Part shown: one piece after another, positions 1 through 41,366 of the stretch | How positions within the stretch are numbered: the stretch's first letter is position 1 | Layout: each line of letters opens with the position of its first letter | Assembly (NCBI GenBank): GCA_038063695.1 | Contig: JBBTUP010000015.1 | Coordinates: 1-41,366 of the forward strand | Direction: 5' to 3' | DNA: 41,366 bases | From: Patescibacteria group bacterium | GTDB lineage: Bacteria; Patescibacteriota; Minisyncoccia; UBA9983 | The notes under the pieces: generated by a model | What the model saw: the letters and a program-made list of their open reading frames with translations, nothing else | What the model was told of the DNA's origin: nothing | Databases searched by the model: none | Made by a program: the position numbers and the translations under genes

Positions 1-41
1 TCACATAAATAATACAGCATAGTTTAATTTTAAGCAAATCA

Positions 42-72
42 CCCCACTTAGAAGCCTTGCTTCTAAGTGGGG
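42..72. repeat. REP-1 hairpin upstream of RAYT-1 (stem CCCCACTTAGAAGC, loop CTT, stem GCTTCTAAGTGGGG)
   Basis: Perfect 14-bp inverted repeat read directly. It ends 4 nt before the TGATAAAAT -10 element of the RAYT-1 gene. Confidence 0.9.
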
Positions 73-75
73 TTT

Positions 76-84
76 TGATAAAAT
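76..84 (+). promoter_or_regulatory. Extended -10 (TGATAAAAT) of RAYT-1, 7 nt before the ATG; leaderless design
   Basis: TGnTAAAAT-like motif with no Shine-Dalgarno. The same GATAAAAT-N6/7-ATG arrangement occurs at all three RAYT genes. Confidence 0.5.
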
Positions 85-91
85 TTAAAAC

Positions 92-733
92 ATGGCCGTG
101 AGAAAAACTAAATTTGTTAATAATTATTTCTATCATATTTTTAATCGGGGAACAGATAAACGTGATATATTTCTAGATCATAATGATATTTCGAGGTTTT
201 TTCAGAGTATGAATGAATTTAATGTTATTGATCCTATAGGGAGTATTTATCAGAATTCTTTTAACTTACTTAGAAGCAAGGCTTCTAAGGATAAAAAATT
301 AGTTAATTTTGTTTGTTATTGTTTAAATCCAAACCATTATCATTTTATTCTTGAGCAAGTTGTTGATAGTGGTATAGAAAAATTTATGCAGCGTTTAGGG
401 ACAGGTTATACGAAGTTTTTTAATCATAAACATAAACGTAGCGGCACCCTTTTTCAAGGAAAATTTAAAGCTGTTCTTATAGATTCAAATGAATTTTTAT
501 TACATGTCAGTGCTTATGTAAATTTAAATGATAAAGTCCATCAACTTAGGAGTCTTAATTCTAAGTCGAGTTGGGATGAATATATTAAAAATAATTACAA
601 TAATTATAATTTTTGTAAAAAAGATGTTATCTTAGATCAATTTAACAACAGGGAAGAGTATAAAAAATTTGCAGAAGAATCATTGAAAGATATTATAGAA
701 AGAAAGGAAATGGAGAAATTTTTATTGGAGTAA
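92..733 (+). CDS. REP-associated tyrosine transposase (RAYT) / IS200-like HUH Y1 transposase family protein, copy 1
   Basis: HUH motif NPNHYHFIL, Tyr motif GTGYTKFFN, then GTLFQGKFK. Flanked on both sides by REP-1 hairpins. Confidence 0.8.
   Translation: MAVRKTKFVNNYFYHIFNRGTDKRDIFLDHNDISRFFQSMNEFNVIDPIGSIYQNSFNLLRSKASKDKKLVNFVCYCLNPNHYHFILEQVVDSGIEKFMQRLGTGYTKFFNHKHKRSGTLFQGKFKAVLIDSNEFLLHVSAYVNLNDKVHQLRSLNSKSSWDEYIKNNYNNYNFCKKDVILDQFNNREEYKKFAEESLKDIIERKEMEKFLLE
269..289. repeat. REP-1 core hairpin (CTTAGAAGC-AAG-GCTTCTAAG) inside the RAYT-1 coding sequence
   Basis: Perfect 9-bp stem, same core as 42..72 and 738..762. Read in frame as LRSKASK. Confidence 0.85.
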
Positions 734-737
734 ATTC

Positions 738-762
738 CACTTAGAAGCAAGGCTTCTAAGTG
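738..762. repeat. REP-1 hairpin downstream of RAYT-1 (CACTTAGAAGC-AAG-GCTTCTAAGTG)
   Basis: Perfect 11-bp stem. The loop AAG is the complement of the upstream copy's loop CTT, so the two flanking copies are in inverted orientation. Confidence 0.9.
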
Positions 763-808
763 TTTATAATAGAAACTGCTACAGGAAATGGGTTAAAGGA
801 GAGATAAG

Positions 809-838
809 AAGGGTCTAAATGGCCCTTTTCTTTTTTTT
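809..838 (+). terminator. Rho-independent terminator after RAYT-1
   Basis: Stem AAGGGTC/GGCCCTT (one G-U pair), loop TAAAT, followed by TTCTTTTTTTT. Confidence 0.6.
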
Positions 839-847
839 ATATGATTA

Positions 848-853
848 TATAAT
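848..853 (+). promoter_or_regulatory. TATAAT -10 box 6 nt before the pth ATG (leaderless design)
   Basis: Exact TATAAT, no SD between it and the start codon. Confidence 0.45.
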
Positions 854-859
854 ATTTTT

Positions 860-1444
860 ATGTATTACATCATAGGGCTTGGGAATCCGGGAGGGGAGTA
901 CAAAATAAGCCGGCATAATACAGGCCGGATTGTTGTTGAGAATTTTAATAAAAAGGAAGAAATCGGCGATTTTGAATTAAATAAAAAATTAAATGCCCTT
1001 ATTGCCTCTGGTAAAGCAGGCAAGGAGAATGTGGAATTGATAATGCCTGAGACATATATGAATAAATCCGGCTTAAGTTTGAGATCACTGATAACTAATA
1101 AAAAGAGAACACAGAATTTAATAGTTATCCATGATGATATTGATTTGCCTTTGGGCAAATTCAAAATATCTTTTGCCAGAGGATCAGGCGGGCACAAGGG
1201 AGTGGAGTCGGTGATAAAGAATATTAAAACCCAGGATTTTATAAGAATCCGGGTAGGTATTTCTCCAAGTACGCCTTCTGGCAAGTTAAAGAAACCAGAA
1301 GGTAAAAAAATGGTGGATTTTATAATCGGCAACTTTAAGCCAAAAGAAATTCAGGTATTAAAAAAGGTTTCCAATAAGATTTCTCAAGCCTTGAGAGTGA
1401 TTATTGACGAGGGCTTAAGCAAGGCAATGAGCCTTTTTAATTAG
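860..1444 (+). CDS. pth: Peptidyl-tRNA hydrolase
   Basis: IIGLGNPGGEYKISRHNTG and HDDIDLPLGKFK motifs typical of Pth; 194 aa. Confidence 0.9.
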   Translation: MYYIIGLGNPGGEYKISRHNTGRIVVENFNKKEEIGDFELNKKLNALIASGKAGKENVELIMPETYMNKSGLSLRSLITNKKRTQNLIVIHDDIDLPLGKFKISFARGSGGHKGVESVIKNIKTQDFIRIRVGISPSTPSGKLKKPEGKKMVDFIIGNFKPKEIQVLKKVSNKISQALRVIIDEGLSKAMSLFN

Positions 1445-2550
1445 GAATTTTTTCCTTCTTCAAGATAATTAAGAGTCAATTTATGTTCTTTTGGTTCAAA
1501 TATCACTATTTGGAATGGATAAGATTTTCCAAGTTCTAATTTTTTTCTCATTTCATCTTCTGTTTTAAATTCTGAGATGTGCACAAGTCCGGCAACGCCT
1601 TCTTCTATACTTATCAGTGCTCCGTGTTTATTGAATTTTATAACAACCCCCTTTACTATGTCTCCCTTTTTATATTTTTCAGAAACAGTAGACCACGGGT
1701 CTGGCTTTAAAGATTTAACAGATAAGGATATTTTATTGTCCTTTATATTTATAATTTGAGTTTGTATTTTCTGTCCGATTTTAAAAAGATCTCCCGGGTT
1801 TTCAACAAGCGACCAGTCTAATTCAGAAATATGCACAAGACCCTCCAGCCTCTCTTCAATCTTCACGAAGATGCCAAAATCAACTAGTCCTGTCACCTCG
1901 CACTCTAAAATGTCTCCGACTTTATATTTTGACAAGATACTTTTGATTTCTTCTGAAGCAGATTCTTTTTCAGAGAAAATAAGTTTTTTCTCTTTAGGAT
2001 TGCTGGAAATAATGATTACAGAAACTTTTCCTCCTACAAGTTTTTTTAATTCATCCAAAATTTTATCCTTATCGCCATCCTCTATTCTTGGGTAATGGTC
2101 TATTTTCAATTGAGAGGCAGGAAGAAATCCCTGGATCCCTTTGTATTCTAAAATCAAGCCTCCTTTATTTGCGTCAAAGATGAGAAGATTTAATATAGTT
2201 CCTTTTTTCTGGTCTTCCTCTATTTCTGTCCAGACTATGTCCTGCTTTGCCTCTTTAAGGGAGAGACTTACATATCCTTGTTCATTTTGCAGTTCCACCA
2301 CTTTTGCGGTTATGATATCTTCTGGCTTAAGAAGTTTGATAATATCTTTGGCATTATTAAATTCTTTGCCGTATATTATACCTGTTCCAAAGGGCTTTAA
2401 ATCAACATAAAGGTTTGATTTTTTTTGTTCAATAACCGTGCCCTCTACTAAGTCGTCAACTTTAGGAACATTGATTGGAGTATTCCTAATCAATAAATCC
2501 ATTAAGCTGGATTTTATTATAACTTGCTCTTTTTCCTTATTTTTCAGCAT
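1441..2550 (-). CDS. S1 RNA-binding domain protein (ribosomal protein S1-like, about 4 S1 repeats)
   Basis: Repeated G.V..V..FG.FV.....EGL.H.SE-type S1 motifs (GLVDFGIFVKIEERLEGLVHISEL, HGALISIEEGVAGLVHISEF). Its stop overlaps the pth stop convergently. Confidence 0.8.
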   Translation of the reverse strand: MLKNKEKEQVIIKSSLMDLLIRNTPINVPKVDDLVEGTVIEQKKSNLYVDLKPFGTGIIYGKEFNNAKDIIKLLKPEDIITAKVVELQNEQGYVSLSLKEAKQDIVWTEIEEDQKKGTILNLLIFDANKGGLILEYKGIQGFLPASQLKIDHYPRIEDGDKDKILDELKKLVGGKVSVIIISSNPKEKKLIFSEKESASEEIKSILSKYKVGDILECEVTGLVDFGIFVKIEERLEGLVHISELDWSLVENPGDLFKIGQKIQTQIINIKDNKISLSVKSLKPDPWSTVSEKYKKGDIVKGVVIKFNKHGALISIEEGVAGLVHISEFKTEDEMRKKLELGKSYPFQIVIFEPKEHKLTLNYLEEGKNS

Positions 2551-2591
2551 ATTTTATAAGTATATTGATAATTTCCTTTTTTGCAAGCATT

Positions 2592-2614
2592 TGTTCGACA
2601 TTGAATGTTGAACA
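2592..2614. repeat. REP-2 hairpin upstream of RAYT-2 (TGTTCGACATT-G-AATGTTGAACA)
   Basis: 11-bp stem with one G-T position. It lies 9 nt upstream of the TAAAAT -10 of RAYT-2. Confidence 0.85.
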
Positions 2615-2621
2615 CGAATAG

Positions 2622-2629
2622 GATAAAAT
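2622..2629 (+). promoter_or_regulatory. GATAAAAT -10 element 6 nt before the RAYT-2 ATG
   Basis: Same motif and spacing as at RAYT-1 and RAYT-3. Confidence 0.45.
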
Positions 2630-2635
2630 AAAAAC

Positions 2636-3292
2636 ATGTTAGTGACTGGAGAAATATATCATATTTTAAATAAAGGGACAGAAAATCGGATTATATTTCA
2701 AAATAAACGTGATTATGAACGATTTTTGTTAACGATTTTTGAATGCAATGATATAAATTTGTCGTCTGAAAATAGACATAGAAGATGTAAAAACAAAGAT
2801 TTTAATAAAAACAAAACTCAGCCATTGGCGGAAATTCTTTGTTTTTGTTTGATGCCTAATCATTTTCATATAGTTGCAAGGCAACTGGTTGATAATGGAA
2901 TTTCTAAATTTATGCAACGCTTAGGGAATAGTTATACTAAATATTTTAATATTAAAAATAATCGCAAGGGATCTCTTTTTATGGCGCGATATAAAAATGT
3001 TCATGTTAATAATGATTCGCAAGTTAAACATTTAATTGCTTATGTTCACGCAAACCCTCTTGATTTATCTATGCCTGAATGGAGATTAGGAAAGATAAGG
3101 GATTTTGAAAAAGCCAGAGATTTTCTTGAGAACTATAATTGGTCTAGTTATGTTTTTTATAGTCGAGGCGAAGCATCGGATTTAGTATCGCAGATTTTGA
3201 ATAAAGGTGCGCTTAATGATTTTTATTCTGAAAAAGAAGATTATTTTTATACTATTAAATCTTGGTCAGGTAGATATTTTGAGGATATTTGA
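2636..3292 (+). CDS. RAYT / IS200-like HUH Y1 transposase family protein, copy 2
   Basis: HUH MPNHFHIVA, Tyr motif GNSYTKYFN, GSLFMARYK. Flanked by REP-2 hairpins. Confidence 0.8.
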   Translation: MLVTGEIYHILNKGTENRIIFQNKRDYERFLLTIFECNDINLSSENRHRRCKNKDFNKNKTQPLAEILCFCLMPNHFHIVARQLVDNGISKFMQRLGNSYTKYFNIKNNRKGSLFMARYKNVHVNNDSQVKHLIAYVHANPLDLSMPEWRLGKIRDFEKARDFLENYNWSSYVFYSRGEASDLVSQILNKGALNDFYSEKEDYFYTIKSWSGRYFEDI

Positions 3293-3296
3293 AACC

Positions 3297-3329
3297 TGTT
3301 CAACATTGAATGTTGAACAATGTTGAACA
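3297..3329. repeat. REP-2 hairpin downstream of RAYT-2 plus an extra half-site (TGTTCAACATT-G-AATGTTGAACA + ATGTTGAACA)
   Basis: Perfect 11-bp stem immediately after the stop codon, followed by a tandem repeat of the right arm. Confidence 0.9.
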
Positions 3330-3332
3330 TTT

Positions 3333-3366
3333 TTGCAAATTGCTATTTTTTTTGCTATAATATAAT
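3333..3366 (+). promoter_or_regulatory. Sigma70-like promoter (TTGCAA-17-TATAAT, second overlapping TATAAT) 6-11 nt before the ATG at 3373
   Basis: Motifs read directly; no SD. Confidence 0.45.
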
Positions 3367-3372
3367 TATCTT

Positions 3373-4032
3373 ATGGTTATCACTTATTATGGAATTTCGT
3401 GCTTTAAAATACAGTCTGGAGAGACTGTTTTGGTTTTTGACCCGCCATCTAAGGATTTTCCTGCTTCGGATTTCGGCCTTAAAATCCCGCGCTTTCAGAC
3501 AGATATTGTTTTAATCAGCCACAATCAGCATAAAGACCACAATGGCTATGAAACTCTTCCTGGCAAGGGTGATTCTGAATATCCCTTTATTATAGATGGT
3601 CCAGGCGATTATGAGATTCAGAAAATTTCTATAAAAGGCGTAAAATCATTTCATGATTCTGAATCAGGAGAGAAATTGGGTATGAATACTATTTATGTTG
3701 TTGAAGTTGAAGGGATCAGGATTTGCCATATGGGAGATTTTGGCGAGAAAAATTTAATCAGCCAGACAAAAGAATTTTTAAGAGAAATAGATATTTTATT
3801 TATGCCTATTTTAGGGCCTAGTATGGACCCTCAAATGGCCGCGCAAATAGCAACGCAGATAGAAGCCAAGATAATCATACCGATGCATTATCATAAAGAT
3901 AAAAAAGCGCTTAAAAAATTTTTGGATGAATTTGGAAACGGTGAAAACAAGCCGGTTGAGAAACTAACCTTAAAGAAAAAAGACATTGCTGACAAAAAAG
4001 GAGAAGCTATAATTTTAACACCATGTCTTTAA
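3373..4032 (+). CDS. MBL-fold metallo-hydrolase (UPF0173-like)
   Basis: N-terminal ITYYGISCFKI, histidine cluster ISHNQHKDHNG, C-terminal PMHY; 219 aa. Confidence 0.65.
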   Translation: MVITYYGISCFKIQSGETVLVFDPPSKDFPASDFGLKIPRFQTDIVLISHNQHKDHNGYETLPGKGDSEYPFIIDGPGDYEIQKISIKGVKSFHDSESGEKLGMNTIYVVEVEGIRICHMGDFGEKNLISQTKEFLREIDILFMPILGPSMDPQMAAQIATQIEAKIIIPMHYHKDKKALKKFLDEFGNGENKPVEKLTLKKKDIADKKGEAIILTPCL

Positions 4033-4295
4033 TGGATAAAATAGAAAATTTGCGTAAAAAACCAGAACTCGTTCGCTATAGAGTTTTGATGATAAGTTTG
4101 ATTATAATGATGTCTGTTATAATATTTTTTTGGATTACGTTTTTTAAATATTCTTTAAAAAATTCTAATATCACAGATAAAGATGATTCATTAGGGCCAT
4201 TAAAGACAATTTCAGGAATGATGAGCGATTTTTCCAGGGTCTTTAAAGATAATTTTTCCAAAGTGAAGGAAAATATAGAGAATATTCAAAAATAA
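4023..4295 (+). CDS. Small membrane protein, unknown function
   Basis: One hydrophobic helix (YRVLMISLIIMMSVIIFFWITFF). Overlaps the upstream stop by 10 nt and is tightly packed before gyrA. Confidence 0.5.
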   Translation: MSLMDKIENLRKKPELVRYRVLMISLIIMMSVIIFFWITFFKYSLKNSNITDKDDSLGPLKTISGMMSDFSRVFKDNFSKVKENIENIQK

Positions 4296-4304
4296 ATTAT
4301 AAAT

Positions 4305-6782
4305 ATGGATAAAAATGATAAAGAAAAAAAAATACTTCCAATAAACATTTCTTCAGAAATGGAAAAATCATATTTGGACTATGCGATGTCTGTTATTGTG
4401 AGTCGCGCCCTACCTGATATCAGAGATGGCCTAAAACCGGTGCATAGGAGAATACTTTACACAATGCATGAGGTTGGGCTTAATCATTCCGCAAAATTTA
4501 AAAAATCAGCGGCTGTTGTAGGTGATGCTTTAAGCAAATATCATCCGCATGGCGACATTGCTTTATATGACGCAATGGCGAGAATGGCTCAAGATTTTTT
4601 AATGCGCTATCCTTTAGTTGATGGTCAAGGAAACTGGGGTTCTATAGACGGAGATTCGCCTGCTGCTTATCGTTATACAGAAGCAAGAATGACAGCCATG
4701 GCCGATGAAATGCTTAAAGATATTAATAAAGATACTGTTGATTTTAGGCCTAATTATGACAATAGATTAAAGGAGCCGATAGTTTTACCAAGCGCTATAC
4801 CTCAGCTTTTGGTAAATGGGTGTATGGGTATTGCCGTGGGTATGGCTACTAATATTCCTCCGCACAATCTTTCCGAAGTTGTTGATGCTACTATTTATTT
4901 TGCAGATAATCCTAAGGCAACCACAGAGGAATTAATGAAATTTATAAAAGGCCCTGATTTTCCTACGGGCGGGCTTATTTTCAATCCCAAAGACATTCAT
5001 CATGCGTACGCTTCAGGTCGTGGAGGTATAGTGACGCGAGGTGAGGCGGAGATTACAGAGTCAGGCAAGGGCGCTTTCCAAATAATAATTTCTTCTATAC
5101 CTTATCAAGTTAATAAATCAGAATTAATTATAAAAATGGCTGAATTAGTTAACGAGAAAAGACTGGAAGGTATAAGAGATATAAGAGACGAATCAAGCCG
5201 GGAAGGAATAAGGATTGTTGTTGAATTAAAATTAGGAATTAATCCCCAAAAAGTTTTGAATAATTTATACAGGCATATTGACCTTGAGAAAATGTATCAC
5301 TTCAATATGCTTGCCCTGGTGGATGGCGGCACTCAGCCGCAGATTCTTACTCTGAAAATGATACTGGACGAATTTATAAAACACAGGAAAATTATAGTGG
5401 AAAGAAGGGCAAAATTTGATCTGGCCAGAGCTCAAGATAGAGCCCATATCCTTGAAGGACTAAAAAGGGCCTTAGATCGCATAGACGCGGTAATCAAGAT
5501 AATAAAATCATCCAAAGATAAAGAAGCCGCACATGTTAAATTAAGAGAGAAATTTAAATTCACAGACAGACAGACAGAAGCCATTCTCGAAATGAAACTT
5601 CAGACTTTGGCTGGATTAGAAAGGCAAAAAATAGAGGATGAGTTAAAAGAAAAACAAAAATTGATAAAAGATCTTCAGGCCTTGCTTAATGACCCCAAGA
5701 AGATTCTTAAGGTTGTAAAAGACGAATTGACGGAAATTAAAGATAAATATGGCGACGAGCGTAAAACTAAAATAGTGGAGCATATGGCAAAGATAATGTC
5801 TGTTGAAGATCTGGTCCCAGAAAAAGAATCCGTCCTGGTTATTACGAAGGGCGGTTATGTCAAGCGTTCTGACCCATCTTTTTACAAATCACAAAAAAGG
5901 GGCGGAATAGGTGTTATTGATATGAGTACGAAAGACGAGGATTTTGTAACGATTTTTTTAACTGCCAATACTCATGATGATCTGCTTTTCTTTACAGATA
6001 AAGGCAAAGTCTATCAAACAAAGATGTTTGAGATACCGGAAGGCAAACGCGCAAGCAAGGGTAAATCAATTGTTAATTTTCTTTCGCTTTCCTCAGAAGA
6101 AAGAGTAACTTCAGTGCTTGTGATACCTAAGAACTTAGAAGCAAGGCTTCCACTTGGAAGCCTTGCTTCTAAGGAGACAATAGGTTTGATAATGGTTACT
6201 AAGAACGGTATAATTAAGAAAGTAGCACTTTCAAGTTTTAAAGACGTAAGAAGTAGTGGTATTATTGCTATAAGATTAAGCAAGGGAGATGAATTAATGT
6301 GGGCAAGCATTGTTTCAAAAGGAGACGATGTTATTTTGATCACAAAACAAGGACAGTCAATTCGTTTTAAGGAATCAGACGCGAGAATTATGGGAAGAAC
6401 TGCAGCAGGAGTTAGGGCCATAAGATTGAAAAAGAATGATGAATTGATAGGTACCGGAGCAATAAAGAAAAGCGAGAAAACATTATCTCTTTTGACAATG
6501 AGCAAGAATGGTTTTGGAAAGAAAACTGATATTAAAAATTATCGTCTGCAAAAAAGAGGGGGCTCTGGCATAAAGACATCAAAAATTACAAGTAAGACAG
6601 GCGAACTGATAGCAGCATATATTATTAATCCTGAATTTGAAGAGATAATCGCTATATCAAAAAAAGGTCAGGTTATAAGAACTTCTCTTTCAGGTATTCC
6701 AATGCTTGGTAGGCAGACCCAGGGAGTGCGAATTATGAAACTTAAACCAGGAGATAGTATCGCGTCGCTTACTTGTTTGTAG
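4305..6782 (+). CDS. gyrA: DNA gyrase subunit A
   Basis: [30 protein letters not shown], active-site [10 protein letters not shown] and C-terminal beta-pinwheel repeats; 825 aa. Carries the in-frame palindrome at 6134..6173. Confidence 0.97.
6134..6173. repeat. REP-1-derived doublet palindrome (CTTAGAAGCAAGGCTTCCA-CT-TGGAAGCCTTGCTTCTAAG) in frame inside gyrA
   Basis: Perfect 19-bp arms with a 2-nt spacer. Each arm contains the REP-1 core GAAGC-AAG-GCTTC. Translated as [13 protein letters not shown] with no stop or frameshift. Confidence 0.9.
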
Positions 6783-6795
6783 TAAAATTGTTAGT

Positions 6796-6819
6796 TGTTA
6801 GCCACTGAGTGGCGCACAT
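6796..6819. repeat. REP-3 element (TGTTAGCCACTGAGTGGCGCACAT, hairpin GCCAC-TGA-GTGGC)
   Basis: Near-identical (22/24) to 7506..7529 in the same orientation. Overlaps the last codons and the stop of RAYT-3. Confidence 0.85.
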
Positions 6820-7475
6820 TTAGATGTATATTCTGGAAGCCAGTCTTTTAATGCTGTTTCTAATTCGTTTTTATCTTTATAAATTTCATCTATAAAATCT
6901 CGGCTAACAAACGGCATTTGATCTGTATTTAAATATTCTCTTAAACTTGACCAAGGATAATTTCGAAGAAAATTTATCGCGTCTTTTTTATTTTTCACTC
7001 CTTTTTCTTTCCAGTACTTTTCGGAACTTAAAAGTTCAAGAGAATTTAAATGTATATAGAGAGGCAAATAAAGTCTATAAGTATCGTTATCCACATGAGA
7101 TATTTTATACGATCCTTGAAACAGGTTGCCGTTTCGCGAGTTGATTTTATTGAAATAATGCGAATAACCCATTTCGTTTTTGTGCATAAGGCGTGCAATG
7201 CCATTTTCAATAAGTGGTTCAAGGAGTAGATGAAAATGATTTGGAAGCAAACAAAAAGCATGTATCTTTACAAGTGGGTCATCGGGAATTTTTTTACAAG
7301 CAGATTTAATATTATAGCGTGATAGATTACTGATAGGTTGTCGTTGAGTATTAAAAAGAATTAAATTAACAATAAATCTTTCATAATTTTTCTTATCCAA
7401 AAATATAGAACGTTTGTCTGTCCCACGATTAAAGACATGATAAAGTTCGTTATTTGTTGGTGTAAATTTTCTCAT
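6798..7475 (-). CDS. RAYT / IS200-like HUH Y1 transposase family protein, copy 3
   Basis: HUH LPNHFHLLL, Tyr motif EMGYSHYFN, GNLFQGSYK. Bracketed by REP-3 copies. Confidence 0.8.
   Translation of the reverse strand: MRKFTPTNNELYHVFNRGTDKRSIFLDKKNYERFIVNLILFNTQRQPISNLSRYNIKSACKKIPDDPLVKIHAFCLLPNHFHLLLEPLIENGIARLMHKNEMGYSHYFNKINSRNGNLFQGSYKISHVDNDTYRLYLPLYIHLNSLELLSSEKYWKEKGVKNKKDAINFLRNYPWSSLREYLNTDQMPFVSRDFIDEIYKDKNELETALKDWLPEYTSKCAPLSG
7087..7095 (+). promoter_or_regulatory. Perfect DnaA-box 9-mer TTATCCACA (inside the RAYT-3 CDS)
   Basis: Exact consensus match only. Confidence 0.25.
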
Positions 7476-7481
7476 ATTAAT

Positions 7482-7490
7482 ATTTTATCA
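7482..7490 (-). promoter_or_regulatory. Extended -10 TGATAAAAT 6 nt before the RAYT-3 ATG
   Basis: Reverse complement of ATTTTATCA. The REP-3 copy lies over the expected -35 position. Confidence 0.45.
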
Positions 7491-7505
7491 TATTTTGAAT
7501 TAGAA

Positions 7506-7529
7506 TGTTAGCCACTCGGTGGCGCACAT
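7506..7529. repeat. REP-3 element (TGTTAGCCACTCGGTGGCGCACAT) upstream of RAYT-3, followed by CGCACAT-type short repeats
   Basis: Direct copy of 6796..6819. Followed by CCGCACATCTGCATAT, with inverted ATGTGAATGTGG about 25 nt further on. Confidence 0.85.
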
Positions 7530-7581
7530 CCGCACATCTGCATATATAATATATTTAATGTGAATGTGGATTTCTTGGGTG

Positions 7582-7610
7582 TTGGTGAATAGAATCAATT
7601 AGAGTATAAT
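7582..7610 (+). promoter_or_regulatory. Promoter TTGGTG-17-TATAAT, ATG 7 nt downstream (leaderless)
   Basis: Motifs and spacing read directly. Confidence 0.55.
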
Positions 7611-7617
7611 AAAGTTA

Positions 7618-8157
7618 ATGTTTGTAAGTCCCGAGCAAATAGTAAAAAATTTAGGCATAGAGCCAGGTATGATCGTGGCTGATTTTGGGTCTGGCACTGG
7701 CCATTATACAGTTGAGGCCGCTAAGTTGGTCACAAAGGCGGGCAAAGTTTATTCCATAGATATACAGAAAGAAATGCTCCAGACGTTGAAATCGCGTTGC
7801 GAGATTAATGGTCTAGACAACGTGGAAATCATTTGGGCTGATTTGGAATTGCATGAGGGCACGCGTTTAGGCTCAGGATTAATTGACCTTGTCATAATTT
7901 CAAATATTCTTTTTCAGGTTGATGATAAAAAGGCAGTTGCTAAAGAGGCATATAGAATAATTAAAAATACAGGCAAGGTTGCTATAATAGAATGGGATAT
8001 GACAGAAAGCAAAATTGGCCCGCCTGCCAGCCAAAGGATAAGTTCAAGCGAGGCCGCGAAGATTTTTGAAGAAGCCGATTTCAGTTTTTATAAAAATTTT
8101 GAGACCGGAGACAATCATTACGGATTATTATTTAGAAAATTAGAAAAAAATGAGTAA
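7618..8157 (+). CDS. Class I SAM-dependent methyltransferase
   Basis: Motif I VADFGSGTGHYT, then the DIQ and ISNILF motifs; 179 aa. Confidence 0.8.
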   Translation: MFVSPEQIVKNLGIEPGMIVADFGSGTGHYTVEAAKLVTKAGKVYSIDIQKEMLQTLKSRCEINGLDNVEIIWADLELHEGTRLGSGLIDLVIISNILFQVDDKKAVAKEAYRIIKNTGKVAIIEWDMTESKIGPPASQRISSSEAAKIFEEADFSFYKNFETGDNHYGLLFRKLEKNE

Positions 8158-9460
8158 ATTTCAAATTATCACTTTTTCTGTAATAGGAGTTATTATTTTA
8201 ATTGCGCTCTTTACTTTTATGGGGGCTATCCCTTCACCAAAAGGTTCCACTCAAAAATTTGTGGAATTTAAATTATGGGGGACTATTCAGCAAGAAGGTT
8301 TTAATAAGTTTGTTGACTTGGTTAGTTCAAAAAATCAGAAAATTTTTAAAATAAATTACATTAAGAAAGACTCTGAAAAATACGAAAACGAACTGGCAAA
8401 CGCTTTTCTCACAGGAAATGCTCCTGATATGTGGATGATTACTCAGGATATGATCTGGGATCATAGGAATAAAGTTGAATTAATACCTTACAAATCCTTG
8501 AGTTATAAAGATTTTACAGATACCTTTATTGAAGAAGCAGAATTGCTGTTAATAAAAGAAGGAATAATCGGAATTCCAATTTTGACAGATCCGATGGTGC
8601 TTTATTGGAATAGGGATATTTTTTCTTCGTCTGGCATTGCTCAGCCACCCAAGTATTGGGACGAAGTTGTTTCTTATGTTCCCCGGCTTACAAAGATTGA
8701 TTCAGCGGGTAATATTTATCAGAGCGGAATTTCCATGGGTGAATTCAGGAATGTAAATAATGCCAAAGAGATTATTTCAATGCTTGTGTTGCAGAAAATG
8801 AATCGTCTTGCAGATCCAGAAAAAAAATCAATGGTTTGGGACAAAAACGAGATTTCTGGCGCCAGCGATATTGAAGACGCAGTAAGATTTTATACGGAAT
8901 TCTCAGATTCCAAGAAGCAGATTTATTCGTGGAACAGGTCCCTTAAAAATTCTCTGGATAAGTTCACAAACGGTTCTTTGGCAATGTATTTTGGGTTTAG
9001 CAGCGAGGCGCTGGATATTCAGGAAAAAAATCCGCATCTAAATTTTGGCATTGTTTCTGTGCCTCAAATTAGGCCTAAAGAAGGCGCTATCGGCGCGAAC
9101 ATCACTTTTGGCAGGATGCATTCTATTGTTTTTTCCAAAATGTCGCCGAATAAATTGAGCGCATTCAATACTGTTTCTAAGATGCAAGACAAGGAATTGC
9201 TTGAGCAATTTGCGGATTCTTATTTTTTAATGCCTGCCACCAGAGAGTTGCTTAATGAAGGGCCATTAGAAAAAGACAAACCTTATCTTGATATTTTTTA
9301 CCAATCTGCTTTGCAGGGTCATGCATGGCTGGAACCAAAGCCGGAGAAAGTTTCCGAAATTTTCAAGGATATGATAGAATCAGTGTCAAGCGGAGAAAAG
9401 AAAATTCCAGAGGCTGTTTATACAGCAACATATAAACTGAATGAACTTTTATCAAAATAA
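8150..9460 (+). CDS. Membrane-anchored extracellular solute-binding protein (ABC sugar-type SBP family)
   Basis: N-terminal TM anchor, about 400-aa periplasmic-binding-like body (PDMWMITQDMIW, LYWNRDIF). No permease or ATPase gene is adjacent. Confidence 0.6.
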   Translation: MSKFQIITFSVIGVIILIALFTFMGAIPSPKGSTQKFVEFKLWGTIQQEGFNKFVDLVSSKNQKIFKINYIKKDSEKYENELANAFLTGNAPDMWMITQDMIWDHRNKVELIPYKSLSYKDFTDTFIEEAELLLIKEGIIGIPILTDPMVLYWNRDIFSSSGIAQPPKYWDEVVSYVPRLTKIDSAGNIYQSGISMGEFRNVNNAKEIISMLVLQKMNRLADPEKKSMVWDKNEISGASDIEDAVRFYTEFSDSKKQIYSWNRSLKNSLDKFTNGSLAMYFGFSSEALDIQEKNPHLNFGIVSVPQIRPKEGAIGANITFGRMHSIVFSKMSPNKLSAFNTVSKMQDKELLEQFADSYFLMPATRELLNEGPLEKDKPYLDIFYQSALQGHAWLEPKPEKVSEIFKDMIESVSSGEKKIPEAVYTATYKLNELLSK

Positions 9461-9471
9461 ATTTTAACATT

Positions 9472-9843
9472 ATGATTATCCACAGCACAAAAAAAATATA
9501 TTTGTCCAAGGCATATATTTGGCTTATTATAAATATAGGATTGGTCATGCCTTTAAAAATCGTAATGGCGCAGTGTCAACCAAACACTATCTGCAATCCA
9601 TTAACAGCCGGTTCGTTTAACGCCCTCATTACTTCCTTGGCGAATATAGCGTTTGCGATTGGTTTTCCAATAGCCATTATGTTTATTTTATGGTCTGGAT
9701 TTTTGTTTGTGAGCGCAAGGGGCAATGAAGAACAAATAAAGACAGCAAAGAAAACTTTTACATGGGCGATTATAGGTACGGCGATTCTGCTTGGCGCCAA
9801 AGTGATCGCGGTTGGCATACAAAATACAATACTCTCGCTATAA
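9472..9843 (+). CDS. TrbC/VirB2-like (type IV secretion-type) pilin family small membrane protein, paralog 1
   Basis: Signal-like N-terminus, then two hydrophobic helices separated by SARGNEEQIKTAKK, the pattern of CPR T4SS-type pilins. Confidence 0.6.
   Translation: MIIHSTKKIYLSKAYIWLIINIGLVMPLKIVMAQCQPNTICNPLTAGSFNALITSLANIAFAIGFPIAIMFILWSGFLFVSARGNEEQIKTAKKTFTWAIIGTAILLGAKVIAVGIQNTILSL
9476..9484 (+). promoter_or_regulatory. Perfect DnaA-box 9-mer TTATCCACA (at the start of pilin paralog 1)
   Basis: Exact consensus match only. Confidence 0.25.
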
Positions 9844-9903
9844 ATTATTGATATGTCTTATTATTAAAAATGGTCGATAAATTTTAAAGAAATTTATTAA
9901 AAT

Positions 9904-10242
9904 ATGCAAAAAATTAAAAAATTAATACCTTTAGGAGCGGCCTTGTTGCCGTTTATTGCTTTTGCGCAGACAACATTTGGAAGTATATTAGGTACTATTA
10001 GTACTCTAGTCAGTACCTTAACGACAATCGCTATGGCCGTGGCTTTCCTTGTTTTTCTCTATGGTGTGATAAGATTTATTACTGCTGGAGGTGATGAGGA
10101 AAAGAGGAAAACCGCAAAAAATTTAATCATATACGGATTAATCGGCCTTTTTGTAATGGTTGCCGTATGGGGATTGGTAGCAGTCCTTGCTAGTACATTT
10201 GGTGTTACTACGGGTGGTACTACAAGTTTGCCAACTATATAA
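9904..10242 (+). CDS. TrbC/VirB2-like pilin family protein, paralog 2
   Basis: Signal peptide ending AFAQ, helix, TAGGDEEKRKTAKN loop, second helix. Confidence 0.65.
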   Translation: MQKIKKLIPLGAALLPFIAFAQTTFGSILGTISTLVSTLTTIAMAVAFLVFLYGVIRFITAGGDEEKRKTAKNLIIYGLIGLFVMVAVWGLVAVLASTFGVTTGGTTSLPTI

Positions 10243-10263
10243 TTATCTGTCGGCAATTTTTGG

Positions 10264-10503
10264 ATGAACAATCTTCTTAATAATATAGCCATTCAGATTC
10301 TGAACCCTTTGATAGGGTTCTTGATCTCGGTTGCTTTTCTTGTCTTTATATGGGGGATTGTGGAATTGATTTATGGATCGGATAATGAAGAAAAGGTTAA
10401 AATAGGCAAAAGGCATTTGGTGTATGGTTTGATAGGTCTGTTTATAATGCTGGCGGTTTTGGGAATTATGAATGTTACCCAAAATTTTATTAACAGTTTG
10501 TAA
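10264..10503 (+). CDS. TrbC/VirB2-like pilin family protein, paralog 3 (no obvious signal peptide)
   Basis: Helix, GSDNEEKVKIGKRH loop, helix LVYGLIGLFIMLAVLG. Same architecture as the two upstream genes. Confidence 0.55.
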   Translation: MNNLLNNIAIQILNPLIGFLISVAFLVFIWGIVELIYGSDNEEKVKIGKRHLVYGLIGLFIMLAVLGIMNVTQNFINSL

Positions 10504-10520
10504 GTTATTCTTGAAGAAAG

Positions 10521-10560
10521 AAAAAACGGGTGAGCCTTGGGCTCACCCGTTTGAGTTTTT
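10521..10560. terminator. Bidirectional rho-independent terminator
   Basis: 11-bp stem ACGGGTGAGCC/GGCTCACCCGT with loop TTG, an A-run upstream and a T-run downstream, between convergent genes. Confidence 0.85.
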
Positions 10561-11020
10561 ATCTTTGCATTGTTTGCATTGATTTTTGGTATTTTTGGTA
10601 TTGGTAGTGTTTATAAATTTTTTCGCTTCTGTACCAGCCAACCAATACAATTGATAGGAATATCAGGAAGACAATAAATCTTACAAGACCTCTTCCTATT
10701 CTAATGGTCGGTATCCTTATCTTCTTCTTTTCTGTTAGTATAGTTTCTTTGCCTTCTTTCTTTCTGGTCTTTCTCCATTTTTTAAATAAGAAGAAAGAAA
10801 TTGGAATGACAATAATTAGAAAAAAAGGAATTAAGAAACCTATTGCAGTGTAAAAAATAGAAATCTCAGAGATCGTGTTTCCTATATTGATTAACACTTG
10901 AATTCCTTTTACCAATAGGATAATGAAAAAGATCGAGATTGCGAAGTATACGAAGTAGATTCCGTTTAACCACATAAGATCATATAGTGCCTTGAGGATA
11001 TTCTTGATTTTTTCTTTCAT
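10559..11020 (-). CDS. Multi-pass membrane protein, unknown function
   Basis: Several hydrophobic helices and a basic loop KKWRKTRKKEGK. ATGA start/stop overlap with the upstream SPFH gene. Confidence 0.6.
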   Translation of the reverse strand: MKEKIKNILKALYDLMWLNGIYFVYFAISIFFIILLVKGIQVLINIGNTISEISIFYTAIGFLIPFFLIIVIPISFFLFKKWRKTRKKEGKETILTEKKKIRIPTIRIGRGLVRFIVFLIFLSIVLVGWYRSEKIYKHYQYQKYQKSMQTMQR

Positions 11021-12072
11021 TTTTTATCCTCCTCTTTTTCTTTACCAAGCCATCCTTTCATAATATCTTTGATTGAGCCGAATGGGAATATTATAAGATT
11101 ACTTGGACCTTGGCCAGTTTTTTCAATTGCTTCTACAGTTCGTATATACATTCCTTGTTCGCCGTAACTTGTGATTTTTCCATAGACTCTTTCCATTCTG
11201 TTTACATCAGCATCGGCTAATGTTTCTATTCTTTCTTTTTCTTTTTCAGCAGACCATTTTTTGGCGGCTTCTTCGGTGAATTTTGTTCCCCATTCTCCCG
11301 CAGGGTCGATCTTTACCATTTCCACAGCCACAAGTTCCACTCCATAAGTATCTTTAATAAAATTATCCACCTGACTGTCTTTTAGGAATGAGTTTGCCTC
11401 GTCTTCAACTGCTTCTCTTTGCTCAGTCAATTCTTCAAATGTCTTTTTCCTTGTGAAAGATCGGTACGCTGGTTTTACTCTATTTTGAGTTGCCTCCAGC
11501 CATTTTTGTATCCTGAACAGCGCTTTATACGGATTTACGACCCGCAAAGTAAGAAGAAGAGAAACATCAACAGGAATCATTCCTTTTGTCTCTGCTTTGT
11601 CCAAAAAAGTGAAATACACATCATCTTGAACCAAGATAAAACTTATGTCTTTCTCTTCCTTAGTAATTGGTTTTTCAATGGTTTTTTCGCCTTCTCTTAC
11701 TTGTTCATAAGATGTCCATTCAAAGCGATATAAGTGGACTTTATTTATAAACGGAATACCTATCCATTTTAATCCTCCTGTTATCTTCTTTATCCAATCC
11801 AAGATCTTTCTGAGGAGTTTTTCTTCTACTGATGGTGATTCATCAATCTTTTTTACATTCCATTCTGCATCTAGGTAATGCCCTTTGTAGGACATCACTA
11901 TTTTTCTGCATTTTCCAAAACGCAGAATCGCCTTTGCCGTTCCTTCTTGAACAATGGTAAAAAATACATTATATCTTGCCAGATTGTATATAAGTACAAC
12001 AATCGCAAGCATAGAAAGCAGTGTCAAAAGCGTGATACTTCCGATTTTTAATCCAATCCAAAAACTTTCCAT
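11017..12072 (-). CDS. SPFH/band-7 (stomatin/prohibitin-like) domain protein
   Basis: N-terminal TM helix, then FTIVQEGTAKAILRFGK and a long alpha-helical C-terminal part. AGGAGG SD upstream. Confidence 0.6.
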   Translation of the reverse strand: MESFWIGLKIGSITLLTLLSMLAIVVLIYNLARYNVFFTIVQEGTAKAILRFGKCRKIVMSYKGHYLDAEWNVKKIDESPSVEEKLLRKILDWIKKITGGLKWIGIPFINKVHLYRFEWTSYEQVREGEKTIEKPITKEEKDISFILVQDDVYFTFLDKAETKGMIPVDVSLLLTLRVVNPYKALFRIQKWLEATQNRVKPAYRSFTRKKTFEELTEQREAVEDEANSFLKDSQVDNFIKDTYGVELVAVEMVKIDPAGEWGTKFTEEAAKKWSAEKEKERIETLADADVNRMERVYGKITSYGEQGMYIRTVEAIEKTGQGPSNLIIFPFGSIKDIMKGWLGKEKEEDKK

Positions 12073-12170
12073 ACGCCCTCCTATATTTTATTGATAGTTT
12101 TTAAGGTGTAGTTATCTAAGATAACTTTAATCTGCCTATATTATATATTATAATCTACATCTTTGTCAAG

Positions 12171-12207
12171 TATCACACATTTTGCCGATAGGTAATGATA
12201 GGTGAGA
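12171..12207. promoter_or_regulatory. Palindromic element A (TATCACACATTTTGCCGATAGGTAATGATAGGTGAGA), operator-like
   Basis: Member of a 3-copy family TATCAC..TTGCCGATCGGCAA..ATAGGTGATA. It abuts a minus-strand TTGACA -35 directed at the SPFH operon. Confidence 0.5.
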
Positions 12208-12271
12208 GTAAGACAGTAAGAATGATATTAAGAATAAGAGAGAAAAAACAATTTAATATCTAAAGGATAAA

Positions 12272-12859
12272 TTATAGGTTGTAATGATTTTTTAAAATGA
12301 TTTCGTCTCGAGGGTCTATTTTTTGCGCAATGAAAAAGTGGATATATTTTCTTATATTTAAAATTTCACTTATAAAATCAATTTCATCTTCACATGGGAA
12401 TGGGCATATAAAAACGCTTTTTTGGAGTGGATAAATTTCCATATCGTTTAATTTATTACTTAACGCCTTCCTTCCTTTTCTGTGTTTTTCTGGGATGTCA
12501 AAGGATATGATTCGCCACGAACCGTCCCATTTTTTTGGTCTGGTTATTTTTATATCGTCAAATTTATAAATTAAGACACGTTTTTCTCCGTTCACTGTTA
12601 TTTTAATTATTTCTTTGTCGTCTTTTTCGTAAATTTCAATTAATTTTTGTTTTTGTAGTGTTCGCATTGTTCTTTTTATTCTATACCTGTCTTTTGCGTT
12701 TTTGACGCCGAATAGAGAAAAAACTTGTGGCAGATTAGGCAGGGCAAAACTGGCTATAATCAGCCCGCCTATCGCCAGCCCTTTTAAGATTTCTTTTGCC
12801 AGTTCTCCTTTTTTATAATCATTTCTTATTGATATTTTTTCTTTTGTCATCCTGGTCAT
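12272..12859 (-). CDS. Membrane-anchored PaaX-like regulator (winged-helix plus PaaX C-terminal/Cas2-like fold)
   Basis: TM helix LAIGGLIIASFALPNLPQVF, wHTH-like RTMRTLQKQKLIEIYEKDDK, and WDGSWRIISFDIPEKHRKGRKALSNKLNDMEIYPLQKSVFICP, which matches the PaaX C-domain signature W.G.W..v..D.PE..R..R..L...L...G...LQ.SVw..P. Confidence 0.6.
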   Translation of the reverse strand: MTRMTKEKISIRNDYKKGELAKEILKGLAIGGLIIASFALPNLPQVFSLFGVKNAKDRYRIKRTMRTLQKQKLIEIYEKDDKEIIKITVNGEKRVLIYKFDDIKITRPKKWDGSWRIISFDIPEKHRKGRKALSNKLNDMEIYPLQKSVFICPFPCEDEIDFISEILNIRKYIHFFIAQKIDPRDEIILKNHYNL

Positions 12860-12897
12860 ATTTTAGTTTTATTATAGATATAATTTATAAGTTCATA

Positions 12898-12935
12898 CTA
12901 TCACATATTTAGCCGATCGGCAAGATAGGTGATAG
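12898..12935. promoter_or_regulatory. Palindromic element B (CTATCACATATTTAGCCGATCGGCAAGATAGGTGATAG), operator-like, upstream of the PaaX-like gene
   Basis: Lies 39 nt upstream of the start codon. On the minus strand it contains TTGCCG-17-TAGTAT, a plausible promoter. Confidence 0.5.
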
Positions 12936-12972
12936 TTAATTATTAATTACTATATTTAAATGAATATTTTTA

Positions 12973-13043
12973 TGCGGGCACGGAGAGTCGAACTCCGGTC
13001 TCGTCCTTGGCAAGGACGCATTCTGCCACTAAACTATGCCCGC
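12973..13043 (-). tRNA. tRNA-Gly (GCC)
   Basis: Hand-folded cloverleaf: acceptor GCGGGCA/TGCCCGC, anticodon stem CGTCC/GGACG, loop TTGCCAA, T arm CGGAG-TTCGACT-CTCCG. Confidence 0.9.
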
Positions 13044-13086
13044 GATTATGAAATTATATCATAAACATGGCGTGCCCCGTACAAAA

Positions 13087-13170
13087 TGCTGGGGGGGAGA
13101 TTTGAACTCCCAATCTCTTGCGAGAATCAGGTTCTAAGCCTGACGCGTATGCCAATTCCGCCACCCCAGC
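13087..13170 (-). tRNA. tRNA-Leu (UAG), type II with long variable arm
   Basis: Acceptor GCTGGGG/CCCCAGC, anticodon stem TCAGG/CCTGA, loop CTTAGAA, T arm GGGAG-TTCAAAT-CTCCC. Flanked by 14-nt perfectly complementary sequences. Confidence 0.9.
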
Positions 13171-13184
13171 ATTTTGTACGGGGC

Positions 13185-13355
13185 AAATCTGCCATCTTGC
13201 CCCGTAGTTAAAGCGGATCTTTATACTATGAGGTTCACCACTCGCCCGATTTTTTCCGCCCACCAGGAATCGAACCTGGAACCTTCTCCTTTCCGCCCTA
13301 GGCGGACCAGCCTCGGGATGAAAGAGGGAGATGCCCCGCCCCCTGCCATCGCCTA
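13185..13355 (-). ncRNA. Unassigned GC-rich spacer with tRNA-like fragments (T arm plus acceptor 3' strand; tRNA-Leu 5' fragment)
   Basis: CCAGG-TTCGATT-CCTGG-TGGGCGG at 13256..13279 (minus sense) and GGGCGAGTGGTGAACC at 13232..13247, which copies the 5' end of tRNA-Leu(UAA). I could not fold a complete cloverleaf. Confidence 0.3.
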
Positions 13356-13428
13356 TGCTCCGTGAGGGTCTCGAACCCCCGACCTTCTCCTTAAGAGGGA
13401 GCTGCTCTACCAACTGAGCTAACGGAGC
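13356..13428 (-). tRNA. tRNA-Lys (CUU)
   Basis: Acceptor GCTCCGT/ACGGAGC, D arm GCTC-AGTTGGTA-GAGC, anticodon loop CTCTTAA, T arm GGGGG-TTCGAGA-CCCTC. Confidence 0.85.
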
Positions 13429-13543
13429 GTAGGACATGGCGGGCAGGTCTACCAATTGACCCGTTCGCATCGCTACGCTTAGGCCGCTAGGCGGGGCGAG
13501 ACTATGGGCGGGAAAATGTGCGTGGCCTTCCCTGTACAGGTGG
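13429..13543 (-). ncRNA. Unassigned GC-rich spacer with a D-arm-like motif
   Basis: GGTC-AATTGGTA-GACC (13446..13461, minus sense) and hairpin CCGC-TAG-GCGG. No complete tRNA could be folded. Confidence 0.3.
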
Positions 13544-13626
13544 TGGGCGAGGAGGGAGTCGAACCCTCACCCGCTTACGCGGACAACATTTTAAGTGTTG
13601 CGTGTATACCATTCCACCACTCGCCC
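13544..13626 (-). tRNA. tRNA-Leu (UAA), type II; CCA apparently encoded (13541..13543)
   Basis: Acceptor GGGCGAG/CTCGCCC, anticodon stem CAACA/TGTTG, loop CTTAAAA, T arm GAGGG-TTCGACT-CCCTC. Confidence 0.9.
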
Positions 13627-13694
13627 ACCACCTATACGGGGTGAATATACCAACTTGCTCTTTATATTTTTATCATTTACTATTTTATCTATAA

Positions 13695-13766
13695 GGCCGT
13701 GTAGCCAAGTGGTAAGGCAAGGGTCTGCAAAACCCTTATACGTGGGTTCGATTCCCGCCACGGCCT
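13695..13766 (+). tRNA. tRNA-Cys (GCA)
   Basis: Acceptor GGCCGTG/CACGGCC, anticodon stem AGGGT/ACCCT, loop CTGCAAA, T arm GTGGG-TTCGATT-CCCGC. Confidence 0.9.
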
Positions 13767-14086
13767 CATTTTTTTAAAAGTTCGTCTATCCTAGCTCTGT
13801 TTTTTTCGCCAGTGTCTATCTCAAAATCAAAAGACGGAAGGAATTTAATTTTGAGCCGTGATTTACAATAATTTTTGAAGTCATTTTTTTTCTTTTTTAG
13901 GATATCAATCACTTCCTTTTCTTTATTGTCGGGCATCACGCTTATAAAAATTTTTGCTGATTTTAGGTCTGGTAATATTTGCGCGCGTATTACCGTTATA
14001 AGCGAAGAGGACTCAATTCGCGATCCGATAAATAAGCTTGCTATTTCTTGCAGGAGGGAATTTATTTTTTCCTGCCTTAAGGTCAT
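13766..14086 (-). CDS. rbfA: Ribosome-binding factor A
   Basis: About 105 aa, RQEKINSLLQEIASLFI and the C-terminal FDFEIDTG pattern. Sits directly downstream of infB as in the conserved operon. Confidence 0.85.
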   Translation of the reverse strand: MTLRQEKINSLLQEIASLFIGSRIESSSLITVIRAQILPDLKSAKIFISVMPDNKEKEVIDILKKKKNDFKNYCKSRLKIKFLPSFDFEIDTGEKNRARIDELLKK

Positions 14087-14087
14087 A

Positions 14088-15647
14088 TTATTTTATTTTT
14101 TCTATAATTTCAAGTTCGTCGCCCTTGTTTATTTCGATTTTTGATTCAGTCATTGCGCCGAATTGGTTTCCTTCATTGACTTCTTTTGTTCTTACCTTGT
14201 TTTGCTGAAGTTCTAAGATTTTTCCTTCACCTATTTCCGATTCTCTCCTTTTAATTTTGAAGATTTTTCCTTCAATTATCTTGCCGGAAATAACTTCTCC
14301 GCCTAACACTTGCTTGTTTTTTTCCTTGCTGAAAGTTTTAAGAATTCTCACTTTGCCCCAAATTTCCTCACGCGGCATCATCGCTTTTTTTTCTTTTATC
14401 TTTTCCTCCAGCCATTCGCTTATTTTATATATAATATTGGATAGATAAAAATCAATTTTAAATCTTTCAATCAATTCTTTGGCCGTTGCTTCTATCTCTA
14501 CATTGAATCCTAGAATGACAGGATTTTTTGCTCCTGATACCAGTTTGACATCGTCTTCTTTTATGTTGCCAACGTCGTTGCGCAATATATTTATGATAAT
14601 TTGTTCATCTGAGAGTTCGGATATTTCTTTTTCCAATGCTTCTGCAGAACCGCTTGTGTCTGCTTTTATCACAAGGGGAATAATAATTTTACCTGTATCT
14701 TTTTCAGTCTGGTCAATTTGGGTGAGTCTTTTTTCGTGCAGTTGCGATTTTACACATAACTCAGCCTCTTTTTTTGTTTCAAAGGTCTCAAATTTTTCTC
14801 CTACCTCTGGCAATGCGTTAAAACCGATTATTTTGACAGGAGAGGAGAATGAGGCCTCTTTCAAAGGTTTGCCCTGGAAATCTTCAAATATTCTAATTGG
14901 TGCTTTTGCATTACCTGAAACAACGCACATTCCAGTCTTCATAGTTCCGTTTTGAATAAGAAGAGTTGCGGATACGCCTCTTTTCGGGTCAAGATGCGAC
15001 TCTATAACAACTCCCGAGGCATTTTCTGTCGGGTCTGCAGTTAAATTTTCCATATCTGTCATAAGAAGGGCAAGATCAAGGAGGTCGTCTATGCCTTGGC
15101 CAGTTGTTGCGGATATGTTTGCATGTGGGATAGTGCCGCCGTATCCTTCTACAAAAATTTGCTGTTCTGCTAATTGTCCTTTTGCTTTTTCTGGATCAGC
15201 ATTGGATTTGTCCATTTTATTAAAGGCAATGACAAATGGTATGTCTGATTTTTTTATTGCATTGTAAGCTTCCATTGTCTGCGGCTTTATGCCTTCGTCA
15301 GCGGCAATAACCAGTATTGCCACATCCGCAATTTTTGCTCCTCTGGTGCGCATTTTTGAGAATGCTTCATGGCCTGGCGTGTCAAGAAAAGTGATTTTTC
15401 TTGTTTTATGCGGATGATCAGTGTCGCATTTTACTTCTGCTTCGTATGCTCCGATATGTTGGGTAATGCCACCTGCTTCCCGCTCTTCAACATCAATAAA
15501 TTTAGAGCGAGGCTCGCTACTGGCGGCTTTTTCCACAACATTGTTTTTTCTAATATAATCCAGAAGTTTTGATTTACCATGGTCAATATGGCCCATTACA
15601 ACCACCACTGGCGGTCGAGGGATTTTTTTGTCTTTTTCACTAGTCAT
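14088..15647 (-). CDS. infB: Translation initiation factor IF-2 (short form lacking the N-terminal extension)
   Basis: G1 [36 protein letters not shown], and the C-terminal domains. Confidence 0.95.
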
Positions 15648-16095
15648 TTTCTTTTGATTTATTTATTGCTTCTCGCTCTTCTTTTGATAAAGAATATTCA
15701 GATTGGAATTCTTTTATCGGCTTTGCGTATATGCTGACTTTTTCTCTTGAATATAAACTTGAAATTACGACTCCGTCTCCACTTTCGTCTAAAAAGGCAA
15801 TTGCAAAACTTTGGTTTGAGCCCGAATCTTTAAAGGGGTTGAAGCGGAGCACGCCTACATTCTGTATGCTTTTTTTCAGGCGTTTTTCCACTGTCTCTAG
15901 ATATTTTTCTGTTTTTTCTCTTGAGATGTTTAATTTTTCTAACTTATTATTTAGATTGATTAAAATTTCCTCAAGGTTTTTTGATTTATTGCCTCGGAAT
16001 ATTTTTTTGAGCCGTAGTTCTATCAGCAAAATCCAGATTGCCAGAAGCAATATAGCCACGCTCAAAGAAACATAAATATAAACAGAGTTTGTCAT
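15640..16095 (-). CDS. DUF4446 family protein
   Basis: N-terminal TM helix, coiled region, then VGVLRFNPFKDSGSNQSFAIAFLDESGDGVVISSLYSREKVSIYAKPI, which matches my recollection of the DUF4446 core. Confidence 0.7.
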   Translation of the reverse strand: MTNSVYIYVSLSVAILLLAIWILLIELRLKKIFRGNKSKNLEEILINLNNKLEKLNISREKTEKYLETVEKRLKKSIQNVGVLRFNPFKDSGSNQSFAIAFLDESGDGVVISSLYSREKVSIYAKPIKEFQSEYSLSKEEREAINKSKEND

Positions 16096-16122
16096 AATTT
16101 GGAATTATACGTTTTTTTTGAT

Positions 16123-16128
16123 TATAAT
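16123..16128 (+). promoter_or_regulatory. TATAAT 6 nt before the ATG at 16135 (leaderless)
   Basis: Exact TATAAT. The divergent spacer to the upstream gene is only 39 nt. Confidence 0.45.
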
Positions 16129-16134
16129 GCAATT

Positions 16135-17673
16135 ATGTCTTACAAGTATCTCCATGTTGGCAGGGCGGGTGATTTGGAGGGGAATGACAGAATAATTTAC
16201 AGATTATTGGAAATTATGCCCGGACTTTTGTCTTGGCTGACTTTTGCTTTTTTTGCGTTTTTATCTTGGAAGAGGCCTTTGTGGGCCGCTATCTTTATTA
16301 TCGCCTTTGATTTATATTGGCTGGTTAAGACTGCTTACCTCTCTTTTCATTTGCGGGCGAGTTGGAAGAAAACGAAGCGCTATCTTTCGATTGATTGGGA
16401 GGAAAGATTAAATAATTTAAAATATGATCATATTTTTCAATTAATCATTCTGCCTTTTTATAAAGAGAGTTTTGAGGTTGTTTCAGAGACCGTGGAATCA
16501 TTGATTAGCGCAAAGTGGGATAAAAATAGAATGGTAATAGTACTTGCTTATGAGGAGCGCGCGGGAGAAGAAGCGGAAAAAATCGCAAACGATGTTTTGC
16601 AAAAATATAAAGAGCAGTTTGGCTATTTTATTCTATCAAAACATCCAAAAGATTTGTCAGGTGAGATGGCTGGCAAGGGCTCCAATATTTCTTGGGCAGC
16701 AGAAGTAGGAAGGATAGGGATTTTAGATAAAAATAAGATCAGATATGAAAATATTCTGGTTTCTGCTTTTGACATAGACACAAGAGTTTATCCGCAATAT
16801 TTTTTATGTCTTACCTGGCATTTTTTGACCTGCGAGAAGCCGTATCGTTCGTCTTTCCAGCCCGTTCCTCTTTATAATAACAATATTTGGGACGTGCCGG
16901 CATTGTCGCGCGTCGTGGCCACGTCCGGAACTTTCTGGCAGATGATCCAGCAGGAAAGACCGGAACGCCTGGCGACTTTCTCCTCCCACTCCATGAGTTT
17001 TAAGGCGCTGTATGAGGTTGGCTATTGGCAGAGAAATATTGTGTCAGAGGACTCGCGCATCTTTTGGAATTCTCTTTTATATTTTGATGGAGATTATCAG
17101 GTGATTCCAATTTCTTATCCTGTTTCAATGGATGCCAATCTTGCGCCGACTTTCTGGCAGACAGCAAAAAATATCTACAAGCAGCAGAGGAGATGGACAT
17201 GGGGAGTGGAGAATGTTCCTTATATATTGTTCGGTTTTTTGAAAAATAAAAAAATTCCTTTGGCTAAAAAAATTAGATTGTCGTTTTATCAACTTGAAGG
17301 ATTTTGGTCTCTGTCAACTAATCCCTTGCTGATTTTCTTTTTGGGCTGGCTCCCGCTTGTGATTGGCGGGCAGAAATTTAACAAAACTTTGATTGCCTAC
17401 AATCTTCCTAATGTGACAAGAGATATTATGATTGTTGCAATGATGGGACTGATTATGTCCGTGATTATTTCTTTCAGTTTTTTGCCAAAACGGCCGTCGT
17501 ATAAAAAACGTTCCCATGTTTTTTACATGATTTTACAATGGATCTTAGTGCCCTTGACCATACCACTTTTCGGCGCCATTCCTGGCCTTGATGCCCAGAC
17601 CCGCCTTATGTTTGGTAGATACATGGGTTTTTGGGTGACACCTAAACATAGAAAGCGCGCTATGATACAATAA
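16135..17673 (+). CDS. Integral-membrane family-2 glycosyltransferase (cellulose-synthase-like fold)
   Basis: TM helices flank a cytoplasmic GT-A-like domain (LPFYKES, VSAFDIDT, QQRRWTWG resembling the QxxRW motif). ATG 16135 is preferred over the track's TTG at 16099. Confidence 0.7.
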   Translation: MSYKYLHVGRAGDLEGNDRIIYRLLEIMPGLLSWLTFAFFAFLSWKRPLWAAIFIIAFDLYWLVKTAYLSFHLRASWKKTKRYLSIDWEERLNNLKYDHIFQLIILPFYKESFEVVSETVESLISAKWDKNRMVIVLAYEERAGEEAEKIANDVLQKYKEQFGYFILSKHPKDLSGEMAGKGSNISWAAEVGRIGILDKNKIRYENILVSAFDIDTRVYPQYFLCLTWHFLTCEKPYRSSFQPVPLYNNNIWDVPALSRVVATSGTFWQMIQQERPERLATFSSHSMSFKALYEVGYWQRNIVSEDSRIFWNSLLYFDGDYQVIPISYPVSMDANLAPTFWQTAKNIYKQQRRWTWGVENVPYILFGFLKNKKIPLAKKIRLSFYQLEGFWSLSTNPLLIFFLGWLPLVIGGQKFNKTLIAYNLPNVTRDIMIVAMMGLIMSVIISFSFLPKRPSYKKRSHVFYMILQWILVPLTIPLFGAIPGLDAQTRLMFGRYMGFWVTPKHRKRAMIQ

Positions 17674-17678
17674 AATTT

Positions 17679-18764
17679 ATGAACAACGATATCAATAACA
17701 TCAGAATACAAAAATTATTAAATCTTCCTGATTTATCCCGGACGGAGAATTCTCCCATCAAATTTGTTGTTGATAGGATTTTAAGCATGCCGGCTTTCAA
17801 GGGTTTTGACGTGATTGAAATTCCGGAAATTGTTAGCGTTGAATATAATTTTGACCTTTTAAACACTCCCGCGGATCACCCCAGCAGAAAAGAGACGGAC
17901 ACTTATTATACGGACAAAGAGCATGTTTTGCGCACGCACACGACGGCAATGTGGCCGTTTTATTTGTTGGACCAAAAAAATCTTGAAAAACTGAAAAAGA
18001 ACGGATTTTTGGCGTGCTTATGTTACGGCAAAGTTTTTAGGAAGGATGAGATAGATAGAAGCCATTTTCCAGTCTTTCATCAGATAGACGGGCTTTATAT
18101 CGCCGACAAAAAGATAAAAACTATAGAATTGGATGATCTTAAAAAAGTTCTTATTGACATCGCAAAAAATATTTATGGCGATGTTGTAGAATATAAAATT
18201 TTGGTGGATTCCTTTCCGTTCACCGATCCGAGCGCTCAGATTGAAATCAAAAGAGGCGACGATTGGCTGGAGATTTTAGGTTCAGGCGTCGTCCACAAGC
18301 AAGTTTTGAAAAATTTAGGTTTGGATCCGGAGATTTACAGCGGATGGGCTTTTGGTTGCGGCCTGGAAAGAATCGCAATGGCGAAAATGAATATACAGGA
18401 CATTAGGGTTTTTTGGTCAAAGGATGGAAGGATAACGAGCCAGTTTAGAAATTTAGACAGCCAATATAAGGAAATGAGCAAATTTCCCATGACTTACAGG
18501 GATATTTCTTTTATTATTGACAAAAATATAAACCTGAATAGTTATTACGAAATCATCAGGGATTGCGCGGGAAATTTAGTGGAGGAAGTGAAACTCGTGG
18601 ACAAATACGAAGACAGGGGAAAATTCGGCGAAGGCAAAATCAGTTATACCTTCAGAATAATTTACCGGTCGCCGGAGAGAACTTTGACTAATGAAGAGAT
18701 AAACGAAATTCAGGAGAAAATAAGGGGAAAAACGGAGCGGGAATTGCAGGCGTCGTTGCGCTAA
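17679..18764 (+). CDS. pheS: Phenylalanine--tRNA ligase alpha subunit
   Basis: Class II motifs FRKDEIDRSHFPVFHQIDG and GWAFGCGLERIAM. No pheT follows. Confidence 0.93.
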   Translation: MNNDINNIRIQKLLNLPDLSRTENSPIKFVVDRILSMPAFKGFDVIEIPEIVSVEYNFDLLNTPADHPSRKETDTYYTDKEHVLRTHTTAMWPFYLLDQKNLEKLKKNGFLACLCYGKVFRKDEIDRSHFPVFHQIDGLYIADKKIKTIELDDLKKVLIDIAKNIYGDVVEYKILVDSFPFTDPSAQIEIKRGDDWLEILGSGVVHKQVLKNLGLDPEIYSGWAFGCGLERIAMAKMNIQDIRVFWSKDGRITSQFRNLDSQYKEMSKFPMTYRDISFIIDKNINLNSYYEIIRDCAGNLVEEVKLVDKYEDRGKFGEGKISYTFRIIYRSPERTLTNEEINEIQEKIRGKTERELQASLR

Positions 18765-18841
18765 TTAATCCATAAATTGAGAAGTGAGGCGAATTTGATA
18801 GATTATTTTGAATATTTATGCTAAAATAAAATATAGGTAGC

Positions 18842-20806
18842 ATGGTAAAGACTAATAATACAAATAACGGCTATACAGCCAAAGATATTTATGTGCTGGA
18901 AGGCCTTGAACCGGTAAGGAAAAGACCTGGTATGTACATTGGTTCCACAGGGCCGGATGGCCTTCATCATTTGATATGGGAAGTTTTTGATAATGGACGC
19001 GATGAGGCTATGGGCGCTTTTGCCAATGAGGTTGAAGTTGTGCTTTTGCCTGAAAATAAAATAAGAGTTGCGGATAACGGTCGAGGTATTCCGGTTGAGA
19101 TTCATAAGCAGACAAAAGTTTCGGCTCTAGAAACTGTCATGACTACGCTTCATGCAGGAGGTAAATTTGGAGGAGAGTCATACAAAATAGCCGGAGGTCT
19201 CCATGGTGTTGGCGTCTCTGTTGTCAATGCTCTTTCAATCTGGATGAAGGCAGAAGTGCATCGTGATGGGGGTAAATTTGTACAGGAATACAAAAGAGGC
19301 AAACCACATTCTAAAGTTAAAAGAATCGCTCCAAGTAAATTTCATGGCACTGTTGTTAGTTTTGAACCTGATCCGGAGATTTTTAACGAAATAAAATTTG
19401 ACTGGAAGAGGATTTTAGATCATTTGCGTCAGCAGGCGTATTTAGTAAAAGGATTAAAAGTTAGAATAATTGACGCACGCGAATACGAAGGGAAAATAGA
19501 TGATTCCAAAGTTTTATTTTTTAATGAACTAAGGCTTCTTGTAGAATCCCAGACATATTATTTTGAAGGCGGAATTGTTTCTTTAGTGAAACATCTTAAT
19601 AAAGATGAGGAAGTAATTCACGATAAAATTTTTTATTGCGAGAAAGAGCAAGGAGGGATAAATGTTAAAATAGCTCTTCAGTATATCTCCGACATCATTA
19701 TTAAAGAAATGAGTTTTGCTAATAATATTTACACGCCTGAGGGCGGAATGCACCTTACTGGTTTTCGTTCCGCGCTTACCAGGTCTCTCAATGATTATTC
19801 AAAAAAGAACGGATTTATAAAATCAGAAGAGGATAAATTTACAGGAGATGATGTAAGAGAAGGGTTAACAGTTATGGTAGCTGTTGAATTGAGGGATCCG
19901 CAATTTGAGGGTCAGACAAAGGTAAAATTAGGCAGTCCTGAAGCGAGGACAATTACAGAATCAGTTTTTGGCGAGACTTTTTCCAATTTTCTGGAAGAAA
20001 ATCCAAGTGACGCCCGGGCAATAATTGGAAAAGTTGTTCTAGCTCTCAAAGCAAGAAAAGCAGCCAAAGCAGCCAAAGAAAGCGTTTTAAGAAAAGGAAT
20101 TTTAGAGGGTCTAACCTTGCCGGGAAAATTGGCTGATTGCCAATCCAAAGATCCCTCAGAGTCGGAATTATTCATTGTTGAGGGAGATTCAGCGGGCGGT
20201 TCAAGTAAGCAAGGCAGAGATAGAAGGATTCAGGCAATACTTCCGTTGAAAGGAAAGATTTTAAACGTTGAAAGAGTAAGAATAGACAAGATGTTGGCAT
20301 CAAACGAGATAAAGGCGCTTATTGTCGCTCTTGGCACAGCAATTGCTGATGAATTTAATATAAATAAAATCCGATATCATAAAATAATAATTGCCACTGA
20401 TGCTGACGTTGACGGTTCGCACATTCGTACACTTATCCTCACTCTTTTTTACAGATATTTTAAGCCGATTATTGAACAAGGATATCTTTATATTGCGCTT
20501 CCGCCACTCTTTAGAATCCAAAAAGGAAAGGAAATTCATTATGCTTATAGTGAGGAAGAGAAAAATAAGATTGTTGGGAAAGAAGAGAGTCAAGGCGTGC
20601 AGAGGTATAAGGGTTTGGGAGAGATGAACCCAGAGCAATTATGGGAAACAACCATGGATCCGGCAAGGAGAATGTTGAAGAAGGTGACAATTGAGGATGT
20701 GGAAGAGGCAGACAAGATTTTTGATATTTTAATGGGCAAAGAAGTTGAACCACGCAAGATATTTATTCAGACGCACGCAAAAGCAGTGCAAAATTTGGAT
20801 GTATAG
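18842..20806 (+). CDS. gyrB: DNA gyrase subunit B
   Basis: LEGLEPVRKRPGMYIGST, HAGGKFG, EGDSAGGS, PLKGKILNVE, IATDADVDGSHI. Confidence 0.97.
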   Translation: MVKTNNTNNGYTAKDIYVLEGLEPVRKRPGMYIGSTGPDGLHHLIWEVFDNGRDEAMGAFANEVEVVLLPENKIRVADNGRGIPVEIHKQTKVSALETVMTTLHAGGKFGGESYKIAGGLHGVGVSVVNALSIWMKAEVHRDGGKFVQEYKRGKPHSKVKRIAPSKFHGTVVSFEPDPEIFNEIKFDWKRILDHLRQQAYLVKGLKVRIIDAREYEGKIDDSKVLFFNELRLLVESQTYYFEGGIVSLVKHLNKDEEVIHDKIFYCEKEQGGINVKIALQYISDIIIKEMSFANNIYTPEGGMHLTGFRSALTRSLNDYSKKNGFIKSEEDKFTGDDVREGLTVMVAVELRDPQFEGQTKVKLGSPEARTITESVFGETFSNFLEENPSDARAIIGKVVLALKARKAAKAAKESVLRKGILEGLTLPGKLADCQSKDPSESELFIVEGDSAGGSSKQGRDRRIQAILPLKGKILNVERVRIDKMLASNEIKALIVALGTAIADEFNINKIRYHKIIIATDADVDGSHIRTLILTLFYRYFKPIIEQGYLYIALPPLFRIQKGKEIHYAYSEEEKNKIVGKEESQGVQRYKGLGEMNPEQLWETTMDPARRMLKKVTIEDVEEADKIFDILMGKEVEPRKIFIQTHAKAVQNLDV

Positions 20807-20809
20807 GAT

Positions 20810-21277
20810 CTATATCTTCAGGAAGAAAAGAATTATTATAAATAAGACTGAGAAAACGATATCATTTTTGGCGTCTATTAATCTCCATTGCTTTTCTTTT
20901 GGCGTTACAAAAAGGCGGTGAATCCATATATGAAAATCAAAAATTTTTTTAAGAGATTTTAAATTTAATTTTAAGTACATAAAAGATAACAAATCTGGGA
21001 AAAGCGAAGCAAATATACCTATAGAAATATTTCTAATAATTATCCATTCTGGACTATTGAAGTAAAAATAGAGAATTATAATTGAAAACCCAATAGAAAA
21101 ATCAAGGCCAACTCTCCGGATGACATCTTTTATAGTTGAATTATGATTTAGATAATCCCCATGGCGGAAAGTGTCCATTATGAAATGAATAATCAGAGAC
21201 AAGAAAACAATAATTACAGGATTACTAATATTTCTTCCTATCACTGCGCCAGCCAACATGTGCGTTGATGGTATCAT
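20810..21277 (-). CDS. Membrane protein (possibly YdjM/DUF457-like metal-dependent hydrolase)
   Basis: Four or five hydrophobic helices, N-terminal STHMLAGAVIG and HFIMDTFRHGD. ATGA overlap with thrS. Confidence 0.4.
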   Translation of the reverse strand: MIPSTHMLAGAVIGRNISNPVIIVFLSLIIHFIMDTFRHGDYLNHNSTIKDVIRRVGLDFSIGFSIIILYFYFNSPEWIIIRNISIGIFASLFPDLLSFMYLKLNLKSLKKIFDFHIWIHRLFVTPKEKQWRLIDAKNDIVFSVLFIIILFFLKI

Positions 21278-22968
21278 GACTCTTTTTTTATCTTTTTTAT
21301 AAATTCGTCTAATTTTGCGGTTTCCTGTTTTTCTTTGTTTCTCTCTCGTACTGTAACAGTTTTATCATTTTTTTCTTTTTCTCCCACTGCCAAGATGTAT
21401 GGAATCTTTTGCATTTCAGCGTTGCGAATTCTTTTGCCTAATGTCTCGTTGTTTTTGTCTATTTCTGCGCGGATGTTGTTTTCTTTTAATTCATTTAAAA
21501 CCTTTTCCCCATAATCATTGAATTTTTCACTAACGGGAATTATCTGCGTTTGCACGGGCGAGAGCCAGAAGGGAAAGGCACCGGCATAATGCTCAATCAA
21601 AATCCCAATAAATCTTTCCAAAGAGCCGAGTATTGCCCGATGTATCATAACCGGAGTTTGTTTTTTTCCTTTATCATCTATATAAAAGGCCTCAAATCTT
21701 TGGGGCATGGAAAAATCAACTTGTATTGTGCCCAATTGCCAGTTTCTATTTATGGCGTCTTCTATATTAAACTCTATTTTTGGCCCGTAAAATGCCCCTT
21801 CGCCTTCTTTGATTTTATAATTTATCTTTTTTTGATTAAGCGCATTCTTTAGAGAATCAGTCGCTCTTTCCCAAACTTTTTCTTCGCCAATATATTTTTC
21901 CGGTCTGGTGGCAATAAATATTTCATACTTGTCAAATCCGAATTTTCTATACACATCAATGGCATAATCAACCATGCCAATAATCTCTTCGTTTAATTGG
22001 TTTGGCGCGCAGAATGAGTGGGCATCGTCCTGAATAAATGATCGGACGCGGAAAAGGCCATGAAGCACGCCGGATAATTCGTGTCTATGCACTAGTCCGA
22101 ATTCAGAAAATCTCATGGGCAAATCTTTATATGAACGCATGTCCTCTTTGTATATAAGCAGGCCGCCAGGGCAGTTCATTGGTTTTATGGCAAATTCCTG
22201 CTTATCTATTTCGCAGAAATACATGTCCTCCTTGAATTTTTCCCAATGTCCTGATGTCTCCCATAATTTTTTATTCAAGATTATGGGAGTCATTATTTCG
22301 TTGTATCCTCTTTTTTCATTCTCTTTTCTTATATAATCTTCAAGTTGATTGTAAAGAATTGTTCCTTTTGGATGCCAGAAGGGAAAACCAGGCCCTTCCT
22401 CATGGAAAGAAAAAAGATCTAATTCCTTTCCGATTTTTCTATGATCTCTTTTTTCCGCCTCTTCTAAAATCTTTAGATACTCACCAAGTTCTTTTTTTGT
22501 TTCAAAAGCAAGGCCATAGATTCTTGTGAGCATGGGACTTTTCTCGCTGCCTCTCCAATAAGCGCCGGCGATTTTTGTGAGTTTAAATGCGTCTGGATTT
22601 ATCTCTTTTGTTGATTTTACATGCGGTCCGGCGCAGAGGTCGGTAAAATTGCCGGATTTATAAATTGTCGGTTTTTCTTTGAGTTCATTTATTAATTCAA
22701 TTTTATATGGCTGATTAGTAAAAGTATCTTTTGCTTTTTTTGCGTCAACTTCTTCTTTTTCAAATTTTATGTCTTTTTTTATTAAATCTTTTATTTTTTT
22801 CTCTAATTTTGGCAGGTCTTTAGGAGAAATAGAAATATCGCCAAAATCATAATAAAATCCGTTTTCTATAATCGGGCCGATGCCTAATTTTGCCTCAGGA
22901 AATTTTTCCAAAACTGCCATTGCCAGCAAATGCGCTAGTGAATGTCGGATATTCTCAATTTTTTGCAT
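21274..22968 (-). CDS. thrS: Threonine--tRNA ligase (no N-terminal TGS domain)
   Basis: SAD-domain HSLAHLLAMAV, class II core FRVRSFIQDDAHSF and GAFYGPKIEF, anticodon-binding C-terminus. Start taken at ATG 22968 (MQKIENIRHS). Confidence 0.93.
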   Translation of the reverse strand: MQKIENIRHSLAHLLAMAVLEKFPEAKLGIGPIIENGFYYDFGDISISPKDLPKLEKKIKDLIKKDIKFEKEEVDAKKAKDTFTNQPYKIELINELKEKPTIYKSGNFTDLCAGPHVKSTKEINPDAFKLTKIAGAYWRGSEKSPMLTRIYGLAFETKKELGEYLKILEEAEKRDHRKIGKELDLFSFHEEGPGFPFWHPKGTILYNQLEDYIRKENEKRGYNEIMTPIILNKKLWETSGHWEKFKEDMYFCEIDKQEFAIKPMNCPGGLLIYKEDMRSYKDLPMRFSEFGLVHRHELSGVLHGLFRVRSFIQDDAHSFCAPNQLNEEIIGMVDYAIDVYRKFGFDKYEIFIATRPEKYIGEEKVWERATDSLKNALNQKKINYKIKEGEGAFYGPKIEFNIEDAINRNWQLGTIQVDFSMPQRFEAFYIDDKGKKQTPVMIHRAILGSLERFIGILIEHYAGAFPFWLSPVQTQIIPVSEKFNDYGEKVLNELKENNIRAEIDKNNETLGKRIRNAEMQKIPYILAVGEKEKNDKTVTVRERNKEKQETAKLDEFIKKIKKES

Positions 22969-23057
22969 AATAATAATATAACACATACTTTTGACTAAAA
23001 AAAGTATTTATGATAGGTTGTATATAGAAAACTTATAAAAGAAAAGGAGGTGTTTTT

Positions 23058-23360
23058 ATGAATTATGAAAAATGGTGGCCTGTAGTACGAAAGGCAGAAA
23101 TGGCAGGAAATGCTTTGGTAATTCATGTTGTGTTTCTGTGCCCATTCTGTGATACTAAATCGGATTTTGAGACAGAAGGACATATTATAGATGTAACAAT
23201 ATATACACTTCTCTTGGAATGGAAATTTCAAGAGATAATAAAGCCAAAAAACTGTTCTATTTGCGGTATTGTGTCAGTTTTACCGGAGAAAGAGAAGAAA
23301 GACTTTCTAAAAGATATAAAACAGACAATCACAAAGTCATGGCTTACACAGTCTCTATAA
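23058..23360 (+). CDS. Hypothetical zinc-ribbon protein
   Basis: CPFC...CSIC cysteine pairs and a strong SD AAGGAGG 7 nt upstream. Confidence 0.55.
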   Translation: MNYEKWWPVVRKAEMAGNALVIHVVFLCPFCDTKSDFETEGHIIDVTIYTLLLEWKFQEIIKPKNCSICGIVSVLPEKEKKDFLKDIKQTITKSWLTQSL

Positions 23361-23419
23361 TTATGTTTGATGCTATAAAGGGCTGGATATATTCCAGCTC
23401 TTTTAACTTTCATTTAAGG

Positions 23420-23456
23420 TATCACCTATATTTGCGATCGCCACAAATAGGTGATA
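23420..23456. promoter_or_regulatory. Palindromic element C (TATCACCTATATTTGCGATCGCCACAAATAGGTGATA)
   Basis: 10-bp perfect outer arms TATCACCTAT/ATAGGTGATA and an inner GCGATCGC. Same family as elements A and B. Confidence 0.5.
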
Positions 23457-23463
23457 ATGCAAT

Positions 23464-23505
23464 GTGCATGACTCAGTGATGCACAGTGATGTAATGCACA
23501 GTGAT
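23464..23505 (+). repeat. Direct repeats ATGCACAGTGAT x2 (15-nt period) plus a degenerate third copy
   Basis: Read directly. They abut the DnaA-box 9-mer at 23506. Confidence 0.7.
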
Positions 23506-23514
23506 TTATCCACA
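23506..23514 (+). promoter_or_regulatory. Perfect DnaA-box 9-mer TTATCCACA
   Basis: Exact consensus match, 6 nt upstream of a TTGACT -35. Confidence 0.3.
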
Positions 23515-23519
23515 TCAAT

Positions 23520-23548
23520 TTGACTTTTTCGCTCCCATAGTGTATTAT
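23520..23548 (+). promoter_or_regulatory. Promoter TTGACT-17-(TG)TATTAT
   Basis: Motifs and spacing read directly. Serves the gene at 23619. Confidence 0.55.
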
Positions 23549-23618
23549 ATTTCTTAGAGATCTAAATAAATAGTTGTTCTTTTATTAATTTTCAACGGTT
23601 TTAATGAAAGGAGAAATT

Positions 23619-24134
23619 ATGCCGTGGGAAAAATTCGGAGAAATTTCGTATGATTTTGAAGAAGATCTTTTTGAGCAAAGGAGATTAAAGGGGCAATTGC
23701 ATAAGATTAAAAAACCCCCAGATAGTTTGATTTCTGAAGTGTCCCTTGATCCGCTTCGGAGACTTATTATGGCAGAAAAAGATGGAATAAATGTTTTTGA
23801 TAAAAAATTTTCTCTCTTTGTTGATATTAAAGATTTAATTACAGATGATTCAGATGAAAATTCAGATTGGCTAATAGAGCCGACAGAAGAAGATTTAAAA
23901 CCGCGTGAAATTTCTGTTAATAAAGAAGATTTTGAAATTAAAAAAATACCGGCATTTTTTGTTCCGTTTTCTCTTGCAAAAGAATTAAATATTGAACGAA
24001 AGTTGAAATTTTTGCCTGACAGTCACGGCAAAAGAGGAAGAAAGCCAATATTGAGAAAACATAAGAAACGGACACAAAGAGAACGAAATTTTATTGCAGA
24101 AAAATTAAGAGAAATAGTTGAGGCGGGAGCATAG
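23619..24134 (+). CDS. Hypothetical protein with acidic middle and basic C-terminus (GKRGRKPILRKHKKRTQRERN)
   Basis: ATG 23619 is preceded by an AAAGGAG SD. The track start at 23604 lies within that SD. Confidence 0.55.
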   Translation: MPWEKFGEISYDFEEDLFEQRRLKGQLHKIKKPPDSLISEVSLDPLRRLIMAEKDGINVFDKKFSLFVDIKDLITDDSDENSDWLIEPTEEDLKPREISVNKEDFEIKKIPAFFVPFSLAKELNIERKLKFLPDSHGKRGRKPILRKHKKRTQRERNFIAEKLREIVEAGA

Positions 24135-24153
24135 CTCCCGCCGTTTTATTTTT
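24122..24153 (+). terminator. Rho-independent terminator
   Basis: GGCGGGAGC-ATA-GCTCCCGCC followed by GTTTTATTTTT. Confidence 0.8.
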
Positions 24154-24166
24154 AATTCGTTATCCA

Positions 24167-27100
24167 TCAGACGGTATTCATCTCTTTCATTTCCTCCACG
24201 ATTATTGACGGTTCGTTGTTGCGTATAGATATTTTTCCTCTTACTCCAATACAATTTCCTTCCCGTATCATATTGCCGTAATCATTCAATTTTCTTGGAA
24301 ATATCACCATCTCAATACTGTCTGTAAAATCCGATAGTTTTATAAAGAGCATGGGTTCGTTCTTTTTTGTCATTACTTTTCTTATTTCTTCTATCATGCC
24401 AGCAGTAACAACAGGTATGTTATTCGGCAGTTTTTTCGCGTCGCTTATTTTTGTTTTTATTTTCTCCATTTTATCCTTAAATTTGTTCAGCGGGTGTCCG
24501 GAAATATACAATCCTAATAATTCTTTTTCCCACATTAATTTTTCTTCCTGTGTGGCTGGTTCTGTTTTTTTGAGATTGAGATTGGGTATGGAGGTCTTAT
24601 CTTGCATAAGAGAGAACAGAGAACTTTGATTTTGTTTTGATTTTACTGCCTGGCGATTATAATCTAGGGCATCGTCTATATTAACAAGTATTTGGTTTCT
24701 TTCTCCTAATGCGTCCATGGCGCCTGATTTTATTAACGCTTCTAAAGATTTTTTATTTAAATTTTTATGCTGGATATGGTCAAGAAAATCAGAGAATGAT
24801 TCAAAAACCCCTTTTCTTTTTCTTTCTTCAATAATCGCTTCGGCAATTTCTGTTCCCAGATTTTTTATAGTACAAAGACCAAAGCGTATTCCCTGCCTGC
24901 CGGCAGGCAGGCCTGCTTCTTCAATATTGACGATTGTAAAATCTCCAAAACTTTCATTTACATCTGGCGGGAGTACAGGCATGTTCATTCTTTTGCATTC
25001 ATTTATTGATACAGCGATTTTTTCCGTGTCACCGGAATCGGAAGTCAAAACTGCTGTCATAAATTCTGCAGGATAATGCGCCTTCATATAGGCGGTTTGA
25101 TACGCCACTTTTGCATAAGAGGCAGCATGCGCTTTATTGAAGCCGTATCCCTTAAAAGGATCAAAAAGTTTCCATAATTCTTCCGCTTTTTCAGGAGTGA
25201 GGTTGCTGTGTTTCTGGCATCCCTCAATAAATATCTTTTCCTGTTTTGCCATTTCAGCGGGTATTTTTTTGCCAATTGCTTTTCGGAATTTATCCACGCT
25301 TTCCCAGTTGTATCCTGCAAGTTCAATGGCAATTAAAAGCACATCCTCTTGATAAGTTACAACGCCATAAGTTTTTTTAAGAATTTTTTCCAAGCGTGGA
25401 TCAAGATAAGCGATCGGTTCTTTGCCATGCTTGCGTTTTATGTAATTTGGAATGTTTGCCATTGGTCCTGGCCTAAAAAGCGCTATCATTGCCATAATGT
25501 CGTTAAAATTACTTGGCTTTAATTCCTTTAGCCATCGCGTCATCCCGCTCCCGCTTAATTGGAAGACGCCGATAGTTTCTCCTTTGGAAAGCAGGTTAAA
25601 AGTTTTTTTATCCTCCAAAGGAAGATTTTCAAGATCAATTTCTTTTTTGTGGATTTTTTTAACAAGGCGGATTGCGTTCCCCAATATAGCCAAATTTTTT
25701 ATACCAAGAAAATCCATCTTTAAAAGGCCCGTATCTTCAACAGCATGCATGTCATATTGAGTGATAATTTTGTCTCCGTTCGGTTCGTGCTGTAGAGGCA
25801 CAAAATCAGTTAGTTTAGTTGGACTTATGACAACTCCTGCTGCATGCACAGAAACATGTCTTGCGCATCCTTCGATTTTTCTCGCCAGATCAATTATCTC
25901 TTTTACTTCATTTTCTGTTTCATACATTTCTCTAAGTTCTGGGGTTATTTTTAAGGCGTTGTTTATTGTCATCGGGAAGCCTTGGGAGCCAAAAGGAATA
26001 AGTTTGGCTATCGTGTCTCCCAAGCTGTAAGGTTTTCCAAGGGCGCGGGTAATGTCTCTTACGGCAACGCGCGCCATCATTGTTCCAAAAGTTCCTATTT
26101 GCGCTACGTGGTCCTCGCCGTATTTTGTTTTTACATAATTTATAATTTCTTCTCTGCGGTCATCAGCAAAATCCATATCTATATCAGGGGGAGAAGGGCG
26201 GTAAGGATTTAAAAATCTTTCAAAGGGCAGTTCGTATTTTATAGGATCAATATTTGTTATGCCTATTAAATATGAAATAAAAGAGCCAGCTGCCGAACCC
26301 CTGGTAGTTGTTATTATTTTGTTTTTTCTTGCCCAATTTATAATATCTGCAACTACCAAAAAGTATGGCGAGTACCCTTTTTCTTTTATAACCTTAAGCT
26401 CGTATTCCATTCTTTTTTCAGCTTCGGGATTTTTTTCTCTATATAATTTTTTATAACCTTCATCTTTTAATTCTTTAAGTTTTTCGTCCGGAGTTTTTTT
26501 GTCCTCTATTTTAAAGATAGGGAAGACCCATTTGCCGAGTTCCAACTCTATATTACACATATCAGCAATTTTTTTGGTATTTTCGATTGCATCTGGAGTA
26601 TCTTTAAAAAATTTTTCCATTTCTTCTCCTGACCGGAAAGAAAAATTCTCGTTTTTCATTGTTAGCCTATTGGCGTCTGTTAGTTTTGCGTTTGTTTGTA
26701 TAGCAATTAGAAGATCTTGAGCCTCGGCATCTTCTGGTTTTATATAATGAACATCTTGAGTGGCAACTAAAGGGATGTTTAATTTTTTGGCGATATTAAT
26801 TAATCCATTTTGTATATTTTCGTAATTTTCTATATTAGGATGATATCCAATTTCTATATAAAAATTTTCTTTGCCGAAAATTTCTTCATATTCCTTTGCG
26901 ATTTCTTCAGCCTTTTTTATTTTTTTATTTTCTATGAGGCGGGACAATTCTCCTGCCATACATGCGGAAAGGCCTATAAGCCCGTCACAATGTTTTTTTA
27001 ATAGCTCCCTGTCTATCCTGGGTTTATAATAAAAACCTTGCAGATAACTTTGAGTAATAAGTTCTATCAAATTTTTGTACCCCCTTTCGTTTTTGGCCAG

Positions 27101-27376
27101 AAGTATAAGATGGTATCTTCTATCGTCAATGCCTGGACGTTTGTCGTGCATGGATTCAAACGCCACATAGGTTTCCACTCCCAGTATGGGTTTTATTCCG
27201 GCTTTTTTCGCCTTCTTATAGAATTCAATGGCGCCGTACATGTTGCCGTGGTCAGTCAAGGCCAGGGCGGGCATTTTGTTTTTTACGGCCTCGTCAACCA
27301 ATTCATCAATTTTTGCCAGGCCGTCAAGCAAAGAATAATGGCTGTGCACGTGAAGATGTACGAATTCTGAAGACAT
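24167..27376 (-). CDS. dnaE: DNA polymerase III alpha subunit
   Basis: PHP domain HLHVHSHYSLLDG and LALTDHGNMYG, polymerase core, HhH IRFGLCTIKNLG, OB fold; 1069 aa. Confidence 0.96.
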   Translation of the reverse strand: MSSEFVHLHVHSHYSLLDGLAKIDELVDEAVKNKMPALALTDHGNMYGAIEFYKKAKKAGIKPILGVETYVAFESMHDKRPGIDDRRYHLILLAKNERGYKNLIELITQSYLQGFYYKPRIDRELLKKHCDGLIGLSACMAGELSRLIENKKIKKAEEIAKEYEEIFGKENFYIEIGYHPNIENYENIQNGLINIAKKLNIPLVATQDVHYIKPEDAEAQDLLIAIQTNAKLTDANRLTMKNENFSFRSGEEMEKFFKDTPDAIENTKKIADMCNIELELGKWVFPIFKIEDKKTPDEKLKELKDEGYKKLYREKNPEAEKRMEYELKVIKEKGYSPYFLVVADIINWARKNKIITTTRGSAAGSFISYLIGITNIDPIKYELPFERFLNPYRPSPPDIDMDFADDRREEIINYVKTKYGEDHVAQIGTFGTMMARVAVRDITRALGKPYSLGDTIAKLIPFGSQGFPMTINNALKITPELREMYETENEVKEIIDLARKIEGCARHVSVHAAGVVISPTKLTDFVPLQHEPNGDKIITQYDMHAVEDTGLLKMDFLGIKNLAILGNAIRLVKKIHKKEIDLENLPLEDKKTFNLLSKGETIGVFQLSGSGMTRWLKELKPSNFNDIMAMIALFRPGPMANIPNYIKRKHGKEPIAYLDPRLEKILKKTYGVVTYQEDVLLIAIELAGYNWESVDKFRKAIGKKIPAEMAKQEKIFIEGCQKHSNLTPEKAEELWKLFDPFKGYGFNKAHAASYAKVAYQTAYMKAHYPAEFMTAVLTSDSGDTEKIAVSINECKRMNMPVLPPDVNESFGDFTIVNIEEAGLPAGRQGIRFGLCTIKNLGTEIAEAIIEERKRKGVFESFSDFLDHIQHKNLNKKSLEALIKSGAMDALGERNQILVNIDDALDYNRQAVKSKQNQSSLFSLMQDKTSIPNLNLKKTEPATQEEKLMWEKELLGLYISGHPLNKFKDKMEKIKTKISDAKKLPNNIPVVTAGMIEEIRKVMTKKNEPMLFIKLSDFTDSIEMVIFPRKLNDYGNMIREGNCIGVRGKISIRNNEPSIIVEEMKEMNTV
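24892..24911. repeat. GC-rich perfect 20-bp palindrome CCTGCCTGCCGGCAGGCAGG in frame in dnaE
   Basis: Read directly; encodes LPAGRQG just before the conserved IRFGL. Confidence 0.9.
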
Positions 27377-27491
27377 AATAGATATATTATAACAAGAAAA
27401 AGATTATAGTAAAAAAGTTGCTAAAAATTTTCTATTATGTTAAGAATATAGTAGATATTGAATAGAAATTTAATAAAGGAGGAAGATTATT

Positions 27492-27983
27492 ATGAATACA
27501 AATGATCTGGATTTCCTTAAGGAAATTCTGAAAGATTCCGATTCTGTGGAAGTTTTAAAAATACTGGATAGTTTAGGGAATACAAAAGATTTGATTTTGA
27601 GAGAAATATCAGATAAGAAAATTGGTAACTGTTGGATAAATGGTTCAAGATGTCAATATAGCAATCCTGAGGGGAAAATAATTTATGCCCCAATAGAACT
27701 TTGCGCAAGGTGCCAGATATTTCTTTATTTTAAGGAAACTGAATCATTTAGATTATTATTAAAAGGCATGATCAATGATGAGATTGAAGAGAGGATAGAT
27801 GACTTAAAAATCCAGTATGGGAAAAAATCCAAAGATACTAACGAATTTTTAGAGAATTTAATTGATAGATCCGAAAAAGATGAAAAGATCAAATTAATTT
27901 TGAGGGATTTTTTAAAGGTTCTTAATAATTGTTTAGACTTAGAAAAGATTGATATTTTAGCGATGGAAGATATAGAAGAATAA
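27492..27983 (+). CDS. Hypothetical protein (four Cys: C..C...C..C pattern)
   Basis: Strong SD AAAGGAGG; 163 aa; I recognise no family. Confidence 0.55.
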   Translation: MNTNDLDFLKEILKDSDSVEVLKILDSLGNTKDLILREISDKKIGNCWINGSRCQYSNPEGKIIYAPIELCARCQIFLYFKETESFRLLLKGMINDEIEERIDDLKIQYGKKSKDTNEFLENLIDRSEKDEKIKLILRDFLKVLNNCLDLEKIDILAMEDIEE

Positions 27984-28020
27984 AAAATAAAAGGCGTGTT
28001 ATTGAATCAGCGCGCCTTTT

Positions 28021-28143
28021 TTATTTCTTCCGATTTTTAAGATATTTAATTAATTTTCTTAAATAATATAAAGGTATAACAACTGTTGCGCCCGGAATGA
28101 CAATGAGATAAATTAAAATCTTTATTATTTCTTTGAAATTAAT
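28021..28143 (-). CDS. Candidate unannotated 40-codon hydrophobic/basic peptide with an ATT start
   Basis: AAGGAGG, 6 nt, then ATT. The ORF reads INFKEIIKILIYLIVIPGATVVIPLYYLRKLIKYLKNRKK. A minus-strand TATAAT lies at 28182..28187, and a stop sits two codons upstream of the SD in frame. Confidence 0.3.
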   Translation of the reverse strand: MNFKEIIKILIYLIVIPGATVVIPLYYLRKLIKYLKNRKK

Positions 28144-28177
28144 GCGACACCTCCTTAGTTAAAGTTCTTTTTTCTTG

Positions 28178-28187
28178 TATAATTATA
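28178..28187. promoter_or_regulatory. Palindromic TATAATTATA giving -10 boxes on both strands (rnhB on plus, small ORF on minus)
   Basis: Read directly. The rnhB ATG is 9 nt downstream of the plus-strand TATAAT. Confidence 0.4.
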
Positions 28188-28192
28188 GAAAA

Positions 28193-28780
28193 ATGAAGAG
28201 GAAAAATCAAAAGATAAATGTTATAGGGATAGACGAGGCGGGACGAGGGCCGTTGGCAGGGCCTGTCGCAATCGGTGCAGTAGCATCAAAAATCAAAAAT
28301 AAAAAATCAAAAATAAAAATTTTAGAAGGTATTAAAGATTCGAAAAAACTTAGTGCGAAAAAACGCGAGGAATGGAATAAAATTTTGAGAGAAAATTTTG
28401 AGTGCCACTGCGTTTTTGTGAGTCATAAAATAATAGACAAAATGGGCATTCAGAAGGCTGTTTTGCTCGGAGTTGAGAGAGTACTCAAAAAATTTAGGAA
28501 GCCGAATTTGGTTTTGCTTGACGGTTTACTTAAGGCGCCGGAAAAATACAAACAGAAAACTATTATAAAGGGCGACGAAAAAATTTCTTTGATTTCCGCC
28601 GCTTCAATAATCGCTAAAACAATAAGAGATAGAAAAATGATACAATTGCATAAAAAATTTCCAAAATATAATTTTGATAAACATAAGGGTTATGGCACAA
28701 AATTGCACTATAGAAGAATAAGAAAACATGGCATCTTAAAAATTCACCGCAAGTCGTTTTTAAAAAATTTGACAAAATAA
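28193..28780 (+). CDS. rnhB: Ribonuclease HII
   Basis: GIDEAGRGPLAGPV, DSKKLS, and C-terminal HRKSF. ATG 28193 is preferred over the track's TTG at 28175. Confidence 0.92.
   Translation: MKRKNQKINVIGIDEAGRGPLAGPVAIGAVASKIKNKKSKIKILEGIKDSKKLSAKKREEWNKILRENFECHCVFVSHKIIDKMGIQKAVLLGVERVLKKFRKPNLVLLDGLLKAPEKYKQKTIIKGDEKISLISAASIIAKTIRDRKMIQLHKKFPKYNFDKHKGYGTKLHYRRIRKHGILKIHRKSFLKNLTK
28286..28320 (+). repeat. AAAAATC/AAAAATA microsatellite in rnhB (codes KIKNKKSKIKI)
   Basis: About 34 nt, differing at 2 positions from 36199..36232 in trmD. Confidence 0.8.
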
Positions 28781-28846
28781 TATTATTTGATATAATACAA
28801 AACAGATTGTTTCATTAAAATAATAATTTAATAAAAGGAGGTATTA

Positions 28847-29302
28847 ATGAGCGGACTAGTGTCAGGAATATGCATAGATTTAAAAAAAGAAAATTTGATT
28901 TGTATTTTTGATGAAGAGAGATTATTTCTGAATTCTTATGGGTTGCCTGGCGGTATCATTAATGAAGGAGAAGATCCAACTACGGCAATGCGAAGAGAGT
29001 GGGAAGAAGAAGTAGGCACCGTTATAGAAAGTTGTGAATTTATCCACGAAGAAAGGAGAGGAAAAGAAGGCGGATATTTTCCACATTATTTTTTCTTGAT
29101 TAAAATCCCGGAAAATTGCGAACTTCGCACAGAGGGATTTTTAGGAGAGACAGGTCCTCCTGAATGGTTGGAATTGCGAAAAATTGGATCCAGAGAAATA
29201 AAACTCCATTACTCGCATTTTAAGGGTCTTGGCGCAGTAATTAAAAAATTAGCCAAGACAAATAGAAACATGGCCTTTGTCGTGTCAGAGGCCTGCATAT
29301 AA
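28847..29302 (+). CDS. NUDIX hydrolase
   Basis: NUDIX box GGIINEGEDPTTAMRREWEEEVG; SD AAAGGAGG. Confidence 0.8.
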   Translation: MSGLVSGICIDLKKENLICIFDEERLFLNSYGLPGGIINEGEDPTTAMRREWEEEVGTVIESCEFIHEERRGKEGGYFPHYFFLIKIPENCELRTEGFLGETGPPEWLELRKIGSREIKLHYSHFKGLGAVIKKLAKTNRNMAFVVSEACI

Positions 29303-29315
29303 AATAGAAATCATG

Positions 29316-29351
29316 GCCCTGTCAGATGTTTTGGCAGGGTTTTTCTTTTTC
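29316..29351 (+). terminator. Probable rho-independent terminator
   Basis: GCCCTGTC.../...GGCAGGG stem followed by TTTTTCTTTTT. Confidence 0.5.
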
Positions 29352-29386
29352 TTTGCAAAAATTTTTAGATAATGTATATTATCAAG

Positions 29387-29668
29387 ATGACAGTAAGAAT
29401 GAGACATACGAGAGCGCATACGCGGAACAGGCGATCGCACCATGCTTTAAGAGCTGCGCGATTTATTAATTGCAAGAAATGCGGAGAATCAGTTATGCCC
29501 CATGTGGTTTGCACAAATTGTGGAACTTATTCAGGAAGGGAAGTTATAGATGTTCTCAAGAAATTAAACAAAAAAGAAAAAAAGAAGAAAGAAAAAGAAT
29601 TAAAAGAAAAGGAAGCAGAACAGGCCAAAGACAAACCGCTTGACGCTGCGGGTCTTTCAAATAAATAA
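29387..29668 (+). CDS. rpmF: Ribosomal protein L32 with a Lys/Glu-rich C-terminal extension
   Basis: RMRHTRAHTRNRRSHHAL and zinc-ribbon CKKCG...CTNCG. The start (29387 vs 29372 or 29399) is uncertain. Confidence 0.85.
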   Translation: MTVRMRHTRAHTRNRRSHHALRAARFINCKKCGESVMPHVVCTNCGTYSGREVIDVLKKLNKKEKKKKEKELKEKEAEQAKDKPLDAAGLSNK

Positions 29669-29691
29669 TAAGTAAATTTACAATTTAATTT

Positions 29692-30555
29692 ATGGCGAAC
29701 CGTCATTTATCGCGAAGTATAGTTTTGCAATCTCTGTTTGAGTGGGATTTTAAGGGTTGCAATGAATCAGACATAGAGGGAATTATTAAATATAATATTG
29801 GTGAGTTTGCTCCTGGCTTGGAGAACAATGATTTTATTTATGCACTTACTAAAGGAACACTAAAAAAAAGAAATAAAATAGACAAGATAATAGAGAAAGC
29901 CGCGCCTGAGTGGCCGTTGGAGCAGATATCTATTGTAGACAGAAATGTTTTGAGAATAGGGCTTTATGAACTTTTGTTTGGCAACAAAAAGGAAGTGCCG
30001 GCAAAAGTCGCCATAAATGAGGCAATTGAACTGGCAAAGACATTTGGCGGAGATTCATCCGGCAAGTTTGTAAATGGCGTTTTGGGCACGGTTTATAAAG
30101 AGGTGGGAGGAGAAAAAGAAGAAAAGAAAGAAATGCCAAAAGAAAGACTCGGCGGAGCCGTTGTTTATATCAAAGAAAATAAAAAAATACTGCTCGCGCT
30201 CGTCCATGATATTTTCGGCTACTGGACTCTTTCTAAGGGTCATGTTGAGGAGAATGAGAATTTGAGAGATTGCACAATAAGAGAGATAAAAGAGGAGATA
30301 GGAATCAATATAAAATTAGAAGAGGAACTTGGCGCAAATGATTATGTGGCTTCAGATCCTGAAAAAGGAAAAATTAAAAAAATTGTCTCATATTTTCTGG
30401 CGTCAACTAATGATAAGAATATTAAACTCAAAGAAACAGGTGGATTAGATGACGCCAGATGGTTTACTTTAGATGAAATTGCAGGTCTTAAAATATATGA
30501 TGATATCCGGCCGATAATCACCAGAGCAGTTAAAGTACTTACTAAAAGGAAATGA
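29692..30555 (+). CDS. nusB: NusB antitermination factor fused to a C-terminal NUDIX hydrolase domain
   Basis: NusB: RSIVLQSLFEWDF, DRNVLRIGLYELLF, AINEAIELAKTFG. Lys/Glu linker, then NUDIX box GHVEENENLRDCTIREIKEEIGI. Confidence 0.85.
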   Translation: MANRHLSRSIVLQSLFEWDFKGCNESDIEGIIKYNIGEFAPGLENNDFIYALTKGTLKKRNKIDKIIEKAAPEWPLEQISIVDRNVLRIGLYELLFGNKKEVPAKVAINEAIELAKTFGGDSSGKFVNGVLGTVYKEVGGEKEEKKEMPKERLGGAVVYIKENKKILLALVHDIFGYWTLSKGHVEENENLRDCTIREIKEEIGINIKLEEELGANDYVASDPEKGKIKKIVSYFLASTNDKNIKLKETGGLDDARWFTLDEIAGLKIYDDIRPIITRAVKVLTKRK

Positions 30556-31247
30556 AAAATTTTGAAAATTTTGAAAACAAAATAAAAATAAATTTTAAAG
30601 ATAAAAAATTACTTATACAGGCGTTTACGCACCGCTCATATATAAATGAGAATCCTTCAGAGGGGTTAGAGCATAATGAGAGGCAGGAATTTTTGGGCGA
30701 TGCTGTTTTGGAATTGATTATTACGGAATACTTATATAAAAAATATCCGGACAAAGCAGAAGGAGATCTAACAAGTTACCGCGCCGCGCTTGTTAATGCC
30801 AATATGCTTTATGAAGTGGCGAATGAAATCGGAATGGAGGAATATCTTCTTCTCTCAAGGGGCGAGAAAAAAGACAAAGGCAAAGCAAGGCAGTATATTC
30901 TGGCAAATGCTTTTGAGGCATTAGTGGGCGCTATATATTTAGATCGCGATTATGACGCGGCATTCTCATTCCTTAAAAAATTTCTCTTCAAAAAAATAGA
31001 CGAAGTCATGGAAAAAAAATTATGGATAGATTCAAAGAGTCTGTTTCAGGAAAAGGCGCAGGAGTTTGAGGATATCACGCCGTCTTACAAAGTATTGGAT
31101 GAATTTGGGCCTGACCATGACAAAATATTCATTGTTGGCGTTTATCTGAAAGAGGAATTGATTGCCGAAGGCAAAGGATCTTCTAAGCAGGAGGCAGAGC
31201 AAAATGCCGCCCGCCATGGCCTTAAATCCAAAAACTGGGAGGATTAA
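30552..31247 (+). CDS. rnc: Ribonuclease III
   Basis: Signature ERQEFLGDAVLE, EALVGAIYLD, C-terminal dsRBD (GPDHDKIF...GSSKQEAEQNAA). Confidence 0.95.
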   Translation: MKNFENFENKIKINFKDKKLLIQAFTHRSYINENPSEGLEHNERQEFLGDAVLELIITEYLYKKYPDKAEGDLTSYRAALVNANMLYEVANEIGMEEYLLLSRGEKKDKGKARQYILANAFEALVGAIYLDRDYDAAFSFLKKFLFKKIDEVMEKKLWIDSKSLFQEKAQEFEDITPSYKVLDEFGPDHDKIFIVGVYLKEELIAEGKGSSKQEAEQNAARHGLKSKNWED

Positions 31248-31308
31248 AATAGTTAAACAATAATAATTTTATACCTGATTATTTTTTCCTCTTTTTATTT
31301 TTACTGAA

Positions 31309-31337
31309 TTGATGTAAAATTATTACATCAATTTTTT
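31309..31337 (+). terminator. Hairpin TTGATGTAA-AATTA-TTACATCAA plus T6 abutting the smc ATG
   Basis: 9-bp AT-rich stem and a T-run that ends at the start codon. Confidence 0.4.
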
Positions 31338-33536
31338 ATGCGTTTAAAGCGTCTAGAACTATCCGGTTTTAAGTCATTTGCCAAGCCTATAAAGCTTGAG
31401 TTTTCCGTTCCTATTTCCGCCATAGTGGGACCTAATGGCTCAGGCAAGTCCAATGTGGCAGAAGCAATGAGATGGGTTTTAGGCGAGCAATCAATGAAAA
31501 GTTTGCGTGGTAAAAAGGGAGAAGACCTTATTTTTAACGGTTCGCAAACAGCTCCACGCCTTGGCAAGGCCTCGGTCTCCTTGATTTTTGATAATAGAAA
31601 GAAAATTCTGCCTATTGATTACGACGAGGTTTCTATAACAAGAAAGATTTTTAGAGACGGCATTAATGATTATTATATAAATAATTCGCAAGTGAGATTA
31701 AAAGATATTGTGGAATTATTAAGCAGGGTCGGCTTGGGTACTTCCAGTCATCATATTATAAGCCAGGGCGAGGCAGACAGGATACTCAATGCCTCTATGG
31801 TTGAAAGGCGTCAGATGATAGAGGATGCGCTTGGCCTTAAAATTTATCAACTGAAGAAATCAGAAGCAGAGAGGAAACTAGAGAGAACAAAAGAGAATAT
31901 GAATCAAGTGGAGGCTTTAAGAAAAGAAATCCAGCCGCATCTGAAATTTTTAAAAAAGCAGGTGGTTAAGGCGGAGGAATTTTCAGGCCTGAGAGAGAAT
32001 CTGAAGAATTTTTATATCGAATATTTTTCTAATGAGTCCCATTATTTAAAAAAAGAGGAGGACAAGATAAAGAAAGATAAAAATGAGACAGAGAAAGAAT
32101 TTTTAAAAATCAAAAAAGAATTTTCAGATAAGCCGGAAGATTCTAGGTCAGTGAAATTAAAAAATGATATTTTTGAGCAGAAAAAAGAAATTTCTGACAA
32201 AGAAAAAAATATAAATGATTTGCGTATCAGTCGTAATTCTGTGGAAAGGGAATTGGGCCGGCTTGAGGGTATGATAGAGGCAGTGGAAATAAGGGAGAAA
32301 GAAGTTGGTAATGAGACAGTTCCAGTAAAAGATGTAAAGAATTTTATAAAAAACATAGATGAGCAGATTGAAATAGCCCTAAACGATTCGGGAAAAACAA
32401 AAGACTTACTTGTTAAAATAAGAAATATTATAAGAGAATTTGTATCTACATTAAAGACAGGAGTGGTGATTTCTTCTTCTGAAATTATTAATTTAAAAAA
32501 GAAGCAAAAGGAAACGAACGATTTGCTTGATAAGATCGAAAAACAGGAATCAGATTTACTCAAATCTTACGAAGAATTAAAAAAATATATAAACAATAAA
32601 GAACAGGAGATGCATGCTTTAGAAAAAGAAAGATTTGAAATGGAAGTTCGGCTTAAAGAATTAAGTGGAATTACGGATAATTATAAGATTAAGGAAGAAA
32701 ATATAAAGAATTTAAAAGATGAGTTGTATAAGGAAGAGCGAGAAGCAAGGATTTTGACAGGATACTTTGATGAAAAAAGCAATTTTCCAATAGACGAAAA
32801 TCTCTGGCCAGGAGAAAGAATCAGAATAAGAAGAGAAACTGAGCGCTTAAAAATTAAAATAGAGGATTCAGGCGGAGTGGGAGACGATACTATAAAAGAA
32901 TATGAGGAAGTGAGAAAAAGAGATGAATTTTTTGAAAAAGAATTAATTGATTTAGACCAAGCCATAAAATCTTTGAAAGGCCTATTAGAAGAACTTGAAG
33001 AAAAAATTAACCATGATTTTAGGGTGGGATTGGAGAAGATAAATAAGGAATTCCAGAATTTCTTTTTTGCAATGTTCGGCGGAGGAAAGGCGGAATTAAT
33101 AAAGGTCGCTCCGAAAAAGAAGTTAAGACAAGACGAGGAAACCGGAGTAGAGGAATTAAAAATAGAAGATTTAGAAAGAGAGGAAGGCGTAGATGTTTGT
33201 GTAAATCTGCCTAAAAAAAGAATCCATTCTTTGGATATGCTTTCAGGAGGAGAAAGGGCGCTTACGTCCATTGCACTTCTTTTTGCCATGTCTCAGGTTA
33301 ATCCGCCTCCATTCTTGATTTTAGACGAAACAGACGCCGCTTTGGATGAGGCGAATTCCAAAAAATACGGCCAGATGCTCGTGGATCTCAGCAAGCATAC
33401 TCAACTTGTCTTGATAACTCACAACAGGGAGACAATGAAACAGGCAGAAATTTTATACGGCGTGACAATGGGTTCAGACAGTATTTCAAAACTGCTTTCA
33501 ATAAAATTTACAGAAGCAGAGCAATATACTAGCTAA
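31338..33536 (+). CDS. smc: SMC-family ATPase, short (732 aa), no recognisable hinge
   Basis: GFKSFA, Walker A GPNGSGKSN, signature LSGGERALTSIALLFA, Walker B FLILDETDAALD. About 430 aa of Lys/Glu-rich coiled coil lies between the heads. Confidence 0.85.
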   Translation: MRLKRLELSGFKSFAKPIKLEFSVPISAIVGPNGSGKSNVAEAMRWVLGEQSMKSLRGKKGEDLIFNGSQTAPRLGKASVSLIFDNRKKILPIDYDEVSITRKIFRDGINDYYINNSQVRLKDIVELLSRVGLGTSSHHIISQGEADRILNASMVERRQMIEDALGLKIYQLKKSEAERKLERTKENMNQVEALRKEIQPHLKFLKKQVVKAEEFSGLRENLKNFYIEYFSNESHYLKKEEDKIKKDKNETEKEFLKIKKEFSDKPEDSRSVKLKNDIFEQKKEISDKEKNINDLRISRNSVERELGRLEGMIEAVEIREKEVGNETVPVKDVKNFIKNIDEQIEIALNDSGKTKDLLVKIRNIIREFVSTLKTGVVISSSEIINLKKKQKETNDLLDKIEKQESDLLKSYEELKKYINNKEQEMHALEKERFEMEVRLKELSGITDNYKIKEENIKNLKDELYKEEREARILTGYFDEKSNFPIDENLWPGERIRIRRETERLKIKIEDSGGVGDDTIKEYEEVRKRDEFFEKELIDLDQAIKSLKGLLEELEEKINHDFRVGLEKINKEFQNFFFAMFGGGKAELIKVAPKKKLRQDEETGVEELKIEDLEREEGVDVCVNLPKKRIHSLDMLSGGERALTSIALLFAMSQVNPPPFLILDETDAALDEANSKKYGQMLVDLSKHTQLVLITHNRETMKQAEILYGVTMGSDSISKLLSIKFTEAEQYTS

Positions 33537-33577
33537 AGTTTGCATATTTTTTATTGTTTTGTTAATATTCATAAACA

Positions 33578-33913
33578 ATGTTAATGATAAGATTACAACG
33601 AGTTGGGAAAAAGCACGATCCGAGTTTTCGGGTCGTTTTAACTGATTCCAGAAACGCGCCAAGAAGTGGTTCGTTTATAGAAATTCTTGGTAATTATAAC
33701 GCGCAAAGAGGAGAGCCGAAATTCAACGCAGAAAAAATAAAGCAATGGATTTCCAAGGGCGCAAAACTTTCTGACACTGTGCACAATCTTTTGGTTAAGG
33801 AAAAAATAATTGAAGGCAAAAAGCGCGATGTCTTGCATCATACCAAAATCAAAAAAGCCAAAGAAAAGAAAAGTGGTGAAAAATCTAATGAAACCAAAGT
33901 TCCTTCAGTTTAA
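33578..33913 (+). CDS. rpsP: Ribosomal protein S16
   Basis: MIRLQRVGKKHDPSFRVVLTDSR. ATG 33584 is an alternative start; TTGCAT-17-TAATAT lies upstream. Confidence 0.92.
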   Translation: MLMIRLQRVGKKHDPSFRVVLTDSRNAPRSGSFIEILGNYNAQRGEPKFNAEKIKQWISKGAKLSDTVHNLLVKEKIIEGKKRDVLHHTKIKKAKEKKSGEKSNETKVPSV

Positions 33914-34514
33914 TTGCATAGAAGGTAAAAAAATTGATTTAAGACAAGCAAATGCTGTGTTAAGGCACAAACCAGATATTATTATTTTGGAATATCCTAA
34001 TAATAATTATCCTTTAAAATCAATAGAAAAAACTCCTAGTTATTTATTGAAAAAAGAAAATATTGAAATCATGCCTTGGATTAGATCAGATATTAGAATG
34101 TGGAAGAATGTGGATGAATTAAAGAAGAACGGGCATAACATACTTGTTTATAAAATAGATGCTCCTAATGATTTAACTAACTCCTTTTTTAATGTGTGGC
34201 GGCATATGTATCCTTGTGCTTTGAAAAATTGGCTTTGGTGGGTGCAGATATATCTGCGTGAAAAATATATGACTAGAAATATAAAATGGATTTTGAAGAA
34301 TTATAAAATTAAGAAAAACCCGACTATCCTGATTTTTCTCCAGTCATTCCACTGGGACCATGTTAAATTTTTATTAAAAAAATCATCATTTGAAAAAACA
34401 TGGAAATATTATTTTGGCAAGTTTTTTGAAATTAATCCGCGTAATATTGCTAAAAAAATAAGAGCGGAAAATAAAATTTTCTATAAACACTGGAAGAAAA
34501 TTTCAGATTTTTAA
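33888..34514 (+). CDS. Hypothetical Trp/Lys-rich protein
   Basis: Start taken at ATG 33888 (MKPKFLQFN), which overlaps the rpsP end by 26 nt. I recognise no family. Confidence 0.5.
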   Translation: MKPKFLQFNCIEGKKIDLRQANAVLRHKPDIIILEYPNNNYPLKSIEKTPSYLLKKENIEIMPWIRSDIRMWKNVDELKKNGHNILVYKIDAPNDLTNSFFNVWRHMYPCALKNWLWWVQIYLREKYMTRNIKWILKNYKIKKNPTILIFLQSFHWDHVKFLLKKSSFEKTWKYYFGKFFEINPRNIAKKIRAENKIFYKHWKKISDF

Positions 34515-34517
34515 TAT

Positions 34518-34546
34518 TTGACAAAATATATAATTATTGCTATAAT
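34518..34546 (+). promoter_or_regulatory. Consensus promoter TTGACA-17-TATAAT with the ATG 7 nt downstream (leaderless)
   Basis: Exact hexamers and spacing read directly. Confidence 0.7.
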
Positions 34547-34553
34547 ATAATAA

Positions 34554-35489
34554 ATGACAATAGAAGAAAGTGATATTAATGAATTAAATAAAGATTTAGA
34601 GGTAAATACAGACATTAAACAAGAAAAAACTGTTGAAAGTTTTGAATCTGGGGAAGAAAAAACAAATGAAGAGTTAAGAATAAAAGAAGAAAATATGATA
34701 GCAATGGGAAAAATTTCCCAAAATGAAATTAAGGAAAATGAACCAATAAATCTCAATAGATTAGTAAGATTAGAGGATGGAGTAATAATGGATTATGATT
34801 GCGATAAAAACCCTTTATTATTAAGAAACGAGGAATTAAATATAAATTATAATCTCAATGGTGTAAAAGAGGATATTTGTTCTAGATTAACATCAAATCC
34901 AGAAGATCCTTCCAAGGATAAATTTTTTAGTGTTCTTGACGGGAAATTATTTGTTTATGACGGAAAATACAGGGATAAATTATTGAACGAAGCCATTAAA
35001 AATAAGCCTGAGAGGTTGGAAGATTTAAAAAAGCAGATAGAATTAGCCAAGTCTTCTGGAAATCCGCTTCCTGAATCGCTTCAGTATATTGAAGACAGAT
35101 TTTTTAAGGATAAAAAAGTCGGTGAGGAAAAAATTACTGATAAATCTAAAGAGATTGTAGAAGAATTTAGTGATGAGCAAAAGAAAATTATTGAAGATTT
35201 TGATAAAATGTTAGAAATTTATCCGAATGTTGATTTATTGACAGACGAAGAAAAGCAGGAATTAAGAGACAAGTTATCAAGTAATGTAAGAAAGTTTAAT
35301 GATGAAGATGCAATCGAAATGCTATTAGCAAAGAATAATCTTGAGCTAATAAAAAAAGTAAAAGAGAAAAGAAAATCTGACAATGCAGAAGATAAAGAAA
35401 AAGAAATTGTCTCAAAATGTGCAAAATGCGGAAGTAATAATTTGCCCAATTATAATTTCTGTGTGCAGTGCGGAAATAAATTGAAATAA
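34554..35489 (+). CDS. Hypothetical acidic protein with a C-terminal zinc ribbon
   Basis: CAKCG...CVQCG at the C-terminus; Glu/Lys-rich body. Confidence 0.55.
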   Translation: MTIEESDINELNKDLEVNTDIKQEKTVESFESGEEKTNEELRIKEENMIAMGKISQNEIKENEPINLNRLVRLEDGVIMDYDCDKNPLLLRNEELNINYNLNGVKEDICSRLTSNPEDPSKDKFFSVLDGKLFVYDGKYRDKLLNEAIKNKPERLEDLKKQIELAKSSGNPLPESLQYIEDRFFKDKKVGEEKITDKSKEIVEEFSDEQKKIIEDFDKMLEIYPNVDLLTDEEKQELRDKLSSNVRKFNDEDAIEMLLAKNNLELIKKVKEKRKSDNAEDKEKEIVSKCAKCGSNNLPNYNFCVQCGNKLK

Positions 35490-35499
35490 TTATTTGTTA

Positions 35500-35527
35500 T
35501 TGACAAAAGAAGAAAAAAGTATATAAT
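35500..35527 (+). promoter_or_regulatory. Promoter TTGACA-16-TATAAT upstream of the KH-domain gene
   Basis: Exact hexamers. Followed by the leader hairpin AGCAGT...ACTGCT (35540..35565). Confidence 0.65.
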
Positions 35528-35597
35528 AGAAGAAATACTAGCAGTCAGGACGGTCGAAAACTGCTGAAATTATAGGTTAAACTAAAAATTCGGTAAA

Positions 35598-35900
35598 ATG
35601 GCTGAAAAAGATAAAGAGTTTCTAGAGTATCTCGTGAAGGCCCTGGTTGATACCCCGAGCGCGGTAAAGATTGACCGAAAAGTCGATGAGATGGGAGTCC
35701 TCATGACTTTGAAGGTTGATCCTGCTGACATGGGCAAAATCATTGGCCGAAGCGGAAACACTGCTAAAGCTATCCGAACTCTTTTAAGAGTCGTTGGCAT
35801 GAAAAACAATGCCCGCGTCAACTTGAAGATTGACGAGCCAGAAGGCAGCACAAGATCAGTAAAAAGCGTAGATGAAGCAATGGCTGATTTGAAAATATAA
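35598..35900 (+). CDS. KH-domain RNA-binding protein (YlqC/UPF0109-like)
   Basis: LVKALVDTPSAVKI and GKIIGRSGNTAKAIRTLL (GxxG KH loop). Its position between rpsP and trmD is conserved. Confidence 0.85.
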   Translation: MAEKDKEFLEYLVKALVDTPSAVKIDRKVDEMGVLMTLKVDPADMGKIIGRSGNTAKAIRTLLRVVGMKNNARVNLKIDEPEGSTRSVKSVDEAMADLKI

Positions 35901-35903
35901 TTA

Positions 35904-35943
35904 AACACTCGGTGTCTCACAATTTTGTGCGACACCGAGTGTT
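35904..35943. repeat. Long near-perfect palindrome AACACTCGGTGTC(T)CACAA-TT-TTGTG(C)GACACCGAGTGTT
   Basis: 18 of 19 positions pair. No clear T-run follows. Lies in the KH-trmD spacer. Confidence 0.8.
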
Positions 35944-35951
35944 GGTTTAGG

Positions 35952-35985
35952 GAAAAACCATGCTAAAATAAAGGCATGGTTTTTC
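35952..35985 (+). promoter_or_regulatory. Perfect 12-bp hairpin GAAAAACCATGC...GCATGGTTTTTC whose 3' arm contains the trmD start codon
   Basis: Arms at 35952..35963 and 35974..35985; ATG at 35976. Confidence 0.6.
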
Positions 35986-36641
35986 ATTTGATCACAATTT
36001 TTTCAGAATCTATTAAAAACTATTTTGACAGTTCTATTTTAATGCGCGCCCAAAAAAATAAACTTATAAAAATAAAATTTCACAATCCGCGCGATTTTGC
36101 AAAAGATAAACATAAAAAAATTGATGATAAACCGTTCGGTGGAGGACCGGGAATGGTGCTCAAAATTGAACCTATAATAAAAATTATCGGTTCAATTTTA
36201 AAAATCAAAAATCAAAAATCAAAAATCAAAATTATTGTATTATCTCCGGCTGGCAAGCAATTTACGCAAAAAATGGCGCGCGAATGGGCCAAGAAATACA
36301 AAGAAATAGTTTTAATTTCAGGCCATTATGAAGGTATAGACGCAAGAGTAAAGACCGCGTTACGCATTACGGGTTACGCGTTGCAAGAGATATCCATTGG
36401 CCCGTATGTTTTGACGGGCGGAGAATTGCCGTCAGCTGTTATTGTTGACGCTGTTTCTCGCCAGATTCCCGGAGTACTCGGCAAAAAAGAATCGCTGGAA
36501 GATGAGAGAGGAATCGGGATCCCGGTTTATACTAGGCCGGAGATTTTTGAATACAGAGGCAAAAAATATAAAGCGCCGAAAGTTTTATTATCAGGGAATC
36601 ATAAAAAAATATATGAATGGAGAAAAAAATATGCAAAATAA
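35976..36641 (+). CDS. trmD: tRNA (guanine37-N1)-methyltransferase
   Basis: DDKPFGGGPGMVL, GHYEGIDARV, ISIGPYVLTGGELPS. Confidence 0.94.
   Translation: MVFHLITIFSESIKNYFDSSILMRAQKNKLIKIKFHNPRDFAKDKHKKIDDKPFGGGPGMVLKIEPIIKIIGSILKIKNQKSKIKIIVLSPAGKQFTQKMAREWAKKYKEIVLISGHYEGIDARVKTALRITGYALQEISIGPYVLTGGELPSAVIVDAVSRQIPGVLGKKESLEDERGIGIPVYTRPEIFEYRGKKYKAPKVLLSGNHKKIYEWRKKYAK
36199..36232 (+). repeat. AAAAATC x4 microsatellite in trmD (codes KIKNQKSKIKI)
   Basis: Read directly; near-identical to the tract in rnhB. Confidence 0.8.
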
Positions 36642-37746
36642 TTTAAAATTTCCAAAAGATTTTTTGTGGGGGGCGGCGACTTCTGCTTACCAAGTAGAAG
36701 GAGGAATTGATAATTGCGATTGGGCGAAAATTTTTCCGGCGGGAAAAGCGTGCGATCATTACAATAGATTTGAGGAAGATTTTGATATTGCGAAATCCCT
36801 AGGCCATAATGCGCACAGATTTTCTATTGAATGGTCGCGCATTGAGCCGGAGGAAGGAAAATTTAGTAAAAAAGAAATTGAGCATTACAGGCAAGTTATA
36901 AGAGTTTTACGCGAAAAAGGGATTGAGCCGTTTGTCACTTTATGGCATTGGACATTGCCTTTATGGATACGCGATATTGGTGGCTGGGAGAATAAAGATA
37001 CAGCGGAACATTTTTTGAAATATGTTTTTAGAATCACACATGCTCTAGAAGATGTGCGTTTTTGGATAACCTTGAATGAACCGGAGATATACGCGAGCAA
37101 CTCGTATCTTAAGGGGATTTGGCCACCGCAGAAGATAAATCCAATCGCTTATTTTAAAGTAATAAATAATTTAATCAAGGCCCATAAAAAATCATACAAG
37201 ATTATTAAGGCGATTAATCCAGATGAACATATTGGTGTTGCCAAAAATAATATTTATTTTGAAGGATGGCAATTTTTTCTTATTGATTGGTTTTGGAATA
37301 AATATTTTTTAAATAAAATAAAAGATTATCATGATTTTATAGGCTTGAATTATTATTTTCATCGCCGTTTTCCAAAAAATAAAAATGAAATAGTTTCAGA
37401 TATGGACTGGGAGATTTATCCTGAAGGAATATACCATGTTTTAAAAAATTTGAAAAAATATAGCAAGCCAATTTATATAACTGAAAACGGTTTGGCGGAC
37501 GCCAAAGACGAAAAACGCACCATCTTTATAAAAGAACATTTGCGTTGGGTTCATAAGGCGATTGAAGAAGGAGTTGATGCGAAAGGATATCTTCACTGGT
37601 CGCTTTTGGACAATTTTGAATGGGACAAAGGTTTTTGGCCGAGATTCGGGTTAGTTGAGATGGATTATCAAACAATGGAGCGAAAAATTCGTCCGAGCGC
37701 TCTGGAATATAAAAAAATTATTGAAAATAATGGTATAATTGAATAG
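36631..37746 (+). CDS. Glycoside hydrolase family 1 (beta-glucosidase-like), short form
   Basis: FLWGAATSAYQVEGG, acid/base TLNEP, nucleophile YITENG. ATG 36631 is preferred over the track's 36442 extension inside trmD. Confidence 0.85.
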   Translation: MQNNLKFPKDFLWGAATSAYQVEGGIDNCDWAKIFPAGKACDHYNRFEEDFDIAKSLGHNAHRFSIEWSRIEPEEGKFSKKEIEHYRQVIRVLREKGIEPFVTLWHWTLPLWIRDIGGWENKDTAEHFLKYVFRITHALEDVRFWITLNEPEIYASNSYLKGIWPPQKINPIAYFKVINNLIKAHKKSYKIIKAINPDEHIGVAKNNIYFEGWQFFLIDWFWNKYFLNKIKDYHDFIGLNYYFHRRFPKNKNEIVSDMDWEIYPEGIYHVLKNLKKYSKPIYITENGLADAKDEKRTIFIKEHLRWVHKAIEEGVDAKGYLHWSLLDNFEWDKGFWPRFGLVEMDYQTMERKIRPSALEYKKIIENNGIIE

Positions 37747-39570
37747 ATGCTTTGGTTGGCGATTGCCCTTGGGGCGCAGATAATTTTAGGCACTTCGGCT
37801 GTTTTTGACAAATCTCTTCTTAAGAGAAAATTTTTTGACCCGTTTGTTTATACTTTTTGGGTTGGCATTTTTGGAGCATTTGTAATTTTTTTTCTGCCGT
37901 TTGGCATTAAGGCAGTTCCTTTGTCTGTTATAAGCGTTGCTTTTTTAACAGGAGCAATATTTATAATCTCCATGTTTTTTCTTTACCTTTCTTTGGACAA
38001 GGGCGAAGCGTCAAAGACTTTGCCTTTTATCGGCGCTTTTTCTCCCATATTTACTTTGCTTATTAGTTATTTTTTGATAACCAGTAATTTTGATTTAGTT
38101 GATGCCGTAGGATTTTTTCTGCTCATTGCCGGCGGTTTTGTTTTTTTTCTAATAGAACACAAAGAGATTCGTACGAAGTTAATATTATATGCTATTTTAA
38201 GCGCTTTATTTCTCGGACTTTCCAATGTCTTGACAAAATTTGTTTTTGAAAGGACTAATTTTATAACCGGTTTTTTTTGGATCAAAATTGGAGGTGTTAT
38301 TTTTGTCTTGTTTTTACTGGTATTGCCGAGTTTGCGTAAAAATATTTTTCATTCGCACAGAAAAAGTAGCATTTCCCACAAATATCTTTATTTCGGTAAT
38401 AGAGTGTATGCCGGCTTGGGTTCAATTTTAATTTATGGCGCCATCAAACTCGCGCATCCGGCTCTTGTGGAGTCAACCCAGAGTTTTAAATACGCTGTCA
38501 TATTTATTGCCTCATGGATTTTGTTAAAAGAGCATTTTAAGGGAAAAATTTTAATCGGCAAGATTATGGCAACTATTCTTATAATTTTAGGTCTTACATG
38601 GTTAGGTTTGGCTAATTACTTTGTACAAAGCGTAAATCCAGATAGGGATATTATTTGGGGCGTTACATTTTCCAATAAAGCGAGTGAGGGTTTTGGTATT
38701 GATTGGAAAAAAAATTATGAGGCGATTCTGACGGACTTGCATCCCAAGAGGGTGCGTCTTGTGGCATACTGGGAGGATATAGAAAAAAATCAAGGGAGTT
38801 TTGATTTTTCTGATTTGGATTGGCAGATAAATAAATCTTTGGAAAATAATACTCAGGTTGTGCTTGCCTTAGGTATGAAAGCGCCACGCTGGCCTGAGTG
38901 CCATATTCCGGAGTGGGCGAAAAATATTGCGACTGGAGACAGAGAAAATGCTTTAAGAGGTTACATTTTTAAAACTATTGAACGTTATAAAAATAATCCC
39001 TCAATAGTGATGTGGCAGGTGGAGAATGAGCCTTATCTTGCTTTTGGCGAATGTCCGGAAAGAGGAAGTAATTTTCTTGAAGAGGAAATAAAAATCGTGA
39101 AGGGATTAGATAGGAGCAGACCGATATTGACTACAGACGGAGGAGAGTTTGGTTTGTGGTACAAAGCAGCCCGCAAGGGAGATATTTTTGGCACTACTAT
39201 GTATAGAAAAGTTTATTCAAACAATTTAAATAAACTCTTTGGCCTTGGTGTTTTTGAGTATCCTCTCAATCCCTCTTTTTTTCATTTTAAGAGAAAATTG
39301 ACCCGCTTTATCATAAAAGATTATAATAAGCCCTTTTTGGTTTCTGAATTGCAGGCAGAACCATGGGCCGCTGTTGATTTTAGAAGCCTTTCTGTTGAGG
39401 AGCAGTTTAAAGTTTTTGGGCCGGAATACTTTAAAGAAACAATAGAATACGCCCAAAAAACCGGTTTTAACGAGTACTATTTATGGGGCGCGGAATGGTG
39501 GTATTGGCTTAAAGAAAAGGAAAACGAGCCCATAATGTGGGAGGAGGCGAAAAAACTATTTCAGGACTGA
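37747..39570 (+). CDS. Fusion protein: N-terminal EamA/DMT-like 10-TM domain plus C-terminal clan GH-A glycoside hydrolase domain
   Basis: About 295 aa of TM helices, then a (beta/alpha)8-like domain with WQVENEP (acid/base) and a candidate nucleophile in VSELQAEPW. Confidence 0.6.
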   Translation: MLWLAIALGAQIILGTSAVFDKSLLKRKFFDPFVYTFWVGIFGAFVIFFLPFGIKAVPLSVISVAFLTGAIFIISMFFLYLSLDKGEASKTLPFIGAFSPIFTLLISYFLITSNFDLVDAVGFFLLIAGGFVFFLIEHKEIRTKLILYAILSALFLGLSNVLTKFVFERTNFITGFFWIKIGGVIFVLFLLVLPSLRKNIFHSHRKSSISHKYLYFGNRVYAGLGSILIYGAIKLAHPALVESTQSFKYAVIFIASWILLKEHFKGKILIGKIMATILIILGLTWLGLANYFVQSVNPDRDIIWGVTFSNKASEGFGIDWKKNYEAILTDLHPKRVRLVAYWEDIEKNQGSFDFSDLDWQINKSLENNTQVVLALGMKAPRWPECHIPEWAKNIATGDRENALRGYIFKTIERYKNNPSIVMWQVENEPYLAFGECPERGSNFLEEEIKIVKGLDRSRPILTTDGGEFGLWYKAARKGDIFGTTMYRKVYSNNLNKLFGLGVFEYPLNPSFFHFKRKLTRFIIKDYNKPFLVSELQAEPWAAVDFRSLSVEEQFKVFGPEYFKETIEYAQKTGFNEYYLWGAEWWYWLKEKENEPIMWEEAKKLFQD

Positions 39571-39573
39571 TTT

Positions 39574-39582
39574 TTATCCACA
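39574..39582 (+). promoter_or_regulatory. Perfect DnaA-box 9-mer TTATCCACA
   Basis: Exact consensus match, 4 nt after the stop of the upstream gene. Confidence 0.3.
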
Positions 39583-39623
39583 GAATCTTGCTTAATTACG
39601 ATAATTGGATTAAAATAGGAATA

Positions 39624-39953
39624 ATGGATAAAGAGACGAAAAAAGAATTTGATAATCTTGGCGTTATTATTAAACGAGGGTTTGACGATGTGTATGGGCA
39701 TTTTGATAGTGTGGACAAAAGATTTGAACAGATAGATGTTAAATTGAATCAGGTAGATGTTAGATTGAATAATATTGATGGAAGATTGGATAATATTGAC
39801 GGCAGGCTGGATCATATTGACGTTCGTCTTTCTTATATTGAACGGGATATTGCGGAAATTCGCAAGCATTTTGTTTATCGCGACGAGTTTGAAGATTTGG
39901 CTGCCAGAGTCAAGTACTTAGAAGAGAAATTAAAAATAAAAAGCGGAAAATAA
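39624..39953 (+). CDS. Small coiled-coil protein with six 7-aa (21-bp) tandem repeats
   Basis: IDVKLNQ VDVRLNN IDGRLDN IDGRLDH IDVRLSY IERDIAE. ATG 39624 is preferred over the 39537 extension that overlaps the upstream gene. Confidence 0.6.
   Translation: MDKETKKEFDNLGVIIKRGFDDVYGHFDSVDKRFEQIDVKLNQVDVRLNNIDGRLDNIDGRLDHIDVRLSYIERDIAEIRKHFVYRDEFEDLAARVKYLEEKLKIKSGK
39732..39857 (+). repeat. Six tandem 21-bp coding repeats
   Basis: Period-21 repeats of consensus ATTGAYGNNAGATTGRATAAT read directly. Confidence 0.85.
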
Positions 39954-39954
39954 T

Positions 39955-39963
39955 TTATCCACA
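39955..39963 (+). promoter_or_regulatory. Perfect DnaA-box 9-mer TTATCCACA
   Basis: Exact consensus match, 2 nt after the stop codon, followed by an AT-rich spacer. Confidence 0.3.
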
Positions 39964-40005
39964 ACTGCTCATTATTATATAAAATTTATGGTATAATTTA
40001 AATAA

Positions 40006-40356
40006 ATGGAGGAAGGAGATAAAAATACAGGAAATATCAACAGTATTCTGCAGAACAAGAATTTAATGGCAGTGATAGTTATTGCCATTGTTGTTGCATT
40101 GGGCCTTATTTTATATATGTATTTTTTAAACAAAGAACCTGTGTTTGAACCCGTTGTTAAAATACTTACTCCCGATGAAATAAGAGAAAAAGAAATAAAT
40201 AGCCAACTTTCCGAGATGATGAAAGAACCGCCAGGAAGCACAGAGCAGGATATCAATAAACAACTTAAAAGTATGGTAAGCAAGGAGAAGCAGACAACAT
40301 CAAAATCGCGCGAAGAAGAAATAAATAAACAATTGCAGGAAATGTTAAATCAATAA
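40006..40356 (+). CDS. Single-pass membrane protein with repeated INxQLxxM motifs
   Basis: TM helix LMAVIVIAIVVALGLILYMYF and three copies of (E)INSQLSEMM / INKQLKSMV / INKQLQEML. Confidence 0.5.
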   Translation: MEEGDKNTGNINSILQNKNLMAVIVIAIVVALGLILYMYFLNKEPVFEPVVKILTPDEIREKEINSQLSEMMKEPPGSTEQDINKQLKSMVSKEKQTTSKSREEEINKQLQEMLNQ

Positions 40357-40390
40357 TAAATAATTTATAAGCATAATTTTATAAAATAAT

Positions 40391-41119
40391 ATGAAAAATT
40401 TCATAAAACAAACAAGCATATTATCAATAGCAATCACGGTCGCTTTTGTAATTTATATGGGAGTGCAAATAGCGCAAGGAGCGGGAACATGGAATGATCC
40501 AACTGCTGTCCCACCAGGAGATAATACGGAAGAACCGATAAATGCCGGCAATAAACCGCAAACAAAATCCGGCAACCTGACAGTCGATGTTTTGAGAGCG
40601 GGCGGTTTGGTAAGCGATTTTTCTTCTTATTTGGCAACCATTTCCGGCAGTGTCGGCATCGGGACGGTGAGTCCGAACACGGGCGGAGAGCAGAATTTAA
40701 AACTTGATGTGGAAGGCGCGGTGGGAGCAGAGTATTATTGCGATAAAGACGGAAATAATTGCGTGGCAGGGGGTAGTTTAGGAGGAGGAGGTGGAGGATT
40801 GCGCACTTATATTGGTACCACCTCCTCGAGCTATACTGGGAATATAGGTGGTTATTCTGTGGCTAATTCATATTGCAATAGCGCTTTTCCCGGCAGTCGG
40901 ATGTGTATGGCTGCTGATTTTGTGAATGGCAGACCTACTGCAACTGGTTGGTATTCAGCTTTTATATTTACGGGAGGCCCATTTGGTACTAGCGATTGTG
41001 AAAGTTGGACTTATCAAGGCTCAGGCAACTGGACTCAGATTTGGGATATCTCGCAAATTCCGCCTCAGGCGGAAAGCATCAGCTGTAACAACGTTTTTCC
41101 TATTTTATGCTGCGAATAA
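40391..41119 (+). CDS. Secreted surface protein: CPR-type N-terminal motif, Gly-rich linker, Cys-rich C-terminal lectin/endostatin-like (DUF1554-like) domain
   Basis: TM/signal segment, WNDPTAVPPGDNTEEPINAGNKPQTKSGNL, GGSLGGGGGG, C-terminal YCNSAF...CMAADF...DCESWT...SCNNVFPILCCE. Confidence 0.55.
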   Translation: MKNFIKQTSILSIAITVAFVIYMGVQIAQGAGTWNDPTAVPPGDNTEEPINAGNKPQTKSGNLTVDVLRAGGLVSDFSSYLATISGSVGIGTVSPNTGGEQNLKLDVEGAVGAEYYCDKDGNNCVAGGSLGGGGGGLRTYIGTTSSSYTGNIGGYSVANSYCNSAFPGSRMCMAADFVNGRPTATGWYSAFIFTGGPFGTSDCESWTYQGSGNWTQIWDISQIPPQAESISCNNVFPILCCE

Positions 41120-41176
41120 ATAAGGGAAAATGCAAAAATGAAATAATAATCAACAACCGTTATCGATTTTAGAACA

Positions 41177-41366
41177 ATGTTTAAAATTCTATCAAAACAC
41201 AAAAAATCGTCTTTTTTGATAACCGTCGCAATAGCGATTATTTTCGCTGTTTCTTTTTTTGTTAATCTGAATGATTCTCAAGCCGCCAGCCAGTCCCTTT
41301 CCGGCTACGCTTGGTCTTCCAATATCGGCTGGCTCAGTTTTAGCGGAGCGAATTATGGAGTCAAAC
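41177..41366 (+). CDS. Partial (5' end) surface protein; open to the window edge
   Basis: Not in the ORF track. My translation is MFKILSKHKKSSFLITVAIAIIFAVSFFVNLNDSQAASQSLSGYAWSSNIGWLSFSGANYGVK with no stop. It has a signal anchor plus a GYAWSSNIGWLSF motif. Confidence 0.6.
   Translation, partial: MFKILSKHKKSSFLITVAIAIIFAVSFFVNLNDSQAASQSLSGYAWSSNIGWLSFSGANYGVK

Follow-up and report, generated by a model that had tools for sequence, protein, structure and literature searches.

RAYT-like genes bracketed by private hairpins in a Patescibacteria contig

Genes and hairpins of the locus

The window, meaning the whole stretch of DNA analysed here, is a 41,366-nt contig of a Patescibacteria group bacterium (JBBTUP010000015.1, assembly GCA_038063695.1), and the copy counts given for it refer to this 41-kb contig only. 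An earlier note had located three open reading frames and six flanking palindromes near its start, and all of these coordinates were confirmed (Table 1). Each gene does have its own palindrome on both sides, for which at most 0.01 matches are expected by chance. The core of REP-1, CTTAGAAGCnnnGCTTCTAAG, lies at 47-67 with the loop CTT and at 740-760 with the loop AAG, in agreement with the opposite loop orientation described earlier, and the copies of the REP-3 pair are direct and not inverted. The two REP-3 copies differ at 2 loop bases only, and the chance expectation is 0.00 for REP-3 and for REP-2. Folded as single-stranded DNA, the upstream REP-1 copy reaches -16.6 kcal/mol (z = -7.6), with z = -6.1 for downstream REP-1 and z = -3.9 for downstream REP-2.

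Table 1. Features of the genes, hairpins and repeats in the window.
Feature	Position	Strand	Description
REP-1 upstream copy, gene 1	41..73		perfect 15-bp stem, loop CTT, ends 18 nt 5' of ATG
Gene 1	92..733	+	213-aa Y1 HUH protein; HUH at N81-H84, invariant Y142
Internal REP-1 copy, site A	269..289	+	in frame, encodes LRSKASK; loop preceding the HUH strand
Internal REP-1 copy, site B	545..565	+	decayed, 4 mismatches; directly after the catalytic-Tyr helix
REP-1 downstream copy, gene 1	738..762		11-bp stem, loop AAG, inverted relative to upstream copy
TTTTTGCAA, left copy, 9-nt direct repeat	2578..2586		just outside gene 2 unit; -35-like hexamer for S1 gene
REP-2 upstream copy, gene 2	2592..2614		one mismatch
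Gene 2	2636..3292	+	218-aa Y1 HUH protein; motifs NHFH, YVHANP
REP-2 downstream copy	3297..3329		copy 3297-3319 plus extra half arm 3320-3329
TTTTTGCAA, right copy, 9-nt direct repeat	3330..3338		-35-like hexamer for downstream metallo-beta-lactamase-fold gene
Inverted REP-1 dimer in gyrA	6134..6173	+	in frame, adds 12 codons to GyrA C-terminal domain
TTACTTGTTTGTAG, left copy of duplicated target	6769..6782		contains gyrA stop codon
REP-3 copy, gene 3 3' end	6796..6819		overlaps final 7 codons and stop
Gene 3	6798..7475	-	225-aa Y1 HUH protein; motifs NHFH, YIHLNS
REP-3 copy upstream of gene 3	7506..7529		same orientation as 6796 copy
TTAATGTTTGTAAG, right copy of duplicated target	7615..7628		contains methyltransferase start codon
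REP-3-like inverted dimer	35904..35943		intergenic; ACAC-tcg-GTGT then GCACA tail; 15/19 positions match REP-3

A search of the contig for further copies extended the earlier list for one family only. REP-1 has 5 matches against 0.01 expected. The copies not listed earlier are an intact one inside gene 1, a decayed one in the same gene, which was read directly from the sequence, and the inverted dimer in gyrA. In the 41-kb contig there are no further copies of REP-2, and none of REP-3 apart from the REP-3-like dimer (3 REP-3-like matches against 0.01 expected; z = -7.5 for the folded dimer); neither gene 2 nor gene 3 has a copy in its interior.

The protein family

The products of the three genes are Y1 HUH proteins with pairwise identities of 34-37%. 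Their Pfam Y1_Tnp scores of 24.6, 32.2 and 35.0 bits pass the threshold of 23 narrowly, and the same model matches all 81 aligned members of the family; with NCBIfam REP_Tyr_transpos they score 27-52 bits, under the cut-off of 80. The HUH motif noted earlier is present in all three, together with a Y-x-x-x-N(P) motif. GYTKFFN, on the other hand, had been taken wrongly for the catalytic-Tyr motif: the aligned counterpart of the catalytic Y115 in E. coli TnpA_REP is Y142 (in AYVNLN, AYVHANP and LYIHLNS), and a family profile alignment places Y142 together with the NP motif opposite Y115-x-x-x-NP in 4ER8. Residues C77, L78, N81, H82, H84, N111, G118 and Y142 are invariant in the family alignment. 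The AF2 model of gene 1 (pLDDT 85.4, pTM 0.84) retrieved 4ER8, which is E. coli TnpA_REP, first in Foldseek (E 1e-6), followed by the TnpA proteins of IS608 and ISDra2. More than 2600 homologues of gene 1 were found, mainly in Patescibacteria, and a Pfam search of family members detected no HTH domain.

The units could in principle be ordinary autonomous IS200-type insertion sequences that carry tnpA alone, their hairpins being subterminal left and right ends and not REPs. The proteins argue against this. Their Tyr motif, YxxxN(P), is the class-2 signature, compared with YxxxQ in subclass 1.1 (PMC6006769 Table 1), and no NCBIfam IS200 model matched them at E <= 0.01. Furthermore, they have 213-225 residues with a C-terminal extension, compared with about 150 for IS200 TnpA, the paralogues of one genome are only distantly alike, and near-identical RAYT-like proteins occur solely at the same locus. 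No TnpB lies beside any of them.

A recurrent layout in relatives

Across about 80 related loci the same order recurs, namely a cognate hairpin, an extended -10 promoter at a distance of 6 nt from the ATG, the open reading frame and again the cognate hairpin. A strict test for matched perfect flanking hairpins was passed by 44 of 89 genes, and many more have at least 16 nt common to both flanks. On the 5' side the hairpin ends 10-25 nt short of the start codon, on the 3' side it begins 0-15 nt beyond the stop codon, and a TAnnnT hexamer ends exactly 6 nt 5' of the ATG in 33 of 81 genes. Judging from this spacing, with the extended -10 element ending 6-7 nt before the ATG, the mRNA is probably leaderless. 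The hairpins differ from gene to gene, yet they track the protein clade (CACTTRG...CYAAGTG in the gene 1 clade, ATGTGC-stem-loop-stem-TAACA/GCACA in the gene 3 clade). The loop, or its reverse complement, is common to all copies within a locus and varies between loci, and none of the hairpins has the foot (GT[AG]G or CGTC) that canonical REPs carry.

It is very improbable that such palindromes serve the host as regulatory signals, for example as terminators, operators or promoter elements, around a domesticated gene and are not enzyme substrates. TTTT does follow the upstream REP-1 copy, the downstream copy scores as terminator-like, and upstream hairpins reach into the sequence immediately before the conserved -10 box. 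However, the flanking sequence is gene-specific, stands on both sides in either orientation and co-varies with the protein clade; hairpins occur in frame inside open reading frames, where a terminator would do harm; gene 1 has a separate and better terminator at 807-829; and, counted overall, promoter-like and terminator-like sites are no more numerous than in shuffles.

In the related loci the open reading frame often contains its gene's own hairpin again, in frame and at two fixed loops: 29 of 31 internal copies map to gene 1 residues 55-65 or 150-159, the two internal stretches in which the model has its lowest confidence. Site A of gene 1 falls in such a low-pLDDT loop, and orthologues have their own hairpin at this position; the copy at site B is intact in the orthologue L001 (91% identical). 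The fixed positions across distant clades could indicate that the internal copies are functional cis elements (auto-regulatory, self-processing or protected master copies) kept identical by selection. In many genes internal and flanking copies match exactly even though the hairpins of orthologues differ (L002, L005, L008), and the copies of the gene 1 clade (the window, L001, L002, L008 and L013) share one frame, L-x5-K. Such a role is possible but unlikely: internal copies are missing from 19 of the 44 strictly defined genes and, in the window, from genes 2 and 3, and the site B copy of the window has decayed. Moreover, both sites coincide with the loops that are least ordered in the model, which is where tolerated insertions would be expected.

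Probable movement of whole units

In the relative L209 the gene 3 unit is missing from an otherwise collinear site, and the target sequence, present here as TTACTTGTTTGTAG and TTAATGTTTGTAAG, occurs there once. This pattern suggests that about 830 bp were inserted and that about 14 nt of target were duplicated, and on this comparison of sequences gene 3 and its hairpins appear to behave as an inserted unit. A duplication of about 14 nt is not a known product of Y1 transposition. For gene 2, which is syntenic in L001 and L205, the left copy of TTTTTGCAA, with its -35-like hexamer, is only suggestive of a direct repeat at the edge of the unit. In the lepB-pth-S1 neighbourhood, the intergenic slot that holds a RAYT unit differs from one clade of units to another.

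Several of these features would suit IS200-type elements. The hairpins sit tight against both ends of every open reading frame, the REP-3 copies are direct as in IS200/IS605 ends, close relatives differ in whether they have the gene 3 unit, units occupy different slots of a conserved neighbourhood, and cognate hairpins away from the gene are scarce in most loci. Nevertheless, IS200/IS605 elements are not known to make a target duplication, and solo hairpins lie inside gyrA, LeuRS, GyrB and other genes; together with the protein evidence, this makes such an origin improbable.

Dispersed hairpins

The REP-1 dimer in gyrA has 19-bp arms with 100% complementarity and, in comparison with solved GyrA structures, is a 12-residue insertion. 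The closest relatives, L205 and L206, have a version that is shorter by 27 nt, and L209 has the dimer with different loops. REP-1-like hairpins were found in at least 120 metagenome stretches, and 114 of 150 matches were neither in nor beside a RAYT-like gene; many of these hairpins lie within housekeeping genes. Among sampled host open reading frames, 9 of 10 match Pfam families, namely MnmA (twice), ArgRS, GyrB, LeuRS, GatB, NadE, TsaD and a surface Ig-like protein.

Counted without the gene and its 200-nt flanks, a locus contains its cognate hairpins 32 times more often than non-cognate loci contain the hairpins of other genes. Away from the gene, loci centred on a RAYT have cognate copies only rarely, at about 1 per 54 kb, and none of these copies is more than 5 kb from the gene. 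In many members of the family, therefore, the hairpins may represent chiefly the ends of an element and not a REP population spread over the genome.

Interpretation and proposed mechanism

The three genes are most readily understood, with a probability of roughly 0.7, as divergent paralogues from a large Patescibacteria family of class-2 Y1 HUH single-stranded DNA endonucleases of the RAYT/TnpA_REP kind, each forming a REPtron-like unit. Against this reading stand the missing REP foot, the NCBIfam scores under the cut-off, the lack of REP-2 and REP-3 dispersal within the 41 kb, the scarcity of distant cognate copies and the target duplication of about 14 nt at gene 3. The earlier RAYT/REP interpretation holds with regard to RAYT-like proteins, private palindromes and the spread of REP-1; within the 41-kb contig it is not supported for the dispersal of REP-2 and REP-3, and its catalytic-Tyr motif was misassigned. 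The system is of the REP/RAYT type, in a variant form and in a phylum new for such systems. REP-1 also stands in frame in its own nuclease gene and in the essential gyrase gene, so that a system of an established type is seen here in a lineage and form that are new for it. With regard to novelty, a literature search found no paper connecting REP or RAYT with CPR/Patescibacteria, but the occurrence of three cognate pairs together is less new than had been proposed, because genomes with several RAYT genes, every one of them paired with a separate REP family, have already been described (PMC6006769 section 12; PMC5581495). REPs within RAYT genes are likewise known from subclass 2.4 (PMC6006769), and REPs within replication genes have been described as well (PMC3733652).

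By analogy with TnpA_REP and IS608 TnpA, we infer that each enzyme would bind single-stranded DNA at its own hairpin, cut beside the hairpin using Y142 and an HUH-bound metal, and rejoin the ends. Hairpin copies, single or as inverted dimers, could thus be deposited mainly near the gene, the survivors including those in two surface loops, encoded by the enzyme's own open reading frame, that tolerate insertions. Occasional copies might land at a distance, including in frame in loops of housekeeping proteins, as the gyrA dimer may have done. Copies belonging to one gene would be kept alike through homogenisation, and the whole hairpin-gene-hairpin unit is probably mobile on occasion, as in the case of gene 3.

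Comparison with known systems

The E. coli REPtron (TnpA_REP/YafM, 4ER8, REP/BIME) is the best structural match, sharing the Y1 HUH fold, the Y-x-x-x-NP motif, an equivalent of the (W/F)Q motif, cognate flanking hairpins, a low gene copy number and hairpins elsewhere. In contrast, the Patescibacteria hairpins lack the GTAG foot, hug the open reading frame and have copies inside it, dispersal is apparently much lower in most loci, and the proteins are about 50 residues longer and score under the NCBIfam equivalog cut-off.

Among TnpAY1 subclasses, subclass 2.1 (Bertels group 1; TIRYT-like) agrees by inspection in NH[YF]H, FQ, Y[IV]HLNP, the tail SS and a length of about 220-240 aa (PMC6006769 Table 1). 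Members of that subclass were reported to be without nearby REP-like sequences and to have a C-terminal HTH-like domain (PMC6006769), whereas the Patescibacteria family has hairpins around nearly every gene and no Pfam HTH. Subclass 2.4 (Bertels group 4; Cyanobacteria, Bacteroidetes) similarly has cognate REPs in peripheral loops of the open reading frame with the frame kept (PMC6006769), but the Patescibacteria copies lie before HuH (residues 55-65) and after the Tyr (150-159), and the motifs are FQ and YIHLNP instead of WQ and YIxNNP. The TnpA proteins of IS200/IS605 (IS608, ISDra2) share the fold, hairpins at both unit ends and evidence of unit movement, but YxxxQ, a frequent TnpB partner, multiple identical copies and insertion without target duplication do not apply here.

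In-frame palindromes in functional genes, often of replication (dnaE), and dimers encoding short peptide inserts are also known as intragenic REPs and Rickettsia palindromic elements (PMC3733652); those belong to another phylum and have unrelated repeat sequences, whereas here the repeat can be tied to an adjacent cognate RAYT-like gene. Finally, the multi-RAYT genomes of Pseudomonas fluorescens and Stenotrophomonas maltophilia have co-resident divergent RAYT paralogues, each with a private palindrome (PMC3116915, PMC3686654, PMC6006769, PMC5581495), and REPIN-like inverted dimers comparable to the two in this window. Those 6-Mb genomes hold hundreds of intergenic REPINs per family, in contrast to the ultra-small genome considered here, in which three genes of another protein subfamily lie within 7.5 kb and few copies are detectable.

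Three genes and their cognate hairpins

Each of the three RAYT-like genes is bracketed by cognate hairpins, that is, by copies of its own palindrome, and the same REPtron arrangement is seen at about 80 related loci. The coordinates of the three reading frames and of the six flanking palindromes in the earlier note were confirmed. Its palindrome positions stood. Its description is corrected for REP-3, whose two copies are direct repeats, one of them overlapping the 3' end of gene 3. Its list of REP-1 copies was right for the flanking pair and otherwise incomplete, as extra copies occur in gene 1 (one in frame, one a decayed version) and in gyrA as an inverted dimer.

Pattern searches of the window with shuffled controls gave five REP-1 matches against 0.01 expected, and two sites each for REP-2 and REP-3 against 0.00 expected; a chance origin of the palindromes was thereby ruled out. 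No further REP-2 or REP-3 copies were found in the 41-kb window with up to three mismatches allowed, and the sole additional match to a relaxed REP-3 pattern was a REP-3-like inverted dimer. Folding as ssDNA gave z = -3.9 to -8.0 relative to shuffles for the REP-1 copies, the downstream REP-2 and the two inverted dimers, and was weaker for the upstream REP-2 and both REP-3 hairpins (z = -1.5 to -2.6). The hairpin feet are CACTTAG, TGTTCAAC and ATGTGC/TAACA, and a GT[AG]G or CGTC tetranucleotide is absent from the foot of all three hairpin types. The window, one entire MAG contig of 41,366 bp, and L001, an independent JGI contig with a 91%-identical gene 1 orthologue, have start points no more than 6 nt apart, some 40 nt 5' of the REP-1 hairpin, which hints at a repeat or an assembly break immediately 5' of both contigs.

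Coordinates of the features discussed, in window positions unless stated otherwise
Feature	Position	Strand	Remark
Shared contig start	1-40		L001 1-34
Gene 1	92-733	+	RAYT-like
Gene 2	2636-3292	+	RAYT-like
Gene 3	6798-7475	-	RAYT-like
TGnTAnnnT-like boxes	76-84, 2621-2629, 7482-7490		upstream of genes 1, 2 and 3
REP-1 in gene 1	269-289		in frame
REP-1 in gene 1	545-565		decayed
Terminator	807-829		separate from the hairpins
9-nt direct repeat	2578-2586, 3330-3338		TTTTTGCAA, flanks gene 2 unit
REP-1 inverted dimer	6134-6173		within gyrA
Duplicated sequence	6769-6782, 7615-7628		TTAACATGTTTATAAGT, flanks gene 3 unit
Small membrane ORFs	9472-10242, 12272-12859		second is 195 aa
Inverted repeat	12897-12936		ACTATCACATATTTAGCCGA / TCGGCAAGATAGGTGATAGT
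tRNA cluster	12973-13767		five tRNAs
138-aa ORF	13054-13470		spurious
dnaE palindrome	24892-24911	-	CCTGCCTGCCGGCAGGCAGG
REP-3-like inverted dimer	35904-35943

The comparison set comprised 80 loci from species-representative genomes together with the orthologue contigs, and the best locus from the species-representative contigs was 62% identical. A palindrome of at least 16 nt is common to both flanks in most family genes, and 44 of 89 genes carry strictly matched hairpins (on either side a perfect stem of 7 bp or more, with identical inner stem and loop length). Typically, the upstream hairpin ends 10-25 nt 5' of the ATG and the downstream one starts 0-15 nt 3' of the stop. The hairpin sequence varies from gene to gene and tracks the protein clade: CACTT(A/G)G...C(T/C)AAGTG with a variable inner stem in the gene 1 clade, and ATGTGC-stem-loop-stem-TAACA/GCACA in the gene 3 clade, whose downstream copy overlaps the end of the ORF at three of four compared loci. 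Moreover, exactly 6 nt separate the ATG from a TAnnnT hexamer, in many cases with TGn before it, in 33 of 81 genes, and a TGnTAnnnT-like box ends 6-7 nt 5' of the start in all three window genes. Judged from sequence, this conserved box suggests a putative extended -10 promoter and leaderless mRNA in the family.

The protein family

The three paralogues share 34-37% pairwise identity, narrowly pass the threshold of Pfam PF01797 (Y1_Tnp) and match none of the NCBIfam IS200 models. With the NCBIfam equivalog NF047646 (REP_Tyr_transpos) they score 27.1, 52.4 and 27.4 bits, all below the curated cut-off of 80. The HUH motif reads NHYH, NHFH and NHFH in genes 1, 2 and 3, and C77, L78, N81, H82, H84, N111, G118 and Y142 are invariant in an 81-member alignment. 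The earlier note had placed the catalytic tyrosine in GYTKFFN; the residue is instead Y142, because in a profile search of PDB sequences the family YIHLNP aligns with DY115IYINP of E. coli TnpA_REP (4ER8), Y142 falling on Y115. The consensus of this Y-x-x-x-N-P motif is YIHLNP, with N146 nearly invariant; gene 2 has YVHANP, and genes 1 and 3 keep the N and replace the P by D or S.

An AlphaFold2 model of gene 1 (pLDDT 85.4, pTM 0.84) places the HUH residues on strand 82-89 and Y142 on helix 133-144. Its best Foldseek match is 4ER8 (E 1e-6), followed by the IS608 and ISDra2 TnpA (E 1e-6 to 1.5e-4 across 4ER8, 2VJV and 2XM3). A single-sequence search with gene 2 found nothing among PDB sequences, and the link to solved structures thus comes only through the family profile and the fold search.

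Gene 1 has more than 2,600 homologues at E <= 1e-5, those with a named source being mostly labelled as Patescibacteria or CPR lineages, and the family forms 1,395 clusters (50% identity, E <= 1e-30) among 1.84 billion representatives. Complete or near-complete Patescibacteria genomes with family members include OZ244964.1, JBAZXP010000001.1 and JACPDA010000004.1. Clusters at 90% identity hold one to five contigs each, with the same locus throughout, and no identical copies of these genes were seen in other contexts. The neighbours are pth, S1, an MBL-fold gene, gyrA and a methyltransferase gene, with no TnpB partner. The units could still be plain IS200-type insertion sequences, but this is unlikely: the motif is YxxxN and not YxxxQ, the proteins have 213-225 aa with a helical tail as against a core-only length of about 150 aa, identical copies elsewhere are missing, and solo hairpins exist.

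Hairpin copies within the enzyme's own reading frame

Many family members also carry in-frame copies of their own hairpin within the coding sequence. REP-1 occupies all four positions in L001, and L002, with a protein 67% identical to gene 1, has CACTTGGAAATCCAGTTTCCAAGTG upstream, twice within the gene and downstream. At least one internal copy is present in 25 of the 44 strictly defined genes, and nearly all internal cognate copies (29 of 31) map to gene 1 residues 55-65, which precede the HUH strand, or 150-159, which follow the tyrosine helix. Of all internal segments of the gene 1 model, these two have the lowest confidence. Copies within one locus have an identical loop or its reverse complement, and loci with the same stem differ in loop; as read off the table of metagenome matches listed, this holds in 11 of the 12 loci with two or more copies.

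The palindromes might alternatively be host regulatory signals. The in-frame copies inside ORFs speak against this, as does the separate terminator downstream of gene 1, and we regard it as very improbable. A terminator or promoter role as the main function of the hairpins was rejected. That as parts of a REP/RAYT-type system the internal copies are functional, and not merely tolerated, is a tentative proposal that we consider rather doubtful. If true, they could serve, for example, as self-regulatory elements or as protected master copies.

Hairpin copies in other genes and elsewhere

The gyrA REP-1 dimer adds 12 residues relative to solved GyrA C-terminal domains. A metagenome scan with the pattern CTTRGAAGCnnnGCTTCYAAG found REP-1-like hairpins in at least 120 stretches, mostly away from RAYT genes among the matches listed. 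Among 150 matches listed, 19 flank a RAYT-like gene, 17 lie inside one, 56 lie inside other ORFs of 150 aa or more, and 58 are intergenic or in a small ORF. Ten host ORFs were sampled among these matches; nine have a Pfam match (MnmA twice, ArgRS, GyrB, LeuRS, GatB, NAD synthase, TsaD and a bacterial surface Ig-like protein) and the tenth has none. Beyond probable same-population contigs, no close relatives of the window were among the metagenome matches listed. In the RAYT-centred loci, the density of hairpins beyond the gene region is 0.019 per kb for cognate and 0.00058 per kb for non-cognate ones, a 32-fold difference, and every outlying cognate copy lies within 5 kb of the gene.

Nine metagenome loci (L126, L128, L131, L178, L086, L110, L154, L185 and L190) carry REP-1-like copies with an extra half unit, …CCAAGtggaagc or gcttccaCTTGG…, after or before. 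Since these half units match the overlapping inverted-dimer form of the window gyrA, this form, mobile or stable, seems to be frequent. In addition, a GC-rich perfect 20-nt palindrome is read in frame in dnaE and falls on 10 inserted residues (EAGLPAGRQG) that are not present in Thermus DnaE; (A)CCTGCCTGCCGGCAGGCAGG(T) also occurs in five fetched loci (L050, L052, L069, L070 and L191), with one variant base in L070, and no cognate gene was found for this palindrome.

Differences in units and hairpin copies among relatives

In the relatives L205 and L206 (about 90% nucleotide identity), genes 2 and 3 occupy the window positions, and the gyrA site holds only CTTAG-T-TTCTAAA, 27 nt less than in the window, with the outer stem alone kept. 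In L209 (about 84% identical), the gyrA dimer has the mutually complementary loops GAA/TTC, the window having AAG/CTT, and is a perfect long palindrome in both, a pattern more suggestive of replacement or of compensatory changes than of plain decay.

Gene 3 is absent from L209, where the gyrA stop overlaps the methyltransferase start in TTAACATGTTTATAAGT. In the window an insert of about 830 bp has this sequence on each flank, so that about 14 nt are duplicated and both the gyrA stop and the methyltransferase start are kept. This target duplication is a further point against plain IS200-type elements; Y1 transposases are not known to produce any, and no known Y1 mechanism accounts for it or for the 9-nt repeat at the gene 2 unit. 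Similarly, the 9-nt direct repeat around the gene 2 unit holds TTGCAA, a palindromic -35-like hexamer shared by two divergent neighbour genes, and is suggestive of a host-sequence duplication. The S1-MBL spacer of L210, a distant relative, is without any RAYT-like gene, and gene-3-type units occupy the lepB|pth slot of L210 and, in L212, the pth|S1 slot. Together with the absence of gene 3 from L209, these differences indicate that the units move over evolutionary time.

Other features of the window

The tRNA cluster (Gly-GCC, Leu-TAG, Lys-CTT, Leu-TAA and Cys-GCA) is unrelated to the RAYT-like genes; Rfam and tRNA scans of the window found nothing besides these five, and the 138-aa ORF that overlaps them is spurious. 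Between the 195-aa ORF and tRNA-Gly the spacer holds an inverted repeat of 20 nt, 85% complementary, that is unrelated to REP-1, REP-2 and REP-3. Counterparts of the two small membrane ORFs match the T4SS_pilin Pfam family in L206-L208, relatives of about 90% identity from the Hainich H51 and H41 metagenomes, and the counterpart of the 195-aa ORF in L207 has PaaX_M and faint CRISPR_Cas2 matches.

Proposed mechanism and significance

The observed fold, motifs, bracketing, co-variation of hairpin and protein, internal and intragenic copies, and presence or absence of units point to a REP/RAYT-type system, to which we give a probability of about 0.7. By analogy with TnpA_REP and IS608, from which binding, cleavage and copying are inferred, each enzyme would recognise and process its own hairpin as ssDNA. 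It could thereby keep local hairpin copies alike and place new ones close by, in loops of its own reading frame that tolerate them and, now and then, in other genes; the whole compact hairpin-gene-hairpin unit could relocate as well. More speculatively, and with considerable reserve, the family may hold up to four mutually homogenised hairpins (two flanking, two in frame in the ORF), the internal ones functional, with the same hairpins written as peptide inserts into essential genes. If so, continuing HUH nicking and repair would have left their mark in the homogenised copies and flipped loops.

Patescibacteria genomes are about 1 Mb in size and have very little non-coding DNA. A large family with REP/RAYT logic pervades this phylum, with hairpins beside the gene, in the enzyme's own ORF, and in gyrA, gyrB, aminoacyl-tRNA synthetase genes and tsaD; on the more speculative reading, it would be adapted to life inside coding DNA, in genomes with almost no intergenic space. 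The family offers a compact and tractable set of natural enzyme-hairpin pairs, three of them in a 7.5-kb stretch, for studying HUH ssDNA specificity. Furthermore, it could contribute to variation in protein length and to assembly or annotation artefacts in CPR genomes.

Comparison with known systems

REP/RAYT systems are considered to be intragenomic replicators that persist for long periods and pass on vertically, and their study has been almost confined to Proteobacteria, with some work in Cyanobacteria and Bacteroidetes. The present units resemble RAYT/TnpA_REP in the YxxxNP-type motif, the cognate flanking hairpins and the low copy number with divergent paralogues, but differ in lacking a GT[AG]G/CGTC foot and in scoring below the NF047646 cut-off. 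IS200/IS605 elements insert 3' of a fixed tetra- or pentanucleotide without target duplication; the gene 3 unit, by contrast, has its duplication of about 14 nt of the L209 empty-site sequence, and YxxxQ, TnpB and near-identical copies are all missing here.

By inspection only, the proteins resemble the second motif variant of TnpAY1 subclass 2.1 (NH[YF]H, LFQG, Y[IV]HLNP and a conserved SS; PMC6006769, Quentin et al., 2018), which is reported to lack REPs (PMC6006769); the C-terminal HTH-like domain of that subclass was not found by Pfam in the family. Subclass 2.4 is not matched, as the internal copies here lie before HuH and after Y and the motif is LFQG. Genomes with several RAYTs, each paired with a separate REP family, are already known elsewhere (PMC6006769; PMC5581495). 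REPs inside RAYT genes (PMC6006769) and intragenic REPs in other phyla, often in replication genes (PMC3733652), are likewise known. No publications linking REP, RAYT or REPIN with CPR were found in the literature searched. What is new is the phylum, the protein subfamily with the motifs of subclass 2.1, the non-GTAG hairpins set close against the ORF, the two internal sites that are fixed and fall outside the HuH-Y interval, and the evidence of unit insertion with target duplication.

What the first reader, a model, noticed from the sequence alone, without database searches (positions are those of the whole stretch)
6134..6173. Perfect REP-1-derived 40-nt palindrome inserted in frame inside gyrA
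CTTAGAAGCAAGGCTTCCA-CT-TGGAAGCCTTGCTTCTAAG has 19-bp perfect arms. Each arm contains the REP-1 core that flanks RAYT-1 6 kb away. It lies within the GyrA C-terminal domain and reads through as [13 protein letters not shown], sitting within the segment VLVIPKN...[12 protein letters not shown] of an otherwise normal beta-pinwheel blade. This resembles the Rickettsia palindromic elements that add peptide segments to essential proteins. Here it is linked to a RAYT/REP family and hits an essential topoisomerase. The element must be transcribed and translated, forms a strong mRNA and ssDNA hairpin, and may be a RAYT substrate inside an essential gene.
Basis: partly seen in the sequence, partly recalled or inferred. 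Interest (0 to 1): 0.85.

Follow-up and report, generated by a model that had tools for sequence, protein, structure and literature searches.

The report
REP hairpin doublet inside gyrA
A 40-base perfect palindrome, made of two copies of the repeat that flanks a nearby RAYT transposase gene, sits in frame in a surface loop of the essential DNA gyrase A gene of a Patescibacteria genome, and the same loop carries lineage-specific versions of this palindrome in at least seven other related species.

Summary
Window 6134-6173 is a perfect palindrome with 19-nt arms and a 2-nt spacer, lying in frame in gyrA (4305..6782). It consists of two inverted units of REP-1 (ACTTAGAAGC-NNN-GCTTCTAAGT). REP-1 also flanks the Y1/HUH transposase gene RAYT-1 (92..733) and occurs inside that gene.

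The closest GyrA (93% aa, same groundwater sample) lacks 27 nt here and keeps only the outer ends. Its contig has no REP-1 and a different RAYT. An AlphaFold model places the extra residues in a disordered loop between two strands of the C-terminal beta-pinwheel.

Eight GyrA lineages (70-80% identical to each other) carry palindromic doublets at the same codon. Their closest relatives (88-94%) keep the native K/E-rich loop. The doublets fall into four inner-stem types. Each type matches REP variants encoded in frame, twice, inside genes of the RAYT-1 subfamily.

Best reading: a tolerated REP doublet of RPE/intragenic-REP kind, gained repeatedly at a preferred gyrA site and lost by deletion. 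In-frame intragenic REPs are already known, so this is a new variant. RAYT-mediated insertion is inferred and was not shown.

The parts
6134..6173 (+). 40-nt perfect palindrome, a doublet of two inverted REP-1 units sharing the centre CACT. It is translated in frame as (N)[13 protein letters not shown].
6134..6154 (+). REP-1 unit A (CTTAGAAGC-AAG-GCTTC...). Its 3' outer stem is replaced by the junction with unit B.
   Evidence: 3 mismatches to the 21-mer pattern
6153..6173 (+). REP-1 unit B (CTTGGAAGC-CTT-GCTTCTAAG), a near-complete REP-1 in the inverted orientation.
   Evidence: 1 mismatch
4305..6782 (+). gyrA, 825 aa, full length with an intact reading frame.
6126..6185 (+). Codons of the enlarged inter-strand loop [20 protein letters not shown] in the GyrA C-terminal beta-pinwheel, between strands VTSVLVI and LIMVTK.
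92..733 (+). RAYT-1, a Y1/HUH tyrosine transposase of the REP-associated kind (NHYHF, AYVNLN).
41..73 (+). REP-1 hairpin upstream of RAYT-1 (15-bp stem, loop CTT).
269..289 (+). REP-1 unit in frame inside RAYT-1 (LRSKASK), conserved position 1 of the subfamily.
544..566 (+). Degenerate REP unit in frame inside RAYT-1 (LRSLNSK), conserved position 2. The outer stem is kept and the inner stem has decayed.
738..762 (+). REP-1 hairpin downstream of RAYT-1 (11-bp stem, loop AAG).

Best explanation
The palindrome is a compact doublet of two inverted REP units, REPIN-like. It belongs to the REP-1 family of the neighbouring RAYT-1 gene and has been written into the coding DNA of gyrA.

It persists for two reasons. 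It lies in the one frame of the palindrome that has no stop codon. It also enlarges a solvent-exposed loop of the GyrA C-terminal beta-pinwheel by about 10-12 residues without touching the strands. On this reading it is a selfish or neutral passenger, not a gyrase feature.

The inferred life cycle has four steps:
1. The Y1/HUH transposase recognises the REP hairpin on single-stranded DNA and copies or moves doublets.
2. Copies that land out of frame or in structured parts of essential genes are purged.
3. This loop is both permissive and in some way preferred. Related Paceibacteria lineages have acquired their own lineage-specific doublets at the same codon at least eight separate times, usually replacing most of the native K/E-rich loop.
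4. The hairpin promotes internal deletion, leaving scars such as AACTTAG-TTTCTAAAG in the 93% relative.

Shown here: identity with REP-1, the in-frame position, loop location in the model, absence from close relatives, recurrence with four REP types, and the match of those types to the REP repertoire of the RAYT-1 subfamily. Inferred only: RAYT catalysis, the direction of the 27-nt event, and neutrality.
For: - REP-1 identity: 5 pattern matches against 0.01 expected. Three are at RAYT-1 and two form the gyrA palindrome.
- Closest relative: L001/L002/L081 (P0002, 93-94% aa, same Hainich H51 sample as L080, which is identical to the window over the CTD) lacks exactly 27 nt. It keeps CTTAG...TTCTAA. 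Its 10.5-kb syntenic contig has no REP-1 and a different RAYT beside pth.
- Structure: the CTD model has mean pLDDT 88.5. The insert lies between strands 121-127 and 146-152, and its tip has pLDDT below 50. The model superposes on the E. coli gyrase CTD at TM 0.87. phmmer puts a 12-aa gap exactly at [12 protein letters not shown] against M. tuberculosis GyrA.
- Recurrence: palindromes start at the same codon (AA|CTTRG) in L004, L138, L139, L140, L141, L142 and L143. Their arms are up to 22 bp and perfect.
- Derived state: 11 of 121 GyrAs, in 8 lineages, carry such inserts. Each lineage has nearest neighbours at 88-94% aa with the native loop, while the insert-bearers are only 70-80% identical to each other.
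- Conservation: palindromes of the same type are 87-93% identical in nucleotides. Flanking third codon positions are 38-60% identical.
- Link to RAYT-1: the four types (GAAGC, GAAAC, GAGAC, GGAGT) correspond to heptapeptides LRSKASK, LGNxVSK, LGDSVSK and L[RG]SSTPK. These are encoded at two fixed positions inside RAYT-1-subfamily genes.
- Architecture: doublets built the same way are dispersed in another CPR genome (H14-bin043_1).
- Other genes: the same kind of units lie in long reading frames that look like Pth, DprA, a helicase and aminoacyl-tRNA synthetases of CPR MAGs. Only the Pth insertion was checked against homologues (+7 aa). The other gene names are my reading of the translations and were not family-searched.
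- Precedent: intragenic REP singles and dimers are documented (PMC3733652).
Against: - No activity of RAYT-1 on this or any REP has been shown. RAYT-1 scores only 27 bits against the NCBIfam REP_Tyr_transpos cut-off of 80.
- REP-1 is low-copy in the 41 kb. The only copy away from the RAYT-1 gene is the gyrA one. That is odd for random dispersal.
- In three of four with/without pairs the palindrome replaces 20-30 nt of native loop instead of simply inserting. No target-site duplication is visible.
- Eight hits at one codon are not explained by a permissive-loop filter alone, and no target motif could be defined.
- In the other species the RAYTs visible on the same contigs carry unrelated REPs. 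The gyrA-type REP was not found elsewhere in the DNA I hold. A match between the gyrA palindrome and that genome's own REP population is therefore shown only for the window.
Confidence: 0.72

Rival explanations
1. One ancient insertion at this gyrA site in an ancestor of the clade. It was inherited vertically, kept palindromic and repeatedly overwritten to match each lineage's evolving REP sequence, and lost many times.
For: Fixed REP sites can be overwritten in concert. The two in-frame REP positions inside RAYT-1-subfamily genes are conserved across more than 100 homologues. They carry the same variable core in 61 of 109 proteins, against 5.6% in shuffled pairs. Loss does occur, as the scar in P0002 shows. 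L138 shows a decaying copy.
Against: The nearest relatives of every insert-bearing lineage have the native loop (PKSAKEKES-like). That loop is alignable across the whole tree, including outgroups. A deletion cannot restore it, because the insert-bearing alleles no longer contain those codons. Insert type also does not follow the GyrA tree.
Confidence: 0.15
2. The hairpin is a selected cis-acting element of gyrA. It could be a cruciform that extrudes under negative supercoiling, or an mRNA stem that tunes gyrase expression or translation pausing. Alternatively the extra peptide could modify DNA wrapping by the CTD.
For: The palindrome recurs at one codon of one gene in eight lineages, with arms up to 22 bp and perfect. 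Within a type, the nucleotide sequence is far better conserved than flanking synonymous sites. It is the only REP-1 copy away from its RAYT gene in 41 kb. E. coli REPs are reported to be targeted by DNA gyrase (as cited in PMC3733652).
Against: The distribution is patchy, with the closest relatives lacking it. The sequences are those of mobile REP families, not gyrA-specific. The same elements sit in reading frames of many unrelated genes. The peptide differs between types, and its tip is disordered in the model. No Rfam family matches.
Confidence: 0.1
3. Assembly artefact, or chance or in-situ origin from ordinary coding sequence.
For: Palindromes can arise from chimeric joins in metagenome assemblies.
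Against: The sequence is identical in independent assemblies (window, L080, P0001 cluster). Analogous inserts come from different assemblers and projects. The reading frame is intact. The pattern gives 5 matches against 0.01 expected. Orthologues lack the peptide.
Confidence: 0.02

Closest known systems
Intragenic GTAG/CGTC REPs (Di Nocera et al. 2013, PMC3733652)
   Same: These are short REP hairpins, single or as inverted dimers, lying in frame inside known genes and adding roughly 10-30 residues. Replication and repair genes and tRNA synthetases are among the hosts. Different REPs lie at about the same recB site in two Xanthomonas species. GTAG REPs are associated with RAYT genes.
   Different: The unit here has neither a GTAG nor a CGTC tag; its foot is ACTTRG/CYAAGT. 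The host is Patescibacteria. The doublet has almost no spacer (2-4 nt). The same gyrA codon is occupied in eight lineages by four REP types. The cognate RAYT gene itself carries two in-frame REPs.
Rickettsia palindromic elements (RPE; Ogata et al. 2000, as summarised in PMC10969869)
   Same: These are palindromic selfish DNA inserted in frame into housekeeping genes of a reduced genome and translated as extra peptide segments. The insertions were predicted to be compatible with protein conformation and function.
   Different: RPEs are about 100-150 bp, belong to Rickettsia-specific families and have no known dedicated transposase. This element is 40 nt and is built from REP units of a RAYT next door.
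REPIN/RAYT systems (Bertels & Rainey 2011, PMC3116915, PMC3337134)
   Same: Two REPs in inverted orientation form one long hairpin. They are associated with a Y1/HUH RAYT that is flanked by the same REPs, with lineage-specific REP sequence types (abstracts; my own knowledge for details).
   Different: Described REPINs have a spacer between the two REPs and are extragenic; from memory they are longer and reach tens to hundreds of copies. Here the doublet is 40-46 nt, intragenic and low-copy in the DNA available. The window has three paralogous RAYTs, each with its own REP.
IS200/IS605 single-strand transposition (mechanistic model; my own knowledge)
   Same: The transposase fold is Y1/HUH (Pfam Y1_Tnp hit). 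The substrates are hairpins. Short target motifs would allow repeated use of one site.
   Different: No element ends, target tetranucleotide or excision/insertion junctions could be defined here. The native loop is partly replaced instead of interrupted.

Membership tests
REP (repetitive extragenic palindrome) / REPtron | Short (20-40 nt) hairpin-forming palindrome | tested here: met
   Units have 9-15-bp stems and 3-nt loops, at -7.6 to -16.6 kcal/mol as ssDNA.
REP (repetitive extragenic palindrome) / REPtron | Copies flank a RAYT gene | tested here: met
   Copies at 41-73 and 738-762 flank ORF 92..733.
REP (repetitive extragenic palindrome) / REPtron | Many dispersed copies in the genome | not testable with these tools
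   Only 41 kb of this genome is held, with 5 units. Related families reach about 20 or more copies in other CPR MAGs.
REP (repetitive extragenic palindrome) / REPtron | Extragenic location | tested here: not met
   The gyrA doublet and the RAYT-internal units are inside ORFs and in frame.
REP (repetitive extragenic palindrome) / REPtron | GTAG (or CGTC) tetranucleotide tag at the hairpin foot (PMC3733652) | tested here: not met
   The foot reads (C)ACTTAG...CTAAGT(G). No GTAG/CTAC or CGTC is present.
REPIN | Two REPs in inverted orientation folding into one long hairpin | tested here: met
   19-bp perfect arms.
REPIN | Spacer between the two REPs, and a replicating population of such doublets | tested here: inconclusive
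   The spacer is only 2 nt. No second REP-1 doublet is in the window. Doublets of the same build are dispersed in H14-bin043_1.
RAYT (REP-associated tyrosine transposase), for ORF 92..733 | Y1 transposase fold with HUH motif and catalytic Tyr | tested here: met
   Pfam Y1_Tnp scores 24.6 bits against a cut-off of 23. NHYHF and AYVNLN align with other RAYTs.
RAYT (REP-associated tyrosine transposase), for ORF 92..733 | Reaches the curated NCBIfam REP_Tyr_transpos threshold | tested here: not met
   27.1 bits against a cut-off of 80. JGI names close homologues 'REP element-mobilizing transposase RayT'.
RAYT (REP-associated tyrosine transposase), for ORF 92..733 | Cleaves or mobilises its REP | not testable with these tools
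   Needs biochemistry.
Rickettsia palindromic elements (RPE) | In-frame insertion into housekeeping ORFs, tolerated as an extra surface segment | tested here: met
Rickettsia palindromic elements (RPE) | About 100-150-bp element of the Rickettsia RPE sequence families | tested here: not met
   The element is 40 nt, built of REP-1 units, in a Patescibacteria host.
DNA gyrase subunit A | N-terminal topoisomerase domain plus six-bladed C-terminal beta-pinwheel | tested here: met
   Pfam hits. The model matches E. coli, M. tuberculosis and B. burgdorferi GyrA CTDs.

The most novel reading that the evidence does not exclude
The RAYT-1 subfamily of Patescibacteria may not scatter its REPs at random. 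It may write them, and later overwrite them, at a small set of fixed in-frame 'landing pads'. These would be two positions inside its own transposase gene and the blade-connecting loop of GyrA, and possibly DprA and Pth. The coding DNA of an essential topoisomerase would then track the lineage-specific REP sequence. The resulting 19-22-bp cruciform or mRNA stem in gyrA could couple REP/RAYT biology or DNA supercoiling to gyrase expression.
Probability: 0.22. Interest if true: 0.85.

Novelty: new variant of a known kind. Interest (0 to 1): 0.62.

Why it matters
In-frame palindromic passengers in essential genes are known from Rickettsia and a few proteobacteria. They show how selfish DNA can lengthen proteins.

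This case extends the phenomenon to the ultra-small, gene-dense Patescibacteria. The papers I could search do not describe REP/RAYT systems in that group. It also adds two unusual features. First, one codon of gyrA has been occupied independently, again and again, by lineage-specific REP doublets. That implies site preference by a Y1/HUH enzyme or a very narrow tolerance filter. Second, a RAYT subfamily carries two copies of its own REP in frame inside its gene, and those copies evolve in concert.

Both features give concrete, testable handles on how REPs are copied, which remains an open question for RAYT systems. They also bear on how perfect palindromes survive inside transcribed, translated, essential DNA.

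Tried and rejected
- Metagenome scan for GyrA relatives. It returned only two close relatives, L080 (identical) and L081 (empty site). The others were too distant to align at the loop.
- HMMER search of 50%-identity representatives with the CTD. The set was too divergent. No NL-type insert was seen, so the hotspot appears confined to the close family. My loop pattern missed 82 of 150 sequences, so this is weak.
- Search for gyrA-type REPs elsewhere in the other species' contigs. None was found. The RAYTs on those contigs carry unrelated TGTT...AACA REPs.
- Horizontal transfer of a gyrA patch as the cause of shared insert types. Rejected: flanks next to the palindromes are no more similar than the rest of the gene (overall 67-79%, third positions 30-60%).
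- Microhomology or a target motif (AACTTR, CYAAG in the P-K codons) as the cause of the hotspot. Native loops of with/without pairs show no consistent motif. This remains unresolved.
- Known RNA family at the site. Rfam finds nothing, only five tRNAs elsewhere.
- The 15-mer core search with 3 mismatches alone was not convincing (5 matches against 1.3 expected). The 21-mer hairpin pattern was.
- About nine chance hits are expected for the 18-base pattern in 596 Gb. Single hits in Bacillus, Paenibacillus, Vagococcus and similar genomes were therefore disregarded.
Full report
OBSERVATION. Window 6134-6173 is CTTAGAAGCAAGGCTTCCA-CT-TGGAAGCCTTGCTTCTAAG, with 19-nt arms that are 100% complementary and a 2-nt spacer. 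It is the longest perfect short-loop palindrome in the 41 kb. It folds far better than shuffled controls: -20.8 kcal/mol as ssDNA (z = -10) and -43.2 kcal/mol in 100 nt of RNA (z = -7.5). It lies inside ORF 4305..6782 (+), an 825-aa GyrA with the topoisomerase domain and six C-terminal beta-propeller repeats. It is read as [15 protein letters not shown]. Of the three frames of the palindrome only this one is open: frame 1 runs into TAA and frame 3 begins with TAG. Because the sequence is palindromic, the same holds for either orientation.

RELATION TO THE NEARBY REPEAT AND TRANSPOSASE. The hairpin pattern CTTAGAAGC-NNN-GCTTCTAAG occurs five times in the window against 0.01 expected. It lies at 47-67 and 740-760, on either side of ORF 92..733. 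It lies at 269-289, inside that ORF and in frame. With 3 and 1 mismatches it occurs at 6134-6154 and 6153-6173, the two halves of the gyrA palindrome. ORF 92..733 is a Y1/HUH transposase. It hits Pfam Y1_Tnp just above the cut-off and has the NHYHF and AYVNLN motifs. Its best NCBIfam hit is REP_Tyr_transpos, but far below threshold. JGI names close homologues RayT. The gyrA element is therefore a doublet of two inverted REP-1 units joined through the centre ...GCTTC-CA-CTTGG.... The same build (unit, CA, unit) is seen in dispersed doublets of another Patescibacteria MAG, H14-bin043_1.

IS IT AN INSERTION? Among 120 GyrA homologues the corresponding loop is normally about 9-10 residues, P-K-x-A-K-E-x-x-x. 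The closest relative without the element (P0002, 93-94% aa) comes from the same Hainich H51 groundwater sample as L080, an independent assembly identical to the window over the CTD. Its DNA reads AACTTAG-TTTCTAAAGAG where the window has AACTTAG[AAGCAAGGCTTCCACTTGGAAGCCTTG]CTTCTAAGGAG. That is a clean 27-nt (9-aa) difference. Outgroups have neither the N-L nor the S-K flanks, so I read the short allele as a deletion scar of the doublet, not a virgin site. This direction is an inference. The relative's 10.5-kb syntenic contig contains no REP-1 and has a different RAYT beside pth. phmmer against solved structures places a 12-residue gap exactly at [12 protein letters not shown] relative to M. tuberculosis GyrA. 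An AlphaFold model of the C-terminal domain (mean pLDDT 88.5) puts the insert between strands 121-127 and 146-152, with pLDDT below 50 at its tip. The model superposes on the E. coli gyrase CTD with TM 0.87. The extra residues therefore enlarge a disordered surface loop and leave the pinwheel strands intact.

THE SAME LOOP IS OCCUPIED IN OTHER SPECIES. Eleven of the 121 GyrAs have a long loop beginning P-K-N-L. I obtained DNA for seven further lineages. All carry a palindromic doublet starting at the same codon (AA|CTTRG):
- L004: GGAAACTAAGTTTCCAAGTGGAAACTTAGTTTCC
- L138: a decayed copy of that type
- L139 and L140: AACTTGGAGACTGAGTCTCCAAGCGGAGACTCAGTCTCCAAGTT (sequence of L140, 20-bp arms; L139 carries an imperfect copy of this type)
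- L143: the same type with 21-bp arms
- L141: 19-bp arms
- L142: CTTAGGAGTTGAACTCCTAAG-TGAA-CTTAGGAGTTCAACTCCTAAG (22-bp arms)

The outer stem (ACTTRG/CYAAGT) is shared. The inner stem and loop define four types: GAAGC, GAAAC, GAGAC and GGAGT. In a neighbour-joining tree and in pairwise identities, the eight insert-bearing lineages are 70-80% identical to each other. Each has nearest neighbours at 88-94% that carry the native loop, and insert type does not follow the tree. In three further with/without pairs the palindrome replaces 20-30 nt of the native loop, for a net gain of 18-24 nt. A deletion therefore could not regenerate the native sequence. This favours at least seven or eight independent gains over a single ancient one. 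Palindromes of the same type in distant GyrAs are 87-93% identical, while flanking third codon positions are only 38-60% identical and the flanks show no locally raised identity. That argues against transferred gyrA patches. It argues for recent acquisition from related mobile families, or strong constraint on the DNA sequence. Within GyrA these NL-type doublets occur only at this loop.

LINK OF ALL FOUR TYPES TO ONE RAYT SUBFAMILY. RAYT-1 has 2,693 homologues at E <= 1e-10; the hits that carry a source name are Patescibacteria, Parcubacteria or Paceibacteria. In the best 120, two conserved positions encode a heptapeptide L-[RG]-x-x-x-[SP]-K, which is a REP unit read in frame. One position lies before the HUH strand and the other lies right after the catalytic-Tyr helix. 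The variable core is the same at both positions of one protein in 61 of 109 cases, against 5.6% for shuffled pairs. DNA from L006, L029, L037 and L065 confirms that these are REP hairpins. The repertoire includes LRSKASK (GAAGC, the window), LGNxVSK (GAAAC), LGDSVSK (GAGAC) and LRSSTPK/LGSSTPK (GGAGT). These are exactly the types found in gyrA. REP units in these genomes are thus lineage-specific, evolve in concert with their transposase gene, and are the source of the gyrA doublets. I could not verify directly that each species' gyrA type equals its own genomic REP type. The collection scans were exhausted and the contigs held show only other REP families.

GENERALITY AND PRECEDENT. In the genome collection the REP-1 pattern forms families in many Patescibacteria (Saccharibacteria, Parcubacteria) and some Bdellovibrionales MAGs. 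Most copies are intergenic. A minority lie in frame in long ORFs that read as Pth, DprA (same site in two MAGs), a PcrA/AddA-like helicase, IleRS, ArgRS, LeuRS, PheT, XseA and RNase R. Only the Pth case was checked against homologues, where the doublet adds 7 aa. The other names are my reading of the translations. About nine chance hits are expected for that pattern in 596 Gb, so singletons outside these groups were ignored. Di Nocera et al. (PMC3733652) already described in-frame REP singles and dimers in replication and repair genes and tRNA synthetases, and different REPs at about the same recB site in two Xanthomonas species. RPEs of Rickettsia are the classic case. I found no paper describing REP/RAYT systems in Patescibacteria, but the library is incomplete.

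MECHANISM. Best-supported reading (confidence about 0.7): a selfish or neutral REP doublet was placed in gyrA by the REP/RAYT machinery. It is retained because it is in the only open frame and in a permissive loop, and it is removed by hairpin-stimulated deletion. Inferred and not shown: catalysis by RAYT-1, neutrality, and the cause of the site preference.

Several points remain unexplained. One codon has been hit eight times. The native loop is replaced, not interrupted. In 41 kb the only REP-1 copy away from its RAYT gene is the one in gyrA.

There are three rivals. The first is a single ancient insertion with concerted overwriting and many losses (about 0.15). The second is a selected hairpin, cruciform or peptide function in gyrase regulation (about 0.1). 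The third is an artefact or chance origin (below 0.02), which is excluded by independent assemblies and orthologue comparison.

VERDICT. In kind it is a new variant of known intragenic REP/RPE-like elements. The recurrent use of one gyrA codon, and the RAYT genes that carry their own REPs in frame, make it more interesting than a single insertion would be. Interest 0.62.

Noticed in passing
window 92-733 (units at 269-289 and 544-566); homologues P0121-P0240; L006, L029, L037, L065: Genes of the RAYT-1 subfamily carry two in-frame REP units at conserved positions (L-[RG]-x-x-x-[SP]-K). The variable core is the same at both positions in 61 of 109 proteins, against 5.6% in shuffled pairs. REP copies inside the transposase gene therefore evolve in concert. 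In the window the second copy is degenerate.
   Followed up: partly
window 2592-3319 and 6796-7528: Two more REPtrons lie within 7.5 kb. RAYT-2 (2636..3292) is flanked by TGTTCRACATTGAATGTTGAACA. RAYT-3 (6798..7475, minus strand, directly downstream of gyrA) is flanked by TGTTAGCCACTSRGTGGCGCACA. They form a second REP superfamily (TGTT...AACA) unrelated to REP-1. No dispersed copies are in the window.
   Followed up: partly
L001 3540-4420 versus window 1-900: In the 93% relative the pth-adjacent slot holds a different RAYT, which groups with RAYT-3, and no REP-1. A RAYT beside pth is seen in four other relatives' contigs (L001, L138, L139, L140) but not in L143 or L144, and the paralogue and its REP differ between genomes.
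   Followed up: partly
L071 4758 / L013 1409; L034 527; L053 6796; L070 7706 / L077 6677; L052, L056, L027, L024, L014: REP singles or doublets of the CTTAGAAGC family lie in frame in long ORFs of other CPR and Bdellovibrionales MAGs. By my reading of the translations these are DprA (same site in two MAGs), Pth (+7 aa, checked), a helicase, LeuRS (same site in two MAGs), IleRS, ArgRS, PheT, XseA and RNase R.
   Followed up: partly
L144 11816-11866 (GyrA P0030 clade); GyrA P0020 after residue 660: Other GyrA loop expansions also look hairpin-derived. TCCGCC-CTT-GGCGGA lies in the GLPSALGGGGA loop of L144. A PARNAAHSAAGG insert in another CTD loop of P0020 back-translates to a possible GC-rich palindrome, but I have no DNA for it.
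   Followed up: no
window 12897-12936, upstream of ORF 12272..12859 (minus strand): A 40-nt imperfect palindrome (23-nt arms, 87% complementary) sits about 40-80 nt upstream of a gene with PaaX_M and Cas2-like domains. It is a candidate operator.
   Followed up: no
window 12973-13766: A cluster of five tRNA genes. The 138-aa ORF 13054..13470 listed there overlaps them and is probably spurious.
   Followed up: no
window 10524-10552: A perfect 13-bp-stem GC-rich hairpin, AAACGGGTGAGCC-TTG-GGCTCACCCGTTT, lies between ORFs 9904..10242 (+) and 10559..11020 (-). It looks like a bidirectional terminator.
   Followed up: no
P0244, P0247, P0253, P0255, P0259, P0269 and others: Many distant GyrA representatives are about 1,250-1,300 aa. 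That is about 450 aa longer than usual and suggests large insertions, possibly inteins. I did not examine them.
   Followed up: no

Follow-up and report, generated by a model that had tools for sequence, protein, structure and literature searches.

Small PaaX-like proteins of Patescibacteria and the palindromes that flank their genes

Three copies of a palindrome occur in the 41,366-nt stretch of DNA analysed here (the window; contig JBBTUP010000015.1 of the Patescibacteria group bacterium assembly GCA_038063695.1), two of them beside a gene for a small PaaX-like protein, which raises the question of what these palindromes are and how they relate to that gene. A sequence-only reading had taken all three as promoter operators of a membrane-tethered PaaX-like regulator, with a regulon made up of its own gene, the neighbouring SPFH operon and a gene at 23619. 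We conclude that, in this ultra-small (CPR) bacterium, the three palindromes are most likely sites at which small PaaX-like proteins, here called mini-PaaX, bind double-stranded DNA.

Palindromes, promoters and genes in the window

The features concerned are the following.

10559-11020, minus strand: membrane-protein gene, forming with the SPFH gene the unit 10559..12072, downstream of the cassette
11017-12072, minus strand: SPFH/Band_7 gene (Pfam Band_7, 4.3e-11)
12140..12169, minus strand: consensus promoter TTGACA-18-TATAAT (12/12 matches), one base from copy A and reading into the SPFH operon
12171-12207, strand not applicable: copy A, TATCACACATTTTGCCGATAGGTAATGATAGGTGAGA, 37 bp; degenerate, candidate downstream cognate site of the mini-PaaX gene
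12272..12859, minus strand: mini-PaaX gene, 195 aa; winged helix and Cas2-like domain
12895..12923, minus strand: putative own promoter TTGCCG-17-TAGTAT (TTGCCG 12923-12918, TAGTAT 12900-12895), inside copy B
12899-12934, strand not applicable: copy B, TATCACATATTTAGCCGATCGGCAAGATAGGTGATA; candidate upstream cognate site of the mini-PaaX gene
23420-23456, strand not applicable: copy C, TATCACCTATATTTGCGATCGCCACAAATAGGTGATA; solo site
23520-23548, strand not given: promoter TTGACT-17-TATTAT, 64 nt downstream of copy C

All three palindromes are indeed present. Copies B and C are exact dyads and match the pattern TATCAC-N20-30-GTGATA exactly, for which 0.01 matches are expected and two were reached in 0/100 shuffles; the core of B is CCGATCGG, between the arms TATCACATAT and TATCACCTAT, and that of C is GCGATCGC, between arms like those of A and B. 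Copy A, with the core CCGATAGG and one arm reading GTGAGA, is degenerate, yet the half-site consensus TATC[A/C]C[A/C][C/T]AT is still matched by each half. The likeness to lambda operators that had been proposed came down to one common hexamer, TATCAC. In copy B, the core and the bipartite symmetry fit a protein site on duplex DNA.

Copy B stops 39 nt short of the ATG at 12859, as had been read, and the plausible TTGCCG-17-TAGTAT was found inside it. This putative promoter is weak by consensus and unlisted in the promoter scan, and a perfect TATAAT lies further downstream. A TTGCNA-17-TAGTAT arrangement recurs at site C8a and at the upstream site of the relative L002, and -10-like hexamers at +25 to +39 from the dyad number 43 at upstream copies versus 15 at downstream copies. 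The core was rejected as a plain -35 (TTGCGA), as the family profile has no fixed -10 at +18 and cores lacking TTG exist.

The claim that copy A abuts the TTGACA -35 of the SPFH operon was likewise confirmed, and outward gTTGACA also adjoins the downstream sites at C8b and L002. The proposed check for co-occurrence of SPFH and regulator was run and was negative: SPFH orthologues occur in 2/18 relatives, with no such sites nearby. Close orthologues of the regulator were found in genomes without SPFH, and they adjoin other genes, namely those for a sigma-like factor and mraZ (G005) or dprA/topA (contig C8). There is no conserved membrane-tethered SPFH regulon; copy A may control the SPFH operon, in this genome alone.

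Copy C is surrounded by a region of orphan genes, and the 23604-24134 gene is absent from the 18 relatives. As for its assignment to the window regulator, its core matches the paralogue on contig C8, which has a lysine, and not the pairing of R127 with CCGATCGG. Copy C is probably a site of this 65%-identical paralogue.

The mini-PaaX protein and the site-gene-site unit

The AF2 model of mini-PaaX (mean pLDDT 89.6) comprises a winged helix (helices 19-33, 43-49 and 55-70; wing 74-87), a linker helix (89-101), a Cas2-like beta-alpha-beta-beta-alpha-beta domain (residues 115-178) and a C-terminal helix (183-192). Its top Foldseek match was PaaX 8A39 (E=7.5e-05, 181 columns aligned), and Pfam PaaX_M (PF20803) matched with E=1.6e-21 (76.6 bits versus a cut-off of 24). 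Pfam Cas2 (PF09827) matched just above its gathering score (E=3e-05, 24.5 versus 23.8 bits), TIGR01573 (Cas2) reached 19.2 bits versus a cut-off of 24.5, and PADLOC Cas2 models matched weakly. The Pfam PF07848 profile did not match the window protein, despite the modelled helix-helix-helix and beta wing at 19-87; nor did the PaaX_C effector domain (PF08223), the protein stopping at residue 195, one helix past the Cas2-like domain. The TIGR02277 equivalog also gave no match to the window protein, and one paralogue scored 23.5 bits versus a cut-off of 264.55.

Within the family, D112, D121, Q146 and S148 are invariant and E124 and E159 nearly so. The Cas2-type signature (beta-1 ...FDI..., R, QKSVF) is present with its Asp kept, and the invariant residues include neither an HUH motif nor a tyrosine. 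The winged helix can be aligned with the recognition helices of MarR. The transmembrane helix that had been assigned to the protein did not hold up, as in the model the stretch concerned forms the first two helices of the winged helix and the loop between them, and it too is aligned with helices of MarR. A membrane anchor was rejected on the model, on this alignment and on topology, because with a single span the DNA-binding domains would face the cell exterior. A CRISPR link was rejected too, since the genome lacks Cas1 (PF01867), for which control genomes were positive.

The suggested genome search for the motif returned four further family copies on other contigs.

Contig C7, 9049-9084: further copy
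Contig C8, 4925-4961: further copy
Contig C8, 5584-5619: further copy
Contig C21, 4000-4035: further copy

A strict GCKATMGC scan with ungapped arms, which gave 3 sites, was replaced by a broader dyad scan because it was blind to CCGATCGG and ACGATCGT cores and to 1-bp offsets. CGATCG-type dyads with a symmetry of at least 12/17 number 13 genome-wide versus 0-3 in shuffled genomes. The sites are bipartite, with a symmetric core, which is a conserved palindrome in the family, and symmetric arm positions 9-18 (symmetry 0.74-0.90) on either side of asymmetric positions 5-8 (0.41-0.63). Mixed cores such as GCGATAGC also occur, and the arm-to-arm distance ranges from 36 to 38 bp.

The genome encodes five paralogues, each of which combines a winged helix (wHTH) with a PaaX_M/Cas2-like domain. 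A dyad of 36-44 bp, whose core is of the CGATCG type and whose arms are specific to the paralogue, lies both upstream and downstream of the gene in 5/5. Among 167 distinct relatives across Patescibacteria, 154 (92%) are bracketed by an upstream/downstream repeat scoring at least 17, against a null whose 95th percentile, taken from an earlier locus set, is 16; core-type dyads are found in both copies in 133 of the 154. Bracketing holds even where the downstream neighbour is convergent on the gene (contigs C8 and C66), and flanking copies with an asymmetric inner part are repeated in direct orientation. As many as 13 copies of the gene were counted in one 0.5-Mb genome. Site-gene-site is the general arrangement in a large family that spans Patescibacteria, with over 590 relatives known; genomes encode many paralogues, every one of which has arms of its own. 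The main pattern is not three promoter operators of one regulator, as first read, but an own site on both sides of each paralogue. This layout seems to be undescribed, and in the literature searched no paper links PaaX to Patescibacteria.

Besides 5 cassettes, the 0.53-Mb, 92%-complete assembly holds about 7 solo copies. Six of the seven are intergenic, though 90% of the assembly is coding sequence; several lie directly 3' of stop codons, and no common function was found among the genes adjoining them. Copies inside genes, as in a REP element, had been named as evidence against operators, and this was borne out in part, by one family member that lies in frame within ksgA.

Protein-site covariation and a proposed mode of binding

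Covariation between protein and site was examined in 133 pairs. Arm positions 11-12 and 14 covary with predicted recognition-helix residues spaced i, i+3, i+4, i+7 and also with a wing residue, and core bases covary with the residues that directly follow the invariant DIPE motif in the Cas2-like domain. In 92/92 called sites with the DIPE glutamate kept, core position 2 is A or C, and in 9/13 sites where this glutamate is replaced it is G or T. At core position 4, lysine goes with C (66/78) and arginine with non-C (29/34); indeed, R127 of the window protein pairs with CCGATCGG (sites A, B and C7) and the lysine of the contig C8 paralogue with GCGATCGC (sites C8a, C8b, C and C21). The covariation is confounded by shared ancestry, and a conservative independent-pairs test of K/R versus core position 4 leaned in the expected direction, with 5.0 same, 0.6 opposite and 3.4 no change in 9 pairs and a median p of 0.125, the test being underpowered even with 80 metagenome loci added.

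The palindromes look cognate to the PaaX-like protein, in line with their reading as its operators, and the suggestion of a dimeric winged-helix protein on the outer arms fits both the covariation and the geometry of the PaaX operator. E. coli PaaX has the operator TGATTC-N27-GAATCA and, by blocking RNA polymerase, acts as a repressor at the promoter of its own gene; the PaaX-DNA complex was still unsolved in 2022 (PMC9493321).

We consider it reasonably probable that mini-PaaX binds duplex DNA as a symmetric homodimer at matched flanking sites, with its own promoter repressed. The protein, a winged helix-turn-helix plus Cas2-like domain without the ligand-binding PaaX_C, would read the arms, at 9-18 bp from the dyad, by its recognition helices (about residues 57-70; R60, R63, T64 and T67) and wings, while the Cas2-like dimer would sit over the site centre and the first turn of the helix after DIPE (E124, R127 and K131) would read the core CCGATCGG. 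Since the arm-to-arm distance varies, the protein would need a flexible linker. Copy B overlaps the putative own promoter, and therefore binding there would repress the mini-PaaX gene, as PaaX does at the Px promoter; copy A may either put the SPFH neighbour under mini-PaaX or shield the cassette from read-through transcription. Against core reading, the Cas2-like domain of PaaX is described as a dimerisation module and not as a base reader. Furthermore, the second site past the stop codon, found even between convergent genes, is unaccounted for by simple autorepression, and the in-frame ksgA copy and an insertion between dprA and topA point to some mobility, outside the plain regulator model.

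Mobility, rival explanations and known systems

Gain and loss affect the site-gene-site unit as a whole, and sites also occur alone. The contig C8 cassette is inserted between dprA and topA in this genome only; eight relatives have dprA and topA side by side, and the 31-bp dprA-topA junction of the nearest relative holds no site. One solo site, of the C39 family, adds 10 aa in frame to ksgA as an insertion that is shared with G005 only. The F1 cassettes bear outward-facing -35 hexamers at their ends, a trait common to many insertion sequences. At dprA-topA no target-site duplication could be defined, the ends of the insertion being indefinable because of a terminator hairpin and changed flanks beside the cassette.

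The dprA-topA and ksgA insertions, the number of gene copies per genome and the existence of solo ones, the direct repeats, the outward hexamers and the kept signature Asp all argue for a selfish or mobile module like REP plus RAYT, in which the palindromes would be ends and non-autonomous copies, a Cas2-fold protein would nick or cleave the core, spread would proceed by repair or transposition, and regulation would be secondary or absent. This module appears rather unlikely to us, and it is compatible with duplex binding by mini-PaaX rather than exclusive of it. Each family here has just 0-3 solo copies, versus the tens to hundreds typical of REPs, and copies within a family differ at several positions, which argues against a recent burst; the lack of a definable target-site duplication and of HUH and tyrosine motifs also counts against it, and we know of no nuclease activity in PaaX_M domains. 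Moreover, the conserved glutamate acts like a base reader, and its pairing with A or C at core position 2 offers a non-catalytic reason for its conservation. The membrane-tethered regulator with three promoter operators would account for the overlap of copy B with a plausible own promoter, the perfect SPFH promoter beside copy A, the intergenic position of all three copies and the uncharged, hydrophobic residues 27-51. It is nevertheless improbable, given that SPFH is absent from 16/18 relatives and its two orthologues lack sites, that close orthologues of the regulator adjoin other genes, that copy C has the core of another paralogue and the 23604 gene is an orphan, that the model places the hydrophobic stretch within the winged helix, and that solo-site neighbours lack a common function.

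A hairpin function in place of duplex protein sites, whether as a terminator, stabiliser or processing site in RNA or as cruciform or single-stranded DNA, is suggested by the folding of copies B (-15.6 kcal/mol, z -5.2) and C (-12.8 kcal/mol, z -3.0) as RNA, by the G:T mismatches of downstream copies (85 versus 45 A:C) and by the solo copies directly after stop codons. We regard it as highly improbable. Copy A, a transcribed downstream copy, has no RNA hairpin potential (-4.4 kcal/mol, z -0.43), yet keeps both half-site consensuses; positions 5-8 are asymmetric, and the would-be loop is the core, whose conservation and palindromy count against a hairpin because a loop would need neither. The G:T excess equals the overall surplus of T over A on the sense strand (TT/AA 1.75), and it is missing from upstream copies (55 versus 43), no T-tract follows the sites, and the arm bases covary with recognition-helix residues. 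The RNA hairpin was rejected on two of these grounds, namely a wobble signal within strand base composition and the unfolded copy A. We give the least credence to lox/dif-like arm-core-arm sites, with circular gene cassettes integrating at pre-existing solo sites to leave a copy on each side. Their geometry (14 + 8 + 14 bp), the direct repeats flanking the gene, the solo sites and a core common to all families fit such a scheme, but between families it is the arms that vary and not the core, most cores are palindromic and so give no direction, the cassettes contain no recombinase gene, and the fold is that of PaaX/Cas2 and not of a recombinase. Lox-type integration was rejected because the empty dprA-topA junction of the nearest relative is siteless.

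The best structural match among known systems is PaaX (PDB 8A39, 3L09), a repressor in E. coli and Pseudomonas that responds to phenylacetyl-CoA; it likewise has a winged helix at its N-terminus and a Cas2-like domain in the middle, and the short inverted repeats of its operator are also about 30 bp apart (TGATTC-N27-GAATCA versus TATCAC-N24/25-GTGATA here, where binding is predicted). Mini-PaaX differs from it in size (195 aa without PaaX_C, versus about 305-316 aa), in scoring far below the TIGR02277 cut-off and in having no paa gene context; here, the Cas2-like domain apparently reads the conserved central core, the gene has a site on either side, many paralogues per genome have their own arms, and solo and intragenic copies occur. 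With REP/RAYT (REPtron) systems the family shares a gene between copies of a matched palindrome, solo intergenic copies, and a unit that is gained or lost. However, mini-PaaX is not a Y1/HUH transposase and solo copies per family are few, and whereas RAYTs act on single-stranded hairpins, the architecture and covariation here point to duplex recognition. Rickettsia palindromic elements insert in frame in coding genes, like the ksgA copy. Cas2/VapD proteins have the same ferredoxin-like fold and sequence signature, and Cas2 is a dimer along duplex DNA; here the domain is instead fused to a winged helix in a genome without Cas1, and the base reading that we infer for it is, to our knowledge, not known for Cas2. 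MarR/PadR regulators share the winged helix and a dyad site over the own promoter, with autoregulation here predicted. MarR operators span about 16-20 bp with adjacent half-sites, whereas here about 24 bp, with a distinct core at the centre, separate the half-sites, and dimerisation would proceed via the Cas2-like domain.

We tentatively put forward a broader possibility, in which the Cas2-fold domain may be a sequence reader (the DIPE Glu for A/C at +/-2, the Lys/Arg three residues on for +/-4) that acts with the winged helix to give many protein-site pairs, each distinct from the others, and the unit may be a self-propagating CPR element, a functional analogue of REP/RAYT built from an unrelated protein. 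If the domain does read bases, the Cas2/PaaX_M fold would have gained a new role, and the wide gap within the PaaX operator would be easier to understand; the family may also reveal how duplex DNA is bound by a fold of the Cas2/VapD type. The genomes of CPR/Patescibacteria are tiny and encode few recognisable regulators, and the mini-PaaX family may be a major undescribed DNA-binding class among them. Bracketing, together with gain, loss and in-frame insertion, raises the question of how short palindromes and their genes move where known mobile elements are few. Finally, the protein-site pairs would form a natural library of distinct repressor-operator pairs, with a testable recognition code.

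Palindromes bracketing the mini-PaaX genes

We re-read the window at the three TATCAC-family palindromes flagged by the sequence-only reading, and their existence and coordinates were confirmed, as were the promoter elements placed beside copies A and B.

12140-12169, minus strand: 12-of-12 promoter TTGACA-18-TATAAT, directed into the SPFH operon
12171-12207: copy A, 37 bp, degenerate, core CCGATAGG, one arm GTGAGA
12272-12859, minus strand: gene of the 195-aa mini-PaaX (window protein)
12899-12934: copy B, matching TATCAC-N20-30-GTGATA
23420-23456: copy C, matching the same pattern

The pattern TATCAC-N20-30-GTGATA thus has two matches in the window versus 0.01 expected, and no shuffle reached two. 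Copy A lies 1 base from the SPFH promoter with its -35, while 39 nt separate the end of copy B from the ATG at 12859, and TTGCCG-17-TAGTAT lies within copy B on the strand of the gene. TTGACT-17-TATTAT is located 64 nt downstream of copy C, and the gene 3' of this copy is an orphan with no counterpart in 18 relatives.

The assembly holding the window (529 kb, 73 contigs, 35% G+C, 92% complete) carries four further TATCAC copies, on contigs C7, C8 (two) and C21, and a genome-wide listing of CGATCG revealed more long dyads with a common centre and quite different arms. Dyads of this centre with symmetry of at least 12 of 17 numbered 13, versus 0-3 in shuffled genomes. A jackhmmer search with the window protein found five paralogues, on C15 (the window contig), C8, C66, C11 and C39, and each of the five has a dyad of its own arm type on its upstream and on its downstream side, so that copies B and A form the bracketing pair of the window gene. 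Since the downstream neighbour is convergent on C8 and C66, the downstream copy is not simply the operator of the next promoter.

All relatives of the window protein are annotated as Patescibacteria/CPR, and the family is present in 30 of 41 genomes (40 related and the window's own), reaching as many as 13 copies in 0.5 Mb. The pooled loci came from the relatives, from a set with a single genome for each species (at least 571 relatives) and from metagenomic data (at least 590 relatives). Of 167 distinct proteins, 154 had an upstream/downstream repeat with a score of 17 or more, the 95th percentile of the null from mismatched flanks being 16, and core-type dyads occurred in both flanking copies for 133 of the 154. 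The sites are 36-44 bp long, with GC[G/T]AT[C/A]GC as the commonest core, besides ACGATCGT, CCGATCGG, CCTATAGG, GCATATGC and GCGGCCGC. Sites with an asymmetric inner part occur as direct repeats on the two sides of the gene; among asymmetric cores family-wide (loci L002-L229), GCTA|TCGC relative to the gene is about three times as frequent as GCGA|TAGC (15 versus 5 upstream, 12 versus 4 downstream).

Fold of the window protein and its pairing with sites

The window protein matched PaaX_M (1.6e-21) and Cas2 (3e-05) in Pfam, scores fell below the NCBIfam cut-offs for both PaaX and Cas2, and it has no PaaX_C domain; no Cas1 was found in the genome. The AF2 model (80 homologues, mean pLDDT 89.6) comprises the following parts.

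Residues 19-33, 43-49 and 55-70: helices of the winged helix
Residues 74-87: wing, followed by a linker helix
Residues 115-178: Cas2-like beta-alpha-beta-beta-alpha-beta domain, followed by the last helix

The top PDB match of the model was PaaX 8A39 (E=7.5e-05), followed by 3L09 and 3KFW, and Cas2 chains aligned with its C-terminal half. In the model, the hydrophobic stretch 27-51, which had been taken for a transmembrane helix, is divided into helices 1 and 2 by a low-confidence loop, and it matches MarR helices by alignment. Since a single span would moreover leave the DNA-binding part extracellular, a membrane anchor is not supported.

We then compared residues and bases across 133 protein-site pairs. 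The strongest covariation of arm positions 11, 12 and 14 was with a wing residue and with residues of helix 55-70 spaced i, i+3, i+4, i+7 (R60, R63, T64, T67), as expected for a recognition helix in the major groove. In the core, position 2 was A or C in 92 of 92 called sites whose protein keeps the glutamate of the invariant DIPE, and 9 of 13 sites whose protein has another residue there show G or T; such a pattern would be expected if the glutamate accepts hydrogen bonds donated by the amino group of A or C. Core position 4 tracks the residue three places after this glutamate, lysine going with C (66/78) and arginine with non-C (29/34). Residue and base have each switched about 25 times along the tree, and a conservative independent-pairs test, which takes ancestry into account, gave the right direction (5.0 same way, 0.6 opposite, 3.4 unchanged) and did not reach significance (median p 0.125).

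The C15 and C8 paralogues, 65% identical with common arms, illustrate this pairing: the window protein (R127) goes with core CCGATCGG at copies B and A and at a solo site on C7, and the C8 protein (K) with core GCGATCGC at its two flanking sites (C8a, C8b), at a solo site on C21 and at copy C. Copy C is therefore probably no site of the window protein, and the proposal that all three copies are operators of one regulator is not supported for it. Nor is the proposed SPFH regulon conserved, as only 2 of 18 relatives have an SPFH orthologue, with no such dyad nearby. A close orthologue of the regulator in G005, a related genome, adjoins a sigma-like factor and mraZ, and its close relative on C8 sits between dprA and topA. 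No common function links the genes beside solo sites (DHO_dh-like, ArgRS/unknown, a Zn-ribbon protein, an SLT transglycosylase, HicA and orphans). It is plausible, for the window's genome only, that SPFH is controlled from copy A. The sequence-only interpretation is partly supported: what stands is a PaaX-like protein with a probable matched operator, without the membrane anchor, the conserved regulon or copy C.

Repressor operator, hairpin or mobile repeat

In E. coli, PaaX has the operator TGATTC-N27-GAATCA and acts as a repressor of its own promoter through exclusion of RNA polymerase (PMC9493321). The sites predicted here (6 + 24/25 + 6 bp) have the same kind of geometry. Family-wide, -10-like hexamers at +25 to +39 from the dyad numbered 43 at upstream versus 15 at downstream copies, suggesting that the upstream site overlies the -35 element and spacer of the promoter that drives the gene itself; its occupation would then autorepress the mini-PaaX gene. 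Unlike PaaX, the mini-PaaX is cut down to the winged helix and Cas2-like domain, has many specificities through multiplication and two sites of its own around the gene, and shows signs of spread. As judged from sequence, the module would thus be a PaaX-type repressor with its operator, in a reduced and multiplied form. No paper in the literature searched links PaaX with Patescibacteria.

An unlikely alternative is that the palindromes act as hairpins. With distance from the dyad, symmetry falls from a high level in the core to 0.41-0.63 at positions 5-8 and is high again at 9-18 (0.74-0.90), which argues for a bipartite site with no continuous stem, and the conserved palindromic core would make up the loop of a hairpin. 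Mixed cores such as GCGATAGC likewise point to a degenerate half-site GCKAT, not base pairing, and copy A lacks folding potential (z -0.43), yet keeps the half-site consensus in both halves. Downstream copies do have more G:T than A:C mismatches (85 versus 45), but this excess fits the overall preference of the sense strand for T over A (TT/AA 1.75) and is unseen in upstream copies (55 versus 43).

The module also resembles a mobile element of the REP/RAYT type. Eight relatives have dprA and topA side by side, and only in the window's own genome do the two genes enclose a cassette, which lies in opposite orientation with TTGACA hexamers facing outward at both ends; the nearest relative's 31-bp junction has no site. 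REP-like scattering inside genes, raised by the sequence-only reading as a contrary sign, was found in part: a C39-family palindrome adds 10 aa in frame (SIPKSSDRKK) to ksgA/rsmA (contig C70, 729-772, locus L038). The remaining 16 sites are all intergenic, even though the genome is 90% coding. The ksgA insertion is shared with G005 only, where the left arm and core DNA are identical, and is missing in ten other orthologues. Against a REP/RAYT-like element, solo copies are few, the site architecture is of the duplex type and the conserved glutamate has a non-catalytic explanation, so that the regulator reading stays ahead.

Further observations around the sites

Contig C11 (1529 bp) is entirely one cassette with about 340 bp on each side, and several relatives' cassettes likewise lie on very short contigs; variation between strains, or breaks in the assembly at these units, may be the cause. 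Solo dyads at C3 9322-9363 and C18 8328-8368 have common arms AAAGATGCGTTAAAT and core GCGATCGC, one lying after secY and upstream of hicA and the other directly after secA; no cognate gene for these arms was found in the 92%-complete assembly.

In the window, a five-tRNA cluster (Gly-GCC, Leu-TAG, Lys-CTT, Leu-TAA, Cys-GCA; 12973-13767) directly adjoins copy B; mobile DNA often inserts at tRNA clusters. Directly after copy C (23457-23510), upstream of the orphan-gene promoter, CAGTGATG occurs three times, spaced, inside TGCACAGTGAT-like units uncalled by Tandem Repeats Finder, and some other protein might have its sites in these repeats. A solute-binding protein gene (8150-9460) is followed by three small genes in tandem (9472-10503) that encode T4SS-pilin/TrbC-like membrane proteins.

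Two further palindrome families were noted, the first of which, CTTAGAAGC-(AAGG/CCTT)-GCTTCTAAG, is a dispersed hairpin unrelated to the PaaX-linked sites, at times in double copy, with 9 matches in the window versus 0.03 expected; it could be a REP-like or terminator family.

47-67, 269-289, 740-760 and 6134-6173, and contigs C2, C4, C10, C18 and C58: CTTAGAAGC/GCTTCTAAG hairpins
35904-35943, and contigs C10, C21, C27 and C58: palindromes on GGACACTCGGTGTCC / AACACTCGGTGTC

What the first reader, a model, noticed from the sequence alone, without database searches (positions are those of the whole stretch)
24892..24911. GC-rich 20-bp perfect palindrome translated as LPAGRQG inside dnaE
CCTGCCTGCCGGCAGGCAGG is a loop-less perfect palindrome of very atypical composition for this AT-rich window. 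It sits in frame (NIEEAG-LPAGRQG-IRFGL) immediately before the conserved IRFGL/HhH segment of Pol III alpha. It belongs to none of the three REP families seen here. It is a second, independent case of a palindromic element embedded in an essential replication gene.
Basis: partly seen in the sequence, partly recalled or inferred. Interest (0 to 1): 0.62.

Follow-up and report, generated by a model that had tools for sequence, protein, structure and literature searches.

The report
Tiny mobile palindrome inside dnaE
The 20-base palindrome in this bacterium's main replication polymerase gene is a stray copy of a tiny hairpin element found letter-for-letter in many bacterial phyla and in viral contigs; it normally sits beside a miniature nuclease gene at tRNA genes, and here it only adds seven harmless residues to a surface loop.

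Summary
CCTGCCTGCCGGCAGGCAGG ("P") lies at 24892-24911, is unique in the window, and is read in frame as LPAGRQG in a low-confidence loop of DnaE just before IRFGL.

P is not specific to dnaE. The exact 20-mer occurs in at least 120 stretches of species-representative genomes from about 8-10 phyla, where about 0.5 is expected by chance, and in 35 viral-contig stretches. Copies are mostly intergenic. In-frame copies also occur in ftsK, gatB and other genes, always read as LPAGRQ.

In DnaE, perfect P sits at the same nucleotide position in three separated lineages, with empty sister genes between them. One filled/empty pair shows a net +21 nt. Decayed copies exist in relatives.

Loci chosen only by homology to a ~80-aa GIY-YIG nuclease gene carry P just upstream in 57 of 80 cases and a tRNA gene just downstream in 62 of 80. 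In those cassettes P is an exact +20-nt insertion in a duplicated tRNA 5' fragment.

Best reading: a solitary passenger copy of an apparently undescribed hairpin element, probably handled by that nuclease. That last step is inferred. No such nuclease gene lies in this window.

The parts
24892..24911 (.). P: 20-nt perfect palindrome CCTGCCTGCCGGCAGGCAGG. As a single strand it folds into an 8-bp stem with a CCGG loop.
   Evidence: Searches give sequence and uniqueness. One search gives the DNA hairpin at -8 kcal/mol. Searches find the identical 20-mer in at least 120 genome stretches and 35 viral stretches.
24890..24910 (-). Seven codons reading LPAGRQG (DnaE residues 823-829). This is the net in-frame insert, of the form G-P-G.
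   Evidence: The cleanest filled/empty pair in a relative shows a net +21 nt. AlphaFold2 pLDDT is below 50 for residues 820-825.
24890..24925 (-). Hypervariable loop of DnaE (about residues 818-829) between strand 814-817 and strand 828-831, directly ahead of IRFGL and the HhH domain.
   Evidence: The loop differs widely in length among 33 orthologues. Thermus Pol III alpha (2HPI/3E0D) has a gap of 10 residues here.
24167..27376 (-). dnaE (DNA polymerase III alpha, 1069 aa), intact host gene.
   Evidence: PHP, DNA_pol3_alpha, finger, HHH_6 and OB domains.

Best explanation
**What it is.** The palindrome in dnaE is a solitary, non-functional passenger copy of a 20-nt hairpin element, P, that moves within genomes and between phyla.

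**P's usual home.** P sits on the 5' side of a gene for a ~80-aa single-domain GIY-YIG nuclease (UPF0213/SLX1-like). That gene lies immediately in front of a tRNA gene, behind a duplicated 5' piece of the same tRNA, and P is an exact 20-nt insert in that duplicated piece.

**Likely mechanism.**
1. The nuclease recognises the P hairpin, as the Ssn GIY-YIG nucleases recognise their NTS/SRM hairpins in single-stranded DNA.
2. Cutting by the nuclease, together with host repair or ligation, copies P into new sites.
3. Most new copies land between genes.
4. Inside genes, only events that add a multiple of three survive. Here that is P plus one base, 21 nt.
5. Survivors are read in the cysteine-free frame LPAGRQ and fall in a tolerant surface loop.

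In DnaE the loop just before IRFGL is such a place. It was hit independently in at least three lineages at the same nucleotide position, after which the copy decays like neutral sequence.

**Shown:**
- the identity and distribution of P;
- the in-frame reading and loop location;
- repeated insertion with empty relatives;
- the P / GIY-YIG / tRNA association;
- the exact +20 geometry in cassettes.

**Inferred:**
- that the nuclease binds or cuts P;
- that the nuclease is what spreads P;
- that this genome has, or once had, such a nuclease.
For: **P is widespread and abundant**
By record titles they include Patescibacteria of many classes, Bacteroidota (with cultured isolates), Omnitrophota, Planctomycetota, Gammaproteobacteria, Bdellovibrionales and Thermodesulfovibrionales.
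- Exact P also occurs in 35 IMG/VR viral stretches.
- Flanks all differ. A copy nested inside another copy is seen in L018 and L042.

**Position relative to genes**
- Copies are mostly intergenic: the median longest spanning open frame is 90 codons against 314 at random sites.
- In-frame copies occur in FtsK, GatB, a dehydratase and a PMT glycosyltransferase, all read as LPAGRQ.

**DnaE history**
- Perfect P is present in the window, L123-125, L126 and L127, always ending 2 nt before the Ile codon of IRFGL.
- L122 has a copy with one mismatch. L128 has a copy with three synonymous mismatches at another DnaE site. L121, L129 and L130 are empty.
- The DnaE tree needs at least 4 gains or losses.
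- Codon identity at identical residues is only 0.46-0.52 between the three lineages, yet all six LPAGRQ codons are identical. Under shared ancestry with neutral drift this has a probability of about 2e-4.
- L126 against L129 (88% nt identity) shows GAA AAA GCC ATT becoming GAA AAA AGC CTG CCT GCC GGC AGG CAG GGT ATT, a net +21 nt.

**Link to the nuclease cassette**
- Of 80 metagenome loci chosen only by GIY-YIG homology, 44 have exact P and 13 have near variants 10-78 nt upstream of the ORF. 62 have a same-strand tRNA just downstream.
- In 34 of 35 resolvable cassettes P is a clean +20-nt insert, with no duplication and no loss. It mostly lies at tRNA positions 20-24, and also at 14-15 and 31-32.
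- Exact P accompanies proteins only 40-57% identical and is scattered over their whole tree. Seven loci have P on both sides of the ORF.
- The ORF is Pfam GIY-YIG. Its nearest solved relatives are UPF0213 proteins and SLX1.
- Unbiased clustering of P's neighbours gives GIY-YIG as joint-largest family (5 loci, level with a 23S-rRNA-IVS-type four-helix-bundle family that is adjacent to P only in L050), and no RAYT family among those listed.

**Tolerance in DnaE**
- The insert lies in a loop with pLDDT below 50.

**Precedent**
- Ssn GIY-YIG nucleases cut single-stranded DNA next to hairpin repeats that flank their genes (PMC11893778).
Against: - **No nuclease in the window.** No GIY-YIG gene or other P copy lies in this 41-kb window. 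The rest of the genome could not be searched.
- **Most copies are solitary.** Among copies found by searching for P itself, only 4 of 125 lie directly upstream of a GIY-YIG ORF and about 4 more lie in ORF-less tRNA-fragment relics. The link to the nuclease is therefore indirect.
- **Chemistry.** GIY-YIG enzymes are hydrolytic nucleases with no known strand-transfer chemistry, so a ligase or a repair route has to be assumed.
- **No target rule found.**
  - Preference for hairpin loops at solitary sites is not significant against intergenic controls (8.3% against 4.6% with stems of 7 bp or more, p about 0.08).
  - There is no junction microhomology signal.
- **Insert geometry in dnaE differs from the cassettes.** The dnaE inserts are net +21, not +20, and the exact boundaries are ambiguous.
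- **P may play a different role.** P could equally be a target, a regulatory hairpin or an mRNA-stabilising hairpin of the cassette rather than its product.
Confidence: 0.6

Rival explanations
1. P is a mobile mini-element, but a different enzyme moves it. One candidate is a Y1/HUH single-strand transposase of the RAYT or IS200/IS605 kind, such as the three encoded in this window. On this view the GIY-YIG cassette merely carries P as a target site, terminator or mRNA-stabilising hairpin.
For: - Exact insertion without target duplication is the geometry of IS200/IS605-type single-strand transposition; this comparison rests on general knowledge.
- The window encodes three Y1_Tnp ORFs.
- More than 90% of P copies are not next to a GIY-YIG gene.
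Against: - The window's Y1 genes are bracketed by their own, different palindromes.
- P carries no GTAG/CGTC-type tag, and its flanks are variable.
- No Y1 transposase family recurs near P in 155 loci, whereas GIY-YIG does.
- P is identical across phyla, whereas REPs are mostly lineage-specific (PMC3733652).
Confidence: 0.15
2. P is kept because it does something for the cell. It could be a binding site, an uptake signal or a structural signal recognised by a conserved factor. On this view the dnaE copy is functional, for example as an mRNA hairpin that slows translation, or as a useful peptide in Pol III alpha.
For: - P is far better conserved than the protein gene beside it.
- All three DnaE lineages keep the perfect palindrome at one position.
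- In the mRNA it forms a stable hairpin.
Against: - Most DnaE orthologues, including close relatives (L121, L129, L130), lack it.
- Copies decay in L122 and L128.
- Copies elsewhere sit in unrelated genes and in random intergenic contexts.
- The peptide is in a low-confidence loop.
Confidence: 0.1
3. LPAGRQG is an ancestral or convergent protein feature of DnaE and the palindrome is incidental, or the palindrome is an assembly or sequencing artefact.
For: The peptide recurs at the same place in three lineages.
Against: - The GC-rich codons are identical across lineages whose synonymous sites are otherwise about half changed.
- The same 20-mer is common outside dnaE.
- The sequence is present unchanged in contigs from three studies and in cultured isolates of other phyla.
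Confidence: 0.02

Closest known systems
Ssn single-domain GIY-YIG nucleases with their NTS/SRM hairpin repeats (Chenal et al. 2025, PMC11893778)
   Same: - A small stand-alone GIY-YIG nuclease gene is flanked by a hairpin that is also scattered through the genome.
- The hairpin-gene association is of similar strength: 71% of ssnA homologues have an SRM nearby, and here 57 of 80 ORFs have P or a variant upstream.
   Different: - P is a symmetric 20-nt perfect palindrome with no sequence likeness to NTS (about 30 nt, with asymmetric flanks).
- P is identical across phyla rather than varying with the nuclease.
- The nuclease gene sits in a tRNA-gene duplication.
- The nearest solved relatives of the protein are UPF0213 and SLX1; membership of the cd10448 Ssn clade was not testable.
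- NTS repeats are not reported as in-frame gene inserts.
REP/REPIN elements with RAYT transposases, including intragenic REPs (Bertels & Rainey 2011, PMC3116915; Di Nocera et al. 2013, PMC3733652)
   Same: - Short GC-rich palindromes, mostly extragenic, that bracket the gene of the presumed mobilising enzyme.
- Intragenic REPs are reported to lie often in replication and repair genes, as with dnaE here and gyrA in this window.
   Different: - P has no GTAG/CGTC tag.
- The partner gene is a GIY-YIG nuclease, not a Y1 transposase.
- P occurs as single units rather than doublets.
- The sequence is the same across many phyla.
Rickettsia palindromic elements (RPE; from general knowledge, Ogata et al. 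2000)
   Same: Palindromic selfish DNA inserted in frame into protein-coding genes, including essential ones, and tolerated as extra peptide segments.
   Different: - RPEs are about 100-150 bp and confined to Rickettsia.
- No partner enzyme is known for them.
- P is 20 nt and occurs across phyla.
Small dispersed repeats (SDR) of Nostoc and relatives (Elhai et al. 2008, Genome Res 18:1484). The reference is listed in PMC3116915; the content given here is from memory because the paper is not held.
   Same: Very small mobile repeats (21-27 nt) with hairpin potential, inserted exactly and sometimes nested in one another.
   Different: - SDRs are cyanobacterial.
- Their sequences differ from P.
- No linked nuclease gene has been described.
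Phage T4 SegB, a free-standing GIY-YIG homing endonuclease in a tRNA gene cluster (PMC2330249)
   Same: A GIY-YIG gene lodged among tRNA genes, with a target that includes conserved tRNA-gene sequence.
   Different: - By the paper's abstract SegB recognises a 27-bp site and cuts leaving 2-nt 3' overhangs; from general knowledge it is a larger protein with a DNA-binding part.
- The cassette protein here is about 79 aa, essentially the catalytic domain alone.
- The cassette protein comes with a fixed hairpin.

Membership tests
REP/REPIN-RAYT | Palindrome carries a conserved unpaired GTAG or CGTC tag at one end | tested here: not met
   Flanks of 123 copies show no fixed tag. The only bias is A at position -1 (41%) with T depleted (9%).
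REP/REPIN-RAYT | Copies bracket a RAYT (Y1 transposase) gene | tested here: not met
   The window's three Y1_Tnp ORFs are flanked by other palindromes. No Y1 family is among the recurrent neighbours of P in 155 loci.
REP/REPIN-RAYT | Mostly extragenic, with occasional intragenic copies | tested here: met
   The median spanning open frame is 90 codons against 314 at random sites. In-frame copies occur in FtsK, GatB and DnaE.
Ssn nuclease / SRM hairpin system | Single-domain GIY-YIG nuclease gene flanked by its own hairpin repeat | tested here: met
   Met for the element family: 57 of 80 GIY-YIG loci have P or a variant upstream and 7 have P on both sides. Not seen in this window.
Ssn nuclease / SRM hairpin system | [quoted passage not shown] | not testable with these tools
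   No CDD library was available. The profile's best solved relatives are UPF0213 proteins 1YWL and 1ZG2 (E about 2e-11) and SLX1, which hints at a different clade.
Ssn nuclease / SRM hairpin system | Hairpin matches the NTS/SRM consensus (CGTCATTCCCGCGMAVGCGGGAATCYRG-like) | tested here: not met
   P (CCTGCCTGCCGGCAGGCAGG) shares no sequence with the NTS given.
Ssn nuclease / SRM hairpin system | Site-specific cleavage of single-stranded DNA next to the hairpin | not testable with these tools
   This needs purified protein.
Rickettsia palindromic elements | Palindromic element of about 100-150 bp inserted in frame in genes of Rickettsia | tested here: not met
   In-frame insertion is met, but the size is 20 nt and the hosts span many phyla.
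Free-standing GIY-YIG homing endonuclease (SegB/I-TevI type) | GIY-YIG catalytic domain joined to a DNA-binding domain that recognises a long double-stranded site | tested here: not met
   The cassette ORFs are about 70-90 aa, and Pfam GIY-YIG covers residues 1-69 of 79.
Free-standing GIY-YIG homing endonuclease (SegB/I-TevI type) | Gene lodged in or next to a conserved target gene, with target sequence on both sides | tested here: met
   A duplicated tRNA 5' fragment lies upstream and the intact tRNA downstream in 34 or more cassettes.

The most novel reading that the evidence does not exclude
P would be the smallest mobile DNA known: a bare 20-nt hairpin copied in trans by a UPF0213-type mini GIY-YIG nuclease that itself rides in tRNA-gene cassettes. 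The pair would form a two-part selfish system not found in the literature searched here. It would be shared by about ten bacterial phyla and by phages, and it would repeatedly write the peptide LPAGRQ into essential proteins, with a preferred site in Pol III alpha.
Probability: 0.35. Interest if true: 0.9.

Novelty: new variant of a known kind. Interest (0 to 1): 0.72.

Why it matters
- **A lower size limit for mobile DNA.** If a 20-nt hairpin can spread on its own across phyla, it lowers the known size limit for mobile DNA. It would also give a function to the large, uncharacterised UPF0213/YhbQ-like GIY-YIG group.
- **A source of protein inserts.** It would explain a recurrent peptide insert (LPAGRQ) in essential proteins of small-genome bacteria.
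- **A testable enzyme-substrate pair.** The nuclease-hairpin pair has an exactly known 20-nt substrate and could be tested directly, in the way the Ssn enzymes were. It might yield another site-specific single-strand DNA nuclease.
- **Annotation.** These inserts and the tRNA fragments beside the cassettes can be flagged as element-derived.

Tried and rejected
2. **Preference for hairpin loops at solitary sites.** This was suggested by the tRNA-loop and P-in-P cases. Stems of 7 bp or more flank 8.3% of sites against 4.6% of intergenic controls (p about 0.08; Mann-Whitney p = 0.17), so it is not established.
3. **Junction microhomology, as a templated or MMEJ-type signature.** There is no enrichment: 2 nt or more in 10.9% of sites against 11.5% of controls. 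The 5-nt GCAGG at the window's left junction is therefore idiosyncratic.
4. **A fixed target-site duplication.** Most copies have none. Five copies have exact 7-nt abutting repeats, lying in or beside short tandem repeats in at least some cases; these remain unexplained.
5. **One ancient insertion in DnaE.** Rejected by codon identity and by the tree. Within the clade of the window, L122 and L121, one gain plus one loss cannot be told from two gains.
6. **Co-variation of hairpin type with nuclease lineage.** Exact P is scattered over the whole tree: 23 changes against 26 when shuffled.
7. **Read-level polymorphism.** Only Logan contigs were available, which drop rare variants.
8. **Literature.** No paper holds the 20-mer or LPAGRQ, and no paper describes the GIY-YIG/tRNA/palindrome pairing in bacteria.
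9. **NCBIfam.** It gave no family for the nuclease.
Full report
**1. The observation**

The sequence CCTGCCTGCCGGCAGGCAGG, called P below, is at window 24892-24911 and is a perfect 20-nt palindrome. It is 80% G+C in a region of about 36% G+C. It is the only match in the window even with three mismatches allowed, and none appeared in 100 shuffles.

dnaE is the minus-strand ORF 24167..27376 (1069 aa) with PHP, DNA_pol3_alpha, finger, HHH_6 and OB domains. On the gene strand the region reads GAA GAA GCA GGC CTG CCT GCC GGC AGG CAG GGA ATA CGC, so LPAGRQG is residues 823-829 and IRFGL follows at 830-834.

The stretch including P occurs without any difference in contigs from three separate studies: groundwater 2021, a 2025 study, and drinking water 2024. 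It also occurs in three replicate assemblies of a 99%-identical relative. It is therefore not an assembly artefact.

**2. P is an insert in a variable loop of DnaE**

In 33 orthologues the segment between the FTVV strand and IRFGL varies from 2 to about 50 residues. Thermus Pol III alpha (2HPI/3E0D) has a 10-residue gap here relative to this protein.

An AlphaFold2 model (mean pLDDT 84) places the insert in the loop between strand 814-817 and strand 828-831. pLDDT is below 50 for residues 820-825.

Among the 120 best DnaE homologues, LP[A/T]GRQ immediately before IRFGL is found in three lineages only:
- the window lineage (P0001, P0002, P0003);
- P0005;
- a Tagabacteria group (P0099, P0101, P0102, P0104).

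The DNA shows the following:

| Locus | State of P at the loop site |
|---|---|
| window, L123-125 | perfect P |
| L126 (P0005) | perfect P |
| L127 (P0101) | perfect P |
| L122 (P0003) | one mismatch (LPTGRQG) |
| L121 | empty |
| L129, L130 | empty |

In all three lineages P ends exactly 2 nt before the Ile codon of IRFGL. In each case it has the form G-P-G or C-P-C.

P0114 (L128) carries a decayed copy, CCTGCCAGCCGGTAGGCAAG, at a different DnaE site near residue 534. All three of its changes are synonymous.

The cleanest filled/empty pair is L126 against L129, at 88% nucleotide identity. GAA AAA GCC ATT becomes GAA AAA AGC CTG CCT GCC GGC AGG CAG GGT ATT, a net +21 nt.

**3. Independent insertions rather than shared ancestry**

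A tree of 114 DnaE proteins, built with the loop masked, needs at least four gains or losses of the insert. Well-supported branches force this number.

Between the three lineages only 46-52% of identical residues use the same codon. Yet all six LPAGRQ codons are identical, and they are GC-rich in genes of 37-42% G+C. Under one ancient insertion followed by neutral drift, the probability is about 2e-4.

The same nucleotide position was therefore hit at least three times, or P is actively kept perfect. Against the second option, the copies in L122 and L128 decay, and most orthologues lack P.

Within the clade of the window, L122 and L121, one gain plus one loss cannot be separated from two gains.

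**4. P is not a dnaE feature**

About 0.5 occurrences are expected for 596 Gb of even composition. By record titles the hosts are:
- many Patescibacteria classes;
- Bacteroidota, including cultured Winogradskyella, Flagellimonas, Longitalea and Flavivirga;
- Omnitrophota;
- Planctomycetota;
- Gammaproteobacteria MAGs;
- Bdellovibrionales;
- Thermodesulfovibrionales.

P also occurs in 35 IMG/VR viral stretches, 42 copies in all, with up to six copies on one 29.5-kb contig.

All flanks differ. In L018 and L042 one copy sits in the central CCGG of another.

Copies avoid genes: the median longest open frame spanning a copy is 90 codons, against 314 at random sites. Real in-frame copies exist in FtsK, GatB, a sugar dehydratase and a PMT-type glycosyltransferase. 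Those four, the three further long-ORF copies in L014, L043 and L074 (judged from the ORFs only), and the four DnaE inserts are all read as LPAGRQ. The two cysteine-containing frames (PACRQAG, CLPAGR) do not appear among them. P has no stop codon in any frame.

**5. The link to a mini nuclease at tRNA genes**

Several copies lay in tRNA-like sequence. Notes from earlier agents of this scan pointed to a GIY-YIG link, and I tested it myself.

*Anatomy of one cassette.* L037 comes from a curated complete WWE3 genome. The order along the DNA is:
1. the first 24 nt of tRNA-Lys;
2. P;
3. the next 8 nt of the tRNA;
4. a 79-aa ORF;
5. the intact tRNA-Lys.

The ORF is Pfam GIY-YIG. Its nearest solved relatives are the UPF0213 proteins 1YWL and 1ZG2, and SLX1.

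*Searching outward from P.* Among 125 copies found by searching for P, only four lie 23-41 nt upstream of such an ORF. About four more lie in tRNA-fragment relics without an ORF. Clustering all neighbouring ORFs without any prior gives GIY-YIG as joint-largest family, level at five loci with a 23S-rRNA-IVS-type four-helix-bundle family that is adjacent to P only in L050, and no Y1 transposase family among those listed.

*The reciprocal test.* I took 80 metagenome loci chosen only by homology to the nuclease.
- 44 have exact P 10-78 nt upstream of the ORF, and 13 more have a near variant.
- 62 have a same-strand tRNA gene directly downstream. The tRNAs include Arg, Leu, Lys, Phe, Asn, Val, Gly, Thr, Met, Gln and Ser.

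*Geometry.* I compared each interrupted tRNA fragment with the intact tRNA in the same locus. P is a clean +20-nt insertion, with no duplication and no loss, in 34 of 35 resolvable cases. It lies mostly at tRNA positions 20-24 (…GGTA^GAGC, the D-loop/D-stem junction). It also lies at positions 14-15 and at the 5' side of the anticodon loop.

*Conservation.* Exact P accompanies nucleases that are only 40-57% identical to the query and is scattered over their whole tree. Seven loci have P on both sides of the ORF. P is therefore far better conserved than the protein next to it, which argues that its sequence is read by something.

*Other hairpins.* Some cassettes carry a different GC-rich hairpin at the same place (L039, L232, L236).

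**6. How it most likely works**

*Shown:*
- P is an exact, portable unit.
- It enters new sites, as filled and empty alleles show.
- It is a regular part of a GIY-YIG/tRNA cassette.
- In dnaE it is a solitary copy in a tolerant loop and decays afterwards.

*Inferred:*
- The nuclease recognises the P hairpin. As single-stranded DNA P forms an 8-bp stem with a CCGG loop at -8 kcal/mol.
- Its cuts, followed by host ligation or repair, spread P.

The precedent is the Ssn family. These are single-domain GIY-YIG enzymes that cut single-stranded DNA next to hairpin repeats that flank their own genes and are scattered in the genome (PMC11893778).

Gene copies would be the rare events that add a multiple of three (P plus one base here), are read as LPAGRQ, and fall in loops.

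No rule for target choice emerged:
- A is favoured and T avoided just before P.
- Preference for hairpin loops is not significant at solitary sites.
- There is no microhomology signal.

The repeated hit at one dnaE position suggests some local preference that I could not define.

**7. What is missing**

I could not count P in this genome or ask whether it has the nuclease. The window itself has neither a second P nor a GIY-YIG ORF. Only contigs, not raw reads, were available for the runs, so polymorphism could not be tested.

**8. Comparison with what is known**

Full-text searches found no paper with the 20-mer or the peptide. They also found no paper describing this pairing in bacteria. The closest known systems are:
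- **Ssn/SRM.** The logic is the same. The hairpin differs, the protein clade is probably different, and there is no tRNA cassette.
- **REP/REPIN with RAYT.** Intragenic REPs are reported often in replication and repair genes (PMC3733652). P lacks the tag and the Y1 partner.
- **Rickettsia palindromic elements.** They are inserted in frame but are five times longer and confined to one genus.
- **Small dispersed repeats of Nostoc.** This comparison is from memory, because the paper is not held.
- **T4 SegB.** A GIY-YIG homing enzyme among tRNA genes (PMC2330249) that recognises a 27-bp site; from general knowledge it is a larger protein.

I rate P a new variant of a known kind, a hairpin repeat with a cognate small nuclease. 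There is a real chance that it is more than that.

**9. Verdict**

- The dnaE palindrome itself is a harmless passenger.
- The element it belongs to is unusual, and I could not find it described.

Noticed in passing
window 47-67, 269-289, 740-760, 6134-6173; ORFs 92-733, 2636-3292, 6798-7475(-): A second palindrome family, CTTAGAAGC-N3-GCTTCTAAG, has 8 half-sites against 0.3 expected. It flanks a Y1_Tnp (RAYT-like) ORF, and a 40-nt doublet of it lies in frame inside gyrA (4305-6782). Three Y1_Tnp ORFs lie within 7.5 kb.
   Followed up: partly
window 13172-13355 and 13429-13540 (minus strand, spacers of the tRNA cluster 12973-13767): The GC-rich spacers between tRNA genes hold tRNA fragments.
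- A 12-nt copy of the 5' end of tRNA-Leu(taa) lies at 13247-13236.
- A tRNA-Lys-like anticodon arm is split by a ~30-nt insert carrying a TCCGCC/GGCGGA hairpin (13330-13281).
- A tRNA-Leu-like piece ends ...GGTAGA followed by CCTGCC, the first 6 nt of P.

These may be relics of tRNA-targeting cassettes. Rfam finds only the five tRNAs.
   Followed up: partly
L101:1815, L082:346, L045:773, L080:187, L149:3391, L133:1660, L139:8396, L050:3400, L058:1870: Many P copies sit in short tandem repeats of 7-8 nt units. Five have exact 7-nt direct repeats abutting both sides, where fewer than 0.1% of sites would by chance. In 24% of copies the two 20-nt flanks share a direct 6-mer, against 8-10% at random sites. 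This could be a 7-bp target duplication in one mode of insertion or slippage next to the hairpin; it is unexplained.
   Followed up: partly
L060:2751-4892: P and the GIY-YIG domain lie in frame inside a type I restriction specificity (HsdS, Methylase_S) ORF, between its two halves, not at a tRNA gene.
   Followed up: partly
L050:3400-3797: P lies 26 nt upstream of a 23S-rRNA-IVS-type four-helix-bundle protein gene. That gene is itself bracketed by inverted arrays of the octamer GAGTGATC, and a second gene of the same family lies just upstream.
   Followed up: no
L077:2650-3140 (minus): In one cassette a 19-nt P variant (CTGCCTGACGGCAGGCAGG) replaces 19 nt (D-loop to anticodon) of an otherwise near full-length tRNA-Met copy. 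This is a substitution rather than an insertion.
   Followed up: no
L039:800-1100; L232, L236: tRNA-Val cassettes carry a different GC-rich hairpin (core CCGAACGTACCGTTCGG) at the place where P sits in other cassettes. The cassette family therefore uses more than one hairpin.
   Followed up: no
L128:4902-4921 (DnaE of P0114, residues ~534-540): A decayed P at a second DnaE site still encodes LPAGRQ. Its three changes are all synonymous and move towards AT-richer codons, which shows what an old insert looks like.
   Followed up: yes
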